Positions 1 through 64,000 of a stretch of DNA of 64,000 nucleotides are shown one piece after another. The translations under genes and the position numbers were made by a program. The stretch is from Roseobacter sp. (GTDB taxonomy: Bacteria; Pseudomonadota; Alphaproteobacteria; Rhodobacterales; Rhodobacteraceae), in assembly GCA_002731875.1 (NCBI GenBank), contig PCCY01000007.1, forward strand, positions 22,637-86,636, read 5' to 3'. Below the pieces are notes generated by a model. That model saw only the letters and a program-made list of their open reading frames with translations. It made no database searches and was not told the DNA's origin. Within the stretch, counting starts at the first letter, position 1. Every line of letters starts with the position of its first letter.

Positions 1-1
1 G

Positions 2-1372
2 ATGCCGTTGTTCACATGGACGGCACTTTGTGCCGCAATACTTTTGATTTTTGCATTACCGCCTCTCACAGTCTCGACCTTGATGCTGGCGTTGGACCGC
101 TATCTAGGGTTTCACTTTTTCACGAATGACCTGGGCGGGAATTTAATGAATTATGCCAACCTGTTCTGGCTATTCGGACACCCCGAGGTATATCTGCTGG
201 TTCTGCCTGCGTTCGGGGTCTTTTCCGAAGTGATTGCGACCTATAGCGGCAAACGGCTTTATGGTTACGCATCGCTTGTCTATGCAACAATGGCCATCTC
301 GGTGCTTAGTTTCACTGTTTGGTTGCACCACTTTTTCACGATGGGACAGGGGGCCAACGTCAATATCGCCTTTGGCATTGCAACGATGGTCATTGCGATT
401 CCTACAGGGGTCAAGGTTTATGATTGGATGGCCACGATGTTTCGTGGCCGCATCCGTTTCAGCGTACCGATGGTTTACGCCACGGGGTTCCTGATCCTGT
501 TCGTGATCGGCGGCTTGTCAGGTGTTATCCTGGCAAACCCGACCATTGATTATCAGGTCCACAATTCGGTCTTTTTGGTAGCGCACTTCCACAACGTTCT
601 TATTCCGGGCGTTCTGTACGGTATGCTGGCAGGATATCACTATTGGTTTCCCAAGGCCTTTGGCTTCCGATTGAGCGAGGGGTGGGGGTATGTCACCGCA
701 ACACTTTGGATCTTCGGTTTCGCTTTCACATTCTTCCCCCTGTACGTCGCCGGGTTATTGGGGATGCCACGCCGGTCGGTCAGTTTCAGTGACCCGTCTT
801 TCCAACCACTTATGTTGATTGCGGTATTCGGTGCCGTCCTGATAATGGGTGCTTTGGCGGCATTGGTTGTGCAGCTATTTGTCAGCATCCGTAACCGCAA
901 GGTGCTTGCTGTACCGTTGGGTGATCCATGGAACGGACGCACGTTGGAGTGGGCCACTTCATCCCCGCCGCCGGAATACAACTTTGCGATCATTCCCACG
1001 GTGACCAGTCGCGACATGTTCGCGTTGGACAAAGCCCGCGGGACTGCGTTTGAAGCCTCTCAAAACTACAAGGATATCGTGCTGCCCAAAAACACCGCTA
1101 TAGGCATGATTGTTTCCATCGGCGGCACGGGACTGGGCCTTGCACTGGTATGGCAGATTTGGTGGCTCGCTCTGGTCTGCGTTACTGGGATGCTGATTGC
1201 TCTGATAGGCGATACGTTCCGAAAAGACGTTCACAGGGTCATTCCTGCGGCAGATGTCGCGCGCGAGCATAAAGAGTGGTTGAAAAAGATCGCGGATGCA
1301 AAGCCAGTTAATAGGTTAGAGGAAGCAACGCCCCACAATACGGGATTTGCGGCACAGGAGGATGCACAATGA
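2..1372 (+). CDS. cyoB: cytochrome bo3-type ubiquinol oxidase subunit I (C-terminal ~455 aa; 5' end outside window)
   Basis: Frame is open to the window edge. Haem-copper oxidase subunit I motifs WLFGHPEVYLLVLPAFG, WLHHFFTMG, VAHFHNVLIPG. Followed by short subunit III and IV genes with ATGA start/stop overlaps (cyoB-C-D order). Confidence 0.9.
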   Translation: MPLFTWTALCAAILLIFALPPLTVSTLMLALDRYLGFHFFTNDLGGNLMNYANLFWLFGHPEVYLLVLPAFGVFSEVIATYSGKRLYGYASLVYATMAISVLSFTVWLHHFFTMGQGANVNIAFGIATMVIAIPTGVKVYDWMATMFRGRIRFSVPMVYATGFLILFVIGGLSGVILANPTIDYQVHNSVFLVAHFHNVLIPGVLYGMLAGYHYWFPKAFGFRLSEGWGYVTATLWIFGFAFTFFPLYVAGLLGMPRRSVSFSDPSFQPLMLIAVFGAVLIMGALAALVVQLFVSIRNRKVLAVPLGDPWNGRTLEWATSSPPPEYNFAIIPTVTSRDMFALDKARGTAFEASQNYKDIVLPKNTAIGMIVSIGGTGLGLALVWQIWWLALVCVTGMLIALIGDTFRKDVHRVIPAADVAREHKEWLKKIADAKPVNRLEEATPHNTGFAAQEDAQ

Positions 1373-1992
1373 CCGACAAGTGCCATCCGGGTATAAACCT
1401 TGGGATCCGCCACGGAGAAGCGCATCAGCATGCCGAAAAAGTAATGTTCGGCTTTTGGGTTTTTCTCATGAGCGATCTTGTCCTATTTGGCGTGATCTTT
1501 GCGACCTATGTCACCACGGTAACCCCCATGGGGATTGCCGGCGGTCCGGGACCAGCCGACGTATTTGATCTTAAAAGTGTGTTCATCCAAACGATGCTGC
1601 TGCTGACCAGCAGCCTTACCTTTGGTATTGCGACATTGATGCTGCGCCATGAAAAGGGGATCCGCAATATTGTATTGTGGTTGTGTGTCACGTTGGGGCT
1701 TGGGCTTGGCTTTCTGACGCTGGAGTTGCGGGATTTCGCCACCATGTTCGCTAGCGGTGCCGTGCCCAGCCGGAGCGGATTTTTATCGGCATTCTTCGCG
1801 CTCGTTCCGTTGCACGGTTTACATGTTGCCGCCGGCGCAATCTGGATCGTCGTGATGTTGGCTCAGGTTGCGATTTTCGGACTGATACCGATGGTCAAGA
1901 CCCGCCTGTTGCGACTGGCGCTGTTCTGGCATTTTCTTGATGTCATCTGGATCGCGATATTTTCGATCGTCTACCTTGGGGGGCTTGCATGA
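1369..1992 (+). CDS. cyoC: ubiquinol oxidase subunit III
   Basis: 207 aa, about five hydrophobic helices, C-terminal FWHFLDVIWI motif typical of oxidase subunit III. Start overlaps the cyoB stop. Confidence 0.85.
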   Translation: MTDKCHPGINLGIRHGEAHQHAEKVMFGFWVFLMSDLVLFGVIFATYVTTVTPMGIAGGPGPADVFDLKSVFIQTMLLLTSSLTFGIATLMLRHEKGIRNIVLWLCVTLGLGLGFLTLELRDFATMFASGAVPSRSGFLSAFFALVPLHGLHVAAGAIWIVVMLAQVAIFGLIPMVKTRLLRLALFWHFLDVIWIAIFSIVYLGGLA

Positions 1993-2306
1993 TGGGTCAC
2001 GACACTGAATTGCGCCGCGAGCTGCGCCGATATTTAATCGGATTTGCCCTTGCGCTGATTTTGACGGTGGTGCCGTTCGCACTGGTCGCGTGGGGGGCAC
2101 TGTCATTCGGAACGGCACTGTCCGTCATTGGCATATCGGCAATCCTTCAGGGCGTCGTCCAACTACGCTTTTTTCTTGATATCGATCTATCGACGCAAAA
2201 ACGGGAAGACCTCCATTTGATCCTGTTTACGGTTCTTCTACTTTCAATTATGGCCGCTGGCACAATATGGATCATGGCCAGCCTGGCCAACCGTATGATC
2301 GCATGA
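1989..2306 (+). CDS. cyoD: ubiquinol oxidase subunit IV
   Basis: 105 aa, three hydrophobic helices, YLIGFALALILTVVPF resembles CyoD. Start overlaps the cyoC stop. Confidence 0.8.
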   Translation: MMGHDTELRRELRRYLIGFALALILTVVPFALVAWGALSFGTALSVIGISAILQGVVQLRFFLDIDLSTQKREDLHLILFTVLLLSIMAAGTIWIMASLANRMIA

Positions 2307-2436
2307 CAACCGACGCTGATATTTGAACTGCGTCCGGTGACCAAAGCCGCGCCATCAAACCGTGTCAGGTACAATGTCAGTGAACATGACTGTTATAGTT
2401 CAGCAAGGCGGATGTGGGATCGACGCCGGAACTGGT

Positions 2437-2949
2437 TCACAACCGAGACAGACGGCCTTCGTCATCCACAACGTCCAGAGCACAACTATCGCCTGTCCAT
2501 TTCCATAATACGATGTTGAGATCGGTCGCGGATGCGCCTTTCGCATAGCTTTGGAACAGAAGGCCTGCAAAGCCGTTCGAGATGAGAGCAGCGGCAAAGT
2601 CCTGCGTTGGTACGGCTTGACCATCAAGCATCTTGGACCGCCAGCCTGCATCGGCAAGGGAAATTTCCGACATACCGTGTCGGTGAAGTTCTTTTGCGTC
2701 TCTATAATCGAATATTGGTCCCACATCGGCTTGGTAGGAAACAAGAACGGTTGGCTGGAGGCTGCCCGCCTGGTTGGCTTCGCGCAAGGCGCCAGTTGGA
2801 TCAACAGCGAGATAGAGCGCTGGTATTCCTTTGGCGTTGAAACGCCCGCCATAAAGTTCTGCGCCCCGACCGGACAGAGGGTCGCGCGCATAGACCGGAT
2901 TCAAGGCACGGTAAATCTGCCCTACAAAACGCCCCTCCCTCAAAGGCAT
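2437..2949 (-). CDS. RES-domain toxin (NAD+-degrading type II toxin family)
   Basis: 170 aa. YRALNPVYA...GGRFN...ALYLA...LREAN...QSYA gives the Arg/Glu/Ser pattern of RES domains. Its start codon overlaps the stop of the upstream antitoxin gene. Confidence 0.8.
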   Translation of the reverse strand: MPLREGRFVGQIYRALNPVYARDPLSGRGAELYGGRFNAKGIPALYLAVDPTGALREANQAGSLQPTVLVSYQADVGPIFDYRDAKELHRHGMSEISLADAGWRSKMLDGQAVPTQDFAAALISNGFAGLLFQSYAKGASATDLNIVLWKWTGDSCALDVVDDEGRLSRL

Positions 2950-3299
2950 CAGGCGAAGACACCAGCATCGACCGCGTCAATATACTCGAGAACCTGCTGC
3001 GCCTTACTTTCCTGCACCAGCTGCATCGCGGTCCGGCCATCAAAGCCGGGCAGGGGTTCTGACCGGTACCACGCATATGCCATCAACTCCGACCCGAAAC
3101 GCGGCTCGACCTTGTTAAGCACTTCGACCAGCTCGCGCAAACGGCGTTGTGTCTTGTCGGAATTGATACGGGTACGGCGCTGTAGAGCATCCTTGGCAAG
3201 GCCGACTGTCATCGCGATCTCCTCCGCAGACGTGCGCAATGCGGAAGCGATCTTTCGGGGTTCGAATTGCCCACCTTCAGCGTATGTTTCGATATGCAT
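2949..3299 (-). CDS. Xre/MbcA/ParS-type antitoxin (DUF2384-like C-terminus)
   Basis: Start chosen at the internal ATG (MHIETYAEGG...) preceded by an AT-rich promoter-like stretch. C-terminal AYAWYRSEPLPGFDGRTAMQLV is typical of antitoxins paired with RES toxins. Confidence 0.7.
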   Translation of the reverse strand: MHIETYAEGGQFEPRKIASALRTSAEEIAMTVGLAKDALQRRTRINSDKTQRRLRELVEVLNKVEPRFGSELMAYAWYRSEPLPGFDGRTAMQLVQESKAQQVLEYIDAVDAGVFA

Positions 3300-3691
3300 G
3301 GCATCTTCCAATCGGCTGTTTTGACAGTATATAGTGTTAATATAGCTGAAAATCAAGAAGACTGGTGAGGTTATTGGGCTGGCAGTCGTTTCGCGGCGGT
3401 TGATCCCGGAATACCAATGCAACTGTGTTGGCGTGTCTGCGTGGAAACCCCGGCGGGCGCAAAGTCATTCATCATCGAGCAACGCACAGGGCCCGCCTCG
3501 GCGTACGGGACGTCGAAAATCTGATGGTGACAATAAAAACGAATTGAAAAAAGTGATAAGCCACGAGCTGATTTTTCAGGCGGTCGCAAATCTGCCGACG
3601 TATCAAAATTCCTGACAACATTGTCGAGTCACAGTTGAATGCCGCCACGGCGACCTAGACAAAAAGCTCAATCGGTCTATGTCATTTTGGA

Positions 3692-4819
3692 ATGCGTCCT
3701 TCCAATCACTCAGGAAACACTATGCCGACCAAGTCCACCGACACGATGGCGACGGAAATCTTGCGCCTGCAAGAGGAGCTGGCGGCAAAGAATGCTGAAA
3801 CGGACGCCCGCAGGGTCAAGGCACGGAAAACATCACATCGGATGAGTTTTCTAGAGGCGATGATGGAGACCGTGCCCGTTGGGGTGGTGATGGCCGATGC
3901 GGAGGGGAGGATCATCTATGGCAACAGTCATGTGGAAAAGATGGTGCGTCATCCGGTGCTTCATTCGGAAGATGCGGATTCCTACGGTGAATGGGTTTCG
4001 TACCACGAAGACGGCAGCCGGGTGGCAAGCCATGAATATCCTCTTGCCCGGGTGCTTCGAGATAACGAAACCCATTCCAAGATCGATGTGAACTATCAGC
4101 GCGGCGATGGCACACGGTTCTGGATGCGTATCATCGGCGAGCCGGTAATGGACGCGGATGGCAAACGTATAGGCGCGACTGTCGCTTTGATCGATATCGA
4201 CGAAGAACGCAGCCTGCGCGAAGCACAGAACATCCTGATTGCTGAACTGAACCATCGGGTAAAGAATGCTTTTAGTGTGGTGAAATCCATTGTCAGCCAG
4301 TCCCTGCGCAAGATGAGCATTCAGCGCGGTGTGCGCGAGACCATCGACCAACGGCTAAATGCCTATGCGACGGCGCATTCCAAATTGGTGGGCACCTCAT
4401 GGGATCGCACTATGGTCGGGGCTGTGGCGGCTGATGTATTGGAACCGATCGGAAACGGGCGGATCATTTTGTCGGGACCAGAGGTCGAGGTGCCTTCGCG
4501 CCAGGCGCTGTCATTCTCAATGGCATTTTATGAGCTGGCGACCAATGCGATGAAGTACGGGGCGCTCTCGGTCCCCGAGGGAAGAGTCCATCTAACCTGG
4601 GAACAAACCTCAACCGCCGATGGTTTAACCCTTGCGCTTGATTGGGTAGAAACAGGCGGCCCGGCCGCCGAAAAACCCAGCGAGACCGGATTTGGCAGCT
4701 TTATCACGGGGCGCGCCCTAGAGGCGGAAACAGGTGGAAAAATCAGGACGGTCTTTGGGCCGGGCGGATATGAATGGCATCTAGAGATGCCGCAACAGAA
4801 GGAAGGCCGGGCAAGATAA
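3692..4819 (+). CDS. HWE/HisKA_2-family sensor histidine kinase with PAS-like N-terminal domain
   Basis: H-box ELNHRVKNAFSVVKSIVSQS, N-box ELATNAMKYGALS, C-terminal GFGS. Soluble PAS-like region before it. Exact start uncertain (ATG 3692 or 3722). Confidence 0.8.
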   Translation: MRPSNHSGNTMPTKSTDTMATEILRLQEELAAKNAETDARRVKARKTSHRMSFLEAMMETVPVGVVMADAEGRIIYGNSHVEKMVRHPVLHSEDADSYGEWVSYHEDGSRVASHEYPLARVLRDNETHSKIDVNYQRGDGTRFWMRIIGEPVMDADGKRIGATVALIDIDEERSLREAQNILIAELNHRVKNAFSVVKSIVSQSLRKMSIQRGVRETIDQRLNAYATAHSKLVGTSWDRTMVGAVAADVLEPIGNGRIILSGPEVEVPSRQALSFSMAFYELATNAMKYGALSVPEGRVHLTWEQTSTADGLTLALDWVETGGPAAEKPSETGFGSFITGRALEAETGGKIRTVFGPGGYEWHLEMPQQKEGRAR

Positions 4820-5193
4820 TGACGCATGCTCCACAGAATATTTTCATTGTAGAAGATGAGGTCGTCGTAGCTTTTGAAATGACCGACCTGCTGGAAGACA
4901 TTGGTTTCAATGTTGTCGGACCGAGTATCCACCTGGAGGATGCCAAGGTGAAGGCCCGCGAGGGCGAGATCGATATAGCGTTTCTTGATGTGAACTTGGG
5001 GCAAAACAAAACCTCCAAACCTGTCGCCGATATCCTGCGCGAAAGGGGAATTCCGTTTGTCTACATTACGGCATATGATCCTGAACAGATCAGCTTTCTT
5101 GGGCCGGAAGACCGGGTCGTGAAAAAGCCGGTAAGCAGTGATAAATTGATCGAGACCTTGCGCCGTGTTTACCCCGATCTAGAGACCAAATAA
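4819..5193 (+). CDS. single-domain response regulator (receiver only)
   Basis: IFIVEDEVVVA ... DIAFLDVNLG ... VKKP receiver pattern. The ATG shares one base with the kinase stop (TAATG). Confidence 0.85.
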   Translation: MTHAPQNIFIVEDEVVVAFEMTDLLEDIGFNVVGPSIHLEDAKVKAREGEIDIAFLDVNLGQNKTSKPVADILRERGIPFVYITAYDPEQISFLGPEDRVVKKPVSSDKLIETLRRVYPDLETK

Positions 5194-5277
5194 TCAGCGG
5201 TTGCGTATGACGGTAGGCGTAAACCAGCCCACCGCGACATTGCAGCGCAGGGTGGGGACATGACATTGGCCAAACGT

Positions 5278-5292
5278 GAACATATAGTGAAC
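5278..5292. promoter_or_regulatory. candidate LexA (SOS) box, GAAC-N7-GAAC
   Basis: GAACatatagtGAAC ends 3 nt before the ATG of the radical-SAM gene. It matches the direct-repeat LexA operator consensus reported for Rhodobacter/Rhizobium-type alphaproteobacteria. Confidence 0.55.
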
Positions 5293-5294
5293 GT

Positions 5295-6530
5295 ATGGCT
5301 AAGCAAACTGTTGAACAAAAACTAGCGATTTTAAGCGACGCGGCAAAATACGACGCGTCCTGCGCCTCTTCGGGCTCGACGAAACGCGACTCGCGCGATG
5401 GCAAGGGCGTGGGGTCGAACGAGGGGTCGGGCATCTGTCATGCCTACGCGCCGGACGGGCGCTGTATCTCGCTGCTGAAAATCCTGATGACGAATTTCTG
5501 CATCTATGATTGCAGTTATTGCATCAACCGCGCTTCGTCCAATGTGACGCGGGCGCGGTTTAGTGTCGATGAAGTGGTGAAGCTGACCATCGAATTCTAT
5601 CGCCGCAATTATATCGAAGGGCTGTTCCTGTCCTCGGGCGTGATCAAATCGCCCGATGCGACGATGTCTGACATGGTCCAGATCGCGCGCAAGCTGCGGC
5701 ACGAAGAGAATTTTCGCGGGTATATTCACCTGAAAACCATCCCCGACGCCGCGCCAGAGTTGATTGCCGAAGCAGGGCTGCTGGCAGACCGACTATCTAT
5801 CAACGTTGAGTTGCCCACCGATGCCGCCGTTCAGCAATATGCGCCCGAAAAAAAGCCTGACCAGATCCGCAAGGCGATGGCCGATTTCCGGCTGCGTAAA
5901 GAGGTGTCAAAGGACAAATCCCACACCGGCAAGCGCCCGCCACGGTTTGCGCCTGCGGGTCAATCGACGCAGATGATCATCGGGGCGGACGGGTCGAATG
6001 ATGCGGCTATTCTGGGCCAGTCCACACGGCTCTACTCCAGCTATAAGCTCAAGCGCGTCTATTATTCAGCTTTCTCGCCGATCCCCGACAGCTCGGCCAA
6101 GCTGCCGCTGATCCGGCCGCCCTTGCAACGCGAACACAGGCTCTATCAGGCGGACTGGCTGCTGCGGTTCTATGACTTTCAGCTGGACGAGATTACATCT
6201 GTCACCGCGGACGGGAACCTTGATCTTGAGGTCGACCCGAAACTCGCATGGGCGCTGGTGCACCGCGAGGTGTTCCCGCTGGACGTGAACCGCGCCAGCC
6301 GCGAGTTACTGCTCCGGGTGCCGGGGTTCGGGGTGAAGACGGTGAACCGCATCCTGTCCACCCGCCGCCACCGTACCCTGCGCTACGAGGATCTGATCCG
6401 CATGGGCGCATCCATGAAAAAGGCCCGCAGCTTTGTCACCGCGGGTGGCTGGTCCCCAGGCGGGTTGACCGACAGTATCGACCTGCGCGCGCGGTTCGCG
6501 CCGCCGCCCGAACAGCTGACCCTGTTCTGA
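5295..6530 (+). CDS. radical SAM protein of the putative DNA modification/repair family (partner of DUF4130/UDG proteins)
   Basis: CIYDCSYC (CxxxCxxC) cluster motif near residue 70. About 410 aa. Its stop overlaps the start of the DUF4130-UDG gene, the conserved pairing described for this family. Confidence 0.85.
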   Translation: MAKQTVEQKLAILSDAAKYDASCASSGSTKRDSRDGKGVGSNEGSGICHAYAPDGRCISLLKILMTNFCIYDCSYCINRASSNVTRARFSVDEVVKLTIEFYRRNYIEGLFLSSGVIKSPDATMSDMVQIARKLRHEENFRGYIHLKTIPDAAPELIAEAGLLADRLSINVELPTDAAVQQYAPEKKPDQIRKAMADFRLRKEVSKDKSHTGKRPPRFAPAGQSTQMIIGADGSNDAAILGQSTRLYSSYKLKRVYYSAFSPIPDSSAKLPLIRPPLQREHRLYQADWLLRFYDFQLDEITSVTADGNLDLEVDPKLAWALVHREVFPLDVNRASRELLLRVPGFGVKTVNRILSTRRHRTLRYEDLIRMGASMKKARSFVTAGGWSPGGLTDSIDLRARFAPPPEQLTLF

Positions 6531-7951
6531 TGCACCGCGCGGTCATGCCCAAGATCGGCACGGCGCAGGCGTGGCGTGATGCGGCGCGGCAGTTTCTGGC
6601 CGCCGGCGTCCCGCCCGAGGCGATCCTGTGGGGCGAAACCAGCACGGCACCCGATCTTTTTGGCGGTGCCTCCCCGATGCAGACGGGCGGGCAGGTGACC
6701 GTGCCACGTAGTTTCATCAGCATGGCGAGCAGTGTCGTCTGGCACAGTGATCCCGAACGGTTTGCGCGGCTTTATGCGTTTCTCTGGCGGTTGAAGGACG
6801 CGCCGCAGTTGATGACGGATCGCGGTGATGCTGATCTGTCGCGCTTGCGCCGGATGGAGAAGAACGTGCATCGCTGCCAGCACAAGATGAAAGCCTTCGT
6901 CCGTTTTCGCGAGATTGGCCCGCCCGATGCCCCCCGCCGGTCCTTTGCCGCGTGGTTCGAGCCGACGTATCACACGGTAGAACCCACCGCTGATTTCTTT
7001 CTGCGTCGGTTCAGCGACATGGATTGGCGCATTCTTACGCCGGATGTCTGCGCGATTTTCGAGGGGGGCAAACTGACCTTCCGCGAGGGGGAGGAAAAGC
7101 CCGCGCTGCCCGAAGACGCGAGCGAACAGCTGTGGATCACCTATTTCCAGAACATCTTTAACCCCGCACGGCTGATGGTCAAAGCCATGCAGTCCGAGAT
7201 GCCCAAGAAATACTGGAAGAACATGCCCGAGGCGGCGCATATCCCCCAAATGATCGCCGACGCCCCCGCCCGTGCCCGCGCCATGGCCGAGGCGGCCCCG
7301 TCCTTGCCGCCCGCCCGCATGGCGCAGGTGCAGGCGCAGCTTGCCGCGCATCAATCCGCGTGGGAGGGCCCGAAAGGCGCGCTGGCCAAGGATATCGCCG
7401 CCTGCACCCGCTGCCCGCTGCATTGCAACGCGACGCAGGCCGTACCGGGCGAGGGGCCGATGGATGCCGATCTGATGATCGTGGGCGAACAGCCCGGCGA
7501 TCAAGAGGATTTAAGCGGGCGGCCCTTTGTCGGGCCTGCGGGGCAGCTGTTCGATCAGATTGCGGGGCAGGCAGGGCTGGAGAGGGGCAAGGCGTTTTTG
7601 ACGAACGCGGTAAAGCATTTCAAATTTACACCGCGGGGTAAACGCCGTTTGCATCAGCGGCCAAATGCCTCTGAAATCCGGCATTGCCGTTGGTGGCTGG
7701 ATGCGGAAATCGCGCAGGTGCGGCCGAAACTGGTCCTTGCCATGGGGGCTACCGCCGCCGAAGGCCTGACCGGACGTCGCGGTGCGATCCTGTCGCGCCG
7801 CGGCAAGATCGAAGAAACGCCATCGGGCACGCCGGCGCTGTTGACCTTGCATCCGTCTTATCTGCTTCGGCTGACTGATCCACAGGCTAAGGCCGACGCA
7901 ACTGTGCAATTCAGAGACGATTTGTCAGCCGCTGTGCGACTATTGGCCTAA
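6530..7951 (+). CDS. DUF4130-type N-terminal domain fused to a UdgX-like family-4 uracil-DNA glycosylase domain
   Basis: C-terminal GEQPGDQEDLSGRPFVGPAG, TNAVKHFKFT, GKRRLHQRP, HPSYLLR and Cys ligands (CTRCPLHC, HCRWW) closely match M. smegmatis UdgX as I recall it. ATG at 6530 overlaps the radical-SAM stop. Confidence 0.85.
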   Translation: MHRAVMPKIGTAQAWRDAARQFLAAGVPPEAILWGETSTAPDLFGGASPMQTGGQVTVPRSFISMASSVVWHSDPERFARLYAFLWRLKDAPQLMTDRGDADLSRLRRMEKNVHRCQHKMKAFVRFREIGPPDAPRRSFAAWFEPTYHTVEPTADFFLRRFSDMDWRILTPDVCAIFEGGKLTFREGEEKPALPEDASEQLWITYFQNIFNPARLMVKAMQSEMPKKYWKNMPEAAHIPQMIADAPARARAMAEAAPSLPPARMAQVQAQLAAHQSAWEGPKGALAKDIAACTRCPLHCNATQAVPGEGPMDADLMIVGEQPGDQEDLSGRPFVGPAGQLFDQIAGQAGLERGKAFLTNAVKHFKFTPRGKRRLHQRPNASEIRHCRWWLDAEIAQVRPKLVLAMGATAAEGLTGRRGAILSRRGKIEETPSGTPALLTLHPSYLLRLTDPQAKADATVQFRDDLSAAVRLLA

Positions 7952-8005
7952 AATTGTCTGAGAGACCTGTGTATCGGTTGCAATCTGGCCTGGGGATGCC
8001 ATATA

Positions 8006-8021
8006 CCATCCACATGGATGG
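8006..8021. promoter_or_regulatory. 7-bp inverted repeat (CCATCCA ca TGGATGG) overlapping the RBS of the RHH gene; possible operator
   Basis: A perfect palindrome is seen directly, 10 nt upstream of the ATG at 8031. The operator function is inferred only. Confidence 0.3.
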
Positions 8022-8030
8022 AGAAACATC

Positions 8031-8447
8031 ATGAGCAATGTCAGGCAACTTCGGGATAAACAGCCCGAGAACGAGAAAATCACCCTTAACCTGGGCTTTG
8101 TAGATCTGGGCCGGATTGATCTGCTGGTGCAGGAAGGTTTTTATTCGAATCGCAGCGATTTCATCCGGACCGCGATCCGGAACCAGTTGGACCACCAGTC
8201 TGCCACGGTAACGCAATCAATTGAGCGGCACACGATGGAGTTGGGCCTGCGCGACTATACCGTCGCCGATCTGGAAGCCGTGCAAGCCGCAAACGAGGTG
8301 CTGCATATCAAAGTCGTCGGCCTCGCGCGTATCGCGCATGATGTGCCGCCGGAACTCGCGCTCGCTACCATTGGTTCTATCAATGTGCTGGGTGCGCTTC
8401 AGGCCAGCGCGGATGTGAAGAAAGCCCTCGGTGAGCGGATCAGCTAA
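8031..8447 (+). CDS. ribbon-helix-helix (CopG/NikR-N-like) DNA-binding protein
   Basis: EKITLNLGFVDLGRIDLLVQEGFYSNRSDFIRTAIRNQL fits a beta-strand/helix/helix RHH motif. 138 aa. Confidence 0.6.
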   Translation: MSNVRQLRDKQPENEKITLNLGFVDLGRIDLLVQEGFYSNRSDFIRTAIRNQLDHQSATVTQSIERHTMELGLRDYTVADLEAVQAANEVLHIKVVGLARIAHDVPPELALATIGSINVLGALQASADVKKALGERIS

Positions 8448-8477
8448 CCCCGATTTAATCCTTTAAAGGAAGTCAAA

Positions 8478-9554
8478 ATGACCAATAATTTCAACTCGGC
8501 CATGCGCCGGGCCAGTGAACTTGTACGTGCAGGCAACCCCACTGCTGCGACTGAAGCGATCCAGGCTGCATTGGGTGCGGGCGGGGCGGGGCGCTTGTCT
8601 AGGCACGGTAAAATACCCTTTGGTAGAGCCAAGATAGGCCGACGCCTGCGCGCAACGCTCGCTGGACTTGCACAATCGGCCATGTCGGGGGGCGACGGGC
8701 CTGAACCATCTCTGCCGGACGGTGCCCGGTTCGACAGCGGAACGTTTTCCTGTGCCGCCGGCAGTCGGGACTATCGCCTGTATATCCCGGACCTGAAAGG
8801 GGCGCCCGCCGCCGGGCTGGTGATGCTGCTGCACGGCTGCAAACAATCGCCCGTCGACTTTGCCAAGGGTACAGGTATGAACCAGCTTGCCGATGAGCAC
8901 GGGTTGATCCTAGTCTATCCGGCGCAGTCACGCGGTGCAAATATGCAGTCATGCTGGAACTGGTTCAGACCCACTGACCAGAAGCGCGACGGTGGCGAGC
9001 CAGCTATTTTGGCCGGTCTCATGCAGCAGTTGCAACGCGATCACAACATACCCAAAGGTCGAAGTTTTGTTGCCGGTTTGTCTGCTGGTGCTGCCATGGC
9101 TGTCGTGTTGGGACAGACCTATGCAGATGTTTTTGACGCGGTCGGCGCTCATTCCGGTCTGCCCTTTAAAGCTGCCCAAGATGTGCCATCGGCCTTTGCG
9201 GCGATGGGGCAGGGTGCGACCGGCACTGATACGGGTGAAACCATTCCTACGATTATTTTTCAGGGCAATGCAGACAGCACGGTAAACGCTGCCAATGCTC
9301 AAGCCATCGCGGCCACCTCCGCCCCCTCGGGCACCGAGCTTCTGGACGATGGCGCGGTGGCGGGGCGCAGCTATAATCGTCGTACAGTACTGGCACCAGC
9401 GGGCCATTCTGTGATGGAGGAATGGATGATCGAGGGTCTCGGCCATGCGTGGTCGGGGGGTGATCAGGCGGGTTCGTATACTGATCCAGCAGGCCCCAAC
9501 GCCAGCCGTGAAATGCTGCGTTTCTTCCTGCATCTGCCTGTGAAAGGCGCATGA
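8478..9554 (+). CDS. PHB-depolymerase-family esterase (alpha/beta hydrolase)
   Basis: LLHGCKQS oxyanion-type region and GLSAGAAMA (GxSxG) nucleophile elbow. Good RBS (AAGGAAG). Confidence 0.75.
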   Translation: MTNNFNSAMRRASELVRAGNPTAATEAIQAALGAGGAGRLSRHGKIPFGRAKIGRRLRATLAGLAQSAMSGGDGPEPSLPDGARFDSGTFSCAAGSRDYRLYIPDLKGAPAAGLVMLLHGCKQSPVDFAKGTGMNQLADEHGLILVYPAQSRGANMQSCWNWFRPTDQKRDGGEPAILAGLMQQLQRDHNIPKGRSFVAGLSAGAAMAVVLGQTYADVFDAVGAHSGLPFKAAQDVPSAFAAMGQGATGTDTGETIPTIIFQGNADSTVNAANAQAIAATSAPSGTELLDDGAVAGRSYNRRTVLAPAGHSVMEEWMIEGLGHAWSGGDQAGSYTDPAGPNASREMLRFFLHLPVKGA

Positions 9555-9555
9555 T

Positions 9556-10653
9556 ATGACACATTCCCTTACCTTTGACGCGATCAGCGAAGCCGCGCCA
9601 GGCCCGAAATGGGCGGCCCGCTGGGGCCGCTCATGGCCCGCCTACAAGGCATGGTTCATTGCACGCGGCGGCGACAACGGCCCGGACCGTCATGCGTGTG
9701 AAGCGGCCCTAAAGCAATACATGCCCGAGTTAGTGCCTGTCCACGCCAAGCTCACGGCGCTTGCGGGCGGGTCGGACCGTGCATCGCGCTTCCTGTCGAC
9801 GTGGTGCCCACCAAGCTATCTGGGCGGTTGTTCATTGGCCGTGGCAACATCGCGCGACGACATTCGCCTTGTGCGCAACTATGACCTGTCACCCGACCTG
9901 AACGAAGGCCTGTTGTTGCACAGCGCCTGGACCGGCCGCCCGGTCATGGGCATGATTGAATTCATCTGGGGACTGTCCGATGGCATCAACGACGCTGGTC
10001 TCAGCGTCGCGCTTGCCTACGGCGGGCGGCAGGAAACCCGCCGTGGCTTTGGTATTACCACGATCCTGCGCTACGTGCTGGAGACCTGTAAAACAGTTTC
10101 TGAAGCCCTGCGGGTTCTGCAACGCGTGCCATCCCATATGCCTTATAACGTGGTTGTGGCTGACGCCTCCGGTGCCGCCGCGAGCGTCGAGGTTTACGCC
10201 GGTGGCGGCGCAAAGGTGCAACCGCGCCTAGTTGCGACGAACCACCAGACCGACGGCAGTATTCCCGATCGAGCCGTGTTTACCCGCACGTACCAAAGGT
10301 CAAAACATCTGGAGAGCGTTTTGATCGAGGGCACCGAACCTGCTGCCTTGGTCGGGCAGTTCACGCAAGCGCCGTTGAAACAGCATCGTTACGCCGAGGG
10401 TTTCGGCACGCTTTTCACTGCTGAATACGAACCCAGATGCCGCAAGATGACGCTGCATTGGGACAACGAGATCTGGGTGCAATCACTGGATGCGTTTGCG
10501 GAAGGCACGCGGGAAGTGCGATATGGTTCCGCCGCCGTCGGATCGGTGCCGCAAGGCGATGGTATTGACTGGGTGCAAATTGGAATGGAATACGCCGCAG
10601 GACAACAGCCCGATTGGCGCAGGTTCTTGCCAAGAGGGATTGACGTCGCTTGA
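9556..10653 (+). CDS. C45-type (acyl-CoA:6-APA acyltransferase-like) Ntn-hydrolase, tentative
   Basis: Overall resemblance, with a candidate nucleophile Cys in YLGGCSLAV. Starts 1 nt after the esterase stop. The family call is weak. Confidence 0.45.
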   Translation: MTHSLTFDAISEAAPGPKWAARWGRSWPAYKAWFIARGGDNGPDRHACEAALKQYMPELVPVHAKLTALAGGSDRASRFLSTWCPPSYLGGCSLAVATSRDDIRLVRNYDLSPDLNEGLLLHSAWTGRPVMGMIEFIWGLSDGINDAGLSVALAYGGRQETRRGFGITTILRYVLETCKTVSEALRVLQRVPSHMPYNVVVADASGAAASVEVYAGGGAKVQPRLVATNHQTDGSIPDRAVFTRTYQRSKHLESVLIEGTEPAALVGQFTQAPLKQHRYAEGFGTLFTAEYEPRCRKMTLHWDNEIWVQSLDAFAEGTREVRYGSAAVGSVPQGDGIDWVQIGMEYAAGQQPDWRRFLPRGIDVA

Positions 10654-10715
10654 GCCATGGCGGTTTGCAACGGAGAGCCCTGGCCAGATATCACCATCAG
10701 ACCAGGGTATGAGCG

Positions 10716-10990
10716 TTACCTAAGACGCAACGCAATCGTAATTCGGACGGATTGGTACCGTGTCCGCTTTCCAGTCTTGAAAAATACGGGTTCCTCATGT
10801 GCGCCATTCTCAAGCATCCCTGCGGCCATCGAAAAATTAGGGTTCTGCAACAATATCTTATGACGGCGCTGTATCCGGGTGACATCATAATATTCTGTCA
10901 TGCCGTCAAATCCGCGAACGCTGAAATCTTCGGCCCGTAAAAGAAGGCCGAGAGGGAAACCGGCGGTGCCGGTGATAAAGACTTCGCCTG
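10716..10990 (-). pseudogene. N-terminal remnant of a UDP-glucuronate-4-epimerase-like gene (paralogue of 23712..24725)
   Basis: The minus strand reads EVFITGTAGF..LLLRAEDFSVRGFDGMTEYYDVTRIQRRHKILLQNPNFSMAAGMLE. This parallels [56 protein letters not shown] of the intact gene. No in-frame start; homology continues only after a frameshift (QDWKADTV vs QDFKPDVI); then it stops. Confidence 0.6.
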
Positions 10991-11203
10991 CAGCGGTAGG
11001 ATCATGATCATCGTCCGCTTTCGCGTCGGTATCTGAGTTGATTTGTCATTGAAAGCGAGGCGCGTTAGGTAAAAATTGATAACCATTATCGCATCGTACG
11101 ATTGGCAGTGGCTTTCAAAGGAAACAGTACCGCTTGCTAAATTGATCAAAGTTACGAAAGCTGAACCCGAGAAATCATATAATCCCAGGTATAAGGCCAC
11201 GTT

Positions 11204-11776
11204 TTGCCCCTAAAAATAGAACAAACCCCGCTCTCTGGCGTCGTCGTTATCACCCCGGCGCGGTTCGGTGATCATCGGGGGTTTTTCTCGGAAAGTTACA
11301 GTGCCAAGGCGCTTGCCGACCATGGGATTTCAATCCCTTTTGTGCAGGACAATCATTCCCTGTCGATGACCCTGGGTACAATTCGCGGGTTGCATTTTCA
11401 GGCACCGCCCCATGCGCAGGACAAGCTGGTGCGTTGCGGGCGGGGGGCTTTGTTCGACGTGGCAGTGGACATTCGCAAGGGCTCGCCGACCTATGGGCAA
11501 TGGTTCGGGGTTGAGCTGAGTTTTGAGAATGGCAAGCAGTTGTTGGTCCCTGCGGGGTTTGCGCATGGCTTCGTGACGCGCGCACCCGAGACCGAGATTA
11601 TCTATAAATGCTCTGAATATTACGCGCAGCACACCGAAGGTGCTATCGCGTGGGATGATCCAGATATCGGCATTGACTGGGGTCTCGGGGGGGTGTCTCC
11701 GGTGTTGTCCGAAAAGGACGCAAATGCGCCTTGTTTGGCTGATATTGACAGCCCGTTCACGTTTGAAGGTACCTAG
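11204..11776 (+). CDS. rfbC: dTDP-4-dehydrorhamnose 3,5-epimerase
   Basis: IRGLHFQAPPHAQDKLVRC, VPAGFAHGF, YKCSEYY. TTG start. First gene of the rfbCBDA run. Confidence 0.9.
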   Translation: MPLKIEQTPLSGVVVITPARFGDHRGFFSESYSAKALADHGISIPFVQDNHSLSMTLGTIRGLHFQAPPHAQDKLVRCGRGALFDVAVDIRKGSPTYGQWFGVELSFENGKQLLVPAGFAHGFVTRAPETEIIYKCSEYYAQHTEGAIAWDDPDIGIDWGLGGVSPVLSEKDANAPCLADIDSPFTFEGT

Positions 11777-12814
11777 ATGAAGCTATTGATAACGGGCGGC
11801 GCGGGGTTTATTGGCTCTGCCGTGGTACGGCTGGCGGTGGCGCAGGGCCACAGTGTGGTCAATCTTGATGCGCTGACCTATGCGGCCTGTCTCGAGAATG
11901 TAGCCAGCGTCGCGGACAGCCCGCTATATACGTTCGAACAGGCAAATATCTGCGACCGCGTGGCGCTTGACCGGATTTTTGCGGATCACCGGCCCGATGC
12001 GGTGATGCATTTGGCAGCGGAAAGCCATGTGGACCGATCCATTGACGGGCCCGGTGCGTTTATCCAGACCAATATCACCGGCACCTACACGCTGCTAGAG
12101 GCCGCGCGGGCCTATTGGCAAGGGGCTGGGAAACCGGCTGGCTTTCGGTTTCACCATATCTCGACCGATGAGGTGTTCGGCTCGCTTGGCCCCGCCGGGC
12201 AGTTCACCGAAGATACGCCGTATGCTCCGCGCAGTCCCTATTCCGCCTCAAAAGCAGGGAGCGATCATCTGGTGCGCGCCTGGGGCGAAACCTACGGGTT
12301 GCCGATTGTCATGACGAATTGTTCAAATAACTACGGGCCGTTTCACTTCCCCGAAAAGCTGGTGCCTGTGGTGATCCTCAAGGCGCTCGCTGGCCAGCCG
12401 ATCCCTGTCTACGGCAACGGCGCTCACGTGCGTGATTGGCTGTTTGTCGAAGATCACGCCGATGCCCTGCTGACCGTGCTGACCAAGGGTGAACTGGGTC
12501 GGAGCTATAACATTGGCGGAGAGAATGAGGTCAGTAATCTGGAACTGGTCAAGATGATATGCGCCCTGCTGGATGAACGAATTCCCAGTGGCGCGCCCCA
12601 TGCCGATCTGATTACCTTTGTTAGCGATCGCCCCGGCCATGACCAGCGCTATGCGATCGACCCGACGCGCATTCGCGCTGAATTGGGCTGGAAACCTTCG
12701 GTCACCGTGGAAGAAGGGCTGGCCCACACCGTCGATTGGTATCTTGAAAATGAAGATTGGTGGACAGCGTTGCAAAACCGTCAGGGTGTCGGCGACAGGT
12801 TGGGCAGGGCATGA
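11777..12814 (+). CDS. rfbB: dTDP-glucose 4,6-dehydratase
   Basis: [31 protein letters not shown] (YxxxK), SNNYGP. Confidence 0.95.
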
Positions 12815-13677
12815 ATATTCTCGTTTTCGGACATAGCGGCCAGGTTGCCGCAGAACTACGGTCACTGGATAGCGCGGATACCCATATCGTTGCTCTGGCC
12901 CGTGCTGATGTTGACCTGACTGACCCCACCGCCTGTGGCGCAGCGATTGCCATGCATGCGCCCGATGCGGTGATCAATGCCGCCGCTTACACGGCAGTCG
13001 ACAAGGCTGAAGATGACGCTGAAACCGCTGATCTGATCAATGCCCAGGCCCCGGCCGCTATGGCCCGTGCCTGTGCCACACGCGATATCCCCTTCGTCTC
13101 TATATCGACAGATTATGTTTTTTCAGGCGCAGGTATCGCACCTTGGCACCCCGGTGACCCCCCCGACCCGCAGGGGGTTTATGGGCGCACCAAACGAGAC
13201 GGCGAGATTGCTATCGAAGCAGCGGGGGGGCGTTATGCAATATTGCGTACTTCTTGGGTGGTGTCGGCCCATGGCAATAACTTTGTCAAAACCATGCTCC
13301 GCCTGGGTGCGGAGCGCAAGGCGCTCACCATTGTCGCCGACCAGATCGGGGGCCCTACGGGTGCCGCCGAGATCGCACAGGCCTGTATCGTAATCGCCCA
13401 AACCCTTGTATCAAAGCCTGAAAAATCTGGAATCTATCATTTATCCGGCACGCCCGATGTCAGCTGGGCCGATTTCGCCCGAGCGATTTTTGATCAAGCG
13501 GGGATCACCTGTGCCGTCACCGATATCCCTTCTGGCGATTACTCTACACCCGCCAAACGCCCGCTGAATTCGCGGATGGAGTGCGGCGCGACGCAGGCCA
13601 GTTTTGGCATTGCCCGCCCCGATTGGCACGCCAGCCTGACTCAGATTTTGACCCAACTTGATTTGACCAAGGACTGA
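12811..13677 (+). CDS. rfbD: dTDP-4-dehydrorhamnose reductase
   Basis: ATG at 12811 overlaps the rfbB stop (ATGA). [30 protein letters not shown] (YxxxK). Confidence 0.9.
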
Positions 13678-13683
13678 TTTTCC

Positions 13684-14565
13684 ATGACCCAGACGCCCAA
13701 ACGCAAAGGCATTATCCTCGCCGGTGGGTCCGGCACGCGGCTTTATCCGATCACGATTTCCGTGTCCAAACAGCTATTGCCGATCTACGATAAACCGATG
13801 ATTTACTACCCGCTGTCGGTACTGATGCTGGGTGGTATCCGCGAAATCGCAATCATCACCACCCCGCAAGATGCCGACCAGTTCAAGCGCGCTCTGGGTG
13901 ACGGCAGCCAGTGGGGGGTGACGCTCAGCTACGTCACGCAACCCAGCCCCGATGGGCTCGCGCAAGCTTATTTGCTGGCCGAAGATTTTCTTGACGGCGC
14001 GTCCTCGGCGATGGTCCTGGGGGACAATATTTTCTTTGGCCACGGTCTTCCTGAAATCCTTGCTGCTGCGGATGCGCAAACCCAAGGCGGCACCGTCTTT
14101 GGCTACCGGGTCTCCGATCCCAAACGCTATGGGGTGGTGGATTTTGACAGAGATGGCCAAGCGCGCCAGATCATCGAAAAGCCCGAAGTGCCTCCCTCGA
14201 ACTATGCCGTTACCGGGCTTTATTTCTTGGACAACACTGCATCTGAACGGGCCAAAACCGTCAAACCCTCAGCCCGGAAAGAGTTGGAGATCACCACTTT
14301 GCTCGAAACCTACCTGCATGACGGTCTTCTCAATGTCCAACGCATGGGACGTGGTTATGCTTGGCTGGATACCGGCACCCACGGTAGTCTGCTGGATGCG
14401 GGGAACTTTGTGCGGACACTAGAGACTAGGCAGGGGCTGCAAACAGGGAGCCCTGACGAGATTGCGTTCAATCAGGGCTGGATCAGTGCTGCATCGCTCG
14501 AGGAACGGGCAAAATTATTCGCCAAGAACGATTACGGGATGTATTTGGAGGGTTTGTTAAAATAG
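13684..14565 (+). CDS. rfbA: glucose-1-phosphate thymidylyltransferase
   Basis: [41 protein letters not shown]. Confidence 0.95.
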
Positions 14566-14569
14566 TAAT

Positions 14570-15050
14570 AAGCTTTGGTTCGATGAAGCATTCCGCAGAT
14601 AAGCCAGCGCCATATTGCCGGACTTTCAAATTCTTGGGCCGCTACCTCCCAAGCAAAATCTTCGCCGCAGGGACTGCCGCCTTTCTCGGTTTCGACCTTG
14701 GCGTTTTTGTGGGCTTGGATGCCCCTCTCGCGGGATGATGTTGCGCACGCCGATGCCGGGTGATGGGTAAACCTAGATCTTATTGCTTCCGGCCCGCGCG
14801 GAACCGAGTGACCTGCTTATAAGAATTTCCCACTTCGCCTCTAGAATGCATACCTCGCGTTGAAGGCGATCATTCTCGTGGGTTAGGCTTAGCTCCTCTT
14901 TGAATACCACATCGGTGCCTCGGTGCGCCGTGATCTATTTGTCCACCAGTATCAAACCGCGACAGGTCCAGATTGCTTGGCGAATGGCGACGTCGATTTT
15001 ACTGCTGGCCTTAGTTTTTTCACAAATGGCTCATGTTTATGGCGCCATGA
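14570..15050 (-). mobile_element. decayed IS3-family (IS407-like) transposase orfA/orfB-start remnant
   Basis: The minus strand reads ...HRGTDVVFKEELSLTHENDRLQREVCILEA..., like the GGM(E/D)V..K.L..LE.EN.RL leucine-zipper tail of IS3 OrfA. Several stops and frame changes; abuts the rfbA stop. Confidence 0.4.
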
Positions 15051-16411
15051 CAAAGTAAACTAGGCCGAGCAAAACAGGTTTTAGGGATAGATACAGCAAG
15101 TCTCACACTCGCCAGTTAGGATGGTTACCTATGATAAAAACTCATACAAAGTTGATCCCAATTTTCCCACTTAGTCTTGAACAAGTTCGCCAGCTGTTAA
15201 CAGGCCGCGACCAGAGTAAACTTATGCAGAAGAAACCCTGATAGTGCAGTGCGATCTTTGAGAAACTTGGCCCCGAGCGGGGGCCCTTCTGCGCACGGTA
15301 TAAAATTCAGCGTTGTCGTTGCAAGATGAAGGGCACCGGTCCGGCCGATTACGGATGGTTCCGGCGGTGTCACGACCCGCAGTAATAAACGAGGTTTATG
15401 GGCTGATCCATACTTGCGGATGGTGACCCGGCTTGTGTGGGGATCCCGGTTATGGCACCGACAGGTTCGCATGTCCCCGGCCACTCTGGTGCCCCCGGGA
15501 AAATCGACGACAGCAAAGCAATAGATCCGCGAGACCGAAGCGATCAAGACCGTAAATGTTTGCGCTGCGGCAATTGTTATCAATTCAGCGGGGCACGTGG
15601 CGGCAATAAATCCCTATGCGACAGGTTCGTCGGTTCGAGGGTTTATACCTTCGTGTATGAGCGGCTCGAACTGGCTGCTTGGATCGAAGCGCATGGCGTA
15701 ACCAGGCCCGTCAATTTGCATTACGCCAAGGTTGTGCCGGATTGGAAGATAGACGACAGTGATCGTTTGTGGTGAGGCCAGACCTATTCCGGTTTCTCGG
15801 GTTGGATCTGACAAGCACCCATGGGATGGAGCCGTCACATCGCTCTAGCCGGTGCGCGATTGTGACACTGTTCAGTGCGCAAAGGCCTAAAGGCCTAAAG
15901 GCAATGCCAACTCGTGGCCCTGTCCGGCACCGGGTAACTAGACAGTGGGGGAGAAGATGCTGTCATCTCTGGCAGTGAGAACATCCATCAACGCAGCAAT
16001 TACTTTTGCAATTGGCCATTGTCAGGATAGGGCGAGGTGACAAGGCGTTAGGCTGATCCTACCGGCGATGGATAGCGCCGCGGATAAGCCAAAGCAGTCA
16101 CAGCCACCGCACGCAAAATCGCGGTCTTGTCCTACAATAGCCTGCGCTGTGGCGCGACCTGTCACGACCCGGGTGCCTCTCATTTTGCGGGGTGATGCCG
16201 CAAACACATGTTCGGCAATCTCAAGCGCCGGGGCCAGTCGTTCGGCCATGATATGCGAGCATTGAGTTGTGATCCGGACATAGCTGCTTCTTTGGAAGGC
16301 ATACGTGTTCGACGTATGCCTTTCTTGAATTGCAGATGATTTCGACACTGTCTTGACCGGGTGCTAAGGAGCGCGGGAAACGTGCGCCTAGATGATCGCC
16401 ACTTTCAATCT

Positions 16412-17752
16412 TTACAGGATCTCTCTGGCGGCGCGTTCTCCGGATTGGATGGCTCCCTCGATGTATCCGGTCCATTGGGGTGATGTTTCGGTGCCGGCCC
16501 AGTGCAGCGGTCCGATGGTTGCCCGCAGGGTCTGGCCGTAGGGCGTAAACACGCCCGGTGGCGCATATGCTCCGTAGCAACCGCCCGACCATACCTCGTC
16601 GGTCCAATCATGATCAACATAATCCAGAGGCTCTGACGCTTCCGGGCCGAAATGCTCTACGAGCATCTCAAGCACAATTGCGCGCCGCCCCTCAACGGAC
16701 AAGTCCGCGTTGTTTATCGCGCGATTGGCATCAAAGAAACCGACCAGCAGGCCATTCTTTTGGTCCGGTGGCGAAACATCCATCACTGGGGTTATTGCCG
16801 TGTCATCACGCAGTATAGTCCCGTTCAACCCCATTTCACGCCAGAACGGGGTTTTGTAAAGCACCCAGAATTTGATCGAAGAACCCATGAAAAGATGTTC
16901 GTGAACCGCGACTTTCGGCTGCGGCAATGTAGGCAAGAAGGTAATACGGTGCATGAGCGTCGGGGAAATGGCAATGATCGCCGAGCGAGCGGAGAACGTA
17001 CCTACCTCGCTGTGCACTGTTACCCCGCGGTCGTGCCATTCGATCACCATGACAGGTGCGTTAAGGTGCAACCGGTCGCCGATTTCATCAGCCATGAAAC
17101 GGCTAATCTGGTGGACGCCGCCGTGGAACATGAGGTTCTGGGCACCGCCAGCATCTGCTGAAATGAGAACATCGAGACCGCCGCCCGATTTGACGTAATG
17201 CAGAAAGAACAGCAGCGACACCTGCGACGGCTCAGCGCAAAGAAGTGAATTGCAGATGGTTCGGAAGGCGGCCCGTGCCAGCGGATGATACACATTCCGC
17301 GCGATCCAGGTTTCCACAGTCGTTGCGTCTAGTTCCTTGGCCTGGGGATGCGCCCATGGTTGATTGGTATCAAGACGTGCCATGGGACGTTCGAGTTTCC
17401 ACTTGGCAAATAGATAAGCCAATCCGCCCGCGATGCCCAACAGCCGGCTGGGATCCTCGCGTGGACCTTGCCTTTCACGGGTTCCGATCCGAAAGATCGC
17501 ATTGCCGTCCAGATAGGTCGGATAAGCTTGGACGTTATAATGCGCGGCCAAACTTTTAAGCCGTGTTTGGGTCGGTGCCATCCACATACCGCCCAAATCA
17601 ACGGGAATGTCACCAATTTTCCCGGCTTTGGTACGCCCGCCTACGCGATCTCGGGCCTCGAGAACTACGAAATTTCCGCGGCCTTCGTTCATCAGGGTTC
17701 TCGCTGCCGATAGGCCGGCAAATCCCGCACCAATTATCACTGTATCCAGCAC
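16412..17752 (-). CDS. flavin-containing amine oxidase (monoamine-oxidase family)
   Basis: GTG start. VIIGAGFAGLSAARTL + VLEARDRVGGRT N-terminus and HWAGTETS..WTGYIEGAIQSGERAA C-terminus are typical of FAD amine oxidases. Confidence 0.8.
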   Translation of the reverse strand: MLDTVIIGAGFAGLSAARTLMNEGRGNFVVLEARDRVGGRTKAGKIGDIPVDLGGMWMAPTQTRLKSLAAHYNVQAYPTYLDGNAIFRIGTRERQGPREDPSRLLGIAGGLAYLFAKWKLERPMARLDTNQPWAHPQAKELDATTVETWIARNVYHPLARAAFRTICNSLLCAEPSQVSLLFFLHYVKSGGGLDVLISADAGGAQNLMFHGGVHQISRFMADEIGDRLHLNAPVMVIEWHDRGVTVHSEVGTFSARSAIIAISPTLMHRITFLPTLPQPKVAVHEHLFMGSSIKFWVLYKTPFWREMGLNGTILRDDTAITPVMDVSPPDQKNGLLVGFFDANRAINNADLSVEGRRAIVLEMLVEHFGPEASEPLDYVDHDWTDEVWSGGCYGAYAPPGVFTPYGQTLRATIGPLHWAGTETSPQWTGYIEGAIQSGERAAREIL

Positions 17753-17934
17753 GCATGTATCTCCTGTATCACTGCACCTCAGAAGGGAAATCTATGGAGC
17801 CGAACGCTTTTAAAGTGAAGGTCAAAAGAGCGCTTGAACTGGTGTTGTCACTTTAATGGCCCACTCTTGCTGGGTTATTAATCGAGGTCATAGACGAGGT
17901 CGCGTAAATCGCGGTGCGGTCAGGTATGCTCTGG

Positions 17935-18270
17935 CGCGCAGCCGACCAACTTGGCCATACCCTCGGTGAAATCCTTTAGTCCGACTAAGATATCCGGACG
18001 CTTGTGATTGTACGGCGATAATGTGGGAAGCTCACTTGGTGCCTACAACTTTGAGTTCGCTTGTGAAGCTGAATGAGACAAGCCGTCACAGCGGCTTTAA
18101 GCATGGAGCTCCTACTCCCATGCTCTCTCGATGTTATTCGGGCAGATAAGGTTGCTCGGACAGCGCCAATCGTTTTTTGTGTCCGGTCGTCTATGCGTGT
18201 CAAAAGTCTTTGCGCCAATTCCCCGGGTACGAGCACACAGGAGCTGATATGCCTGACAGGCTGGCAAACA
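17935..18270 (-). mobile_element. possible 3' remnant of an rve-type (IS3/IS481-like) transposase
   Basis: The minus-strand frame gives SPYNHKRPDILVGLKDFTEG, reminiscent of the YNxxRPHxxLGxxTPxEF tail of DDE integrase-type transposases. Interrupted frames. Confidence 0.3.
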
Positions 18271-18271
18271 C

Positions 18272-19834
18272 TCATTCCTTGGTTCGGCGAAGCACAGGTA
18301 GCTGCTTGGTGGAACGGTCGATTTCATAGCGCGGCTCAAAGCGCTCTCCGTTTGCAACAAAGCCAATAGCTGCCCCGTCTGTGCCACGACGGTCCCAACC
18401 CGATATTGCTCCGGTATTGTCGTAGCGGGCTGTATCGGTCCATGGGGCTGACCAGTAGAGCAGAGGGTCGAAATAAGCCCCACGCCCTTCGGCATCATAG
18501 TCGATGGACGAGAGGCGCTTCTTCCCATCGCTCAAGACAGTATATTCGCGGTTCTGATGTTGGGGGAAGGCGACCGAAATGAAGGATGGTGCGCCGTCGT
18601 GGATGCCGTTATTTGCAAAAACCCCGATATCGACGCGCGACATGCGACGTTCTACCGGACCTTTTTCGCCTGACATCCGTTCTGTCCAGGGATCGTGCCA
18701 TGCAATACGGATCTTCGCTGTGCGACCAGTCGGCCCCTGTGGTTCGATCGAGACCCGTTCGGGATTGCCGTGCAGTAACCGCCATTCAAAGGTAATGGGC
18801 CGGTCATTTGGGTCAGACGTATCTTCAGCGCTCACCACAAGCTCACGCTCCCAAGCATAGCTGCGCCATAAACGCCCGATCGCTGCTGGCGTATCGAGAA
18901 GCCGTTCGTCCAGCTTTGCAAGTCCAGCGGCATCGCTGAAATCTTCTTTGACGACACGTAACCGCACAACCGGTGGAATATCTCCCGGGCGCAGGCTGGC
19001 AGCTTGTGCAACCATTCGGCCGGTTCGGACAAGCCGGCCAGCGAATGCGGCGGGATGCGCAATACCGGAAAGATAGTCATCGCGGGTGGTAACGGCTTCA
19101 AGATTATGGCGCAAAATCATCTGCACTGTCGGCGCGACCAAACCCTTGTCGCGCAGAAATGCAAAAGTATCACGCGGTAGCGCCGCAAGTGTCAGCGCGA
19201 CTGCATTGAGAAATGGCTGGTCCGATCCTGACGATCCTTGACTGATAATCATGTAGGGCCAATTGATAGGGAAGCGATCCTCAGCATCGTGATCGCGATG
19301 TTCAGGATAGATGTAGATATGATTGTTTGCGTAAAGCACGGGCATAACGGCACCCCAACGTGCATTGGTCATCGCCAGCCGAGGCAGGCTACGCGGTGCC
19401 CATCCGCGCTCCATCGCCGTTGAGGAATTTCCCAATACCACCGCAGGCATGACAATGCGGCCCCCGAGACCAAAATCTAGCCCATCGGCAATGAGATCAG
19501 CACCGTATTTTAGCCGTGTCAGGCCCGGGTACAGGTCTGCACTTAGCGACGAATGGCCGCGGTCCCGGTTATCGTAGAGAATACCCGCGAAACCGTTAAC
19601 GTCGCCTTGACTGCTATAGATCCTCAAAAGCCGCGCACCGTCTTGCACATTATGCAACCCGACGATCGGTGCCGTGAGGTCCGGCGGTGGCAGTTTTAGC
19701 CCGGTAGCGGCCCATAGCGACGGTTGAACCTGTACCAGATCATTTTTTGTCAGCAGCAACTCGTCAGCATGTACCGGACTGCCAAGCAAGAACATCGCAA
19801 ATGAGAAGCGCAGGAGATGGAGCAAAGCATGCAT
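18272..19834 (-). CDS. hypothetical secreted protein (520 aa), family not recognised
   Basis: Long uninterrupted ORF with a signal peptide (FAMFLLGSPVHA/DE) and coding-like composition. I recognise no motif. Confidence 0.6.
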   Translation of the reverse strand: MHALLHLLRFSFAMFLLGSPVHADELLLTKNDLVQVQPSLWAATGLKLPPPDLTAPIVGLHNVQDGARLLRIYSSQGDVNGFAGILYDNRDRGHSSLSADLYPGLTRLKYGADLIADGLDFGLGGRIVMPAVVLGNSSTAMERGWAPRSLPRLAMTNARWGAVMPVLYANNHIYIYPEHRDHDAEDRFPINWPYMIISQGSSGSDQPFLNAVALTLAALPRDTFAFLRDKGLVAPTVQMILRHNLEAVTTRDDYLSGIAHPAAFAGRLVRTGRMVAQAASLRPGDIPPVVRLRVVKEDFSDAAGLAKLDERLLDTPAAIGRLWRSYAWERELVVSAEDTSDPNDRPITFEWRLLHGNPERVSIEPQGPTGRTAKIRIAWHDPWTERMSGEKGPVERRMSRVDIGVFANNGIHDGAPSFISVAFPQHQNREYTVLSDGKKRLSSIDYDAEGRGAYFDPLLYWSAPWTDTARYDNTGAISGWDRRGTDGAAIGFVANGERFEPRYEIDRSTKQLPVLRRTKE

Positions 19835-20157
19835 GGGGAAATTTGTCGCAATCCACGGGTCAGATCTATTGATGGTAGAAAAATGGTATACGGTGTTGTT
19901 ATTCGAATTCTGTTTGCCGTGTGTCCTTTGTTTCGTTATGCCGAGCCGACAGTATTTTCGAGCGGTTCACACGCTGAATAACTTTGTGAACATAATAACA
20001 ATGCATACGGATTGACCATCTACCCGCAATGGTGAGATGTCACTAACAAACTATGCCTGATCTATGCAGAGGCACCCAACAGGTGCTAGGACTGAACATC
20101 AACCCAGCCTCATAGGGACTTGATAGAACAGAACTTACGTGACCGAGGAAGTTAATA

Positions 20158-21264
20158 ATGTGGCCCTATTGGATTCTCTTCCTGATACCAGCGTTGCCCG
20201 CGGTTTTTGCAAATCCAATGCAAGAGCTCAGAGCAGATGGCACACGCAGCGTGAAATTCGGCGCGTCTTGGGTGCTGGTTTTGGTTGCGCTTGCCCTGAT
20301 GATCGGACTTCGGGATCGCGTTGGCGGTGATTGGTTTGCCTACGTCAGGCATCTGTTCGAGGCGGAAACACTTACATTTGCAGAGGCAATTTTACTGCCT
20401 GACCCCGCATATAACATCATTAATATCATTAGCCTTAAAACGGGGATGGGAATTGTAGGTGTTAACCTTTTTTGCGGATTTGTATTCTCACTAGGTTTGG
20501 TTATCTACGCAAGGTCAATGCCACGGCCCTGGCTGGCGCTGGCTGTTTCGATTCCTTATATGACCATTGTGGTTTCAATGGGGTATTCGCGCCAAGGGGT
20601 CGCTCTGGGATTTGCATTGATCGGGTTGGTTGCTCTTGGCCGACAACGGTTGTTGTGGTTTGTATTTTGGATATTCCTTGCAGCTACCTTCCATCGCTCT
20701 GCCGTTGTTTTGATCAGTATACCCTTGCTGACGATGAACTTCCGCAATTTCAGGAATTTGCCTATCCTGTTGATAGTGGCCGTTTTGATGTATACGGCCT
20801 TGCTTGAAGGCAAAACGGATCAGTTTGTCGAGCAATACATAGACAACGAGATGCAGTCAGATGGGGCATTTGTCAGGTTACTGATGAACGTGGTCCCCGG
20901 CATTCTCCTGGTCCTGTTTCGGAAGCGGTTTGTTGTCGCGAAGGGTGAACGGAAAATCTATCTTGTCATGGCGCTCTTGGCGATCTTCTCTTTCGGCGCA
21001 CTTGTTGTGGGGGGGCTCCCCTCCACCGCCTTAGACCGAATTGGTCTGTATCTGATCCCGTTGCAGGTGTTCGTATTTTCTCATCTGCCGAACGCATTTG
21101 GCCGCTTCGATAGCCAAAAGCAAGCAGTGGCATTCACAGTGGTTCTTTTTTATACAGTTGTTTTATTCGTGTGGCTTAACTACGCAAATTTCTCTCACTG
21201 GTGGCAACCGTATCGAATGTTCCCCCCGTTGGATATCGAAGAGGCGTATAATATGACTAGATAA
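20158..21264 (+). CDS. EpsG-family membrane protein (Wzy-type polysaccharide polymerase candidate)
   Basis: About 10 TM helices. RDRVGGDWFAYVRHLF, MGYSRQGVALGF and ATFHRSA resemble EpsG-family landmarks. RBS GAGGAAG. Confidence 0.65.
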   Translation: MWPYWILFLIPALPAVFANPMQELRADGTRSVKFGASWVLVLVALALMIGLRDRVGGDWFAYVRHLFEAETLTFAEAILLPDPAYNIINIISLKTGMGIVGVNLFCGFVFSLGLVIYARSMPRPWLALAVSIPYMTIVVSMGYSRQGVALGFALIGLVALGRQRLLWFVFWIFLAATFHRSAVVLISIPLLTMNFRNFRNLPILLIVAVLMYTALLEGKTDQFVEQYIDNEMQSDGAFVRLLMNVVPGILLVLFRKRFVVAKGERKIYLVMALLAIFSFGALVVGGLPSTALDRIGLYLIPLQVFVFSHLPNAFGRFDSQKQAVAFTVVLFYTVVLFVWLNYANFSHWWQPYRMFPPLDIEEAYNMTR

Positions 21265-21843
21265 ATCGTCGATCTCCATATGTCGTTATGGAGAGCTTCG
21301 GTGAACTAGCGGTATCTTGGATAGCTTGATTAGTTCAAATCGCGAATAAATTTCGCGAGCCACGTAGGTAAGCGACCGTTTTCAGGCTCGTCCCGTCTTG
21401 GTCATCGTTAAACGAATAATGTTGAAGCGGATTGCAAGAATGCCTCTCAGGTCAACCCCGCAAGGGATCACCCACGTAGAGACCATCGAACCCCTATTGA
21501 GTAATCCTACTATCCAGCCTCACAATGTCGAAACCGCATGCACAGCGGATCAAGGACCCGTCCACGTTTGCAAGGAGGACGATGTTCACTTTTAGGTAGA
21601 AATATCTATGTCGTTAATCTTGATAAAGAGCGTTGATCCCGTTTTTATCGTCGACAAACCCACGGAGTTCGTTCACTGAAAATGCGTATCTTACGAACAG
21701 CCCTTGATATTCCCTAGGAGTTTTATCATTATTAATAAATATTTAGCGATTCGCGCCAGTGACATTTTTAAGCTGGCGCAGTTAACTTTTGTTGTCGAAA
21801 CTAATTTTAAGACGGATTTTCTTCTTCCCGGGGGGGATCAATT

Positions 21844-22521
21844 GTGAAAAACATTTCCCATGTTAGTGCTGCCAGTTACCCATTTGTCGCCCAAAGCGAT
21901 TTTTTCAGTGACGTGCCCATTCATGAAGATCGTAGAGGCTTCGCACTTTTGAAGCGCTCGGTCGATCTAGTCTTTGCCCTTTTGGCATTGCCGACCTTAG
22001 TGACGCTCGCCGTCATGATTTTTATAGCAAATACCATCTCCAATTCAGGGCCGGTGTTTTTCCGCCAGGTCCGGATGGGGCAGAACGGAAAAGCGTTTAC
22101 GATCTGGAAGTTCCGTACGATGACCGCCGACGCTGCGGTGGTACGTTCGGCCAGCGCACCGCTTGATGAGCACCGTATCACGCCGCTTGGTCGCCTGTTG
22201 CGTCGCACCAAGCTTGATGAAGTGCCGAACATACTTAACATCATCGCCGGAGACATGAGCCTTGTCGGCCCACGCCCCGACGCGTTCGAGCATGCCAGTG
22301 AATACCTTTTGGGCGTACCTCATTACCGTAAACGTCTGTCAGTGCGTCCTGGCCTTACAGGGCTTGCACAGGTGCGGGGAGGCTATGCCGATAACCCGCG
22401 CGCCGTACAGCGTAAGGTGAAATATGACAGGTTCTACATTCGGAATTCCAGCATTTATCTTGATCTTTACGTGATCGCGCTGACGTTCGGGGTTGTTTTC
22501 TCCGGGTTCGGGCAACGCTGA
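21844..22521 (+). CDS. polyprenyl-phosphate sugar-phosphate transferase (bacterial sugar transferase, priming enzyme)
   Basis: GTG start. Single N-terminal TM, then PVFFRQVRMGQNGKAFTIWKFRTM, DEVPNILNII.GDMSLVGPRPD, GLTGLAQV. Confidence 0.85.
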   Translation: MKNISHVSAASYPFVAQSDFFSDVPIHEDRRGFALLKRSVDLVFALLALPTLVTLAVMIFIANTISNSGPVFFRQVRMGQNGKAFTIWKFRTMTADAAVVRSASAPLDEHRITPLGRLLRRTKLDEVPNILNIIAGDMSLVGPRPDAFEHASEYLLGVPHYRKRLSVRPGLTGLAQVRGGYADNPRAVQRKVKYDRFYIRNSSIYLDLYVIALTFGVVFSGFGQR

Positions 22522-22551
22522 ACCATGTCATCCGATCGGTTGTTCTGAATC

Positions 22552-23079
22552 GTGCATGACGCTTGGTATCTTGCGCAGCTCAAGCCCGGGGGTTTGGACC
22601 GGGCTGTTGTCAACCTGGCGCGGCAAGGCTTTGACAGTTTGATGCCGGTCCGTGAAGAAACGCGGCGGCGTGCGGGTCGGTGGCGCACAATCGCCAAGCC
22701 TCTGTTTCCCGGATACCTGTTTGTCAAAGTTCCCGCCGGCAGGCAGGACTGGCGCGCCATCAATGCAACCTACGGCGTTTCACGTTTAGTAGCACTTGAA
22801 GCGGGGCGCCCCACGCCTGTTGCGCCCGAGATCGTTTGCGCGCTGCAAATGCGTGCCCGTCAAACTACCAAGTCACAGCAGCAAGCTGGAATGGAGGTGG
22901 GCGATCGGGTCGAGGTGGTCTCTGGGCCTCTTGCAACCAAGTTTGCTGAGATTGAAGCTATTTCTGAGCAGGGACGCATCTATGTCCTGCTTGAACTGAT
23001 GGGACGCTATACGAGGATAGAACTGCCGGTTGCGGACGTGGAGCACCGTTCTGTGGATGCTGAACCGAGCCTCGCGTGA
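22552..23079 (+). CDS. specialised NusG paralogue (RfaH/UpxY-like antiterminator candidate)
   Basis: GTG start. NGN-like WYLAQLKPGG...LFPGYLFVKV and KOW-like VGDRVEVVSGPLATKFAEI. 175 aa, embedded in a polysaccharide locus. Confidence 0.75.
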   Translation: MHDAWYLAQLKPGGLDRAVVNLARQGFDSLMPVREETRRRAGRWRTIAKPLFPGYLFVKVPAGRQDWRAINATYGVSRLVALEAGRPTPVAPEIVCALQMRARQTTKSQQQAGMEVGDRVEVVSGPLATKFAEIEAISEQGRIYVLLELMGRYTRIELPVADVEHRSVDAEPSLA

Positions 23080-23519
23080 TCCATGCGCTTGTCGCCCATG
23101 CAAATTTCGCGATACTGATCATAAAGTTTCAGGGGTGGGTGCGGCAACGGGTTCGCCCTTGTCTCGCTGACGGGCAAGCAGCCTGAGGTTCTCAAAATGC
23201 TTTAATACCGCTGCTGGTTTCTGGTCGATGCCCCAGGTTGGTCGCGACCGGGCAGGGGATCAGGCAAGCTGTTTCCGCATATCTGATTTTGCGCCATCAC
23301 GGCACCGTTACAGGCTCCTCGGGGCCGGATACACTTTTCTAGCGCAATATCGCAGGACTGATTTTTCAGGAGGCCAAATCTTCAGTGTTATAGTTGCTAA
23401 AGTTCGATGATAACGCCATAAAACACTTACAATACACATGCGAGGCTGATAGCAGCGCAGAAGCGCACGCATTCTGTCAGACTGGTTTACTCTGCCGGGC
23501 CGTTGATGCGAGTGCCGAT

Positions 23520-23531
23520 GCGGTAGCCGTG
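23520..23531 (+). promoter_or_regulatory. ops-like element GCGGTAGCCGTG in the 630-nt leader upstream of the epimerase gene
   Basis: Contains GCGGTAG, the last 7 bases of the 8-base ops core GGCGGTAG (E. coli ops GGCGGTAGCGTG), with a 1-nt longer spacer before TG. It lies on the non-template strand, downstream of the NusG-paralogue gene. The heptamer occurs about 4 times on this strand, so this is weak. Confidence 0.3.
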
Positions 23532-23711
23532 GGTCGATCTCTTGCAGAAGGTGCCATATTCGCGAATTTCTACACTCATTCCCAACCTGAACAAGGTCAG
23601 GTCGGGTCGTTGCCTGGGGCGAACGGGATTGTTTTCCTGCGATCTCTCCGCCGTCTTGGATGGACCACGTCTAAGATAGACTACAATAAAATTGACATCG
23701 GATAAGTTACA

Positions 23712-24725
23712 ATGAAGCGTATTTTAATTACAGGGACAGCGGGTTTCATCGGGTTCCACCTGTCAAAGCTTTTGCTGGCCGAAGGGTTCCGCGTGCACGG
23801 CTATGACGGGATGACTGACTATTATGATGTCACGCTGAAGCAAAGGCGACACGCGATGCTGTTGCAAAGCAACGCCTTCTCTGCAACCGAAGGTATGCTT
23901 GAGGATGAAGCAAAGTTTTGGTCGGTAGCCCAGGATTTCAAGCCGGATGTAATCGTGCATCTCGCTGCTCAGGCCGGCGTCCGATATTCACTTGAGAACC
24001 CGCGCGCCTATCTGGACAGCAACGTTATCGGCACCTTCAACGTCATGGAAGCGGCCCGCAAGCTGGAGGTCGAGCACCTGCTGATGGCGTCGACGTCATC
24101 GGTTTACGGTGCCAACGACGAAATGCCGTTTCAGGAAACAGAGAAAGCCGACACACAGCTCACGATTTACGCGGCCACAAAGAAGGCGAACGAGAGCATG
24201 GCCCATGCCTACGCGCACTTGTGGACCTTGCCCACGACGATGTTCCGGTTCTTTACGGTATATGGACCCTGGGGCCGGCCCGACCTGGCGTTGTTCAAAT
24301 TCGTCGATGCGATTCTGGATGGGCGTCCAATCGATATCTACAACCACGGTGACATGTACCGCGACTTTACCTACGTCGACGATCTGGTTCGCGGCATAAG
24401 GCTTTTGATCGACACGCCGCCCGAACGGCCCGCTTCGGCGGATGATATCAAAGCAGGCGACAGCCTGTCGCCCGTGGCCCCTTACCGCATTGTCAATATC
24501 GGTAACTCCAACAAGGTCCGGCTTCTGGATTTTGTGGACGCGATCGAGGACGAGCTTGGGGTCAAGGCGCAACGCAACTACATGGACATCCAACCGGGCG
24601 ATGTTCCTGCAACTTGGGCGAATGCCGAGCTTTTGAAAAGTTTGACCGGCTACCGCCCCCAAACAGATATTAAAGACGGCATCCGGGATTTCGTGACATG
24701 GTTCAGGGATTATTATGACAAATGA
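23712..24725 (+). CDS. NAD-dependent UDP-glucuronate/UDP-hexuronate 4-epimerase-like SDR
   Basis: [27 protein letters not shown] (YxxxK), [12 protein letters not shown]. Confidence 0.9.
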
Positions 24726-26004
24726 TTTAACACATTCAGATGAATTAAAGATTGGGATAATTGGACTGGGCTATGTCGGCCTTCCGTTGGCGGTGGAATT
24801 CGGAAAGAAGTTCCCGACCGTTGGGTTTGACATCAATCCGAACCGCATAGCGCAAATTCGCGAAGGGCAGGACCACACGCGGGAGGTCTCGGAAGCCGAG
24901 CTGCGCGAGTCAGTCAACTTGACGGCGACGGCGGACACCGCCGATCTGAAAGAATGTACTATATTTATCGTGACAGTACCCACGCCGATAGACAGCTCTA
25001 AACGGCCTGACCTGACGCCTTTGGTTCGCGCCTCTGAAACCGTGGGAGGCCTTTTGAAGCCCGGTGACATGGTCATCTATGAGTCAACGGTGTTTCCCGG
25101 TGCTACCGAAGAAATATGTGCCCCAATCCTGGAACGCCTCTCGGGCCTGCGTGTAAACGACGATTTTACCGTGGGGTATTCCCCCGAACGCATTAACCCC
25201 GGCGACAAGGATCGCCGACTGCCTAATATCGTCAAGGTGACTTCGGGGTCGACGCCAGAGGCAGCAAATCGGATAGACGCGCTCTACAGCTCAATCATTC
25301 CAGTCGGGACACACAAGGCAGCGAGCATTCGTGTCGCCGAAGCGGCAAAGGTGATTGAAAATACGCAACGCGATCTGAATATCGGGTTGATGAATGAGCT
25401 GGCTATCATCTTTAACAGGTTAGGCATTGATACCGAGGCAGTATTACAAGCTGCGGGGACCAAATGGAATTTTTTGCCGTTCCGACCAGGGCTGGTCGGA
25501 GGGCACTGTATTGGGGTCGACCCTTACTACCTCACGCATAAGGCAGAAGAAATCGGCTATCACCCCCAAATCATTCTTGCTGGCCGTCGTCTGAATGACG
25601 GAATGGGTGCCTATGTCGCCGAACAACTGGTGAAGGCTCTGATCCACCGCGAGGCTAAGGTCAAGGGGGCCAGGGTTTTGGTGCTCGGACTGACTTTCAA
25701 GGAAAATTGCCCTGATCTGCGCAACACGCGCGTCATCGACGCAATACGGAAACTCGAAGAATTCGGGATTAACGTGGATGTGCATGACCCGTGGGTCGAT
25801 CCGGAGGAGGCACAGGCCGAGCTCGGCGTCAGTATGGTCGACACGCCAGAAGAGAATTCTTATGATGCCATTTTGCTGGCTGTCGCCCACAGCCAGTTTC
25901 GGGACAGTGGGGAGCAAGAACTGCGCAAGTACGGCCGAGACGGACACGTCCTATATGACCTCAAATACGTTCTGGCGGTCGATGACAGTGATCTTCGACT
26001 GTAA
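24715..26004 (+). CDS. UDP-sugar 6-dehydrogenase (TviB/WbpO/UDP-glucose dehydrogenase family)
   Basis: [14 protein letters not shown] Rossmann motif, catalytic-Cys motif [12 protein letters not shown]. Overlaps the epimerase gene by 11 nt. Confidence 0.9.
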
Positions 26005-26245
26005 CTCATGGTTCTGCCGGCCAGTTCAGACTGTCATGATGCGGCTCCGGGCTGCCCTGGAAACTCACCAAACCGCACCTGCGCAGAGGATTTGCGAGTG
26101 ACAGACGGAGCACATAGGCAAATATGGCTGATCTGAAGGTCAAATTCGGTACAAACCTGCGGTCGGGCGACTTTTCGTGGCGACACCCGGCCGTGGCACA
26201 TCATGCTCAAACGTGTCTTTGTGCATTCGCATTTCGGTGCCCCCG

Positions 26246-27376
26246 GTGAAGGTGTTGTTAACCGTCAACGCCGCTTGGAACATCTGGAATTTCCGGCGTC
26301 CGCTCGTGGACGCATTGCTGGCCGATGGGCACACTGTTATCGTCCTTGCGCCATGGGATGATACGGTGCCGAAAATCGAGGCGTTAGGGTGCGAGTTTCA
26401 TCACCTTGAGATGAGCGTAAAGGGCCTTAATCCGCTAGAGGAGCCAAAAACGCTGGTACGTCTGCGCAGGCACTTCCGCCGATTGAAGCCGGACGTAGTT
26501 CTAAGCTTTACCATCAAGAATAACATTTTTGGTGCCATTGCAGCGAAATCGGTTGGGATTCCCTTTATTGCCAATGTCACAGGTCTAGGCACCGCCTTTC
26601 TTTCAGGCGGCTTGCTGGAACGGGTTGCGGTGGCGCTTTACAAAACAGCATTCCGCAACCTTCCGGTTGTTTTCTTTCAAAACAACGACGACCGAGAGCT
26701 GTTTCTCGATCGCGGTTTGGTGGCTGACAGCCAAGCCAGAAGCCTGCCGGGATCAGGCATTGATCTCGAACGGTTCGCAGCGTCCGACTATCCTTTCCAA
26801 AGCGAGGCACCGCAATTTTTGATGATTGCTAGGCTGTTGCGTGACAAAGGAGTGTTGGAATACGTCGGCGCAGCGCGGCGCGTAAAGGCGCGTAACCCCG
26901 GAGTTCGGTTCCAGCTTCTTGGTGCCACGGGTAGCGAAAACCGGACAGCGATCGACCGGGAGACTGTTCGAGGTTGGGAACAGGAAGGCATCATCGAATA
27001 TCTTGGAACGGTCGAAGATGTGCGGCCATTGATCAAGGCCGCGCAATGCATAGTTCTGCCGTCTTACCGAGAGGGGGCACCGCGCACGCTCATTGAGGCC
27101 GCAGCTATGGCCCGCCCGCTTATCGCTACAGATGTCGCGGGGTGCCGGGCAGTGGTGGATAACAAGCACACCGGCTTTCTCTGCGACGTCCGCAGTGAGG
27201 AAAGTTTGGCGGCGGCCTGTGAGACATTTATCACTTTATCATTGGAGGAGCGCGCGGCGCTCGGCCGTGCCGGTCGCTTGAAAATGGAGCACGAGTACGG
27301 CCAGAGTATTGTGATAGATGCCTACCGTACCGCTTTGCGTGACCTGCTACCCTCGAAGGTCAACCCCGCTGCATGA
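26246..27376 (+). CDS. GT4-family glycosyltransferase
   Basis: GTG start chosen just before VKVLLTVNAAWNIWNFRRPL. C-terminal EGAPRTLIEAAAMARPLIATDVAGC (E-x7-E region). Confidence 0.8.
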   Translation: MKVLLTVNAAWNIWNFRRPLVDALLADGHTVIVLAPWDDTVPKIEALGCEFHHLEMSVKGLNPLEEPKTLVRLRRHFRRLKPDVVLSFTIKNNIFGAIAAKSVGIPFIANVTGLGTAFLSGGLLERVAVALYKTAFRNLPVVFFQNNDDRELFLDRGLVADSQARSLPGSGIDLERFAASDYPFQSEAPQFLMIARLLRDKGVLEYVGAARRVKARNPGVRFQLLGATGSENRTAIDRETVRGWEQEGIIEYLGTVEDVRPLIKAAQCIVLPSYREGAPRTLIEAAAMARPLIATDVAGCRAVVDNKHTGFLCDVRSEESLAAACETFITLSLEERAALGRAGRLKMEHEYGQSIVIDAYRTALRDLLPSKVNPAA

Positions 27377-27544
27377 GCGTTTTGCAGACATGGTCGCAAA
27401 CTGCGGGGCAAGGGTGGCGATGAGGAAACTGTCAAAGTCCACGTCGTCCCGTCGCCGTCGTGTGTTTCCTATGGGTCAAGTGCAGCGTGTACTTGACGAT
27501 AGGCCAGTCCTGCTTTCAAGGCAGGATTGATACGGTTCGGCGCA

Positions 27545-28327
27545 ATGGATACGGTTTTCTTCGTTTTCTCAAAACTGTTCGGCACCGCTCTGAAGCTGGA
27601 AACCTGGCTTCTTGTCATTGCAGTACTGACATTTTGGGCTAGCCTGCGTTCCTGGGCTCGCGTGGCAAAAGTCGCCTCCGCCACGCTCGTTTTGGCAATT
27701 CTTGGTATCGGGCTTTTACCATTAGGAGACGTACTCATGCGGCCTCTTGAAGCCGATTTTCCTATAAAAAAGGCTTTGGGGCAGGTTGACGGTATTATCG
27801 TGCTTGGCGGCGGTGAAGACGTGCCGGCCACTACACGGTCCGGGCAGCCGCAAATTGACGAGGGAGGCGACCGCTACATCGCTGCATCGGCGCTTGTCCA
27901 CCGTTATCCTGCCGCGCGACTGCTTTTTACCGGTGGCAGTGGCCGCTTGCGCGACGGCGCAGGAAATGAAGTATCCGAGGCTGCGGTCGCCGAACAAATT
28001 TTCCTCGCACAGGGTATTGCGCCGGAACGGATGCTACTTGAAAGGCAATCTAGGAATACCGCCGAGAACGCACGCCTGAGCCATTTGCTCGCGGGCCCTA
28101 AGGACGGGGAGCAATGGGTCTTGGTGACCAGCGCCTTTCACATGTCGCGCGCGGTAAGCAGCTTTAGGGCTGCGGGCTGGCAAGGAATCATACCCTTCCC
28201 GGTCGATTTTCGAACGCGAGGTTGGTCAGACGCGCTTGGTTGGAATTTCCAACGCAACCTGGGTTTACTGAACACCGCCCTGCGGGAATGGATTGGGCGC
28301 GCTGTGTATTCTATGACTGGGCGGTAA
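27545..28327 (+). CDS. DUF218/YdcF (ElyC/SanA-like) membrane-associated protein
   Basis: N-terminal TM helices, IIVLGGG, LLFTGGSG, VTSAFHMSRA. ATG at 27545 preferred over TTG 27527. Confidence 0.7.
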   Translation: MDTVFFVFSKLFGTALKLETWLLVIAVLTFWASLRSWARVAKVASATLVLAILGIGLLPLGDVLMRPLEADFPIKKALGQVDGIIVLGGGEDVPATTRSGQPQIDEGGDRYIAASALVHRYPAARLLFTGGSGRLRDGAGNEVSEAAVAEQIFLAQGIAPERMLLERQSRNTAENARLSHLLAGPKDGEQWVLVTSAFHMSRAVSSFRAAGWQGIIPFPVDFRTRGWSDALGWNFQRNLGLLNTALREWIGRAVYSMTGR

Positions 28328-28444
28328 TGGGTTTAGAATGCAGATGTCGGGAAACACATGGAGCAACTTAATGACGTTTTATTCATCAAGCACCAACTGC
28401 GCCGCAATTTATGACTGTAGTATGTCGGCCGTCGGACGTGACAT

Positions 28445-29602
28445 ATGATGGATAAGACAGAAACGGTTGTTTCGAACAGCTCGAGCCAATCCACACAGGC
28501 GCGCATACCAACCCACGTGCTGGATTTCATGCGCGGGTTTGCAGCAGTCTATGTAGTTGTGAATCACGTCAGAGGCAACTTTTTCAAAGGAGGCGGTCGC
28601 ACAATAGCGGAGTCTGCCGATCCGCTTGGCCTGTACGATTATGTGTCTATATCGCTACTGCAGGCGACCGCCCTTGGCACTGAATTTGTCATCTTGTTCT
28701 TCTGCGTCAGCGGTTTTGCAATGGCGCATTCGATACTGTACACTTCGTCGCCACTCCAGTTTTTTAAACGACGTCTGATACGCATCTGGCCACCCTATCT
28801 GGTCGCAATCGCGCTCGCTGCTTTCGTCTGTGTCCTGTATACGATGTACGATCCGGACGGTAACATCACTCAGAGATGCACGGGGCGTCTCTGCACGGCC
28901 GAGGGTCTGTTTCTGATGGCGACCTATGTAGAGGTCGCTACGCCCATTACGGCACAGTTCTGGTCGCTGCCCTATGAAGTCATCTTCTATCTTCTATGCC
29001 CTCTGCTGCTTTGGTACCGAGCGGCAATTCCTGCGGTCTTCGGCGCGTCGGTGTTGCTTTCAATCATCGGCGTCGTGTTTTGGGGGGTAGAATCAAACCC
29101 GTCCTCCTCGGTTCTGGTAAACTTTGCGATCAATGCAGCGTTTTGGTTTATGTCCGGTGTCGTCGCGTATCATTACATCGAACGGGTGCCGGTCTTGCAG
29201 GTGCGCACCTTCGTGATGGTTGCCTTGGGGTTGCTGGGGCTCATAGTGGTCGTGAAAACATTCTACGGCGCGCCCAATGCAGTGTCTAATTCGCTAATGA
29301 TACTTTTCAGTGTCCTGTGCATCCGAAACCTTCCACATGCGTGGACATCGAACCCGCGCTGGAACTGGGGATACTTCAGCTATTCCATTTATATCTTTCA
29401 TGTGGCATTCATCTTTTTGATCGCGTTGATCCTCGAACAGCAGTTCAACATACGTGCTCAGGATATCGAAAGTTATTGGGCCTGGATCCTTTTCCTGCCT
29501 GTAATACTTGCCGCCTGCTGGGGTATGTATTTCTTGGGTGAAAAACAATGCAACGAACTGTTGAGGCGGATGTCAAAATCACGTCAGAAAGCTCCTGTAT
29601 GA
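28445..29602 (+). CDS. acyltransferase-3 family membrane O-acyltransferase
   Basis: LDFMRGFAAVYVVVNH start motif and about 10 TM helices. Confidence 0.8.
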   Translation: MMDKTETVVSNSSSQSTQARIPTHVLDFMRGFAAVYVVVNHVRGNFFKGGGRTIAESADPLGLYDYVSISLLQATALGTEFVILFFCVSGFAMAHSILYTSSPLQFFKRRLIRIWPPYLVAIALAAFVCVLYTMYDPDGNITQRCTGRLCTAEGLFLMATYVEVATPITAQFWSLPYEVIFYLLCPLLLWYRAAIPAVFGASVLLSIIGVVFWGVESNPSSSVLVNFAINAAFWFMSGVVAYHYIERVPVLQVRTFVMVALGLLGLIVVVKTFYGAPNAVSNSLMILFSVLCIRNLPHAWTSNPRWNWGYFSYSIYIFHVAFIFLIALILEQQFNIRAQDIESYWAWILFLPVILAACWGMYFLGEKQCNELLRRMSKSRQKAPV

Positions 29603-31455
29603 ACGAAGTGCCTAAACGCCTGAAGAAGCCGTTCCTTGATCTGACGCTCTGGAAACGGGGTATATCGTTGCTGGACCAACATGAGCGTCGTATGGCTTGG
29701 ATCGTTCTGGGAATTGTCATTCTGTCGGCACTCAGTGCCGCGGTGATGGTGGGATCAGTCCTGCCGTTTCTGACGGTCTTGTCTGACCCTTCGCGCATCG
29801 AAACCACATCGCAGCTCGCTTGGGCATATGAGCTGTTCGGCTTTTCATCGAAATACGCATTCATCGTTGCGCTAGGGTTGGCGACGGTCGCGATGATCGT
29901 GGTCGCCAATGCGATGCAAATGCTGCGCGTGTATGCGCTTTCTCGATTTACCATGATGCGCGTGCACAGTATCAGCCATCGCTTGCTGGCGCGATATCTG
30001 CATCAGCCCTATGAATTTTTCCTCACCGCCCATTCAAGCGACATGAGCTCTCGGATTCTCAACGAAAGCAATAATGTGGTGCAATATTTTCTGCGCCCTG
30101 CAACAGAAGTCATTTCGGCAGCGATCACCATGTCGATGGTCATCATCGTGGTCATCTGGGTCGATCCGGTGATTGCGATCTTTTCCATTCTTGTGGTGGG
30201 CGGCGTGTTCGCTGTGGCCTTGCTTGCCAGCAGCCGAAAACTGACCACCTCGGGTGAAATTCGAAAGACCTCGAACAAGGCTCGTTTCAGGGTGGCCGGG
30301 GAAGCGCTGAGCGGTATCAAGGATATCAAATTACTGGGCAGTGAACGGGTGTTCATTTCGCGTTTTGACCGACATTCGTTGAAGATGGCCCACTCGAACG
30401 TCAGCAAGAATGTATTGACCCAACTTCCACCTTATGTGGTTCAGACATTGGTTTTTTCCGGCGTCATTCTGGTTAGCTTTCTTGTACTTGATCCCAACGC
30501 CGATGATCCGACCGCAGCTATGGCAGATTTGGTCCCAACTTTGGGCGTCATGGCCCTTGCCGCGCAACGCCTGATGCCGGAACTGAGCCGCTTGTTCTCG
30601 AACGTCGGGTTGCTGCAATATGGCCGCGCCGCGGTCGATTCCGTTTACGAAGGCATGTTTGTCGGTGAGGGCGGTGTTGACGATGCCGAAACCGAGGAGC
30701 CGGCTTTACCGTTGCGCAGCGAACTGGTACTGAACGGGATAAGTTACTGTTATCCCAATACTGACGTTCCCGGTCTGGAAGGGATCACACTTCGAATTCA
30801 GGCCGGCGAACGGATCGGAATCGTCGGAACCAGCGGCGCGGGCAAAACGACGCTGGCCGATATCCTGCTGGGCCTTCTGAGACCTCAGGCAGGCGAGATT
30901 CTGGCCGACGGCATCCCCGTTACCTCGGGTCGACTTCCGGCTTGGCGGCGTTCTGTCGGGTATGTCCCCCAAGAAATCTATCTGCTTGATGCCAGCGTAT
31001 CCGAGAACATTGCTTTCGGTGTTTCACCCGGCAAAATCGACCGGGCTCGGGTCGAGAAGGCAGGGCAGCTCGCCCAGCTTGATACTTTTGTGTGCAATGA
31101 ACTGCCGCAAGGATACGATACCCCTATCGGCGAGCGTGGCTTGCGATTGTCGGGCGGACAGCGTCAACGGATCGGGATTGCCCGCGCTCTCTATCGGGAC
31201 GTCGATCTGATCGTGTTCGACGAGGCAACCTCGGCGCTCGATAATGTGACTGAAAAAGAGGTGATGGCGGCCACGGATAGGCTGCCGGGTGACAAGACGG
31301 TCGTCATAATTGCTCACCGGTTGAACACTGTACGCCGTTGCGATCGTATTCTGGTATTGGACAAGGGCCAAGTTGCTGGCTTTGATACCTGGGAAAAGCT
31401 TAGTGCGGGAAATCCGGTGTTTGAAGCGCTGGTGAAACTGGACCCCGAATTCTAA
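29599..31455 (+). CDS. fused TMD-NBD ABC exporter (MsbA/PglK-like half transporter)
   Basis: Six N-terminal TM helices. Walker A GTSGAGKTT, signature LSGGQRQR, Walker B LIVFDEATSALD. ATG overlaps the upstream stop. Confidence 0.9.
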   Translation: MNEVPKRLKKPFLDLTLWKRGISLLDQHERRMAWIVLGIVILSALSAAVMVGSVLPFLTVLSDPSRIETTSQLAWAYELFGFSSKYAFIVALGLATVAMIVVANAMQMLRVYALSRFTMMRVHSISHRLLARYLHQPYEFFLTAHSSDMSSRILNESNNVVQYFLRPATEVISAAITMSMVIIVVIWVDPVIAIFSILVVGGVFAVALLASSRKLTTSGEIRKTSNKARFRVAGEALSGIKDIKLLGSERVFISRFDRHSLKMAHSNVSKNVLTQLPPYVVQTLVFSGVILVSFLVLDPNADDPTAAMADLVPTLGVMALAAQRLMPELSRLFSNVGLLQYGRAAVDSVYEGMFVGEGGVDDAETEEPALPLRSELVLNGISYCYPNTDVPGLEGITLRIQAGERIGIVGTSGAGKTTLADILLGLLRPQAGEILADGIPVTSGRLPAWRRSVGYVPQEIYLLDASVSENIAFGVSPGKIDRARVEKAGQLAQLDTFVCNELPQGYDTPIGERGLRLSGGQRQRIGIARALYRDVDLIVFDEATSALDNVTEKEVMAATDRLPGDKTVVIIAHRLNTVRRCDRILVLDKGQVAGFDTWEKLSAGNPVFEALVKLDPEF

Positions 31456-31518
31456 AGTGCTGATCAATTGAGGTAAGCGACATTGGAACAGCTGAAAGCA
31501 GCCAATAAAGAACGCAAA

Positions 31519-32718
31519 ATGCGAATTCTTTTGATTATGCGCGATCCTCCTGACACGGCGGTCAGCAAGGGTGGATTATTTCCTACCGCAATCCGACATC
31601 ATGTCGATTTGGGGTTTGATGTTTATGTTGCGTCTATTTCCAAGATGACGCGCTACAACAAAGAAATTGTCCGGTCTTTGGGTGCGAAACCAGCCATTCC
31701 ACCAGCTACGTTGTCGTCGCTTTTGAGCGGACTGAATTTGCGACCAAGACAAGGAGCAAAGCGCCCAAAAGGCCCTAACCTTGTGAGTGAAAACAGTGTC
31801 TCCTGGATTGCAAAAGAAATCCGTCCCGAAGTCGTGACAGGCATACAAAGCTTCCAAACCGGGATCATCGCTCAAAAGATCGCACAGTTTATTGGCGTGG
31901 AATATGTGACATGGGAACATGTATCGACGTATGGGAGAGGAGCCTTTTTACCGGTTTCAGATGAAACTTTCATTGAATTTCTGAGGAATGCGCATGCTGT
32001 TCTGTCAGTATCATCCAGTTTGAATGAAGCTATATCCCAGCGATTTTCAATTTCTTTAAGTAACTCGAGCGTGCTTCCCAACCCGGTTCCATCGAATTTT
32101 ACTCAGCGTCCCCAGTCGCCGGTACCTGATTGGTTGAACAGCATTCCAAGCCGCGATTTTGTTTTCGCGTCGTGGACGACTTGGAGAGACATCAAACGAC
32201 TTGACCTTTTGCTTGAGGCATTTGCCAAGGTGCACCGACAAAGGCCTGACGTGAAAATGATAGTGGCGGGGCCATTCAAGGAAAAATCGGCAGAGATCAT
32301 GAGCGGCTTTCTCCGCCGGCATCCCGATATAACGGAGTCTGTTATCGTGACTGGCAGGATAGACCGCGCGGCTATACGACACTTGGCGGAGGCAGCGGAC
32401 TGCTGCGTCATTTCAAGCGATACCGAAACTTTCGGGCTTCCGATGGTTGAGGCACTTTCTGTCGGCACACCGGTGGTTTCGACAAGATGCGGAGGTCCAG
32501 AAGATATTTTAACTAATTCCCGCTTGGGAGAATTGTGTGATAAAGATAATCCCGACGCGCTATCTACTGCGATGCTTCGCGTGATGGGCACATATGCTAC
32601 TTATCAACCTGACGAAATTTCGCGTATTGCCGATGGGTTGTTTGGTGATGTAGCTATCAAGAAAAAATGGGCGGCTGTCTACAGCAACGTCCTGCCTGGC
32701 ACCGGTAGCAAATCATGA
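31519..32718 (+). CDS. GT4-family glycosyltransferase
   Basis: ETFGLPMVEALSVGTPVVSTRCGGPEDI C-terminal motif. ATG 31519 (MRILLIM) preferred over TTG 31483. Confidence 0.75.
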   Translation: MRILLIMRDPPDTAVSKGGLFPTAIRHHVDLGFDVYVASISKMTRYNKEIVRSLGAKPAIPPATLSSLLSGLNLRPRQGAKRPKGPNLVSENSVSWIAKEIRPEVVTGIQSFQTGIIAQKIAQFIGVEYVTWEHVSTYGRGAFLPVSDETFIEFLRNAHAVLSVSSSLNEAISQRFSISLSNSSVLPNPVPSNFTQRPQSPVPDWLNSIPSRDFVFASWTTWRDIKRLDLLLEAFAKVHRQRPDVKMIVAGPFKEKSAEIMSGFLRRHPDITESVIVTGRIDRAAIRHLAEAADCCVISSDTETFGLPMVEALSVGTPVVSTRCGGPEDILTNSRLGELCDKDNPDALSTAMLRVMGTYATYQPDEISRIADGLFGDVAIKKKWAAVYSNVLPGTGSKS

Positions 32719-33485
32719 ACAAAGTCAACTTCAGCCAAACGACAGCCTCTTGGCCCGTGGTAGTAATGGGCATGCACAAGTCCGGTACGACCTTGATTGC
32801 AGATACCTTGCACCGCAGCGGTATCGAGATGGTCGGAGCAGACGCCGGCGGCGGTTATGACGATGGCAACAAGATGGAGCGCGCAGAAACCCGGGCGCTG
32901 AACATGGCTCTGCTAGGCGATACCGGAACTGAAAGCTTGCGGCTGATCCGCCCTCTCGCTCCGAGTGCCGCAAAAGCGTTGCATCTGGAACAAGCGCAGG
33001 AACTTCTTGCCGGGATGCGATCGCGGAGTTGGGGTTTTAAGGACCCCCGTACACTGCTTACCTTCGGTTTCTGGGAGCAGGTTTTGGAAACCCCGATCCT
33101 GGTTGGCATTGTCCGGGACCCGGTCGAGGTATTTGGCCATTACCTGCGGCGAGCCGACCGCAAATGGATCAACCGCGACCCTACTTTTCTGCCCGATGCG
33201 CTTCGCGCCTGGTGCGTCTATAACCAGCACCTGTTAGATGTGAAACGCAAACATCCGCGTATGTTATTACTGAACTATGCCGACTTCATGACAACGGATG
33301 CCGGCATGCAGCGTCTATCAACATATGTAGGACGCGAACTGGTCGATTGCCGTAAGCCCGCGATGCGTCGGGCACAGGCGAAACCGACAGCCGATTATCA
33401 TCTGGCGCGGCTGATCGTGCGCCTGCGTGACGGGTTGAACCCCGACCGAATTTACGCGCAATTAATGAAAGACGTTTCAAAGTGA
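32715..33485 (+). CDS. sulfotransferase-family protein (PAPS-dependent)
   Basis: 5'-PSB-like VVVMGMHKSGTTL and 3'-PB-like VGIVRDPVEV. 4-nt overlap with both neighbours. Confidence 0.65.
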   Translation: MNKVNFSQTTASWPVVVMGMHKSGTTLIADTLHRSGIEMVGADAGGGYDDGNKMERAETRALNMALLGDTGTESLRLIRPLAPSAAKALHLEQAQELLAGMRSRSWGFKDPRTLLTFGFWEQVLETPILVGIVRDPVEVFGHYLRRADRKWINRDPTFLPDALRAWCVYNQHLLDVKRKHPRMLLLNYADFMTTDAGMQRLSTYVGRELVDCRKPAMRRAQAKPTADYHLARLIVRLRDGLNPDRIYAQLMKDVSK

Positions 33486-34273
33486 GCCTCGAAAAGTCAG
33501 ATACACCCGACGGACCTCCGCAGCCCTTGCTGAAATCGGGTGTGGTCTTCGTCGCTACGGGCGCAAAATATATCGCCTGCGCCGAAGCGGCCGCCCGATC
33601 TGTACGCCGTCATATGCCCGAGGTCCCGATCGCCCTGTTCACCAACGCCGGGCAACTTGGCGTCACGCTGAGCGAAGTGTTCGATCCGGTTATCGAACTC
33701 GAATCCGTTCATCACCGGTCCAAGGTCGATTGCCTGATGAACTCGCCCTTTGAAAAAACGCTGTTCCTTGATGCCGACATACGGGTGCTCGAGGATGTCA
33801 CTGAATTGTTCGATCTGCTTGAAAGGTTCGATATGGCGATGGCGCATGCCCACGCCCGCAACCGCGACGCGACGCGGGCTGTTTGGACGAAGGCGCTACC
33901 AGATTCCTTTCCTCAGCTCAACACTGGTGTTGTTGCCGTACGACGGAATGCAAAGACGCAAGCGCTTTTGCAAGATTGGTCAGACAGCTACAAGACAGCA
34001 GGTTTCCGCAAGGACCAGGTCACCCTGCGAGAGCTTCTGTGGGCTTCGGATTTGCGTCTTGCTACGCTTCCACCGGAATACAATATTCGGTATCCGAAAA
34101 ATTTGTGGCTTTGGAGCAAACGAGAAGCCCGGCCCCGAATCTGCCATTTCCGTCGGTATTCGTTCACGAAACGAAGCGACTGGCTGATGTTTCTGGGAAA
34201 GCGGATAGTGGGGTGGCCAAGGCGCACCGCCGCGCGATTGGTTCGGCCTCAGCGCAACGGGGATATCTCGTGA
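33482..34273 (+). CDS. GT-A fold (GT8-like, DxD) nucleotide-sugar transferase, tentative
   Basis: GTG start. VVFVATGAKY..., LFLDADIRVLED (DxD), FPQLNTGVVAV resemble GT8/glycogenin-like enzymes. Confidence 0.5.
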   Translation: MSLEKSDTPDGPPQPLLKSGVVFVATGAKYIACAEAAARSVRRHMPEVPIALFTNAGQLGVTLSEVFDPVIELESVHHRSKVDCLMNSPFEKTLFLDADIRVLEDVTELFDLLERFDMAMAHAHARNRDATRAVWTKALPDSFPQLNTGVVAVRRNAKTQALLQDWSDSYKTAGFRKDQVTLRELLWASDLRLATLPPEYNIRYPKNLWLWSKREARPRICHFRRYSFTKRSDWLMFLGKRIVGWPRRTAARLVRPQRNGDIS

Positions 34274-35430
34274 CCGACGCCCGGCACAGCGTTTGCCTGT
34301 TTATCGGGACCCTCAAGGCTGGGGGTGCCGAACGTGTCACCGTTTGGCTGGCCAGCGAATTGCATCGTCGGGGACATGACGTTGTAGTGCTCACGCACTC
34401 CGCCCCCGATGCTGACTTTTTCACACTGCCGGACGGGATCAACCGCGAAACCGTCGGGTTCGACGAAGGACGCGACACCCTGCCTGGCAAGTTGCTTGTG
34501 AACATACGGCGTTGTTTGCAGGTGCGTCGTGTTTTGCGGCGGCACCGGATCACTGCAATGGTGGCGATGATGCCGCATGAGTCGGTGATGGCGGTTGTTT
34601 CCTCTTTTGGCCGCCGGATGCGGGTAGTTGTTTCCGAACGCAACGCCCCGTGGCATCGTGAGCAGGACAAGATTTGGACTGCGCTGCGCCGCATTGTATA
34701 TCGATTTTCCGATGCACAGGTCGCCCAAACGCAGCCGATTGCCGATTGGATGCGTCGGGAAACCGGTAGCCGAAGCGTTGCCATCATCCCCAATGCGGTG
34801 CAGCCAAGCCTGCCGTCAGGGCCGCCGGTGGTTCGGCCGCAATCGTTTATACGGCCCGGGCGCAAGCTTTTGCTGGCTGTTGGTACCAAACCTTATCAAA
34901 AGGGGTTCGACTTGCTGATCGCGGCCTTTGCGCAGATTGCAAACGACTACCCGGAATGGGACCTAGCCATTCCTGGACTGCTGCCAAGCCGGCAAGAACA
35001 GGGGATTTCCGGACAGGATATTCTGGATACCGCCGCCAGGTCGGGGTTGACCGAAAGAGTGTTTCTGCCCGGCCATATTGGCAACATGCCCGACTGGTAC
35101 GCAGCAGCCGATGTGTTCGTGCTCAGTTCTCGGTTCGAAGGTTTTCCGAACGTGCTGGTCGAGGCGATGGGAGCGGGCAAAGCGTGCGTAGCATTTACCT
35201 GCGATACTGGCCCAGAAGAGATAATTCAACACAACGTCGACGGGTTTCTCGTCCGTGACCACACTGTCGATTCGCTGGCTGCCTCCCTGGATAAAGTTAT
35301 GCGCAGTACGGAGCTTCGTTCACGACTTGCGGCAGCGGCGCCGGGCGTAATGCAGCGATATGCTCCGGATACGGTCCTGAACGCCTGGTGCCGTGTTCTG
35401 GGATTGCCAGAAGAGCAGAAGACGCGATGA
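34270..35430 (+). CDS. GT4-family glycosyltransferase
   Basis: GTG start overlapping the upstream stop. FIGTLKAGGAERV N-terminus and EGFPNVLVEAMGAGKACV C-terminal motif. Confidence 0.8.
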   Translation: MTDARHSVCLFIGTLKAGGAERVTVWLASELHRRGHDVVVLTHSAPDADFFTLPDGINRETVGFDEGRDTLPGKLLVNIRRCLQVRRVLRRHRITAMVAMMPHESVMAVVSSFGRRMRVVVSERNAPWHREQDKIWTALRRIVYRFSDAQVAQTQPIADWMRRETGSRSVAIIPNAVQPSLPSGPPVVRPQSFIRPGRKLLLAVGTKPYQKGFDLLIAAFAQIANDYPEWDLAIPGLLPSRQEQGISGQDILDTAARSGLTERVFLPGHIGNMPDWYAAADVFVLSSRFEGFPNVLVEAMGAGKACVAFTCDTGPEEIIQHNVDGFLVRDHTVDSLAASLDKVMRSTELRSRLAAAAPGVMQRYAPDTVLNAWCRVLGLPEEQKTR

Positions 35431-36383
35431 GCGGCGGAGAAATCGTTATATCGCTGGATTTCGAGCTGCTTTGGGGGGTCCGGGATCACGCTACGCGCGA
35501 CAGCTATGGCGCGAACATTCTGGGCGGGCGGGCGGCGATTGCGCCGACGCTCGAGCGGTTTGCTCGGCACGGCATTCAGGCAACCTGGGCGACGGTCGGC
35601 GCGGCGTTCTGCGGCTCTCGCGAGGAACTGCTCGAGGTACTCCCTCACAAAGACCTGTGGCCGCGCTACCAGAACCCAGCCTTGTCGAACTATCGCTACC
35701 TTGATGAACTGGGCGCGGACGAAGCCCACGATCCGTATTACTTCGGCGCCTCGCTGGTCGATCAGATAGCCGATTGTCCGGGACAGGAAATTGCCACGCA
35801 TACCATGTCGCATTATTACTGCCTGGAACCCGGTGCAGATATGGCAAGCTTTGCCGCCGATCTGGACGCGGCGTGTCAGGTGGCCAAACAGCGCAGCATT
35901 ACGCTTCAGTCGATAGTGTTTCCGCGCAATCAGTATTCACCATTGCATCTCGACACGATTGAACAAAGGGGTATCCGACGCTATCGGGGCAATCCCGGTG
36001 CGTGGGCCTATCGGTCGGTAGCCGGTGCCGGGCAAACGCTGCCCCGCCGTCTGATGCGATTGATCGATGCCCATACAGGTGTGCTTGGGCCGCATCTTTT
36101 CCGGCCGGGGGGCAACAACGTGCCGGCCAGCCATTTCCTGCGACCCCGCGCCGGGCGCTTGACAGCGCTGCATCCCTACCATCTGGCGGTGATAGAACGG
36201 GCGATGACGCGAGCGGCCCAGACCGAAACCGGATTTCACCTGTGGTGGCATCCGCATAATTTCGGCCTCGATACAGAAGCCAACTTGGCTGGCTTGGACC
36301 GGATCATTGCGCATTTTACCCGCTTGCGCGAAGAATACGGAATGGTGTCGCGAACAATGGCAACCAGCGGAGAGCGTCAATGA
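35427..36383 (+). CDS. polysaccharide deacetylase-like (NodB-fold) protein
   Basis: ISLDFELLWG, ATHTMSHYY (HxxxH), IVFPRNQY. ATG overlaps the upstream stop. Confidence 0.6.
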   Translation: MSGGEIVISLDFELLWGVRDHATRDSYGANILGGRAAIAPTLERFARHGIQATWATVGAAFCGSREELLEVLPHKDLWPRYQNPALSNYRYLDELGADEAHDPYYFGASLVDQIADCPGQEIATHTMSHYYCLEPGADMASFAADLDAACQVAKQRSITLQSIVFPRNQYSPLHLDTIEQRGIRRYRGNPGAWAYRSVAGAGQTLPRRLMRLIDAHTGVLGPHLFRPGGNNVPASHFLRPRAGRLTALHPYHLAVIERAMTRAAQTETGFHLWWHPHNFGLDTEANLAGLDRIIAHFTRLREEYGMVSRTMATSGERQ

Positions 36384-37147
36384 AAGTAGTCGTTCTGGCT
36401 TCGGGCGGCACGCCGACGAATATTCTGGTCAACTATCTGGATGATGCCGGCATCCCTCCTGTTGCCGTATTGATCGAACCGTCGCAGTCCCGCCGGGCAT
36501 TATTGCGGGGCCGGGCGCGGCGATTGGGCAGGCGCGCGGTTTTCGGTCAGGCGCTGTTCATGGCGCTGGTTTTACCCGTTCTCCGGCGGCGCGGTGCCAG
36601 TCGACTGAGCTACCTTCGCAAGGTCCATCGCTTGCGCGCCGATCCTTTGTTGCCGAACCGAGTGACGTCTATCCGCACCGTAAACGCGCCTGAAACGCGC
36701 GAGCTCTTGAAAAAGCTTGCTCCGGATGCGGTAGTGCTGAGCGGCACGCGCATCGTCAAACCCGACACGTTGCTGGCGGCAGGGGCCCCAGTTTTGAATA
36801 TCCATGCAGGGATAACGCCGCAATTTCGCGGGGTACATGGCGGTTATTGGGCACTGTGGTCGGGGCAACCACAGGATTTCGGAGCCACGGTGCATGTGGT
36901 TGACCACGGCGTCGATACCGGGGCAGTGCTGCAGCACGTTCGGACGGCACCGGAATCTGATGACAGTTTCGTGACGTATCCGCTTGTTCAGCTTGCCGAA
37001 GCATTGCCCGTTCTGGTCGATACCCTAACCACTCTTGATCGCGTGGGCACGCTGCCGGAACCGGTACCGACAGAAGGGCCGGGCCAGCAATGGTATCATC
37101 CGACGCTTGGTCAGTATCTGGCCGGAATACGGCGCGGGGTGCGGTGA
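36380..37147 (+). CDS. formyltransferase-fold protein
   Basis: VLNIHAGITPQFRG and GATVHVVDHGVDTGAVL correspond to the N..H...LP..RG and G.T.H..D...D.G motifs of formyl transferases. Confidence 0.6.
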   Translation: MKVVVLASGGTPTNILVNYLDDAGIPPVAVLIEPSQSRRALLRGRARRLGRRAVFGQALFMALVLPVLRRRGASRLSYLRKVHRLRADPLLPNRVTSIRTVNAPETRELLKKLAPDAVVLSGTRIVKPDTLLAAGAPVLNIHAGITPQFRGVHGGYWALWSGQPQDFGATVHVVDHGVDTGAVLQHVRTAPESDDSFVTYPLVQLAEALPVLVDTLTTLDRVGTLPEPVPTEGPGQQWYHPTLGQYLAGIRRGVR

Positions 37148-37725
37148 TGCAGCTATCGCCCACTATACGTTCCAAAGATGACTTTCGCGCGTGGCGAAAA
37201 GCCGATCTGGAGGGTGCCGGACTGTCCCGGTGGAGACTGGGGATGGGGCTGCGTTATCCTACGATACATTTCCTGCGCGTCCTCAGGCGCGTTGAATACC
37301 TCACAAACCGCCGCCAGAACTCGATCATTCGGGTCCACCGGGCGATCGTGGTGGTTTATTTCCGCCTTTTGTCGATTTACCTTGGCTTCACCATACCACC
37401 CAATACCTGCGGGCCTGGGTTGCGGCTGAACCACTGGGGCACTATCGTGATCAGCCCAGAGGCGCGCATCGGCGCGCGGGCGCGGATAAACATTTGCGTC
37501 AACCTCGGGCTGAAAGACGGGCAGGCTCCGCACCTTGGCGATGACGTCTATATCGGACCGGGGGCAAAGCTGTTCGGCGGAATCCGTCTTGGCAATGGTG
37601 TCCGGATCGGTGCAAATGCCGTCGTGAATCGCAGCTTTCCCGATAACTCCATATTGGCCGGTGTGCCTGCGCGCCTCATTGGACAAAAGACCAACAAGGA
37701 TACGCCCCCCGATGAGCCTGTTTAA
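37147..37725 (+). CDS. left-handed beta-helix (hexapeptide) O-acetyltransferase, serine-acetyltransferase-like
   Basis: IGARARINICVNLG..., GDDVYIGPGAKLFGGIRLGNGVRIGANAVV hexapeptide repeats. Confidence 0.7.
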   Translation: MQLSPTIRSKDDFRAWRKADLEGAGLSRWRLGMGLRYPTIHFLRVLRRVEYLTNRRQNSIIRVHRAIVVVYFRLLSIYLGFTIPPNTCGPGLRLNHWGTIVISPEARIGARARINICVNLGLKDGQAPHLGDDVYIGPGAKLFGGIRLGNGVRIGANAVVNRSFPDNSILAGVPARLIGQKTNKDTPPDEPV

Positions 37726-39416
37726 TGACTGATCGCCTTCTATCCGGCAAACGCATTCTGCTTTTGGGAAGCAACGAACGCGCCGCGCTATCAGTCTGCC
37801 GGTCGCTCGGCCGGCAGGGTGCCATTGTCGAGATCGTCGCCTTTGATCCGGTACGTCAGCCTGCGGAAATGTCCCGGTATTGTCGCAGACGGTTCTATTT
37901 CGGGTCACCGGTTACCGACGCGATCAAGGTGCTCGACCGTTTGACCGCTCATCTCGCGGAAAACGACTATGACGCGATTTTTCCGATTACCGATATGGCC
38001 TGCGAACTGGTTTATGCGGGGGATGCAACGATAGCATCGCGTTTTGTGATCGTCGGCCCCGATCCCAAAGCCTATCACAAGGCGGTGGACAAGTCTGAAG
38101 CACTGAAGTTGGCGCGCCGGGTCGGGTTGCACGTACCTGATGGCGTCCTGATGCAATTCGGCGATGACCAGACGCCGGCATTCAAGCTGCTGGAACAAGG
38201 GCCGGTTTACGCCAAGCCGGTGCGCAGTTCTCTGCTGTCGGACGGGTTTGTCAACGCATTTGAGGTCAAGAAATGTACCACGCCCGCGCAGCTTGAACGC
38301 AAGCTGTCCGAAGATTTGCCTCGTCTGCCCGTTCTGGTCCAGCAACCGGTTCCTGGGCACGGGGTCGGCCTGAATTTCCTGGCTGACCGCGGGAGCATGG
38401 TCGCGATCAGCATGAACCGACGCCTTCACGAACCACCCGAGGGAGGCGGCAGTAGTTATCGCTGCAACGTGCCGGTGTCCGAACGCGAATCGCAAATCGC
38501 GCGTGGCATCGCGACCGAACTGAATTGGTCGGGGTTGATGATGATCGAACTGAAGCAGGACGCCGACCGACTGACGATTATGGAGATGAACTGTCGTCCT
38601 TGGGGGTCGATAGAAACCGCTATCCGCGCCGGAGTCGATTTTCCCGCTCTGGCGGTTGCCCAAGCCCTGGGTCTGTCGCTGCCAACGGCATTGGTCCGCA
38701 GCGACCGCCCCGTACGTGTGCGCAACCTGAAGAACGATCTACGTTGGGTGGTTGGGCAACGCCGGCGGTGGCTTTCGCGCGGCTCTCCGTTGCTCGACTG
38801 GCTTTCCGCCCCGCCGCGCGCGTTGCTAAAGCAAGAGCATATGGACATCGAGCAGAGCGATGACATTCTGCCTGCCCTGGGTCAATTCAATCCGGTGTTG
38901 GCCCGGCTGGGGCGTCGTGGCCGGTTGGCGCTGCGCATGAAAACCGCTGGTCTGGGTCACCGCCACCGGTTTCGGCGCCTGGACCCACAAGAGCCGCTGT
39001 TGTTTGTGTGCCAAGGAAACATCAATCGCAGTGCCGTCGCCGAAATCCTGTTTCGGGATGCCGGGTTCAGCAAGGTGCGCTCTGCCGGTGTCCTGCCGTT
39101 CCAAGGGCGCGGCATCAGCCCTGCCGCGGCACGTTTTCTGAAACAAAGAGGCAAAGACGGCACGCTGCATCGCTCTACCAATCTGCACACATGCAGGGCT
39201 TTTGTTTCGCAAGGGGCAACTATCGTGGTGTTTGACTATCGCACCAAGGCGGATGTGCTGATGATTAGCCCCGAGCTTGGACCGCAAATCGTGATGTTTG
39301 ACGACCTTGCACATGACCATACCGGCGAACTGCATGACCCCCAAGGTGCGACGGAAGCTGTCTACCAGGAATGTTTCGCGCGTATCGAAGCGGTTTTACA
39401 GGATCAAACCGGCTGA
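37725..39416 (+). CDS. ATP-grasp ligase domain fused to a C-terminal low-molecular-weight protein-tyrosine-phosphatase domain
   Basis: N-terminal KRILLLGSNERAALSVCRSLGRQG, MMIELKQD, IMEMNCRPWGS (ATP-grasp-like). C-terminal LLFVCQGNINRSAVAE (C-X5-R-S P-loop) and LHDPQG (DP). Confidence 0.7.
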   Translation: MTDRLLSGKRILLLGSNERAALSVCRSLGRQGAIVEIVAFDPVRQPAEMSRYCRRRFYFGSPVTDAIKVLDRLTAHLAENDYDAIFPITDMACELVYAGDATIASRFVIVGPDPKAYHKAVDKSEALKLARRVGLHVPDGVLMQFGDDQTPAFKLLEQGPVYAKPVRSSLLSDGFVNAFEVKKCTTPAQLERKLSEDLPRLPVLVQQPVPGHGVGLNFLADRGSMVAISMNRRLHEPPEGGGSSYRCNVPVSERESQIARGIATELNWSGLMMIELKQDADRLTIMEMNCRPWGSIETAIRAGVDFPALAVAQALGLSLPTALVRSDRPVRVRNLKNDLRWVVGQRRRWLSRGSPLLDWLSAPPRALLKQEHMDIEQSDDILPALGQFNPVLARLGRRGRLALRMKTAGLGHRHRFRRLDPQEPLLFVCQGNINRSAVAEILFRDAGFSKVRSAGVLPFQGRGISPAAARFLKQRGKDGTLHRSTNLHTCRAFVSQGATIVVFDYRTKADVLMISPELGPQIVMFDDLAHDHTGELHDPQGATEAVYQECFARIEAVLQDQTG

Positions 39417-39429
39417 AAGGACACTGTTG

Positions 39430-40161
39430 ATGGCACGTTTCGTGATCAGGCTGGATGATATCTGCCCGACGATGGACCATGAAAAATTCGCCCGCGCACG
39501 GGCGAGTTTCGAAGCAGCAGGCGTTCGTCCGCTGATCGGCGTCGTCCCCGACAATCGCGACCCCGATCTGGTGATCGACACGCCCGATCCAGACTTTTGG
39601 AAGATGGTCAGGGCGCTTGACGCGGCGGGATGGGGTATTTCGCAGCACGGTTACCAGCACCGGATCCATACCGGCGACCGGGGTCTATTGGGCATTTCGC
39701 CGCGCAGCGAATTTGCGGGGCGGCCGTTTGAAGTTCAACGTGACGACCTGGAGCAGGGCAAAAAAATAATGGCCGACCAGGGCATCGTCGCAGAGATCTT
39801 CATGGCACCGTTCCACAGCTATGACAGGGCGACGCTCGCGGCATTGAAATCATTGGGGTTTACCACTGTGACCGATGGCTATGGTCTATATCCCTGGCGC
39901 GACGGCGGTCTCACGTTCGTGCCGCAACTGTTTGAATCCTCTGCCAATATCGGTGCAGGGGTCTATACGATGTGTCTACACACAAATAACATGACGACAG
40001 AGGAGATTGACGGCCTGGGCCGCTTCGTGAAGTCCAATGCCGCACGTATCATCGGTTTCGATCAGGCCAGTGACCGCGTTTGGCCCGCCGCTCTTAATTG
40101 GCCGCTTGGCAAGTCGCTCAAACTGGCCCTAACAGCCAAACGGAAGCTAAGGCCCAATTAG
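39430..40161 (+). CDS. DUF2334 (deacetylase-like) protein
   Basis: MARFVIRLDDICPTMD... and GISQHGYQH pattern. 243 aa. Confidence 0.6.
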   Translation: MARFVIRLDDICPTMDHEKFARARASFEAAGVRPLIGVVPDNRDPDLVIDTPDPDFWKMVRALDAAGWGISQHGYQHRIHTGDRGLLGISPRSEFAGRPFEVQRDDLEQGKKIMADQGIVAEIFMAPFHSYDRATLAALKSLGFTTVTDGYGLYPWRDGGLTFVPQLFESSANIGAGVYTMCLHTNNMTTEEIDGLGRFVKSNAARIIGFDQASDRVWPAALNWPLGKSLKLALTAKRKLRPN

Positions 40162-40485
40162 TCATTGCGCCGTAACGCAAGAATGGTCTGATATGTCGTG
40201 CCGATGACGGCAGGCATGCTCGCCCCCGGGCAAAGACTGTTTCGCGGTCAGTCCGGATATGACGAGATCACGATCATGCGCCGGAACTTGCTGGCATCGT
40301 CTTTTCACAAGTTGACCTTCCAAGCGGTGCGGATATTTCAACTGTGAGGTCCCCGACGTTTATCGCTTTAATCGGTGTCTCATTTAACTGTACTCTGCGC
40401 CTAAAGTGGTATTTCCGATATTTTAATGGATCGGGTTGTGCCCGAGCCTAAATGTAATTGCAGCTATATCTGAAAAAGGTCGTCC

Positions 40486-41625
40486 ATGAGTGGGAATAAC
40501 AAAGTGCAGCGCGTGGTCCATGTTCTCTATTCCGGGCTAGGCGGGCATGGGGCTGTCATGTTCGGGATGCTTGAAGCAGGTTTTTATGCCGATGCAGAGC
40601 ACCTGGTCCTGTTGACCGGCGTCGAAGAGCCCTTGCAAGATTACGTCGAACGCCTCGACCAGCGCCAGATAGCGTGGAGCTACGTCCCCAAGCAGCCTGG
40701 CCGGGGATATGTGGCGTTCTACCGGGCCTTACGGCGGGCCATTTTCGAAAGCGCGCCCGATCTCGTTTTCGTCCACGGATTGGCGACGGTCCCTTCGGTT
40801 ATCGTGAACCGCTCGCGCGCGGCGGTGCTGCTGCGCGAAACCGAGCCTTCGCAAGCCAAGTCAATGAAGGACTGGACGTCGCTTGCCTTGGCTCACGCAA
40901 ATGTCGATGCCGTTGTTCACCTGACCGAGGATGCGGCACAAACAGCGGCCAAGAAGCTCCGCCTGCTGCACCGGCCGGACAAGGTCCATATCATCGGCAA
41001 CGGGCTCGATACCGACTTCTTCAGCCCGGCACCTATGGGTGCCGATGCCTTGCTTTCGGGACCGGTAATACGCTTGGGCATGGTGTCGCGACTGCAACCG
41101 AGTAAGGATCATATGACCCTGATCAAGGCCTTTGATCGCCTTCGCGCCGCGCGCCCTTCTGTGGACCTTCGCCTCGAGATTGCCGGAGACGGGAACACAA
41201 GGCCCGGACTGGAAGCAGAGATCGCGCAGCGTGGGTTGCAGGACCACGTTACGCTGCATGGCACGCTTGGCGCTGAGGGGGTGCGCGATTTGCTGCGCAG
41301 CCTCGATATCTATGCGCACGCGAGTCTTGGCGAGACCATGAGCAATTCGATCATGCAGGCCATGGCAGTGGGATTGCCGATCATTGCAGGGGCCGTTCCG
41401 GGCGTCACGAACATGGTCGTGCCGGAGGTCGGAGTGCTTTATCCGTCTAGCGATGAACAGGCGCTCGAAAAGGAAATCGCCGCCTTCCTGGATAACAAAG
41501 AGAGTGTGAGGCATCTGGCGAAGGCCGCGCGTGCGCATGCGCTGCGCCAGTTCGACGCGAGGCAAACGGCCCGCGCGTATGAGGGACTGGGCGAGCAGTT
41601 GTTTCGGGCACGGGCGCGCCGCTGA
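40486..41625 (+). CDS. GT4-family glycosyltransferase
   Basis: GETMSNSIMQAMAVGLPIIAGAVPG C-terminal motif. Preceded by a 320-bp gap (internal promoter region). Confidence 0.8.
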   Translation: MSGNNKVQRVVHVLYSGLGGHGAVMFGMLEAGFYADAEHLVLLTGVEEPLQDYVERLDQRQIAWSYVPKQPGRGYVAFYRALRRAIFESAPDLVFVHGLATVPSVIVNRSRAAVLLRETEPSQAKSMKDWTSLALAHANVDAVVHLTEDAAQTAAKKLRLLHRPDKVHIIGNGLDTDFFSPAPMGADALLSGPVIRLGMVSRLQPSKDHMTLIKAFDRLRAARPSVDLRLEIAGDGNTRPGLEAEIAQRGLQDHVTLHGTLGAEGVRDLLRSLDIYAHASLGETMSNSIMQAMAVGLPIIAGAVPGVTNMVVPEVGVLYPSSDEQALEKEIAAFLDNKESVRHLAKAARAHALRQFDARQTARAYEGLGEQLFRARARR

Positions 41626-42725
41626 TGCACGAGGTCCTGCACCTCATCCCCTATGACACGGTCGGGGGTGTCGAAACCGCCGCGCGGTCTGTTCCGGCCA
41701 ACTGGGAGGGCGGGGCAGGGGCTGTGCGCTTTCGCCGTGCGTATCTGGTGACGCATTCCGCAGTCGAAGTATTCCCGGACGATTGGCATGGGCCCGCGAC
41801 ATCCGTTAACCACCCTGTCGCACATTGGAAACTGTTGCGATTTGCACTGCAAAGCCGTGCGGATCTGGTCGTCGCATCACTTTGGCGCAGTTGTCCAACA
41901 TTTATCGCGCTCAAGGTGATGCGTCCACGGACGAAGACTGTATTGTTCCTGCATTCGGCAGTAGATGTTCACCTGCTCGACAAGCTGTTCAACCGCGCAG
42001 CAATGATGTTGGCCGATGAGATCTGGGCGGATTCAGCCTCAACCGTTGAGGCGCGTGTTCCCGCCGCGGCGCGCAAGCGGGCCCGGGTGCTTTCCTTCCT
42101 GACACAGCGTCCGCCGGCCCTGCTGGACGTGCCACCAGGTGGTCAGTCACGCGCCGTTACACCAAATTTTGTCTATTGGGGCCGCCTGCAATCTGAAAAG
42201 AATTTGGAACACGCGCTGGCCGTATTTGCGTCTGTTCACGCACTGCTGCCAGATGCCAAGTTCGACATTATCGGTCCGGATCGCGGGGCGCTTGCCCAAC
42301 TTCGGGCACGGGTTGCCGAACTGGGGCTTGATCACGCCGTAAACTTTATTGGTGCGCTGCCGCAAGAGGCACTGATGGCGCGCGCAGACAATTACAGCTT
42401 TTACTTGCAGACAAGTCTTTTTGAAGGGATGGCCATGTCGGTCATAGAAGCGATGGGTATGGGACTGGTTCCGGTCGTGACGCCGGTGGGTGAAATTCCG
42501 TCTTATTGTCAGGATGGCCACACCGGTATTCATGTCACCACCCCCGAGGAAACCGCGCAGCGGGTCGCCGCACTGGTTGCTGCGCCTGGATCCTGGCTTG
42601 CGCTTTCGCGACGTGCCGCCGAAAGATGGGCGCAGGCCAGTCTGTTCCAAGACGATTATCGTGGCGCTTGCAACAATCTTCTGTCGCAGAAGCAATCTAG
42701 GAGAAGCCCTTCATGTGTGGACTAA
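41625..42725 (+). CDS. GT4-family glycosyltransferase
   Basis: FEGMAMSVIEAMGMGLVPVVTPVGE motif. ATG shares one base with the upstream stop. Confidence 0.75.
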   Translation: MHEVLHLIPYDTVGGVETAARSVPANWEGGAGAVRFRRAYLVTHSAVEVFPDDWHGPATSVNHPVAHWKLLRFALQSRADLVVASLWRSCPTFIALKVMRPRTKTVLFLHSAVDVHLLDKLFNRAAMMLADEIWADSASTVEARVPAAARKRARVLSFLTQRPPALLDVPPGGQSRAVTPNFVYWGRLQSEKNLEHALAVFASVHALLPDAKFDIIGPDRGALAQLRARVAELGLDHAVNFIGALPQEALMARADNYSFYLQTSLFEGMAMSVIEAMGMGLVPVVTPVGEIPSYCQDGHTGIHVTTPEETAQRVAALVAAPGSWLALSRRAAERWAQASLFQDDYRGACNNLLSQKQSRRSPSCVD

Positions 42726-44683
42726 CGGGTTTTGTTACCTTCCAGCCATTCGCCGATGCTGGACAGGCGCGTCACAAGGTGCAAGCCATGACCCGGTCAA
42801 TCAAGCATCGGGGGCCAGACGCCGAAGGCCACTGGCTGGATGATACGCAAGGAGTGGCGCTTGGGCATCGGCGCCTTTCGATTCTGGATCTGAGTCCATC
42901 GGGGGCCCAGCCTATGCACTCGCGCTGTGGCCGGTATGTTTTCGCATTCAATGGCGAAATCTACAACCATCAAGCGCTGCGAGTCGATCTGATGAACGAC
43001 GTACCGGACATGGCGTGGAATGGTTCTTCTGACACTGAAACCCTGCTTGCCGCCATTGTCGAATGGGGTCTTGAACGCGCGCTCGAGAAATCATTCGGGA
43101 TGTTCGCCTTCGCGCTTTGGGACCGTCAGGAGAATTTGCTGTCACTGGCGCGTGACAGGATGGGAGAGAAGCCACTTTATTTTTCGCAGCAAGACGGCGG
43201 CTGGATATTCGGGTCTGAGCTGCGCACGTTGCTGGCGGGCGGGCTGACGGCACCCATCAACCAACGGGCGGTCGCGTCATACCTCAAGGTTGGCTACGTT
43301 CCCGATCATCTTTGCATTCTGGATGGTGTCCGCAAGGTAATGCCCGGCAGCATCGTCCATCTTCGTGCAGATGCAGAACCGAAACAGCTGTGTTATGCAT
43401 CGATCGAAGCGCAATTCGCGCAACCCCGCGAGATCCATGATCGTGACGAGGCTGTGAGAAGACTGGAAAGAGTCCTCGAAGAGGTGGTGAGCGATCAGAT
43501 GATCAGCGACGTACCGCTGGGGTGTTTCCTGTCAGGCGGAGTGGATTCGTCATTGGTGGCTAGTCTGATGCAGGCAGGGTCTGTCCGTAAGATCCAGACT
43601 TTTTCCATCGGTTTCGACGACGCCCGGTTCAACGAGGCACCGCACGCAGCTGCGGTGGCCGCACATTTGGGTACGGACCACACCGAATTCACCCTCAAAG
43701 AGGACGATGCCCTGGCCATCGTCGCGGATCTTCCATCTATATATGATGAACCTTTTGCTGACAGTTCCCAGATACCGACGACACTGCTTTGCCGTTCGGC
43801 ACGCAAACATGTCACTGTCGCCTTGACGGGCGACGGCGGGGATGAGGTTTTCGGTGGCTACAATCGTCACATTCGCGGACCCAAGCTATGGGGACAAATC
43901 AGCAATTTGCCTTGGGCCTTGCGCCACGCCGGGGCTGGTGCCGTGCATGGTGTCGTACAGTGGGGTATGCGAAACGAGAAGATGTCCCGGTATGCGCTAT
44001 CCACTCTGCGGCTGCCGCTGACGACCTTTGAAAAACTGCCGAAACTGGCTGCTGCCCTGCGGTCATCAGGAAATCCAGAGGATTTCTACCAGACTTTCGT
44101 CTCAACAGGACATGGCTTGGAAAACATGCTGGAGAACCCCGGGCTGGCAGATCACTCTGACCCTCGGGCACTTGACGCGGCGGGAATGGACATGGCCGAA
44201 TGGATCATGGCGCGGGACACGTCCGGCTATCTGCCCGGCGACATCCTGGTTAAGGTTGACCGCGCCGCGATGAGCGTCGGTCTGGAAACCCGCGCACCGC
44301 TTCTGGACGCGCGCGTTGCCACTCTGGCGAGAAAAATCCCCATCGGGCTTCATGTGGATGGGCGCGAAGGCAAGAAACTTCTTCGGTCGCTGGTTTACCG
44401 CCATGTTCCGCAGTCGTTGATAGAGCGACCGAAGCAGGGGTTTGCGATACCACTGGACGACTGGTTGAGGGGTGCGTTGCAGGAATGGGGTTCGGCGCTG
44501 ATTACAGATGCTGACCTGACCGAAGCCTTGGGCCTGAACGCGGACCTTATCGGTGAATTGTGGGCTAAGCACCAGGCACGGCGCGTCAATGCCGGGAACG
44601 AACTTTGGACCATTTTGATGCTGTTGTTATGGGCCAGAGAGTTCAGAATGGGCGGCACCGCGCAGAGCGCTCAAATCAACTGA
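42713..44683 (+). CDS. glutamine-hydrolysing asparagine-synthase-type amidotransferase (exosortase-locus type)
   Basis: N-terminal MCGLTGF (Ntn Cys), PP-loop FLSGGVDSSLV. RBS AGGAGA. Lies immediately upstream of the exosortase gene. Confidence 0.9.
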   Translation: MCGLTGFVTFQPFADAGQARHKVQAMTRSIKHRGPDAEGHWLDDTQGVALGHRRLSILDLSPSGAQPMHSRCGRYVFAFNGEIYNHQALRVDLMNDVPDMAWNGSSDTETLLAAIVEWGLERALEKSFGMFAFALWDRQENLLSLARDRMGEKPLYFSQQDGGWIFGSELRTLLAGGLTAPINQRAVASYLKVGYVPDHLCILDGVRKVMPGSIVHLRADAEPKQLCYASIEAQFAQPREIHDRDEAVRRLERVLEEVVSDQMISDVPLGCFLSGGVDSSLVASLMQAGSVRKIQTFSIGFDDARFNEAPHAAAVAAHLGTDHTEFTLKEDDALAIVADLPSIYDEPFADSSQIPTTLLCRSARKHVTVALTGDGGDEVFGGYNRHIRGPKLWGQISNLPWALRHAGAGAVHGVVQWGMRNEKMSRYALSTLRLPLTTFEKLPKLAAALRSSGNPEDFYQTFVSTGHGLENMLENPGLADHSDPRALDAAGMDMAEWIMARDTSGYLPGDILVKVDRAAMSVGLETRAPLLDARVATLARKIPIGLHVDGREGKKLLRSLVYRHVPQSLIERPKQGFAIPLDDWLRGALQEWGSALITDADLTEALGLNADLIGELWAKHQARRVNAGNELWTILMLLLWAREFRMGGTAQSAQIN

Positions 44684-44891
44684 TGCTCGACCCTTTTCGC
44701 TGACCTCAAAGCACGGGCCCGGCGACAGATCTCCGCCTGGGCGTACGGCAGGCTATCCCGATATTCGTAGTTTTGATCCGCCAACCACTGTCGACAATGT
44801 GACTCTGACAAAAAGGGGTTTGCTTAAAGCCAAGGGAAATGTCATATTCCAAAGATATTTCCAGTAATATTATAACTTAGAAATTTGCTGC

Positions 44892-46505
44892 ATGACAATC
44901 ATTTCCGATCAAAGTTATCATAACAAGACCTCTGCCGGGTGGTTACATTGGGGGCTTTTCTGGCTGGCCGTGACCATAGTTGCGGCCGGAGTGTTCTTTA
45001 GCGCCGGCTTTGATGTATTGCTCGATGCATGGAGCAGACCGGAATACAGTCATGGCCCGCTCATTCCGATACTTTCGGGGCTGATGTTCCTGCGTGAACT
45101 AAAACAATATCCGGCCCAGCCCGGTCCAAAGAGCGATCGTTGGCCAGGTTTGTTCGTTGTTCTAGTGTCTGTCGCAATCGCCGTTACTGGCGTGCTGTTG
45201 AGCGCGGACAGCCTGGTGGCCTATGCTATGATCATCTGGATCGGCGGGATATTGCTGCTTAGTTTTGGCTGGCAGACCGGCAAACATTTTTGGCCTCCGG
45301 TGCTTCATCTGGTCTTTATGCTGCCTCTGCCCGGCATGGTATATTACGAGGTTTCTACCTTTCTTCAGCTCGTCTCCTCCGAGCTTGGGGTGTGGTTTTT
45401 AAGGATTGCAGGGGTACCCGTCTTTCTTGATGGCAACATCATCGACCTCGGAGTGTTGAAGCTGCATGTCGCCGAGGCCTGTTCGGGACTTCGGTACTTG
45501 TTTCCGATCCTCAGCTTCTCTTATGTGTTCGCCTTCCTGTATCAAGGGCCGAAATGGCACAAGGCGCTACTGCTTTTGGCTGCCGCGCCTATCGCAGTGT
45601 TTATGAACTCGGTGCGAATCGCTTTGGCAGGGATCCTGATGCAGCGTTTCGGGGCTGAATGGCTTGAAGGGTTTACCCATTTCTTCGAGGGCTGGGTGAT
45701 ATTCATGGCGAGCGTGTTGATCCTGTTCCTGCTTGCGTGGATTTTGCTGAAACTGAACCCACGCAAGATGGGTTTGACCGAAGCGCTTGATCTCGACACT
45801 CAAAATATCCTGCCGCAAATGTCGCGGGTAAAGCTTGTGCAACCTTCCGCTGCGCTGATCATTGCGGCCGGTCTGATGGTGTTTGCGGCAAGCGCCTGGC
45901 CGCTGGTGCCCGAGCGTACGCATGTCGCACCAGAGCGATTTAGCTTTGCGCTGTTCCCCAAAGAGGTTGGTGCATGGACTCAGTACGGTGACGAACGCCG
46001 GCTGTCACCGGACATCGAAAAGAGCTTGGCCGCCGATGACTATCTTGGGGTACAATACAGCCGGTCCATATCCGCGCCGACCCTCGACTTTTTTACGGCG
46101 TGGTACAAGGATCTGTCAGCCGACGGCGTTCAGCATACTCCGGAAATTTGTCTGCCCGGTGCCGGTTGGGAAATCGCAGAAGTACAGAAGGTCGATCTTT
46201 CCGGCAAGCTGGGACTGGAGACTCCATTCAATGTAAATCGGGTGATCATTCAGAAAGAAGAAGACCGAATGATCGTTTATTACTGGTTTACCCACATGGG
46301 GCGGACGATTCCCAGAAACACCGCCGCCAAATTCAGTGTGCTGACCAGAGGCTTGGTGGCCGGGCGCACAGACGGGGCCATCCTCAGACTGATCAGCCCC
46401 ATCGACAAGGATGAACCGGATGGCGAGGCAAAAGCCGAGGCTGAAATGAACGCTTTGCTGAAAGAGCTTCTTGGCCGACTACCTAGCTTCATACCTGGAG
46501 CTTGA
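44892..46505 (+). CDS. xrtD: exosortase fused to an EpsI-family domain (probably the VPLPA-CTERM-specific XrtD type)
   Basis: Polytopic N-terminal half with HVAEACSGLRYLFP (Cys), FMNSVRIALAG (Arg), THFFEGW (His). C-terminal HTPEICLPGAGW EpsI hallmark. The subtype is inferred from the VPLPA-CTERM substrate at 57149. Confidence 0.8.
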   Translation: MTIISDQSYHNKTSAGWLHWGLFWLAVTIVAAGVFFSAGFDVLLDAWSRPEYSHGPLIPILSGLMFLRELKQYPAQPGPKSDRWPGLFVVLVSVAIAVTGVLLSADSLVAYAMIIWIGGILLLSFGWQTGKHFWPPVLHLVFMLPLPGMVYYEVSTFLQLVSSELGVWFLRIAGVPVFLDGNIIDLGVLKLHVAEACSGLRYLFPILSFSYVFAFLYQGPKWHKALLLLAAAPIAVFMNSVRIALAGILMQRFGAEWLEGFTHFFEGWVIFMASVLILFLLAWILLKLNPRKMGLTEALDLDTQNILPQMSRVKLVQPSAALIIAAGLMVFAASAWPLVPERTHVAPERFSFALFPKEVGAWTQYGDERRLSPDIEKSLAADDYLGVQYSRSISAPTLDFFTAWYKDLSADGVQHTPEICLPGAGWEIAEVQKVDLSGKLGLETPFNVNRVIIQKEEDRMIVYYWFTHMGRTIPRNTAAKFSVLTRGLVAGRTDGAILRLISPIDKDEPDGEAKAEAEMNALLKELLGRLPSFIPGA

Positions 46506-46883
46506 GTTAACCTGCGCGATGCCATCGCTAAGCTCTTTTGCCGGGGTTACCGTCTGGCCGCAGCTGACCTTATCGTCTGCGGGCAGGAGGATACCTTGGG
46601 CCGATTTAAGACAGCGGGTTCTTCCTTGAGTTCGGGAGATATGCCACGATTAACAGCAAACGGGGCACGGCAGGGGCGCACTGCGAGATCAATGTCGAAT
46701 GACAGCAGGCCACAATTAGAAAGACAACGCTTCCGTATGCCGCACATGCGTAATATGCTGATATATCATAAGGACCGGCCTTGCCCCCGATCAAGCATAG
46801 CTGGCTTTCAATATCAATCAGATGTAGGTAAGCTTATTCTTGCCGATATAAAACGCGCAAAATTATAGTGATCCGAGCATAGC

Positions 46884-47765
46884 ATGTGTAGTTCTCTTTA
46901 TAACGATCATTTTGGTTTTCGCGAGCGACCGTTTTCCTTGGCGCCCGACCCAAAGTTCTTGTACTGGTCCAAGGCGCACACACGCGCCTTGTCAGTTCTC
47001 AACTATGGTCTCGTGACGCGGGCACCGCTCACCGTTGTTTCAGGCGAAGTGGGCACGGGCAAGACTACGCTGGTTCAGGAATTACTGCGCTCCATTGGCG
47101 ATGATGTTACGGTCGGGCTGATTTCTAATGCACGCGGCGACCGGGGGGATCTGCTGCGTTGGGTGTTGAGCGCGCTGGACATACCCGCACCCGAAGGTGT
47201 TGATTACGTGACGTTGTTCCAGAGATTTCAAGATTTTGTGTTGGATGAATACGCCGCCGGGCGACATGTTGCTCTCATTGTGGACGAAGCGCAAAATCTT
47301 GGGGTCGAAACACTGGAAGAATTGCGCATGCTGACCAACATCAACTCTGGAAAGGACGAATTGTTGCAGATCATTCTGGTCGGTCAACCAGAGTTACGCG
47401 ACCTTATTCGGCAACCGTCATTGCGTCAGTTCGCCCAACGGGTGACGGCCTCGTATCACCTAGAGCCGATGGATCTTAATACGACGCTCAAATATATCAT
47501 GCATCGCTTACGGCATGCCGGCGGCACTGGCCAAGAATTCACCATAGAAGCGATCGTCCGCATCTTCGAAGAATCAGAAGGGATCCCGCGAGTTGTCAAC
47601 AAGCTATGCGACTTGGCACTTGTCTATGCTTCTAGCGGAGAAGAGGAAAAAGTCGACGTGACCATCATTGAGGAATTGATCAACGATGGTCTGATCCTGA
47701 AGCCGTTTCGTTCCCCACTCCTGCTGACTAACCAGCTAAAAGATATTGGAAAGGCCGCGGAATGA
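46884..47765 (+). CDS. ExeA-like AAA ATPase of PEP-CTERM/exosortase loci
   Basis: YNDHFGFRERPFSLAPDP N-terminus, Walker A GEVGTGKTT, Walker B LIVDEAQNL. Confidence 0.8.
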   Translation: MCSSLYNDHFGFRERPFSLAPDPKFLYWSKAHTRALSVLNYGLVTRAPLTVVSGEVGTGKTTLVQELLRSIGDDVTVGLISNARGDRGDLLRWVLSALDIPAPEGVDYVTLFQRFQDFVLDEYAAGRHVALIVDEAQNLGVETLEELRMLTNINSGKDELLQIILVGQPELRDLIRQPSLRQFAQRVTASYHLEPMDLNTTLKYIMHRLRHAGGTGQEFTIEAIVRIFEESEGIPRVVNKLCDLALVYASSGEEEKVDVTIIEELINDGLILKPFRSPLLLTNQLKDIGKAAE

Positions 47766-49303
47766 GTCTCGACCTGGGCTTCTATTGGGCAATGTTGCTG
47801 CGCCGCCTTTCGGTAATGATGCTGTTTGTGCTTCTGTTCTCGGGCTTCGGGCTTGTAGCTGCGTTTAAATTACCTGAAACATACTCGACCAGTGCGCGGC
47901 TGTTGTTCGAGGCGCCACAAATTCCGTCCAGCATGATCACGCCGGCAGTGCAGGCCGGAGCGGCTGAACAGCTGGATATAATCGAGCAACGGCTGATGAC
48001 GCGGGCAAATCTGATTGATATCGCCAACCGGTTCGACGTGTTCGAGAATATCCGTGGAATGGCACCCGACAGAGTCTTTTCGGCTATGAGAGCCGCGACT
48101 GATATTCGCCGCAGAGGGGGAGCGCGCAACGGGGATCGGGCTACCATGATGACAATCAGCTTTGAGGGCCGCTCTCCGCAGATTGTGGCAAACGTTGTAA
48201 ACGAATACGTAACTCTCGTGTTGCAGGAGAATTCCAAGTTCCGGGTATCCCGAGCCGAAAATACGCTGGAATTCTTTGAGCAAGAGGTCAAAAGGCTGGA
48301 CGAAGAACTGAACCAGCGCAACGTCGCAATCGCCGTATTCAATTCCGAAAACGCCAAAGCGTTGCCCCAAGACCAGCCGTATCGGTTGGGGCGCCAAAGT
48401 CTGTTACAGGAGCGTCTTGAACGGCTTCAGAGGGAGCTCGTCGTCGTCAAGAAGAAGCGCGACCAACTCGAGCTCGGCTTTGACGGACCTGTCGCTACCA
48501 CACTCAACCCGTACGAAGAAAAGCTGATAGTCGGCAGGGCCGAACTTGACAGGCTGACGGCAACTTATGACCAAAATAACCCAAGGGTCATTCGGTTGAA
48601 GGACCAGATAGATCGTTTGGAGGCTATCGTTGCCGCAGGGAACGACACCGGCAATCCAGATACAGCAGGGGCAGAAGCGACTAAACAAGGGGCGATGCTG
48701 GAAGCTGCAAAGGCCGAAGCTGACAGCGAAATCGCGGTACTCGAGGCGCAGATAAGCTCCACCACGACCGAACTGGAAGAAATCAAGAAAAATATTTCGG
48801 AAAGTGGTGCAAACGCATTCCAACTTTCCGAACTACAGCGCGATTATGAGATTATACTAAGCCGGTATACGACGGCGGTGTCCAACCTCAATTCGGCGCG
48901 CATGGGTGAACGCATAGAAGCGACGGCTCAAGGTCAGCGGATCAACGTAATCGAGAACGCCAACGTACCCCAGGTTCCGAGCGGGCCTGACCGTTTTCTA
49001 GTAGCCGCTATGGGCATCTTTGTCGGGGTAGGTCTGGCAATAGGGTATTTCATTTTGTTGGAAGTCTTGAACAGGTCTATTCGTCGTCCGGCCGAACTCA
49101 CCGAAAGGTTCGACATCAAGCCGATCGCTACGATTCCCTATATGGAGACCCACACCACGAAAATAGTGCGTCGCGGTGTACAGGTGGCGGCTCTAGTTGC
49201 CGTTCTTGTTTGTGTGCCCTTGGCGCTTTGGTATGTAGATACATATTATCTTCCGTTGGAAGTGATTGTGCAGAGGAGCTTGGCCAAAATCGGGCTTAGC
49301 TAA
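47762..49303 (+). CDS. Wzz/polysaccharide chain-length-determinant (PCP) protein
   Basis: N-terminal TM then PETYSTSARLL, long coiled-coil, PQVPSGPDR proline motif and a C-terminal TM. 4-nt overlap with the ATPase gene. Confidence 0.8.
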   Translation: MSLDLGFYWAMLLRRLSVMMLFVLLFSGFGLVAAFKLPETYSTSARLLFEAPQIPSSMITPAVQAGAAEQLDIIEQRLMTRANLIDIANRFDVFENIRGMAPDRVFSAMRAATDIRRRGGARNGDRATMMTISFEGRSPQIVANVVNEYVTLVLQENSKFRVSRAENTLEFFEQEVKRLDEELNQRNVAIAVFNSENAKALPQDQPYRLGRQSLLQERLERLQRELVVVKKKRDQLELGFDGPVATTLNPYEEKLIVGRAELDRLTATYDQNNPRVIRLKDQIDRLEAIVAAGNDTGNPDTAGAEATKQGAMLEAAKAEADSEIAVLEAQISSTTTELEEIKKNISESGANAFQLSELQRDYEIILSRYTTAVSNLNSARMGERIEATAQGQRINVIENANVPQVPSGPDRFLVAAMGIFVGVGLAIGYFILLEVLNRSIRRPAELTERFDIKPIATIPYMETHTTKIVRRGVQVAALVAVLVCVPLALWYVDTYYLPLEVIVQRSLAKIGLS

Positions 49304-49328
49304 AGCAGATGAGAGAATTGAAAGTCGA

Positions 49329-50147
49329 ATGGAAAAACTCCAAGCAGCAATTGACAAGGCTCGTTTGTCCCGCAACGAACACAGTGCCGTCCAAACGGCC
49401 GAGCCGATTGCACAGCGATCCCGGGAAAAATCAAATCCGCGTCTGCTTGACCGCTGGCAGGCTTTGACACCCTTCGATGTGCAGGAAAAGCACCTTAGCC
49501 AGAACAGGGTAGTGACGCGGTCAGCCGGCAAGACGGCCACGCCTTTTGACATTTTGCGCACAAAGTCGCTCCTGCAAATGCGTCAAAACGGGTGGAAACG
49601 GTTGGCAATCACGTCGCCAATGCCCGGCTCCGGCAAGACCACGATGGCATGTAACATCGCTCTTGGGCTTGGCCGCCAACGCGACCTGCGTTCCATACTC
49701 TTTGACCTGGACCTGCGCGACCCATCCTTGCGCGATTTCTTTGGTGTCGAGCCGCCCCATGGCATCTCTGATATGTTGACGGGTACCGTACCTTTTGAAG
49801 ATCAGGCCATGCGGTATGGCGAAAATGTTGCGGTTTCGATGGCGCAACGTGCTGAGACAGACCCGACGCGGATATTGCTAGCCGAGGAAACAGCCGGGAA
49901 GCTCGATGCTATCCAGGCGGCCTACGAGCCTGACTTGATGCTTTTTGATCTTCCCTCAGTGTTGGTGAACGACGATACGCGAGCTTTTCTAAAGAACGCT
50001 GACTGCGCCTTGATCGTCGTCCGGGCGGATACAACGAGTTACACCCAATTCGAAACCTGCAAACGCGAAGTCGCCGAGCACACAAACGTTCTCGGTGTCG
50101 TGTTGAACGGCTATCGCCACGACAAGAGATCATTTAGTGCCACGTAA
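49329..50147 (+). CDS. BY-kinase-like P-loop ATPase (separate cytoplasmic partner of the PCP protein)
   Basis: Walker A SPMPGSGKTT, A' LFDLDLRDP, B LMLFDLPS. The C-terminus (NGYRHDKRSFSAT) has a single Tyr only. Confidence 0.7.
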   Translation: MEKLQAAIDKARLSRNEHSAVQTAEPIAQRSREKSNPRLLDRWQALTPFDVQEKHLSQNRVVTRSAGKTATPFDILRTKSLLQMRQNGWKRLAITSPMPGSGKTTMACNIALGLGRQRDLRSILFDLDLRDPSLRDFFGVEPPHGISDMLTGTVPFEDQAMRYGENVAVSMAQRAETDPTRILLAEETAGKLDAIQAAYEPDLMLFDLPSVLVNDDTRAFLKNADCALIVVRADTTSYTQFETCKREVAEHTNVLGVVLNGYRHDKRSFSAT

Positions 50148-50281
50148 TCGTTGCTTATCGGTATGCGACTGGTCGTGAAAGTTTCCCTTTGATCTTCCTG
50201 TTCTGGGCAGCGGTAGATGGACCTGTCGCGGTTTGATGCCGCTCCTTTGATTGCATTTAGTGCAGCACAGGAGGGTTTCTA

Positions 50282-50497
50282 TTGAACACCTACGACGGGT
50301 CACAGATGACGGAAGAGCTGAAGGAAATCGGCATGGACGTCGGATATCGGCTGGTTGGCAGGATGAAGCGCCAGAATGGTTTTTCCGTCGTCAAAACCTG
50401 CAAGCACAAGTTTACGATAGAACGTGTCCGCAAGTTCAACGTGGCGCCGACCCTGTCAGAACGAGACTTCACCGCTGATCAACCCAACCAGAAATAG
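50282..50497 (+). mobile_element. IS3-family transposase OrfB fragment (pseudogene)
   Basis: GYRLVGRMKRQNGFSVVKTCKHKFTIERVRKFNVAPTLSERDFTADQPNQK matches the ...RLMR..GL......P.N.L.R.F.A..PN.KW segment just before the DDE core. Stop follows, and downstream frames are broken to about 50.9 kb. Confidence 0.6.
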
Positions 50498-50815
50498 GCC
50501 GGTGGCATCAGCTATGACTGGATCGGCGTCGTCACCACTCAGCACAGGCATGAAAAAGCCCGGTCGCATTCGAACGAAAGGTGGCTTAAACGAACACCGT
50601 GCGCGGCACGAAAGCGGGACCGGTCCATGACGGCGACATGATAGACGTGGGTTGACACTGTGATGGGATGCGCTGACTTCATGATGTCCAACAACCCCGG
50701 ATGCCCCAAATAGGCCGGACACATGTCGCTGCCGAACAACCTGCTCACGGTGCCGATAAGTTTGCCAAACCGGAACCGTCCATAGTTGCCGATATTGTGT
50801 CACTTGCTGAACGCA

Positions 50816-50844
50816 AAGGATATCGGTTTTTAACCGATATCCTT
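50816..50844. repeat. perfect 13-bp inverted repeat (AAGGATATCGGTT ttt AACCGATATCCTT)
   Basis: Seen directly, about 80 nt beyond the stop of the minus-strand export gene. Could act as its terminator hairpin, but no clear U-tract. Confidence 0.5.
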
Positions 50845-50922
50845 CGATGTTCGAACTGACGAGCACATGCCCTGGATTTCCTGAAGCAAATCAAACAGGC
50901 TGTATATAGGACTCGTTTGCGA

Positions 50923-52065
50923 TCATAGTCCGTTGTTAGTCGTCAGGCCCGCAGTTCGCGCTGCTCTTACCGAACCGACCAGTACACTGAGTGTTTTTGT
51001 CCATTGTACGTAAGGTGCTTCGGTGACATAAAGCGTATCCCCGTCCCGCATGTCGAAATTCCGCGCAAGGGGAACTCCGTTCGGCTTGGTCAGGTCCAGC
51101 ACGTAGATAATGGTTTTGTCGCTGAGGTGATTGCCGCGGCCAAATCCTTTGATGTCGCTTTTTGCCTGTACGTTGCGGATGACGAACAGACCGGTCGGAT
51201 CGGCGATCGATCCATCCAGACCTCCCACCTGTGCGAGCGCTTGAAGTGCCGACAGATGTCTCATGCCAAACGGTACGTTTGCCTGTAATCCGGTTGCCCC
51301 GAGAACAGTAAACACACGGGGATCACGCTGAACAAGAACACGGTCGCCGGCGTATAGCGCTATGTCGAATTCGGGGCGATCATATATGTCCTCGAACCAT
51401 ATCTCACCTTTGGTATGGTTGCGCAGTACGGTAATGCGCGCCACTTCCGACGGCGCTGTGATCCCGCCTGCGGTGGCCAGCATTTCCATCAACCTGCGAC
51501 TGGACCGCTGGATAGGATAGACGCCTTGCGACGCGATGCCGTCGCCGAGGATCGAGACGGTCGCACCGTCGCCAGGCGCGCGTTGCACCAACACCTGAGG
51601 CTGCGGTGTCTGGATGTTCAGCTTATTTGTAATAATTCGCCGAAGCGCTTCGGGCGTATTGCCTGCGGCGCGAATTCGTCCTGCGTAGGGAATAAAAATG
51701 AAACCGGCTTCATCCACTTGGAGTGCGTTGAGGGTGGCCGCGCCACTGTTGCCTCGGCTTAGCACTCCGTCATCTACGTTCTCGTAAATGGTGAATGACA
51801 GCGTGTCGCCCGGCCGAATTTGGTCAGGAGCAGAGGAGCTACCATCCACGAATACATGAGGAAAGCCGCTGTCAGCTGGAAGAGCCACCGCACGGGTAAC
51901 ATTTTCATCTACCACCACAATTTCGGTATTGCTGTATTTGTCCATTTTGACATCAAGCAGCTCGGCTTTCTTCGGGCCGGAACGTGGTAAGCCGCAAGCA
52001 CCAAGTGCGGATACAAGGACAATAGTAAACAGAATTTTTGTCATTCGAGTAAACAATTGTTTCAT
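50923..52065 (-). CDS. Wza-type outer-membrane polysaccharide export lipoprotein
   Basis: Start at MKQLF (RBS GGAAG). Lipobox LVSALGACG. PGDTLSFTIYE export motif and SLBB-like repeats (GDRVLV, DGDTLYV). Confidence 0.85.
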   Translation of the reverse strand: MKQLFTRMTKILFTIVLVSALGACGLPRSGPKKAELLDVKMDKYSNTEIVVVDENVTRAVALPADSGFPHVFVDGSSSAPDQIRPGDTLSFTIYENVDDGVLSRGNSGAATLNALQVDEAGFIFIPYAGRIRAAGNTPEALRRIITNKLNIQTPQPQVLVQRAPGDGATVSILGDGIASQGVYPIQRSSRRLMEMLATAGGITAPSEVARITVLRNHTKGEIWFEDIYDRPEFDIALYAGDRVLVQRDPRVFTVLGATGLQANVPFGMRHLSALQALAQVGGLDGSIADPTGLFVIRNVQAKSDIKGFGRGNHLSDKTIIYVLDLTKPNGVPLARNFDMRDGDTLYVTEAPYVQWTKTLSVLVGSVRAARTAGLTTNNGL

Positions 52066-52517
52066 ATTATAGCTTCCGTTTCTTTCGGATGACATCGCGC
52101 GCATAGCTCACTGCCAGTATTTTCAAGAAGAATTATTCAACTTCAAATGATTTAAATACATAAAGGTAGAAATTAAGCAATCGCGCGATACACGGATTTC
52201 GAATGTGTTGCAGACGAGGTTCATCTTTTAGGTTCGGCCCGATTGACGCAGGGCCCGAACGGCAACCCCACCGCGGAAAATCCCTTCTCATTTTCCATAG
52301 CGCGGGCGTGAAGCCCGTTTCCCGATACACGCGGTGACGATCAGTTTCGTCCCAGAGTGCGGATTTAGCCTGGATACAAGTGCGATGATGACCCCGGGAC
52401 CAGTGCTGTCAGCCGTCGGGATCAGCGCGTCGCTGCGTTACCTATCACGAATTTTGAGAACGAGCGGCCCGCCAATTAAGGCGAACGCTGCTCGTCAGAT
52501 GTTCTTGTATGATTGGT

Positions 52518-54968
52518 TCAATTCTCGATCGTGGGTGATTTTTGCAGACTTTGAACAAGCGCCCGTGCCTCTTCGATCTGGGGCCGGGTATCGGCTGCTC
52601 CTGCTACCGATACTGCTTTACGAAATTGTTCAAGCGCATCCTGCGGACGGTTTTGGCTGATGTATGCCTGGCCCAAGTGGTACTGAACAATAGCATCCTC
52701 TGGTAGCCCCTTCGCCGCAGCTTCAAGATAGGGTAGGGCTTCGGCGCTGTTTTCACGCCGGTGAAGGATCCAACCAAAGGTATCCATCAATGCCGGGGCA
52801 TTGGCCTCGCGAAATCTACGTGCGATGCTCCAGGCGCGGTTCAGGCTTTCCTCATCCTCGCGATAGGTCGCAAGCAGGCTTGCCAGGTTGTTGGCGACGA
52901 CAATCGAGTTTGAATTGTCTTCATAGAGCGCTTGGTAGATATCAATCGCCCCATCAATGTTCCCGTCCCTTTCGGCCAACGATGCTTTTGCCCAAAGCAG
53001 CTCTGGGTTTTTGGGCAGGTGGCCGAGGCCCTCGTCGATGGTAGCCTCGGCTGCATCGGGATCGCCCTGCCTTAGCTCCAATCGGGATAATTCAAGCCAG
53101 ATTCTGGGTCGGATCGGATTCGTCGCAAGAAGATCACGGTAAAGGGTCGCGGCCGCATCCAGATCACCATTCGCGACTTGGGTCGAGGCCAGCACGAAGT
53201 CCAGCGTTTCGTCGTCGGGGTTTTCGTTTTTCAGCGCCCGCGCGAGGGCGAGGGCACCGGTTTTGTCCTTTATATTTAGCCTAGCGCGAACCAGACCGAT
53301 TTTCGTGGCGAGGTTGGATTCAGCGCCTGTGGCCAAGTCGTCAAGGAAAGACAAGGCCGAGTCGATACCACTCTGTCCACTAAGCCGTTCGGCCTCTATC
53401 CCGTTGGCCGCTTGAATCGCTGCATCGCTTCCAATGCGACGCAGGGTGCCGACGACACCTTGGACGCGATTGAAATCTTCCGTTTGCAGATAGAGCTGAC
53501 CCAGTGTGATCAAGATATCGGTATTGGTCGGGGCAAGCCGCAGAGCCGCCACCAGGATATCCTCGGCCGGGAGATAGCGCTTTTCTCCCATCAGCAACTG
53601 GGCATAGCGAAGCGTTTCCGTTGGAGCGTTGCCGGACGCTTCCACCGCTTGTGCGTAAAAATCCTTGGCCAGTCCGGGCTGACCGGCGCGAGAGTATGCG
53701 TTGGCGATCAGGGTCATTGCCGCAGCGTCTTGTGGATTCTGGTCAAGTGCGGTCCGAAGCGCGCCGGTCGCAGCGTCGGTGTCGTCCGCTTCAATTTGCC
53801 AGGCGGCCTGCATTTTGAGCGCGTCTGGCTGGGTTGGCTGTTCGGTCAGAACTTCCTCTACCAGTGTCCGGGCACCTACGTTGTTCCCCGTGGCAAGAAG
53901 CATCTTGGCAAGCGTTATCTTGAGATCGAGCGACTGATCTGATGGTTCGGCTTTCGACAGCACGTCCTGAAGGGTTGCGATGGCTTCGTCGTGATTTCCG
54001 AGCGAGAATTCGAACCGCGCTTCAATAATCTGGAATGGCACCGGATCAGCGCGTTCCGAGAGAGCCTTGCTGATCTCGGCGCGAACATCCTCGGGGTCAC
54101 GGAATTCCGCCAGAAAGCGGATCAGATCAAGTGTCGGACCGGGATCTTCAGAGCCGGAGGCGACCACCAGATCGCGCAATACGCCCTCTGCCGCATCCAG
54201 ATTATTCCGCGAAACGTAGTATCGGATAAGCGTTTCTCTGTTCGATGGATCATCGGGGAAAATTTTCATCATCTCGCGCAGTTGCGCCTCGACAGCGGTC
54301 TCATCGCCAATCGTTGACAATACTCGAAGGCGCTCTTGATAGTGGCTAAGCTTTGTGGGGTCGAAATCGATCATCCAATCGATTTGTGCCAGTGCTTGCG
54401 TATAATCCTGCTCGCGAAGTGCGTTATCTATAAGAGTGTTTCGCAACAGCACGTTTTCCGGTTGATCGCCAAGCATATCGCTGGCCTTGCTTGCAAGACT
54501 GCGACGGGTACCTGCATCATTATCGTTAATCGCAACCCGGTAACTCCGTACCAGAGCGATGGCTTTTACGCGCGGATTGTCTGGTGCCAATTCCTCGGCG
54601 CGGGAACTATGGCGATCGAACTCGTCCCAGCTTCCCGAGGAAAAAGCCATTTCGGAAAGGATAATGCGGCTGTCAAGATCATCGGGAAACGTCTCGGCGA
54701 GGCGAAGATACTGACGATAGGCCCCTTGCCGGTTGCCTTTTTCCAACAGCAGTTCCGCCAGCGTTTGACGCGCAGCCTTGTGAGTGGCGTCCAAGGTAAC
54801 GGCGTTACGCAGCTCGACCACAGCGCGGTCGATATCTTTTTCAGAGATCAGGACAAGAGCGCTTTGATAATGTTGTTCTGCGCGTTCTTCGACTGAATCG
54901 CAGGCGGATAAAAATAGAGCGCTGCTCAATAGAATGACAGCCGACACCAGGTTTTTGAGGGCGCGCAC
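52518..54968 (-). CDS. prsT: PrsT-like PEP-CTERM-system TPR-repeat lipoprotein
   Basis: GTG start. Lipobox LFLSACDS. 816 aa of back-to-back TPR-like repeats. Sits upstream of the export gene, as in PEP-CTERM loci. Confidence 0.75.
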   Translation of the reverse strand: MRALKNLVSAVILLSSALFLSACDSVEERAEQHYQSALVLISEKDIDRAVVELRNAVTLDATHKAARQTLAELLLEKGNRQGAYRQYLRLAETFPDDLDSRIILSEMAFSSGSWDEFDRHSSRAEELAPDNPRVKAIALVRSYRVAINDNDAGTRRSLASKASDMLGDQPENVLLRNTLIDNALREQDYTQALAQIDWMIDFDPTKLSHYQERLRVLSTIGDETAVEAQLREMMKIFPDDPSNRETLIRYYVSRNNLDAAEGVLRDLVVASGSEDPGPTLDLIRFLAEFRDPEDVRAEISKALSERADPVPFQIIEARFEFSLGNHDEAIATLQDVLSKAEPSDQSLDLKITLAKMLLATGNNVGARTLVEEVLTEQPTQPDALKMQAAWQIEADDTDAATGALRTALDQNPQDAAAMTLIANAYSRAGQPGLAKDFYAQAVEASGNAPTETLRYAQLLMGEKRYLPAEDILVAALRLAPTNTDILITLGQLYLQTEDFNRVQGVVGTLRRIGSDAAIQAANGIEAERLSGQSGIDSALSFLDDLATGAESNLATKIGLVRARLNIKDKTGALALARALKNENPDDETLDFVLASTQVANGDLDAAATLYRDLLATNPIRPRIWLELSRLELRQGDPDAAEATIDEGLGHLPKNPELLWAKASLAERDGNIDGAIDIYQALYEDNSNSIVVANNLASLLATYREDEESLNRAWSIARRFREANAPALMDTFGWILHRRENSAEALPYLEAAAKGLPEDAIVQYHLGQAYISQNRPQDALEQFRKAVSVAGAADTRPQIEEARALVQSLQKSPTIEN

Positions 54969-55281
54969 AGAAAAAGTCCTTAATAATGAATCATTTCGCG
55001 TCAGGAACCGAAAATTGGCCCTGTGTTGTTTGTCGCTGAATTCTAGCCGGTCGGCAAGGCCTTGGTGCCGATAGGAGACTTAGGCGACAATATTGATGCC
55101 ACACGACCGGTTTCAAGAATTTCTGCCCGCGCACGCGGTCACGTTACTGCCGTCCATACCAGTGACCCCCTTGGTTTCGCTCAGGACGGTGTTGCGCTCT
55201 GATAGACCTGCGCCCGCGTCTTTCCCCTAGTAACCGCGAAAGGCCGACAGGTTGGGCTGCCCGTCGTCTGAATAAATTCGT

Positions 55282-55959
55282 TCAGCGGCCCCAACACAGC
55301 GCTGGTTCATTGGCTGGCCACAAATTGCGGGGTAGGAGGGAGATAAACCAGCTTGCTATAAACTTGCTGAACTCGACGAGATCGATGCGCAGTTTATTAT
55401 AGTCGGCAGGGGAATCCGAAATCACCCGCACGACGGATATAGGAGCGATGGTGTGTTGCAACGCAATCGATGCCCGCGCCATATGTGGTTGAGAGGTGAT
55501 AAGAGTGACGGCCTGGATATCCGGCTGAACATCCAGCCAGCATCCCGCTTCAAGCGCGTTCTCAAGCGTTGTATGTGCGTCCGGAGCAAGGACCAGTTTT
55601 CCCGTCGCAATCCAGTCGGTTTGCTGGTCGGTAAGTCCGAATTGCGCAGGAAAGCGTGCGGGCTCAAGCCCCGCATCGCCATTCACGCCAGTGATAAACA
55701 GTCTATCGACCCTGCCCGAAGAAAGCATCTCGAGACCCGATCGAATGCGATCAAAGTCACCCGTGAAAACGATTGCGGTAGAGGGTATGTCACTGCTGAG
55801 CTCGTAAGGTTCGGATCGCGACATGAAGTCGATCAAGAGAAGCCCGATAATAACTGCTGCGATGCCAACCACCGCAAGCAGGCGGAAAAACAGCCCAATA
55901 ATGGCAGAAATCACTGACAAAAGATGCCACCCTTCGAATACGGTCTCATTCTTTTCCAC
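55282..55959 (-). CDS. DUF218/SanA-YdcF family membrane protein (second copy in the window)
   Basis: GTG start. N-terminal TM, AIVFTGDFDRI, LFITGVNG, LITSQPHMARA. Confidence 0.7.
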   Translation of the reverse strand: MEKNETVFEGWHLLSVISAIIGLFFRLLAVVGIAAVIIGLLLIDFMSRSEPYELSSDIPSTAIVFTGDFDRIRSGLEMLSSGRVDRLFITGVNGDAGLEPARFPAQFGLTDQQTDWIATGKLVLAPDAHTTLENALEAGCWLDVQPDIQAVTLITSQPHMARASIALQHTIAPISVVRVISDSPADYNKLRIDLVEFSKFIASWFISLLPRNLWPANEPALCWGR

Positions 55960-56227
55960 TCTCTCACTCGAATGTCATCGCAGAGATTGGAGAGGAGACA
56001 ACTCCGTCTCCCGTGATGCGGTACGCGGGCGCTATCGTCAAGATGGCCCGAAGAAAATCGTTAAAGCCGCCAACCCCATTAGCGTGCAACTAATCGCACT
56101 ATGGGCAGCAAGGTTTGCAGTGTGGTTATTTTTTGGCCAAACGGACATTGCCCGGGTCGGCACCCTGAGGATGGCGCGCCTGGGAAGTGTGCTTGGAGAT
56201 TTAACATCGAATGTTGCAGGCAAGCCC

Positions 56228-56914
56228 TCAGGTACGGCGGCGCGCCATGTAATCAAGAAGCAAGGCACCAATCCAACCACCGAGGAATCCTCCTAGATGA
56301 GCTTGCCAGGCAAGTTGGCCGGACATTGCCCACCACATAACAAGGTTCAATGCCACAAGGAGCGCGATAACCTTCGCGACATCTTCTATTCCTTCCCGAA
56401 CGGTGTACCGGTCCATGTATTCCCAGGCCAAAAGCGCACCTAGCAAACCAAACAATGCACCCGATGTGCCGACCATGGGGCGAAGGCCCGGGGCCAACAG
56501 AGCGAAACCCGCGGCACCGCTCAGGCTCGAGGCAACATACAGAAAGGTAAATGTCCCAATGCTTGCTCGCTTCAGTATTGCACGGCCTAAGGACCAAAGG
56601 CTGATCATGTTCACCGAAAGATGTACCAAACCGCCATGCAAAAAGGCGTAGGTGACGAACATCGCATACGGCTGCGCGAGATAATTGGGTTTCCAGTTCC
56701 CAAGTAGCCCCGGCCAAAAAGCGCCGTAATCATAGGCCAGTGGACGCAAACGGACAGGCCCGAGCGCGCCAGAGTCAGCAAGGCTCAAGGTGATCTCGAT
56801 CACGCAGTACACAGCAATCATGCTGTAAAGGAACTGATTTTTCGGTTTCAGCGCGGTCTCCAGCGTCTGGGTGGCAACCGGACGCCGAAGTTGCCTCTGT
56901 TTCGCCCGATACAT
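56228..56914 (-). CDS. rhomboid-family intramembrane serine protease
   Basis: Six TM helices. HGGLVHLSVNM, catalytic GTSGALFGLLGA and HLGGFLGGW. ATG 56914 has RBS GGAGAAG (GTG 56926 is the alternative). Confidence 0.8.
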   Translation of the reverse strand: MYRAKQRQLRRPVATQTLETALKPKNQFLYSMIAVYCVIEITLSLADSGALGPVRLRPLAYDYGAFWPGLLGNWKPNYLAQPYAMFVTYAFLHGGLVHLSVNMISLWSLGRAILKRASIGTFTFLYVASSLSGAAGFALLAPGLRPMVGTSGALFGLLGALLAWEYMDRYTVREGIEDVAKVIALLVALNLVMWWAMSGQLAWQAHLGGFLGGWIGALLLDYMARRRT

Positions 56915-57005
56915 GATCTTCTCCACCTAAGTGACGTGGTATGCAACCCGCACGAAGCTCGGTTACACATAGTACCGAGGAAAACACTCCCAGCTAGCCG
57001 ACGCG

Positions 57006-57045
57006 AGCCTTATTCTAGCCTTATTTTCACCTTATTCTGTTGACA
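57006..57045 (+). promoter_or_regulatory. three phased 11-bp direct repeats (AGCCTTATTCT / AGCCTTATTTT / CACCTTATTCT) abutting a TTGACA -35 hexamer
   Basis: The repeats at 57006-57038, with an exact 11-nt period, are seen directly. TTGACA at 57040-57045, then GATAAC after 16 nt. Lies about 100 nt upstream of the VPLPA-CTERM gene. Promoter/activator-site function is inferred. Confidence 0.5.
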
Positions 57046-57148
57046 GCGCGGGTTTCGAAGCGATAACGTCATAGAAGGTAAAACTATTTTTAGAATCGCC
57101 TGCTGTGTAAATTAAGCATTCACAGCGGTATTATTGGGGGAAGTTATT

Positions 57149-57964
57149 ATGAATATGAAGTTTTCGTTAACACTAGCGGCGCTTGTTGCGTTTGCGGCAC
57201 CAGCCGCAATGGCCGCCACAATTGTGGTGGATGATTTTACCACCCCGGGGGGTGTTTTTTCCAATGGTGGCGGTAACCCGGACACGGCAGCATTTGCTGG
57301 ACCCGGCATTATCGGTGGTGAACGTTATATGTGGGTTTCTACAGATACGTTTCCTGATCCACGCTTTGGCACTCAGTTTGAGGCAACCGGCGGTGGGTTG
57401 AACTTTACCAACGGCACCGGTGCCAGAGGGCAAGCGGTTCTCGTATATGATGGCCCAGGAACACCGGCAACTACTACACCGTTTACGTTTAAAGACCTTC
57501 CGCAGCCGCCCTTTGCCAGCAGTACTTCTGCTGATATCCCGGTCAATGTAACCGGTCTGGGGGGTGTGGATTTGCTCGCCATTGGCGGTACAACCGCAAG
57601 CACCAAGTTCTCGTTCGAACTCAACAGCTTCGACGCTGGAGGTTCACTTGATTTCTACGCTTATGCGTTCGATCAAAGCGGGCGCATTGCAACCTACTTC
57701 GAGAATTTGACCAACCCCGGCGGTCAGATCAGCTTCAGCACCGATCTGCGTTTGGATCAATTCAATGATCCTTCCGGGATTGATTGGACAGACATCGGCG
57801 CACTTGCTTTCGCTGTTGAGTCCCGCACATTTGAATTCGATGGAGCAATCGGTTCGATCAGTGTCGTACCGCTTCCAGCTTCCGCATTCCTGCTTCTTGG
57901 CGGATTGGGCGGCCTTGCCGGTATGTCGTCGGCAGCAAGACGCCGTCGTCGTCGTCAGGCCTGA
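57149..57964 (+). CDS. secreted VPLPA-CTERM (PEP-CTERM variant) sorting-signal protein
   Basis: Signal peptide MNMKFSLTLAALVAFAAPAAMA. C-terminus VVPLPASAFLLLGGLGGLAGMSSAARRRRRRQA = motif + TM helix + Arg cluster. RBS GGGGGAAG. Confidence 0.85.
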   Translation: MNMKFSLTLAALVAFAAPAAMAATIVVDDFTTPGGVFSNGGGNPDTAAFAGPGIIGGERYMWVSTDTFPDPRFGTQFEATGGGLNFTNGTGARGQAVLVYDGPGTPATTTPFTFKDLPQPPFASSTSADIPVNVTGLGGVDLLAIGGTTASTKFSFELNSFDAGGSLDFYAYAFDQSGRIATYFENLTNPGGQISFSTDLRLDQFNDPSGIDWTDIGALAFAVESRTFEFDGAIGSISVVPLPASAFLLLGGLGGLAGMSSAARRRRRRQA

Positions 57965-58016
57965 GCCACAAGAATTTAACCCGGGACGAAACGCCCCGGG
58001 TCAGATATCAAAGAAG

Positions 58017-58047
58017 CCACGGCAAGCATCGCTTGTCGTGGTTTTTT
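58017..58047 (+). terminator. rho-independent terminator after the VPLPA-CTERM gene
   Basis: CCACGGCAAGC atc GCTTGTCGTGG (11-bp stem with one G-U pair) followed by TTTTTT. Confidence 0.7.
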
Positions 58048-58591
58048 CGTTTGGCGGCGCTGATGCTTTGGCACCTTTCTGCCCCAAACACACAGCGTGC
58101 CGGACCGACCCGATAGCTGACAAGCCCGAAGTCCATGCATTTGAATGTTCACGAATCACAAGTCGGCGGATTGTTCCCAATATTTTTTAATTTGCGCGAG
58201 ATCTCGCTGAACGTGTGCCATAATGCTCGTGCAAACGTCATCGCAATGCTATCAACCCGAGACACCAATTTAATACAACGATACGCAGTGATGAAAGGAC
58301 GAGCAATGTTCACGACCGGCCGCGCAATAATGTTATCAAGCCGCAGACATAATCGAGAGCGGCGTTGTTTTACTGGCGTTTCGGCAATTCTAATCTCACG
58401 TACCGAGACCTGCGCCCAGTACGAACCTGGGACAACTCTTGCGTTTAGAAGATTTTGAAATGATTCGTATTCTAAACAACACGGGAAGCGCGGAAACAAC
58501 TTGCAAGCGAAAAATCCGTTTTTTGCCCTATTAATGCCCAACTTTGTTGTGAGCTTAGGTTCAACAACCTTTTATTGGACACTTGAGAAGA

Positions 58592-61252
58592 ATGGAAAGC
58601 ATGATGAACGGACTGAACCCTACCCGTGCGCGCCTTTTGGAAACCTTCGGCCTGGATGTAGAACTGACCCGGGGCGATGGCTGTAAGCTTTACGATGCCG
58701 CAGGACGTGAGTACCTCGATTTTCTATCGCAGTATGGCGCGTTGCCTTTTGGTCATAATCCCTCCCAGATCTGGAAGGCACTGAACCTTCAGCAAGAGGC
58801 TATGCAACCTGTTATGGTACAGCCTTTGCGCGCCGTCGGAGCAGAGCGTTTGGCCAACCGGCTGGCCAGCATTACCCCACATGATCTTAGTGTGGTTTCG
58901 TTGGCTAATTCTGGTGCCGAAGCAGTCGAAGCCGCGATCAAGCTTGCACGTGCTCGAAGCGGTCGGGATATCATTCTCTCCACTCACAACGGGTTTCACG
59001 GTAAGACCATGGGTGCCTTGTCCGCGACAGGTAAGCCGATGTACCAAAAGGACTTTGGCGGACCGGCTCGAGACTTTGAATATATCGCGTTCGGCGATAT
59101 TGAGGACCTCGAAGCTAAGCTCGAAGCCGACCATGGCTCTATCGCCGCGTTTATTGTGGAGCCAATCCAAGGCGAAGGCGGGGTGGTCTGCCCGGCTGAC
59201 GATAGTTATCTTAATGATGTCATCGCACTATGCCGCAAGTACGGCGTGCTGAGCATCATCGACGAAATCCAGACCGGGTTAGGCCGGACTGGCCGACTTT
59301 TTGCGTGTGAGGAATGCGAACAAGCACCGGATATGCTGCTGCTCGGTAAAGCATTGGGCGGAGGTTTGATGCCAATTTCTGCCGTTGTTGTCAGACCTGA
59401 GGTCTGGGATGATCGCTTCGGGCTCCTACATAGCTCGACTTTTGCGAACAACAACCTTGCCTGCGCGGCAGCTAATGCGACATTGGATCTTATTCTTGAT
59501 GATGACAGAGCCTTTATCAAAGATATCGCGCAAAACGGTGACTATTTCCAAGAACAGTTGGAAGCACTCAAGGATCGTTATCCCGGGGTATTGATCGACG
59601 TTCGCGGAAGGGGTTACATGCGCGCCCTCGAGTTCCGTAAACCGGTAGAGCGCGCCGATTCAGCATCGATGGCATTTTGCGGATTAAACGGCGGATTTAT
59701 CGGGCTGTTGAGCTCGTACCTTCTTAACGTAGAGGGAGTGTTAACGGCTCCTGTCTTCAATGATGCCAAAGTAATGCGTTTGCAGCCGCCCCTTATTGCG
59801 GGTCGTGCCGAAATCGACCGGTGCATTTCCGCGCTGGACTCCGTATGCGGCGTGCTGAACCGTGGTGATTACCACATGCTCATGCGGCACCTTGTGACGC
59901 CTGAGCGGCGGGAACAATTGGAACATACAGCACCGACTGCGCCTCAGCAGGGTCCGGCCCGCGACGTGCCGGGATCTGCTCCAGGCAGATTCTGTTTCCT
60001 TATCCATTACACGCAGGAAGCGGATCTTTTGCGTTCCGATCCATCCTTCGCAAACTTTACTGCCGAAGAACGATCCACGTGGCTTGAATGGGTGAAGCGG
60101 GTTGGACCCGGGTTCGCATGGCCGGTATCAGGGGGCACCTCGCGCGACGGAAGCACGACCGAAGGAATGATCATGTCCGTCCCGCTCTTGCCTACCGACA
60201 TGATGGGGAAAGGCCGCAGAGAAGCCCGAGGCATGATCCAGGCCTCGGCTGGCATCGCCGCCGAATTTGGCGCAAGTCGACTAGGTCTTGGGGCGTTTAC
60301 GTCAATCGCCACCAATGGAGGTGCCGCAGTAGCTGGCCGCGGCGTGCCGGTCACCAGCGGCAACACCCTAACCACCGTGTCTGGCGTGACGGCGCTCGAA
60401 CGGGCTGCATGGCGTGCCGGTATTGATCCGGCCACCGCGAATGTTGTCGTCGTCGGCGCTACCGGAGCAATTGGTCGGTTGGCAAGCCTGATGCTCGCCC
60501 GCCGAGCAAATCAGCTAACCCTGGTAGGGAACGCCAGCAACAGGCAGGCTCAGCAATTCCTGGACCGCGTCACGGATGAAGTGGTGCACATGCTGTCGAA
60601 CGAGCACCCGTCTCCAAGCGCAGGGGGATTGAACCGTTGCGTACGCGAATATCTTGAACCGCAAGGTGATGAGATGACCAAGGGTGTGGCAAATGAATTC
60701 GCTCGTGCCTGTGCCGAACGCGGCAGATCCGTTCCCATTACCGCGACCACTGATTTGAGCAAAGCGCTCGCGACCGCAGATCTGGTGCTGGTGGCGACCA
60801 GCGCAGAGGTTACTTTCCTCGATCCGACGCAACTGCGTCCCGGCACAGTCGTATGCGATGTGGCGCGCCCCCCGAACGTGGCACATGCCGATCTTACGGA
60901 AAACGGGGTGCTCGTTTTCGACGGTGGCTTGGTCACACCCCCATTCCCGGTAAACCTTGGACCTTTCCAGAACCTCCCGGAAGATCTTTGCTGGGGCTGT
61001 CTCGGCGAGACGATGCTGTTGGCGCTTGAAGGCGAGACCGATGATTACAGTCTGGGACGCGACCTGAGCCTTGTGGACGCTGACCGTATATCAGAAATGG
61101 CCCGCCGCCACGGCTTTGAGCCTGCCGAGCCACAATGGTATGGTAAGTCATTGACCGATAGCGATTTTAAGCGTGTGGCAATGGCAGTAAGCCAGCGACG
61201 GAAAGCAGAGTATCGCTCCAAGAAGTCTGCGAAAATTTGGGCGGCAGAATAA
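58592..61252 (+). CDS. class-III (omega) aminotransferase fused to an acyl-ACP-reductase (AAR)-like NAD(P)-binding domain
   Basis: N-terminal half: SGAEAVEAAIKLAR, DEIQTGLGRTG, LLLGKALGGG (PLP Lys). P/A-rich linker. C-terminal half: FCFLIHY, LGLGAFTSI, TSGNTLT, VVVVGATGAIG, GCLGETMLLALEG, RHGFEP parallel cyanobacterial AAR as I recall it. Start ATG 58592 (58601/58604 possible). Confidence 0.8.
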   Translation: MESMMNGLNPTRARLLETFGLDVELTRGDGCKLYDAAGREYLDFLSQYGALPFGHNPSQIWKALNLQQEAMQPVMVQPLRAVGAERLANRLASITPHDLSVVSLANSGAEAVEAAIKLARARSGRDIILSTHNGFHGKTMGALSATGKPMYQKDFGGPARDFEYIAFGDIEDLEAKLEADHGSIAAFIVEPIQGEGGVVCPADDSYLNDVIALCRKYGVLSIIDEIQTGLGRTGRLFACEECEQAPDMLLLGKALGGGLMPISAVVVRPEVWDDRFGLLHSSTFANNNLACAAANATLDLILDDDRAFIKDIAQNGDYFQEQLEALKDRYPGVLIDVRGRGYMRALEFRKPVERADSASMAFCGLNGGFIGLLSSYLLNVEGVLTAPVFNDAKVMRLQPPLIAGRAEIDRCISALDSVCGVLNRGDYHMLMRHLVTPERREQLEHTAPTAPQQGPARDVPGSAPGRFCFLIHYTQEADLLRSDPSFANFTAEERSTWLEWVKRVGPGFAWPVSGGTSRDGSTTEGMIMSVPLLPTDMMGKGRREARGMIQASAGIAAEFGASRLGLGAFTSIATNGGAAVAGRGVPVTSGNTLTTVSGVTALERAAWRAGIDPATANVVVVGATGAIGRLASLMLARRANQLTLVGNASNRQAQQFLDRVTDEVVHMLSNEHPSPSAGGLNRCVREYLEPQGDEMTKGVANEFARACAERGRSVPITATTDLSKALATADLVLVATSAEVTFLDPTQLRPGTVVCDVARPPNVAHADLTENGVLVFDGGLVTPPFPVNLGPFQNLPEDLCWGCLGETMLLALEGETDDYSLGRDLSLVDADRISEMARRHGFEPAEPQWYGKSLTDSDFKRVAMAVSQRRKAEYRSKKSAKIWAAE

Positions 61253-61388
61253 TAATCCATTTCAATATGGCAACCGCCTTGTTCATCGGCACACAGGCAG
61301 CCTGAACATCTACCTCCAGGAGGACGAAGAATCCAAGACCTTGGATTTAGCCCGCTCACTCCGTGTATCTATCTCGCGCGGTAGAATT

Positions 61389-61886
61389 TCACGGAGACTG
61401 ACCGCTACTCACTTTGGCACCACTGCTGTTGTCGCATAAGTTTACGTCAGTAGCCGGAAGCATATGAACCATAAACCATGCGACGCTTGTGTTAGCTTCC
61501 CAGACGACAAATGCTCCCAGTGGACGATAGCGAATGGCGAGGGCGGCACGACGATAGGTGGGAACAGTCACATAGTTTCGGGAAGCGGAATAGTATCGAG
61601 ATAAATCGCTGTTGAGCATGACCCACTTTTGTCCCGCCCGCGGTATTTGTTTAAACCACTTTCCGTTCAAAGACGCCCGGTCTGTCCCGTCCGAGAAGTG
61701 AATGGCGACGACGCGGCTTGTGGAAGCGCATATACAACCAAAGATCGCCATCTCAGCTTGCCGCCTGTAATCGAAAACCGCCTCCAGATCAGTGCGGCCG
61801 TGACGGTTTTGAAGAAGGTGAGGAGGATCAGAAAACAGTCCGGGGGTCCGTTGTCCGTACGTAAACTGGCTGCGGTATTCTAACAA
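61389..61886 (-). CDS. hypothetical protein (165 aa), coding status uncertain
   Basis: Longest ORF in the 61.3-61.9 kb gap. No recognisable motif and no convincing RBS seen. Confidence 0.3.
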   Translation of the reverse strand: MLEYRSQFTYGQRTPGLFSDPPHLLQNRHGRTDLEAVFDYRRQAEMAIFGCICASTSRVVAIHFSDGTDRASLNGKWFKQIPRAGQKWVMLNSDLSRYYSASRNYVTVPTYRRAALAIRYRPLGAFVVWEANTSVAWFMVHMLPATDVNLCDNSSGAKVSSGQSP

Positions 61887-61984
61887 CTTCCTTCACCGCT
61901 CACTGAGGCTCTGAGTTCGTGCCAGCGCGATACCCTTTGATTGCATTGGCCCGAATTTGTCGGAGACCATCAACACAACCAAGA

Positions 61985-62760
61985 ATGATGGTTATGACAT
62001 AAAGCAAAATATCTGTTCGCCAGATGCCCGCGCCCGGGCGGTCCTAACGGAGATCGGACATCAAGGCCCATACGAAACACAGGCAGGCGGGATGGTGGGC
62101 GTTGGACGCATGACTGGCCGTTTTCCCAGACGTTGCGCGGATAGGTCAAGCAGCCGAGAAGACCAAAGCCATGCGCGACGAAGTGACAGTCGAGAAACGT
62201 GATCTCATCAAGTCGTCTGAACGAGAGAACCGTGAACTGTCCCACCCGAATGAATTTCTCCGCTAATCATCGCCACATTTTGCGCCTCCCTCGCGCATGA
62301 CATCATGCGTTGCTGGGCAGCGGACGGAAACTCGACCGCTCATTGAAACGATAATTGCCTTAATTGAGGGGCAGCGCACAACTTGCGGCGTCGGGTCGAT
62401 CAGCGGGGTGCGGCTGATTGCACCGTCTATATATTTCCGCCACCTGGCATGCATCGCTGATCGAACTCACGCCTGGGCGAGGCATCAGCGGGATATGGAG
62501 CTGCGTTTCGAGATCAACAGGCTCCTGGATGAGAACGGCCGGATGATTGAGGTGCCCAAGTGTAGACGTCAAATGAAACGTGACGGCGTCGAGAGGTCCG
62601 GATGCGCAGTTGAAAGAGTGATGAAGCAAATCGGTATGTGGGGTGAACGCGTCATCTCGGACGGGGCGATCCGGGTTTGCGGCGTGTTGACCTTGATGGG
62701 GACCAACGAACTGGTTGATCTGCTGGCAATTGGACAGAAACCTCTAAGCCTGGCGATGTG
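61985..62760 (+). mobile_element. decayed IS3-family element (orfA with in-frame stops, orfA/orfB junction, N-terminal part of orfB)
   Basis: SPDARARAVL..., QTLRG*VKQ, SERENRELSHPNEFLR* (leucine-zipper tail). Then IAPSIYFRHLA...HQRDMELRFEINRLLDENGRMIEVPKCRRQMKRDGVERSGCAVERVMKQIGMWG. All are typical IS3 landmarks, but the frames are broken and the DDE core is missing. Confidence 0.65.
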
Positions 62761-62786
62761 ACGTGATGTGATGTGATGTGATGTGA
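62755..62786. repeat. pentanucleotide microsatellite, (GTGAT)4-5 with an imperfect 5' extension
   Basis: gatgtgacGTGATGTGATGTGATGTGATGTGA read directly, at the junction of the two IS remnants. Confidence 0.9.
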
Positions 62787-63319
62787 ATCGATTGATCATC
62801 CTTCCGCTTTTGCACAACACTGATCTGACCAAACAACCGGTGGTGAATCCGCTTCCTTGCTTCAGCGTTTTCAGGGAGTTGGAATAGCCTGATCGTTATG
62901 GCAGAACCACTTGACGCAAACGCTGCGCTGATCACGTTGATTTCTCCATACTGACCTGCCACTGAACTTTCACCCAGCTGGAACCGGAGCGCTTTGGGTT
63001 GATACGCCGATTGGCGCAGGTTGCGGTGAGCAGCCCGTCGGCGGAAGTCCTGGACTGGTAGGAGCCATCTTGCGCTCCGCCCCGACAAGGCGGCAGGCCA
63101 GATTGACCTGTAGAGGTGCAACTGCTTCTCGCTTTACGGCGGGCCTTACCGTACTTTTTTCCGCAGTTCCTTCATCGCTGCCGCCACACGTCGACGTCAA
63201 AGCATAGGATGTCCCTACCGACATCCCGAGCTTGCGGCACAGATCGGCAGACTTTGCACCCGCCTAAGCTCGGTCAGAATGCTCATGGCCTGTTCTTCGC
63301 TGTGTCTCGTTCGCTTCAT
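62787..63319 (-). mobile_element. decayed IS3-family (IS407-like) orfA and start of orfB
   Basis: The minus strand reads MKRTRHSEEQAMSILTE..., GMSVGTSYALTSTCGGSDEG (cf GIS..TFY.W..KYGGM), REAVAPLQVNLACRLVGAERKM (orfB N-terminus). Several stops and frameshifts. Confidence 0.55.
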
Positions 63320-63527
63320 CGTCCGTCCCTTCGTTGGGTAGGACTATCGTTTCAAGTGGAGGAAATATCCCGAGGCAATCCAACGCGTGGGTCTGATACG
63401 ACCGACTGGGGCAAGTCAATCGAACGTCACATGCGAATGGAACCCTTACTCAAGAGCAAGCCGCGTCAGGATTGTTTCCCCGTCGGTTACCGGACGCGGC
63501 ACCGACAGGGTATTTTTAGGGGCGGCT

Positions 63528-64000
63528 TCAGGCAAGTTTTGCGGCCATCTCCACAAGGCGGCGGGTTTGGTGCCCGATGGCGGATTTTACGTCTTCGGAA
63601 AATTCCGCGCCCTGTGTGTGGCTATAGCCATAGGGGTTACCACCGGTCTTGAAAATCACCTCATCGGTGTAGCCGGGAACAACCACAATCGCCCCCCAAT
63701 GCATCGCCGTGATGTAAAACGAGCTGAGCGTGGTTTCCTGCCCACCATGGGCGTTCTGTGCAGACGTCATCGCTGAGATCGGCTTGTTCGCGAGCGCCCC
63801 CTTGCTCCACAGCCCGCCGAGCGTGTCAATGAAGGCGCGCATCTGGCTGGCCATCACGCCAAAGCGGGTACCGGCAGAGACGAGATAGGCGTCGGCCCAT
63901 TCCATATCTTCGACAGATGCCTCTGGGATATCAGCCGTCGCGTCGGCGTGGGCTTTCCATGCGGCCTGACTATTGACTGCTTCGGCAGGTGCGGTTTCGC
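63528..64000 (-). CDS. wrbA: NAD(P)H:quinone oxidoreductase WrbA (N-terminus outside window)
   Basis: [55 protein letters not shown]. The frame stays open upstream of the listed Met to the window edge. Confidence 0.85.

Follow-up and report, generated by a model that had tools for sequence, protein, structure and literature searches.

In the Rhodobacterales, an enzyme that joins a class-III aminotransferase to a thioester reductase (TA-TR) is inherited together with a CBM-like VPLPA-CTERM surface protein, a predicted substrate of the exosortase XrtD, the two genes forming one module. The module sits inside an XrtD-exopolysaccharide (EPS) locus, as in the window analysed here (the whole stretch of 64,000 nucleotides of Roseobacter sp. 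DNA), or elsewhere in the genome. The conserved adjacency of the enzyme gene to an exosortase substrate is the new result here, and the enzyme extends the characterised TamH/PigE class into a large Rhodobacterales family. The features of the window are collected in Table 1.

Table 1. Features of the enzyme-partner module and its surroundings in the window.
Feature	Position	Strand	Basis
XrtD, exosortase specific for VPLPA-CTERM and fused to an EpsI domain; the partner's cognate sortase	44892..46505	+	TIGR04152, 598.9 bits vs cut-off 400
EPS-export block between XrtD and the enzyme-partner module	50923..55959	-	profile matches; order identical in locus L001
Polysaccharide export protein	50923-52104	-	EPS-export block
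PrsT-like TPR protein	52518-54968	-	EPS-export block
DUF218	55282-55959	-	EPS-export block
Rhomboid-family protease gene, divergent from partner gene	56228..56926	-	PF01694 1.6e-27; TIGR03902 at 37 bits, under its cut-off of 84
Partner gene: secreted 271-aa protein, signal peptide, CBM-like beta-sandwich, VPLPA-CTERM sorting signal	57149..57964	+	sequence, TIGR03370, model pLDDT 88.8, Foldseek
Intergenic region/leader of fusion gene	57965..58591	.	GC 0.46-0.50; kept only in closest relatives
Intrinsic terminator of partner gene, hairpin and U-run	58011..58050	+	MFE -43.1 kcal/mol, z -5.7; first hairpin 57978-58003
TA-TR fusion gene, 886 aa, stop included	58592..61252	+	ORF analysis and orthologue alignment
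Class-III (omega) aminotransferase domain, N-terminal, residues 23-417	58658..59842	+	PF00202, PDB matches, Foldseek
Lys253 codon, predicted PLP Schiff-base lysine	59348..59350	+	aligns with Lys of PigE LMLSKSLSGG; invariant in 45 orthologues
Pro/Ala-rich interdomain linker, residues 446-465	59927..59986	+	sequence; pLDDT 56 for residues 451-460
AAR-like thioester reductase domain, C-terminal, ~residues 463-851	59978..61144	+	PigE N-terminal domain 8.4e-34, S. elongatus AAR 3.1e-15, TIGR04058 1e-19
GATGAIG, nucleotide-binding GxxGxxG (G622, G625, G628)	60455..60475	+	aligns with AAR vvGATGdIG; invariant in 45 orthologues
Cys803 codon, predicted acyl-enzyme nucleophile	60998..61000	+	aligns with Cys of AAR aCFAEAMLLEFEG and PigE gCMAETIVLALE; invariant in 45 orthologues

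Conserved pairing with a VPLPA-CTERM protein

The genome scan gave 52 Rhodobacterales loci with the enzyme gene. A family-specific VPLPA-CTERM partner gene lay directly beside it, 53-1463 nt away, in 41 of these 52 loci, all of which belong to one order, so that the adjacencies are not fully independent events. The partner was called with a family HMM (E <= 1e-40), and this HMM-based number is the trusted count; neighbour clustering on longest-ORF calls was discarded, as the partner family came out split (25 loci) and a spurious family of antisense ORFs appeared (13 loci). The pair occurs in four arrangements, with the partner upstream on the same strand, downstream and convergent, upstream and divergent, or downstream on the same strand. 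Most loci show the convergent layout, and the two genes there are therefore not co-transcribed. The next commonest genuine neighbour family was present in at most nine loci.

The pair is not bound to the exosortase locus. In 33 of the 41 pairs no XrtD-locus gene was present in the flanks examined, and H. massiliensis OT1 carries the pair on plasmid pOT1-1 but its XrtD locus on another, pOT1-6. When the plasmid collection was searched from the side of the partner, the strong matches were exactly the three enzyme-bearing Rhodobacterales plasmids, and one weaker match was found elsewhere, in Palleronia (30% identity, 2e-7).

The partner was missing in 11 of the 52 loci, of which 4-7 had truncated or short flanks. 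All three full-flank loci without it (L009, L014 and L015) lie within XrtD-EPS loci, and in L014 a different VPLPA-CTERM gene is divergently adjacent to the enzyme gene.

These patterns bear on the explanation that the amine goes to a lipid or secondary metabolite unrelated to the exosortase, and that the adjacency reflects shared regulation, a niche function (surface or biofilm) or inherited synteny. It is in line with the common convergent orientation, which excludes an operon, with the existence of XrtD systems that have no enzyme, and with the settings of related proteins: the TA-TR protein of locus L073 is in a lipid context, while TamH and PigE belong to pyrrole-alkaloid clusters. But the pair is kept through four arrangements, varied flanks and varied replicons with no other conserved neighbour, the full-flank loci without the partner lie inside XrtD loci, and on plasmids the co-occurrence of enzyme and partner family is reciprocal. 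We regard this explanation as unlikely.

Enzyme and XrtD distribution

XrtD was found on 25 plasmids of the collection against only three Rhodobacterales plasmids with the enzyme, co-occurrence being known at the plasmid level only, and well-known XrtD hosts were not among the genome-scan results for the enzyme. It means that the XrtD system works without the enzyme, and that the enzyme, being less widespread than XrtD, is an accessory module and not a core part. The exosortase link, put forward in the initial annotation as speculation on one adjacency, holds in one part: the adjacency in 41 of 52 loci supports a functional association, but the enzyme cannot be the general source of the XrtD acceptor, because many XrtD plasmids are without it.

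In the window itself, XrtD is 100% identical to the XrtD of a Sulfitobacter sp. MAG. The rhomboid-family gene is conserved within the window-like clade, and an amidotransferase and acyltransferases are also encoded within the EPS locus.

Partner gene and intergenic region

The C-terminus of the partner is composed of VPLPAS, a hydrophobic helix and RRRRRRQA, with the motif ...SVVPLPASAFLLLGGLGGLAGMSSAARRRRRRQA visible. The TIGR03370 score was 19.1 bits, under the cut-off of 25.35, and NCBI names the homologues VPLPA-CTERM. In Foldseek the partner model matched CBM11, CBM61, CBM22, CBM30 and CIA30-like beta-sandwiches with low TM values (0.23-0.47), and "CBM-like" is used here as a description of the fold, with no functional assignment.

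The fusion gene was described as having its own AT-rich leader of about 540 nt behind the VPLPA-CTERM gene and its terminator, and this was borne out. The two genes are 627 nt apart, with about 540 nt of this gap lying past the terminator, and the GC content of the gap, 0.46-0.50, compares with 0.55-0.64 in the fusion gene. A conserved regulatory RNA in the 627-nt leader was considered and rejected, since Rfam (E <= 1) gave no known RNA family in 56900-62300 and nhmmer against all loci gave two weak matches, both to close relatives. No common promoter or operator motif was found by k-mers in 50 upstream regions of the enzyme and 38 of the partner; the best 8-mer was present in 9 of 50.

The fusion gene and its aminotransferase domain

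ORF analysis of the window gave one unbroken reading frame (58583/58592-61252, +). Candidate ATG starts are 58592, 58601 and 58604, the latter two giving 883 and 882 aa, and the 100%-identical protein in public gene calls has 882 aa, implying the start at 58604. Every motif quoted in the initial annotation is present in the translation: SGAEAVEAAIKLAR (residues 107-120), DEIQTGLGRTG (224-234) and LLLGKALGGG (249-258, with Lys253) in the aminotransferase half; TAPTAP...GSAPG (446-465) in the linker; and FCFLIHY (467-473), LGLGAFTSI (564-572), TSGNTLT (588-594), VVVVGATGAIG (618-628), GCLGETMLLALEG (802-814, with Cys803) and RHGFEP (839-844) in the reductase.

The frame is not a misjoining of two genes. 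Homologues that are full-length and collinear form more than 120 clusters (56-100% identity, 860-910 aa), which together with the 52 genomic loci rules out a chimeric ORF or mis-assembly. The Rhodobacterales family is now annotated merely as "aminotransferase class III-fold PLP-dependent enzyme", so that a large family is uniformly mis-described.

The class-III assignment of the N-terminal half was confirmed with Pfam, where PF00202 (Aminotran_3) matched residues 23-417 with positions 11-401 of its 403 at 313.8 bits (E 1.9e-93; cut-off 30.5), and Lys253 was invariant in 45 orthologues. The best PDB matches were the aminotransferase domain of PigE (4ppm, 1.5e-74) and putrescine aminotransferase YgjG, with target-normalised Foldseek TM values of 0.72-0.85 to both; the domain is nearest to PigE, putrescine and acetylornithine aminotransferases. 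The AlphaFold model of the whole fusion protein had a pLDDT of 84.6. The top 50 matches of the whole-protein Foldseek search were to aminotransferases only, and the reductase fold is unsupported by that search.

The reductase domain

The C-terminal 436 aa matched the PigE NCBIfam model at 1.4e-51, with the best stretch at model positions 206-369 of 837, in the N-terminal half. PDB matches were 4ppm (PigE, 8.4e-34) and the S. elongatus AAR structures 6jzu/6jzq (3.1e-15). The acyl-ACP reductase model TIGR04058 gave 71.1 bits (1e-19), well under its cut-off of 449.7, and by these scores the domain is placed as a TIGR04058 homologue, not an equivalog. The AAR parallels given in the initial annotation were reproduced in the HMMER alignment to 6jzu (salggftsi, tTGNThT, vavvgatgdig, rhgfqp), and the proposed acyl-enzyme Cys fell on the Cys at acfaeamllefeg. 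The aligned stretch of 6jzu leaves out FCFLIHY/FGLIGHL.

The 150 best cluster representatives for the reductase domain included 61 TA-TR proteins and 13 more in which TA-TR comes with extra domains. The TA-TR protein of locus L073 lies among genes for a fatty-acid hydroxylase, a desaturase, MMPL and a permease; it was rejected as a TamH orthologue, as these are not tam genes.

Would the C-terminal half rather be a shikimate dehydrogenase, glutamyl-tRNA reductase (GluTR) or FolD-like domain with a chance Cys, or the frame a chimeric assembly, so that no true bifunctional enzyme exists? Pfam gave the half only weak matches to Shikimate_DH (PF01488, 25.7 bits) and THF_DHG_CYH_C (25.2 bits), on residues 710-766 in the Rossmann part, and reported no AAR-family match there. 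The GluTR match was marginal (E 1.4e-5 in NCBIfam, 5e-3 in PDB), with 22.2 bits for TIGR01035 against a cut-off of 209.55. The PigE and AAR matches are far better than the GluTR match and extend over the N-terminal subdomain as well as the C-terminal part with the Cys, and so another Rossmann family was rejected; neither shikimate dehydrogenase nor GluTR aligns better. With collinear homologues, and with the Cys and GxxGxxG invariant, the chance that there is no true enzyme is next to negligible.

Predicted chemistry

The route from thioester to aldehyde to primary amine, as predicted in the initial annotation, is well supported by homology, and PtTamH and PigE carry it out experimentally (PMC9594044, PMC8341465). 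The product of the fusion gene would be a cytoplasmic TamH-type bifunctional enzyme. By homology with its relatives, Cys803 of the AAR-like domain would take the acyl group from a thioester carrier, most likely acyl-ACP and possibly acyl-CoA; the acyl-enzyme would be reduced by NAD(P)H at the GATGAIG Rossmann site, letting the aldehyde go; and the aminotransferase, with PLP on Lys253, would turn the aldehyde into a primary amine with an amino acid as donor.

No ACP, adenylating enzyme (TamA-type ANL-ACP) or pyrrole gene was found in the window, and none is conserved across the 52 loci. The lack of a dedicated ACP or adenylating enzyme nearby would suit a short polar acyl-CoA substrate (e.g. 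succinyl-, malonyl- or glutaryl-CoA), giving an omega-amino acid or small amine that decorates the exopolysaccharide, and so would the closeness of the aminotransferase domain to enzymes of polar substrates (PigE, putrescine and acetylornithine aminotransferases) and the amidotransferase and acyltransferases encoded in this EPS locus. Against this, the characterised relatives of the reductase (AAR, TamH, PigE) all use medium- or long-chain acyl thioesters, and we think such a substrate very unlikely. PtTamH does not accept acyl-CoA (PMC9594044) and reductase activity was absent from purified PigE (PMC8341465), and given these results the reductase domain may need a specific carrier.

The enzyme might also run in the catabolic direction, from amine through aldehyde to acyl thioester, bringing an environmental alkylamine or polyamine into metabolism. 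Transamination is reversible, and YgjG, the closest stand-alone aminotransferase, does run from amine to aldehyde; yet the characterised AAR-family domains are all reductive, no transporter or catabolic gene is a neighbour, and the sole conserved neighbour is a secreted sorting-signal protein. This direction is highly improbable.

Proposed role

We consider it probable that the family is a TamH-type amine-forming enzyme, co-inherited with its partner, which serves the envelope biology of the partner or of the XrtD-EPS system as an accessory to XrtD. The amine would act there as an anchor, an acceptor or a decoration. A narrower form, which we hold to be quite unlikely, is that the amine (probably long-chain, and either free or as part of a lipid or glycan) is the nucleophile of XrtD at the periplasmic face of the inner membrane and resolves the acyl-enzyme formed with the partner. 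If this were true, the partner would end in a lipid-like N-alkyl-amide anchor at its C-terminus or be linked to exopolysaccharide, and the amine would be the first acceptor of an exosortase to be identified, supplied by an accessory enzyme specific to one cargo.

The PEP-CTERM/exosortase system was reportedly described in 2006, and to our knowledge its acceptor molecule has not been identified since. An amine-forming enzyme beside exosortase cargo matters for this reason, and because the related sorting systems T9SS and rhombosortase use amine acceptors. An enzyme of this kind, which stays beside the same sorting-signal protein through changes of genus, gene order and replicon, is a testable candidate supplier of the acceptor. 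Should the acceptor role prove wrong, the family would still offer a candidate natural biocatalyst from fatty acid to amine, apparently working without a dedicated carrier protein.

Comparison with known systems

For exosortase, the proposal is that the new C terminus of the cargo is joined to an unidentified compound (PMC7468200). T9SS cargo is amide-bonded to a seryl/glycyl amine on a linking sugar, and V. cholerae rhombosortase cargo, as cited in the same paper, is joined to a glycerophosphoethanolamine-containing moiety (PMC7468200). The likeness is an analogy at the level of systems, pointing to a possible purpose of an amine-forming enzyme encoded next to sorting-signal cargo, and neither of these systems has a TA-TR enzyme.

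A likeness in chemistry is given by GluTR-GSAM of the C5 tetrapyrrole pathway, a comparison drawn by Couturier et al. (PMC8341465): a Cys-dependent, NADPH-driven reduction of an activated acyl group gives an aldehyde, and this passes by channelling to a class-III PLP enzyme. GluTR-GSAM differs in being two separate proteins acting on Glu-tRNA.

The AAR of Synechococcus elongatus (orf1594; 6jzu/6jzq/6jzy) shares with the C-terminal domain the equivalent of Cys294, GxxGxxG and RHGF(Q/E)P. It is a stand-alone protein of 340 aa, whose aldehyde is passed to the deformylating oxygenase ADO and becomes alkanes, whereas the reductase domain in the window is part of a fusion and has an extra helical insert of about 60 aa after the second Rossmann strand.

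PigE of Serratia acts in the MAP pathway of prodigiosin (Couturier et al. 2021, PMC8341465). Its substrate is 3-acetyloctanoyl thioester, which PigE lysate converted to a cyclised amine product, a dihydropyrrole (PMC8341465). Both of its domains are homologous to those of the window enzyme and are their best PDB and NCBIfam matches (aminotransferase 1.5e-74, reductase 8.4e-34), and the proposed reduce-then-transaminate logic and the equivalent Cys are shared. The window protein scored 552.6 bits with the PigE equivalog model NF053554, below the cut-off of 850. In PigE the reductase is N-terminal, that is, the order is reversed, as seen from the aminotransferase falling on positions 385-737 of NF053554 and the best reductase stretch on 206-369.

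The initial annotation took the architecture to be uncharacterised, which is wrong, because PtTamH of Pseudoalteromonas tunicata matches the window enzyme in domain order, GxxGxxG and Cys and forms a fatty amine (PMC9594044). In the tambjamine YP1 pathway (Richardson et al. 2022, PMC9594044), PtTamH with TamA-ACP converted C12 acid to C12 amine (dodecylamine), with the aldehyde intermediate detected; it is NADH-specific and has K340, G707xxGxxG and C887 as motifs (PMC9594044). In both enzymes a class-III omega-transaminase stands at the N-terminus and an AAR-like thioester reductase at the C-terminus, joined by a linker of at most about 50 aa, and the PLP lysine, GxxGxxG and catalytic Cys are present in each; this likeness is drawn from the published description, and the 35% identity over 871 aa, collinear, is with another Pseudoalteromonas TA-TR protein. 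PtTamH is encoded in a bipyrrole cluster and receives its substrate from the dedicated ANL-ACP protein TamA, whereas the window enzyme has neither, and the gene kept beside it is that of the VPLPA-CTERM surface protein, within or close to an XrtD-EPS locus.

The fusion enzyme

The initial annotation had proposed a fusion of a class-III aminotransferase with an acyl-ACP reductase (AAR)-like domain. The ORF was intact with 886 amino acids, all quoted motifs were found in place, and both domains were recognized by profile and solved-structure matches. The earliest possible start is a TTG at 58583, additional ATG codons are at 58601 and 58604, and the identical protein in public gene calls has 882 amino acids.

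By Pfam, the class-III aminotransferase domain spans residues 23-417, with a score of 313.8 bits. The top NCBIfam match of the whole protein was PigE with 552.6 bits, under the cut-off of 850. The final 436 residues were searched separately as the C-terminal domain, and matched the PigE model (1.4e-51; the best stretch was model positions 206-369 of 837, in the N-terminal half) and TIGR04058, the cyanobacterial acyl-ACP reductase equivalog (1e-19), with marginal matches to glutamyl-tRNA reductase (GluTR) and FolD-type models. Among solved structures the order was PigE (4ppm, 8.4e-34), Synechococcus AAR (6jzu/6jzq, 3.1e-15) and GluTR (5e-3), so no better fit to another Rossmann family was found. 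In the alignments GATGAIG of the fusion protein pairs with GATGDIG of AAR, and Cys803 pairs with the acyl-enzyme Cys of both AAR and PigE. Lys253, G622/G625/G628 and Cys803 were invariant in an alignment of 45 homologues. The AlphaFold model based on this alignment is confident (mean pLDDT 84.6) and has two folded halves with a low-confidence linker between them.

More than 120 protein clusters (860-910 aa, 56-100% identity) are collinear with the entire fusion protein, which refutes a mis-assembly of two genes. An artefact or a wrong family assignment is refuted by these clusters, by PigE and AAR matches far above GluTR and by the conserved Cys803, and its probability is practically nil. Within the gene (58650-61050) the aminotransferase half has a GC content of 0.51-0.55, which steps up to 0.59-0.64 over the reductase half.

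The named clusters belong to Rhodobacterales (Marinovum, Marivita, Roseovarius, Sulfitobacter, Thalassococcus, Jannaschia, Paracoccus, Rhodovulum, Palleronia and Pseudorhodobacter), and their sole annotation is "aminotransferase class III-fold PLP-dependent enzyme". A census of the reductase domain in 1.84 billion cluster representatives gave 2433 relatives. Among the best 150 of them, 61 were aminotransferase-thioester reductase (TA-TR) fusions and 13 were TA-TR with extra domains; 54 had the reductase only (including fragments) and 21 the reductase with something else. The architecture had been thought uncharacterised, which is wrong: the TA-TR fusion is common, as these counts show, and PtTamH has already been characterised. 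The TA-TR pair also occurs in larger proteins of about 1400 aa (P0165, P0187, P0208), 1530-1600 aa (P0185, P0193, P0227, P0244) and 2624 aa (P0204), lengthened either by about 520 aa at the C-terminus or by long stretches at the N-terminus.

Gene surroundings and the partner protein

The fusion gene stands at the end of a large exopolysaccharide (EPS) locus containing dTDP-sugar genes, an EpsG-type polymerase, glycosyltransferases, an ABC exporter, a WbpS-like amidotransferase, the VPLPA-CTERM-specific exosortase XrtD, an XrtA-type ATPase, a chain-length determinant, a tyrosine kinase, a polysaccharide export protein, a PrsT-like TPR protein, DUF218 and a rhomboid protease. Just downstream of the fusion gene are an unannotated ORF and an IS3-family transposase fragment, near which the locus seems to end. 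Veith et al. connected the eps_aminotran_1/WbpS family with the synthesis of linking sugars to which T9SS cargo is attached. Nowhere in the 64-kb window was an acyl carrier protein or an adenylating enzyme found.

Features in the window and in compared loci
Sequence	Feature	Position	Strand	Remark
Window	Flavin-containing amine oxidoreductase	16412-17752	-	PF01593, 8.4e-72; inside EPS region, ~41 kb from fusion enzyme
Window	Asparagine-synthase-like amidotransferase, eps_aminotran_1/WbpS type	42713-44683	+	TIGR03108, 494 bits (cut-off 816.9); directly upstream of XrtD
Window	XrtD	44892-46505	+	TIGR04152, 598.9 bits (cut-off 400)
Window	Rhomboid-family protease	56228-56926	-	Divergent relative to partner gene
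Window	VPLPA-CTERM partner	57149-57964	+	271 aa
Window	Fusion gene	58592-61252	+	886 aa
Window	Unannotated ORF	61389-61886	-	165 aa
Window	IS3-family transposase fragment	62297-62761	+	E 2e-4
L084	Rhomboid-family protease	5947-6639		Adjoins VPLPA-CTERM gene
L084	XrtE (VPEID-CTERM) and XrtD	1678-3252 and 22734-24338		Flank the enzyme-partner pair
L086	Rhomboid-family protease	19229-19915		Adjoins VPLPA-CTERM gene
L001	Unrelated VPLPA-CTERM proteins	14668-15306, 16247-17011	-	Few kb from enzyme
L036	Unrelated VPLPA-CTERM proteins	13473-14276, 20622-21227		Few kb from enzyme
L058	TA-TR locus	8504-13071		Outside Rhodobacterales
L073	TA-TR locus	8546-20343		Outside Rhodobacterales
L083	TA-TR locus	8522-12449		Outside Rhodobacterales

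The gene immediately upstream of the fusion gene encodes the partner and is followed by a strong terminator. The 627-nt intergenic region before the fusion gene had no Rfam match, and its conservation was limited to the closest relatives. The partner is secreted, and its C-terminus consists of VPLPAS followed by a hydrophobic helix and an Arg-rich tail; neither a Pfam domain nor a specific NCBIfam model matched its family. Its AlphaFold model is confident (pLDDT 88.8), with a signal peptide, a beta-sandwich and a C-terminal helix, and in Foldseek showed only weak likeness (TM 0.23-0.47) to CBM11, CBM61, CBM22, CBM30, the CBM-like domain of GH50 agarases and CIA30. "CBM-like" names the predicted fold of the partner alone, not its function.

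The rhomboid gene beside a VPLPA-CTERM gene was also seen in 8 window-like loci, beside XrtD on plasmid pOT1-6 of Haematobacter massiliensis, and on the XrtD/XrtE plasmid of Rhodovulum sp. P5. It scored only 37 bits with the rhombosortase model (cut-off 84); perhaps it acts as a further processing protease in the XrtD/VPLPA-CTERM system.

A conserved enzyme-partner module

Scanning one genome per bacterial species yielded 52 orthologous loci. All are Rhodobacterales-like and have 49-84% identity over the reductase domain; beyond them, in other phyla, identity shows a sharp fall to at most 35%. With an HMM from relatives of the upstream protein (E <= 1e-40), a partner family member was found directly adjoining the enzyme gene in 41 loci. 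It raises the exosortase link, which had been offered as a speculation, to a conserved genomic association. The partner is downstream and convergent in the majority of loci (gap 53-355 nt), upstream on the same strand in the window-like clade (420-675 nt), upstream and divergent in Paracoccus and Haematobacter (690-1460 nt), and downstream on the same strand in one locus. Among the 11 loci without partner, four sequences end near the enzyme gene and four have just 1.6-2.1 kb upstream. The remaining three have full flanks and are embedded in XrtD-EPS loci, and in one of these (L014) another VPLPA-CTERM gene divergently adjoins the enzyme. Further unrelated VPLPA-CTERM genes lie close by in L001 and L036, and the enzyme region tends to gather XrtD substrates.

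Annotated complete plasmids independently confirm the module. In Rhodovulum sp. P5 (pRGUI04, 64 kb; L084) the convergent pair lies between a tyrosine kinase and XrtD. H. massiliensis OT1 has the divergent pair on pOT1-1 amid cobalamin genes, and XrtD with its EPS genes on pOT1-6; in Pseudorhodobacter turbinis XrtD and the pair are also on separate replicons. Searching the plasmid collection from the partner side, the strong matches were exactly the three enzyme-carrying plasmids.

XrtD-locus genes were seen in the examined flank of no more than 13 among the 52 loci, which leaves 33 pairs with no such gene detected close by, and no other genuine neighbour family was common to more than nine loci. 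It is conceivable, though unlikely, that the enzyme has an unrelated lipid or metabolite role and the synteny with the partner is co-inherited. The conserved adjacency suggests that the enzyme is likely tied in function to the partner and thereby to the XrtD system; the manner of this tie we can only infer.

TA-TR proteins outside Rhodobacterales had no partner of this family at the loci examined, and their recurring neighbours are different. Pseudoalteromonas has genes for a fatty-acid hydroxylase, a desaturase, an MMPL transporter and an amino-acid permease of the APC type there; a Sulfurifustaceae MAG has an APC permease as well, and a Pirellulales MAG a FemAB-like/GNAT protein (VimA-related family). 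Two loci labelled as Verrucomicrobia (L006) and Sphingomonas (L044) MAGs are of the Rhodobacterales enzyme-partner type, L006 being 80% identical with rhomboid/DUF218/TPR synteny as in the window; these contigs are probably mis-binned.

Proposed function

By homology, the enzyme very probably converts an acyl thioester via the aldehyde to a primary amine, as the initial annotation had predicted. The reductase domain would take the acyl group from the thioester onto Cys803 and reduce it with NAD(P)H to the aldehyde, which the transaminase domain, carrying its PLP on Lys253, would turn into the amine. Catabolic reversal of the enzyme is very unlikely.

A locally made long-chain amine had been suggested, as a speculation, as the exosortase acceptor or a polymer decoration. 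XrtD was on 25 plasmids and the enzyme on only three Rhodobacterales plasmids, and classic XrtD hosts were absent among the 52 loci. Therefore the module is accessory and cannot supply the XrtD acceptor generally. Cargo of the V. cholerae rhombosortase gains a glycerophosphoethanolamine-containing moiety (cited in PMC7468200), a pattern that a cargo-specific amine from the fusion enzyme would fit. By this analogy such an acceptor could be imagined, yet it is unlikely; the enzyme is cytoplasmic and its product would have to get to the periplasmic face. In the searchable literature the conserved pairing of this enzyme with an exosortase substrate is undescribed, and it is worth an experiment.

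Comparison with PigE and PtTamH

PigE combines an AAR-like thioester reductase at its N-terminus (Cys296) with a class-III transaminase at its C-terminus, and lysates containing it convert a 3-acetyloctanoyl thioester to a cyclised amine (Couturier et al. 2021, PMC8341465). Its domain order is reversed relative to the fusion protein of the window.

In PtTamH a linker of about 50 aa joins an N-terminal class-III omega-transaminase (K340) to an AAR-like reductase at the C-terminus (G707xxGxxG, C887). Paired with TamA, an ANL-ACP protein, PtTamH converts dodecanoic acid to dodecylamine using NADH and L-Glu, with the aldehyde intermediate detected, and it refuses acyl-CoA (Richardson et al. 2022, PMC9594044). 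The substrates of the characterised relatives are ACP-bound acyl chains of medium or long length. The family of the window enzyme is without a dedicated carrier, so this part must fall to the housekeeping acyl-ACP or to an acyl-CoA. That the substrate is a short polar acyl-CoA and the product decorates the EPS is quite unlikely. The architecture of PtTamH equals that of the fusion protein, and its chemistry equals the predicted one. The fusion enzyme is a new member of an already characterised enzyme class.
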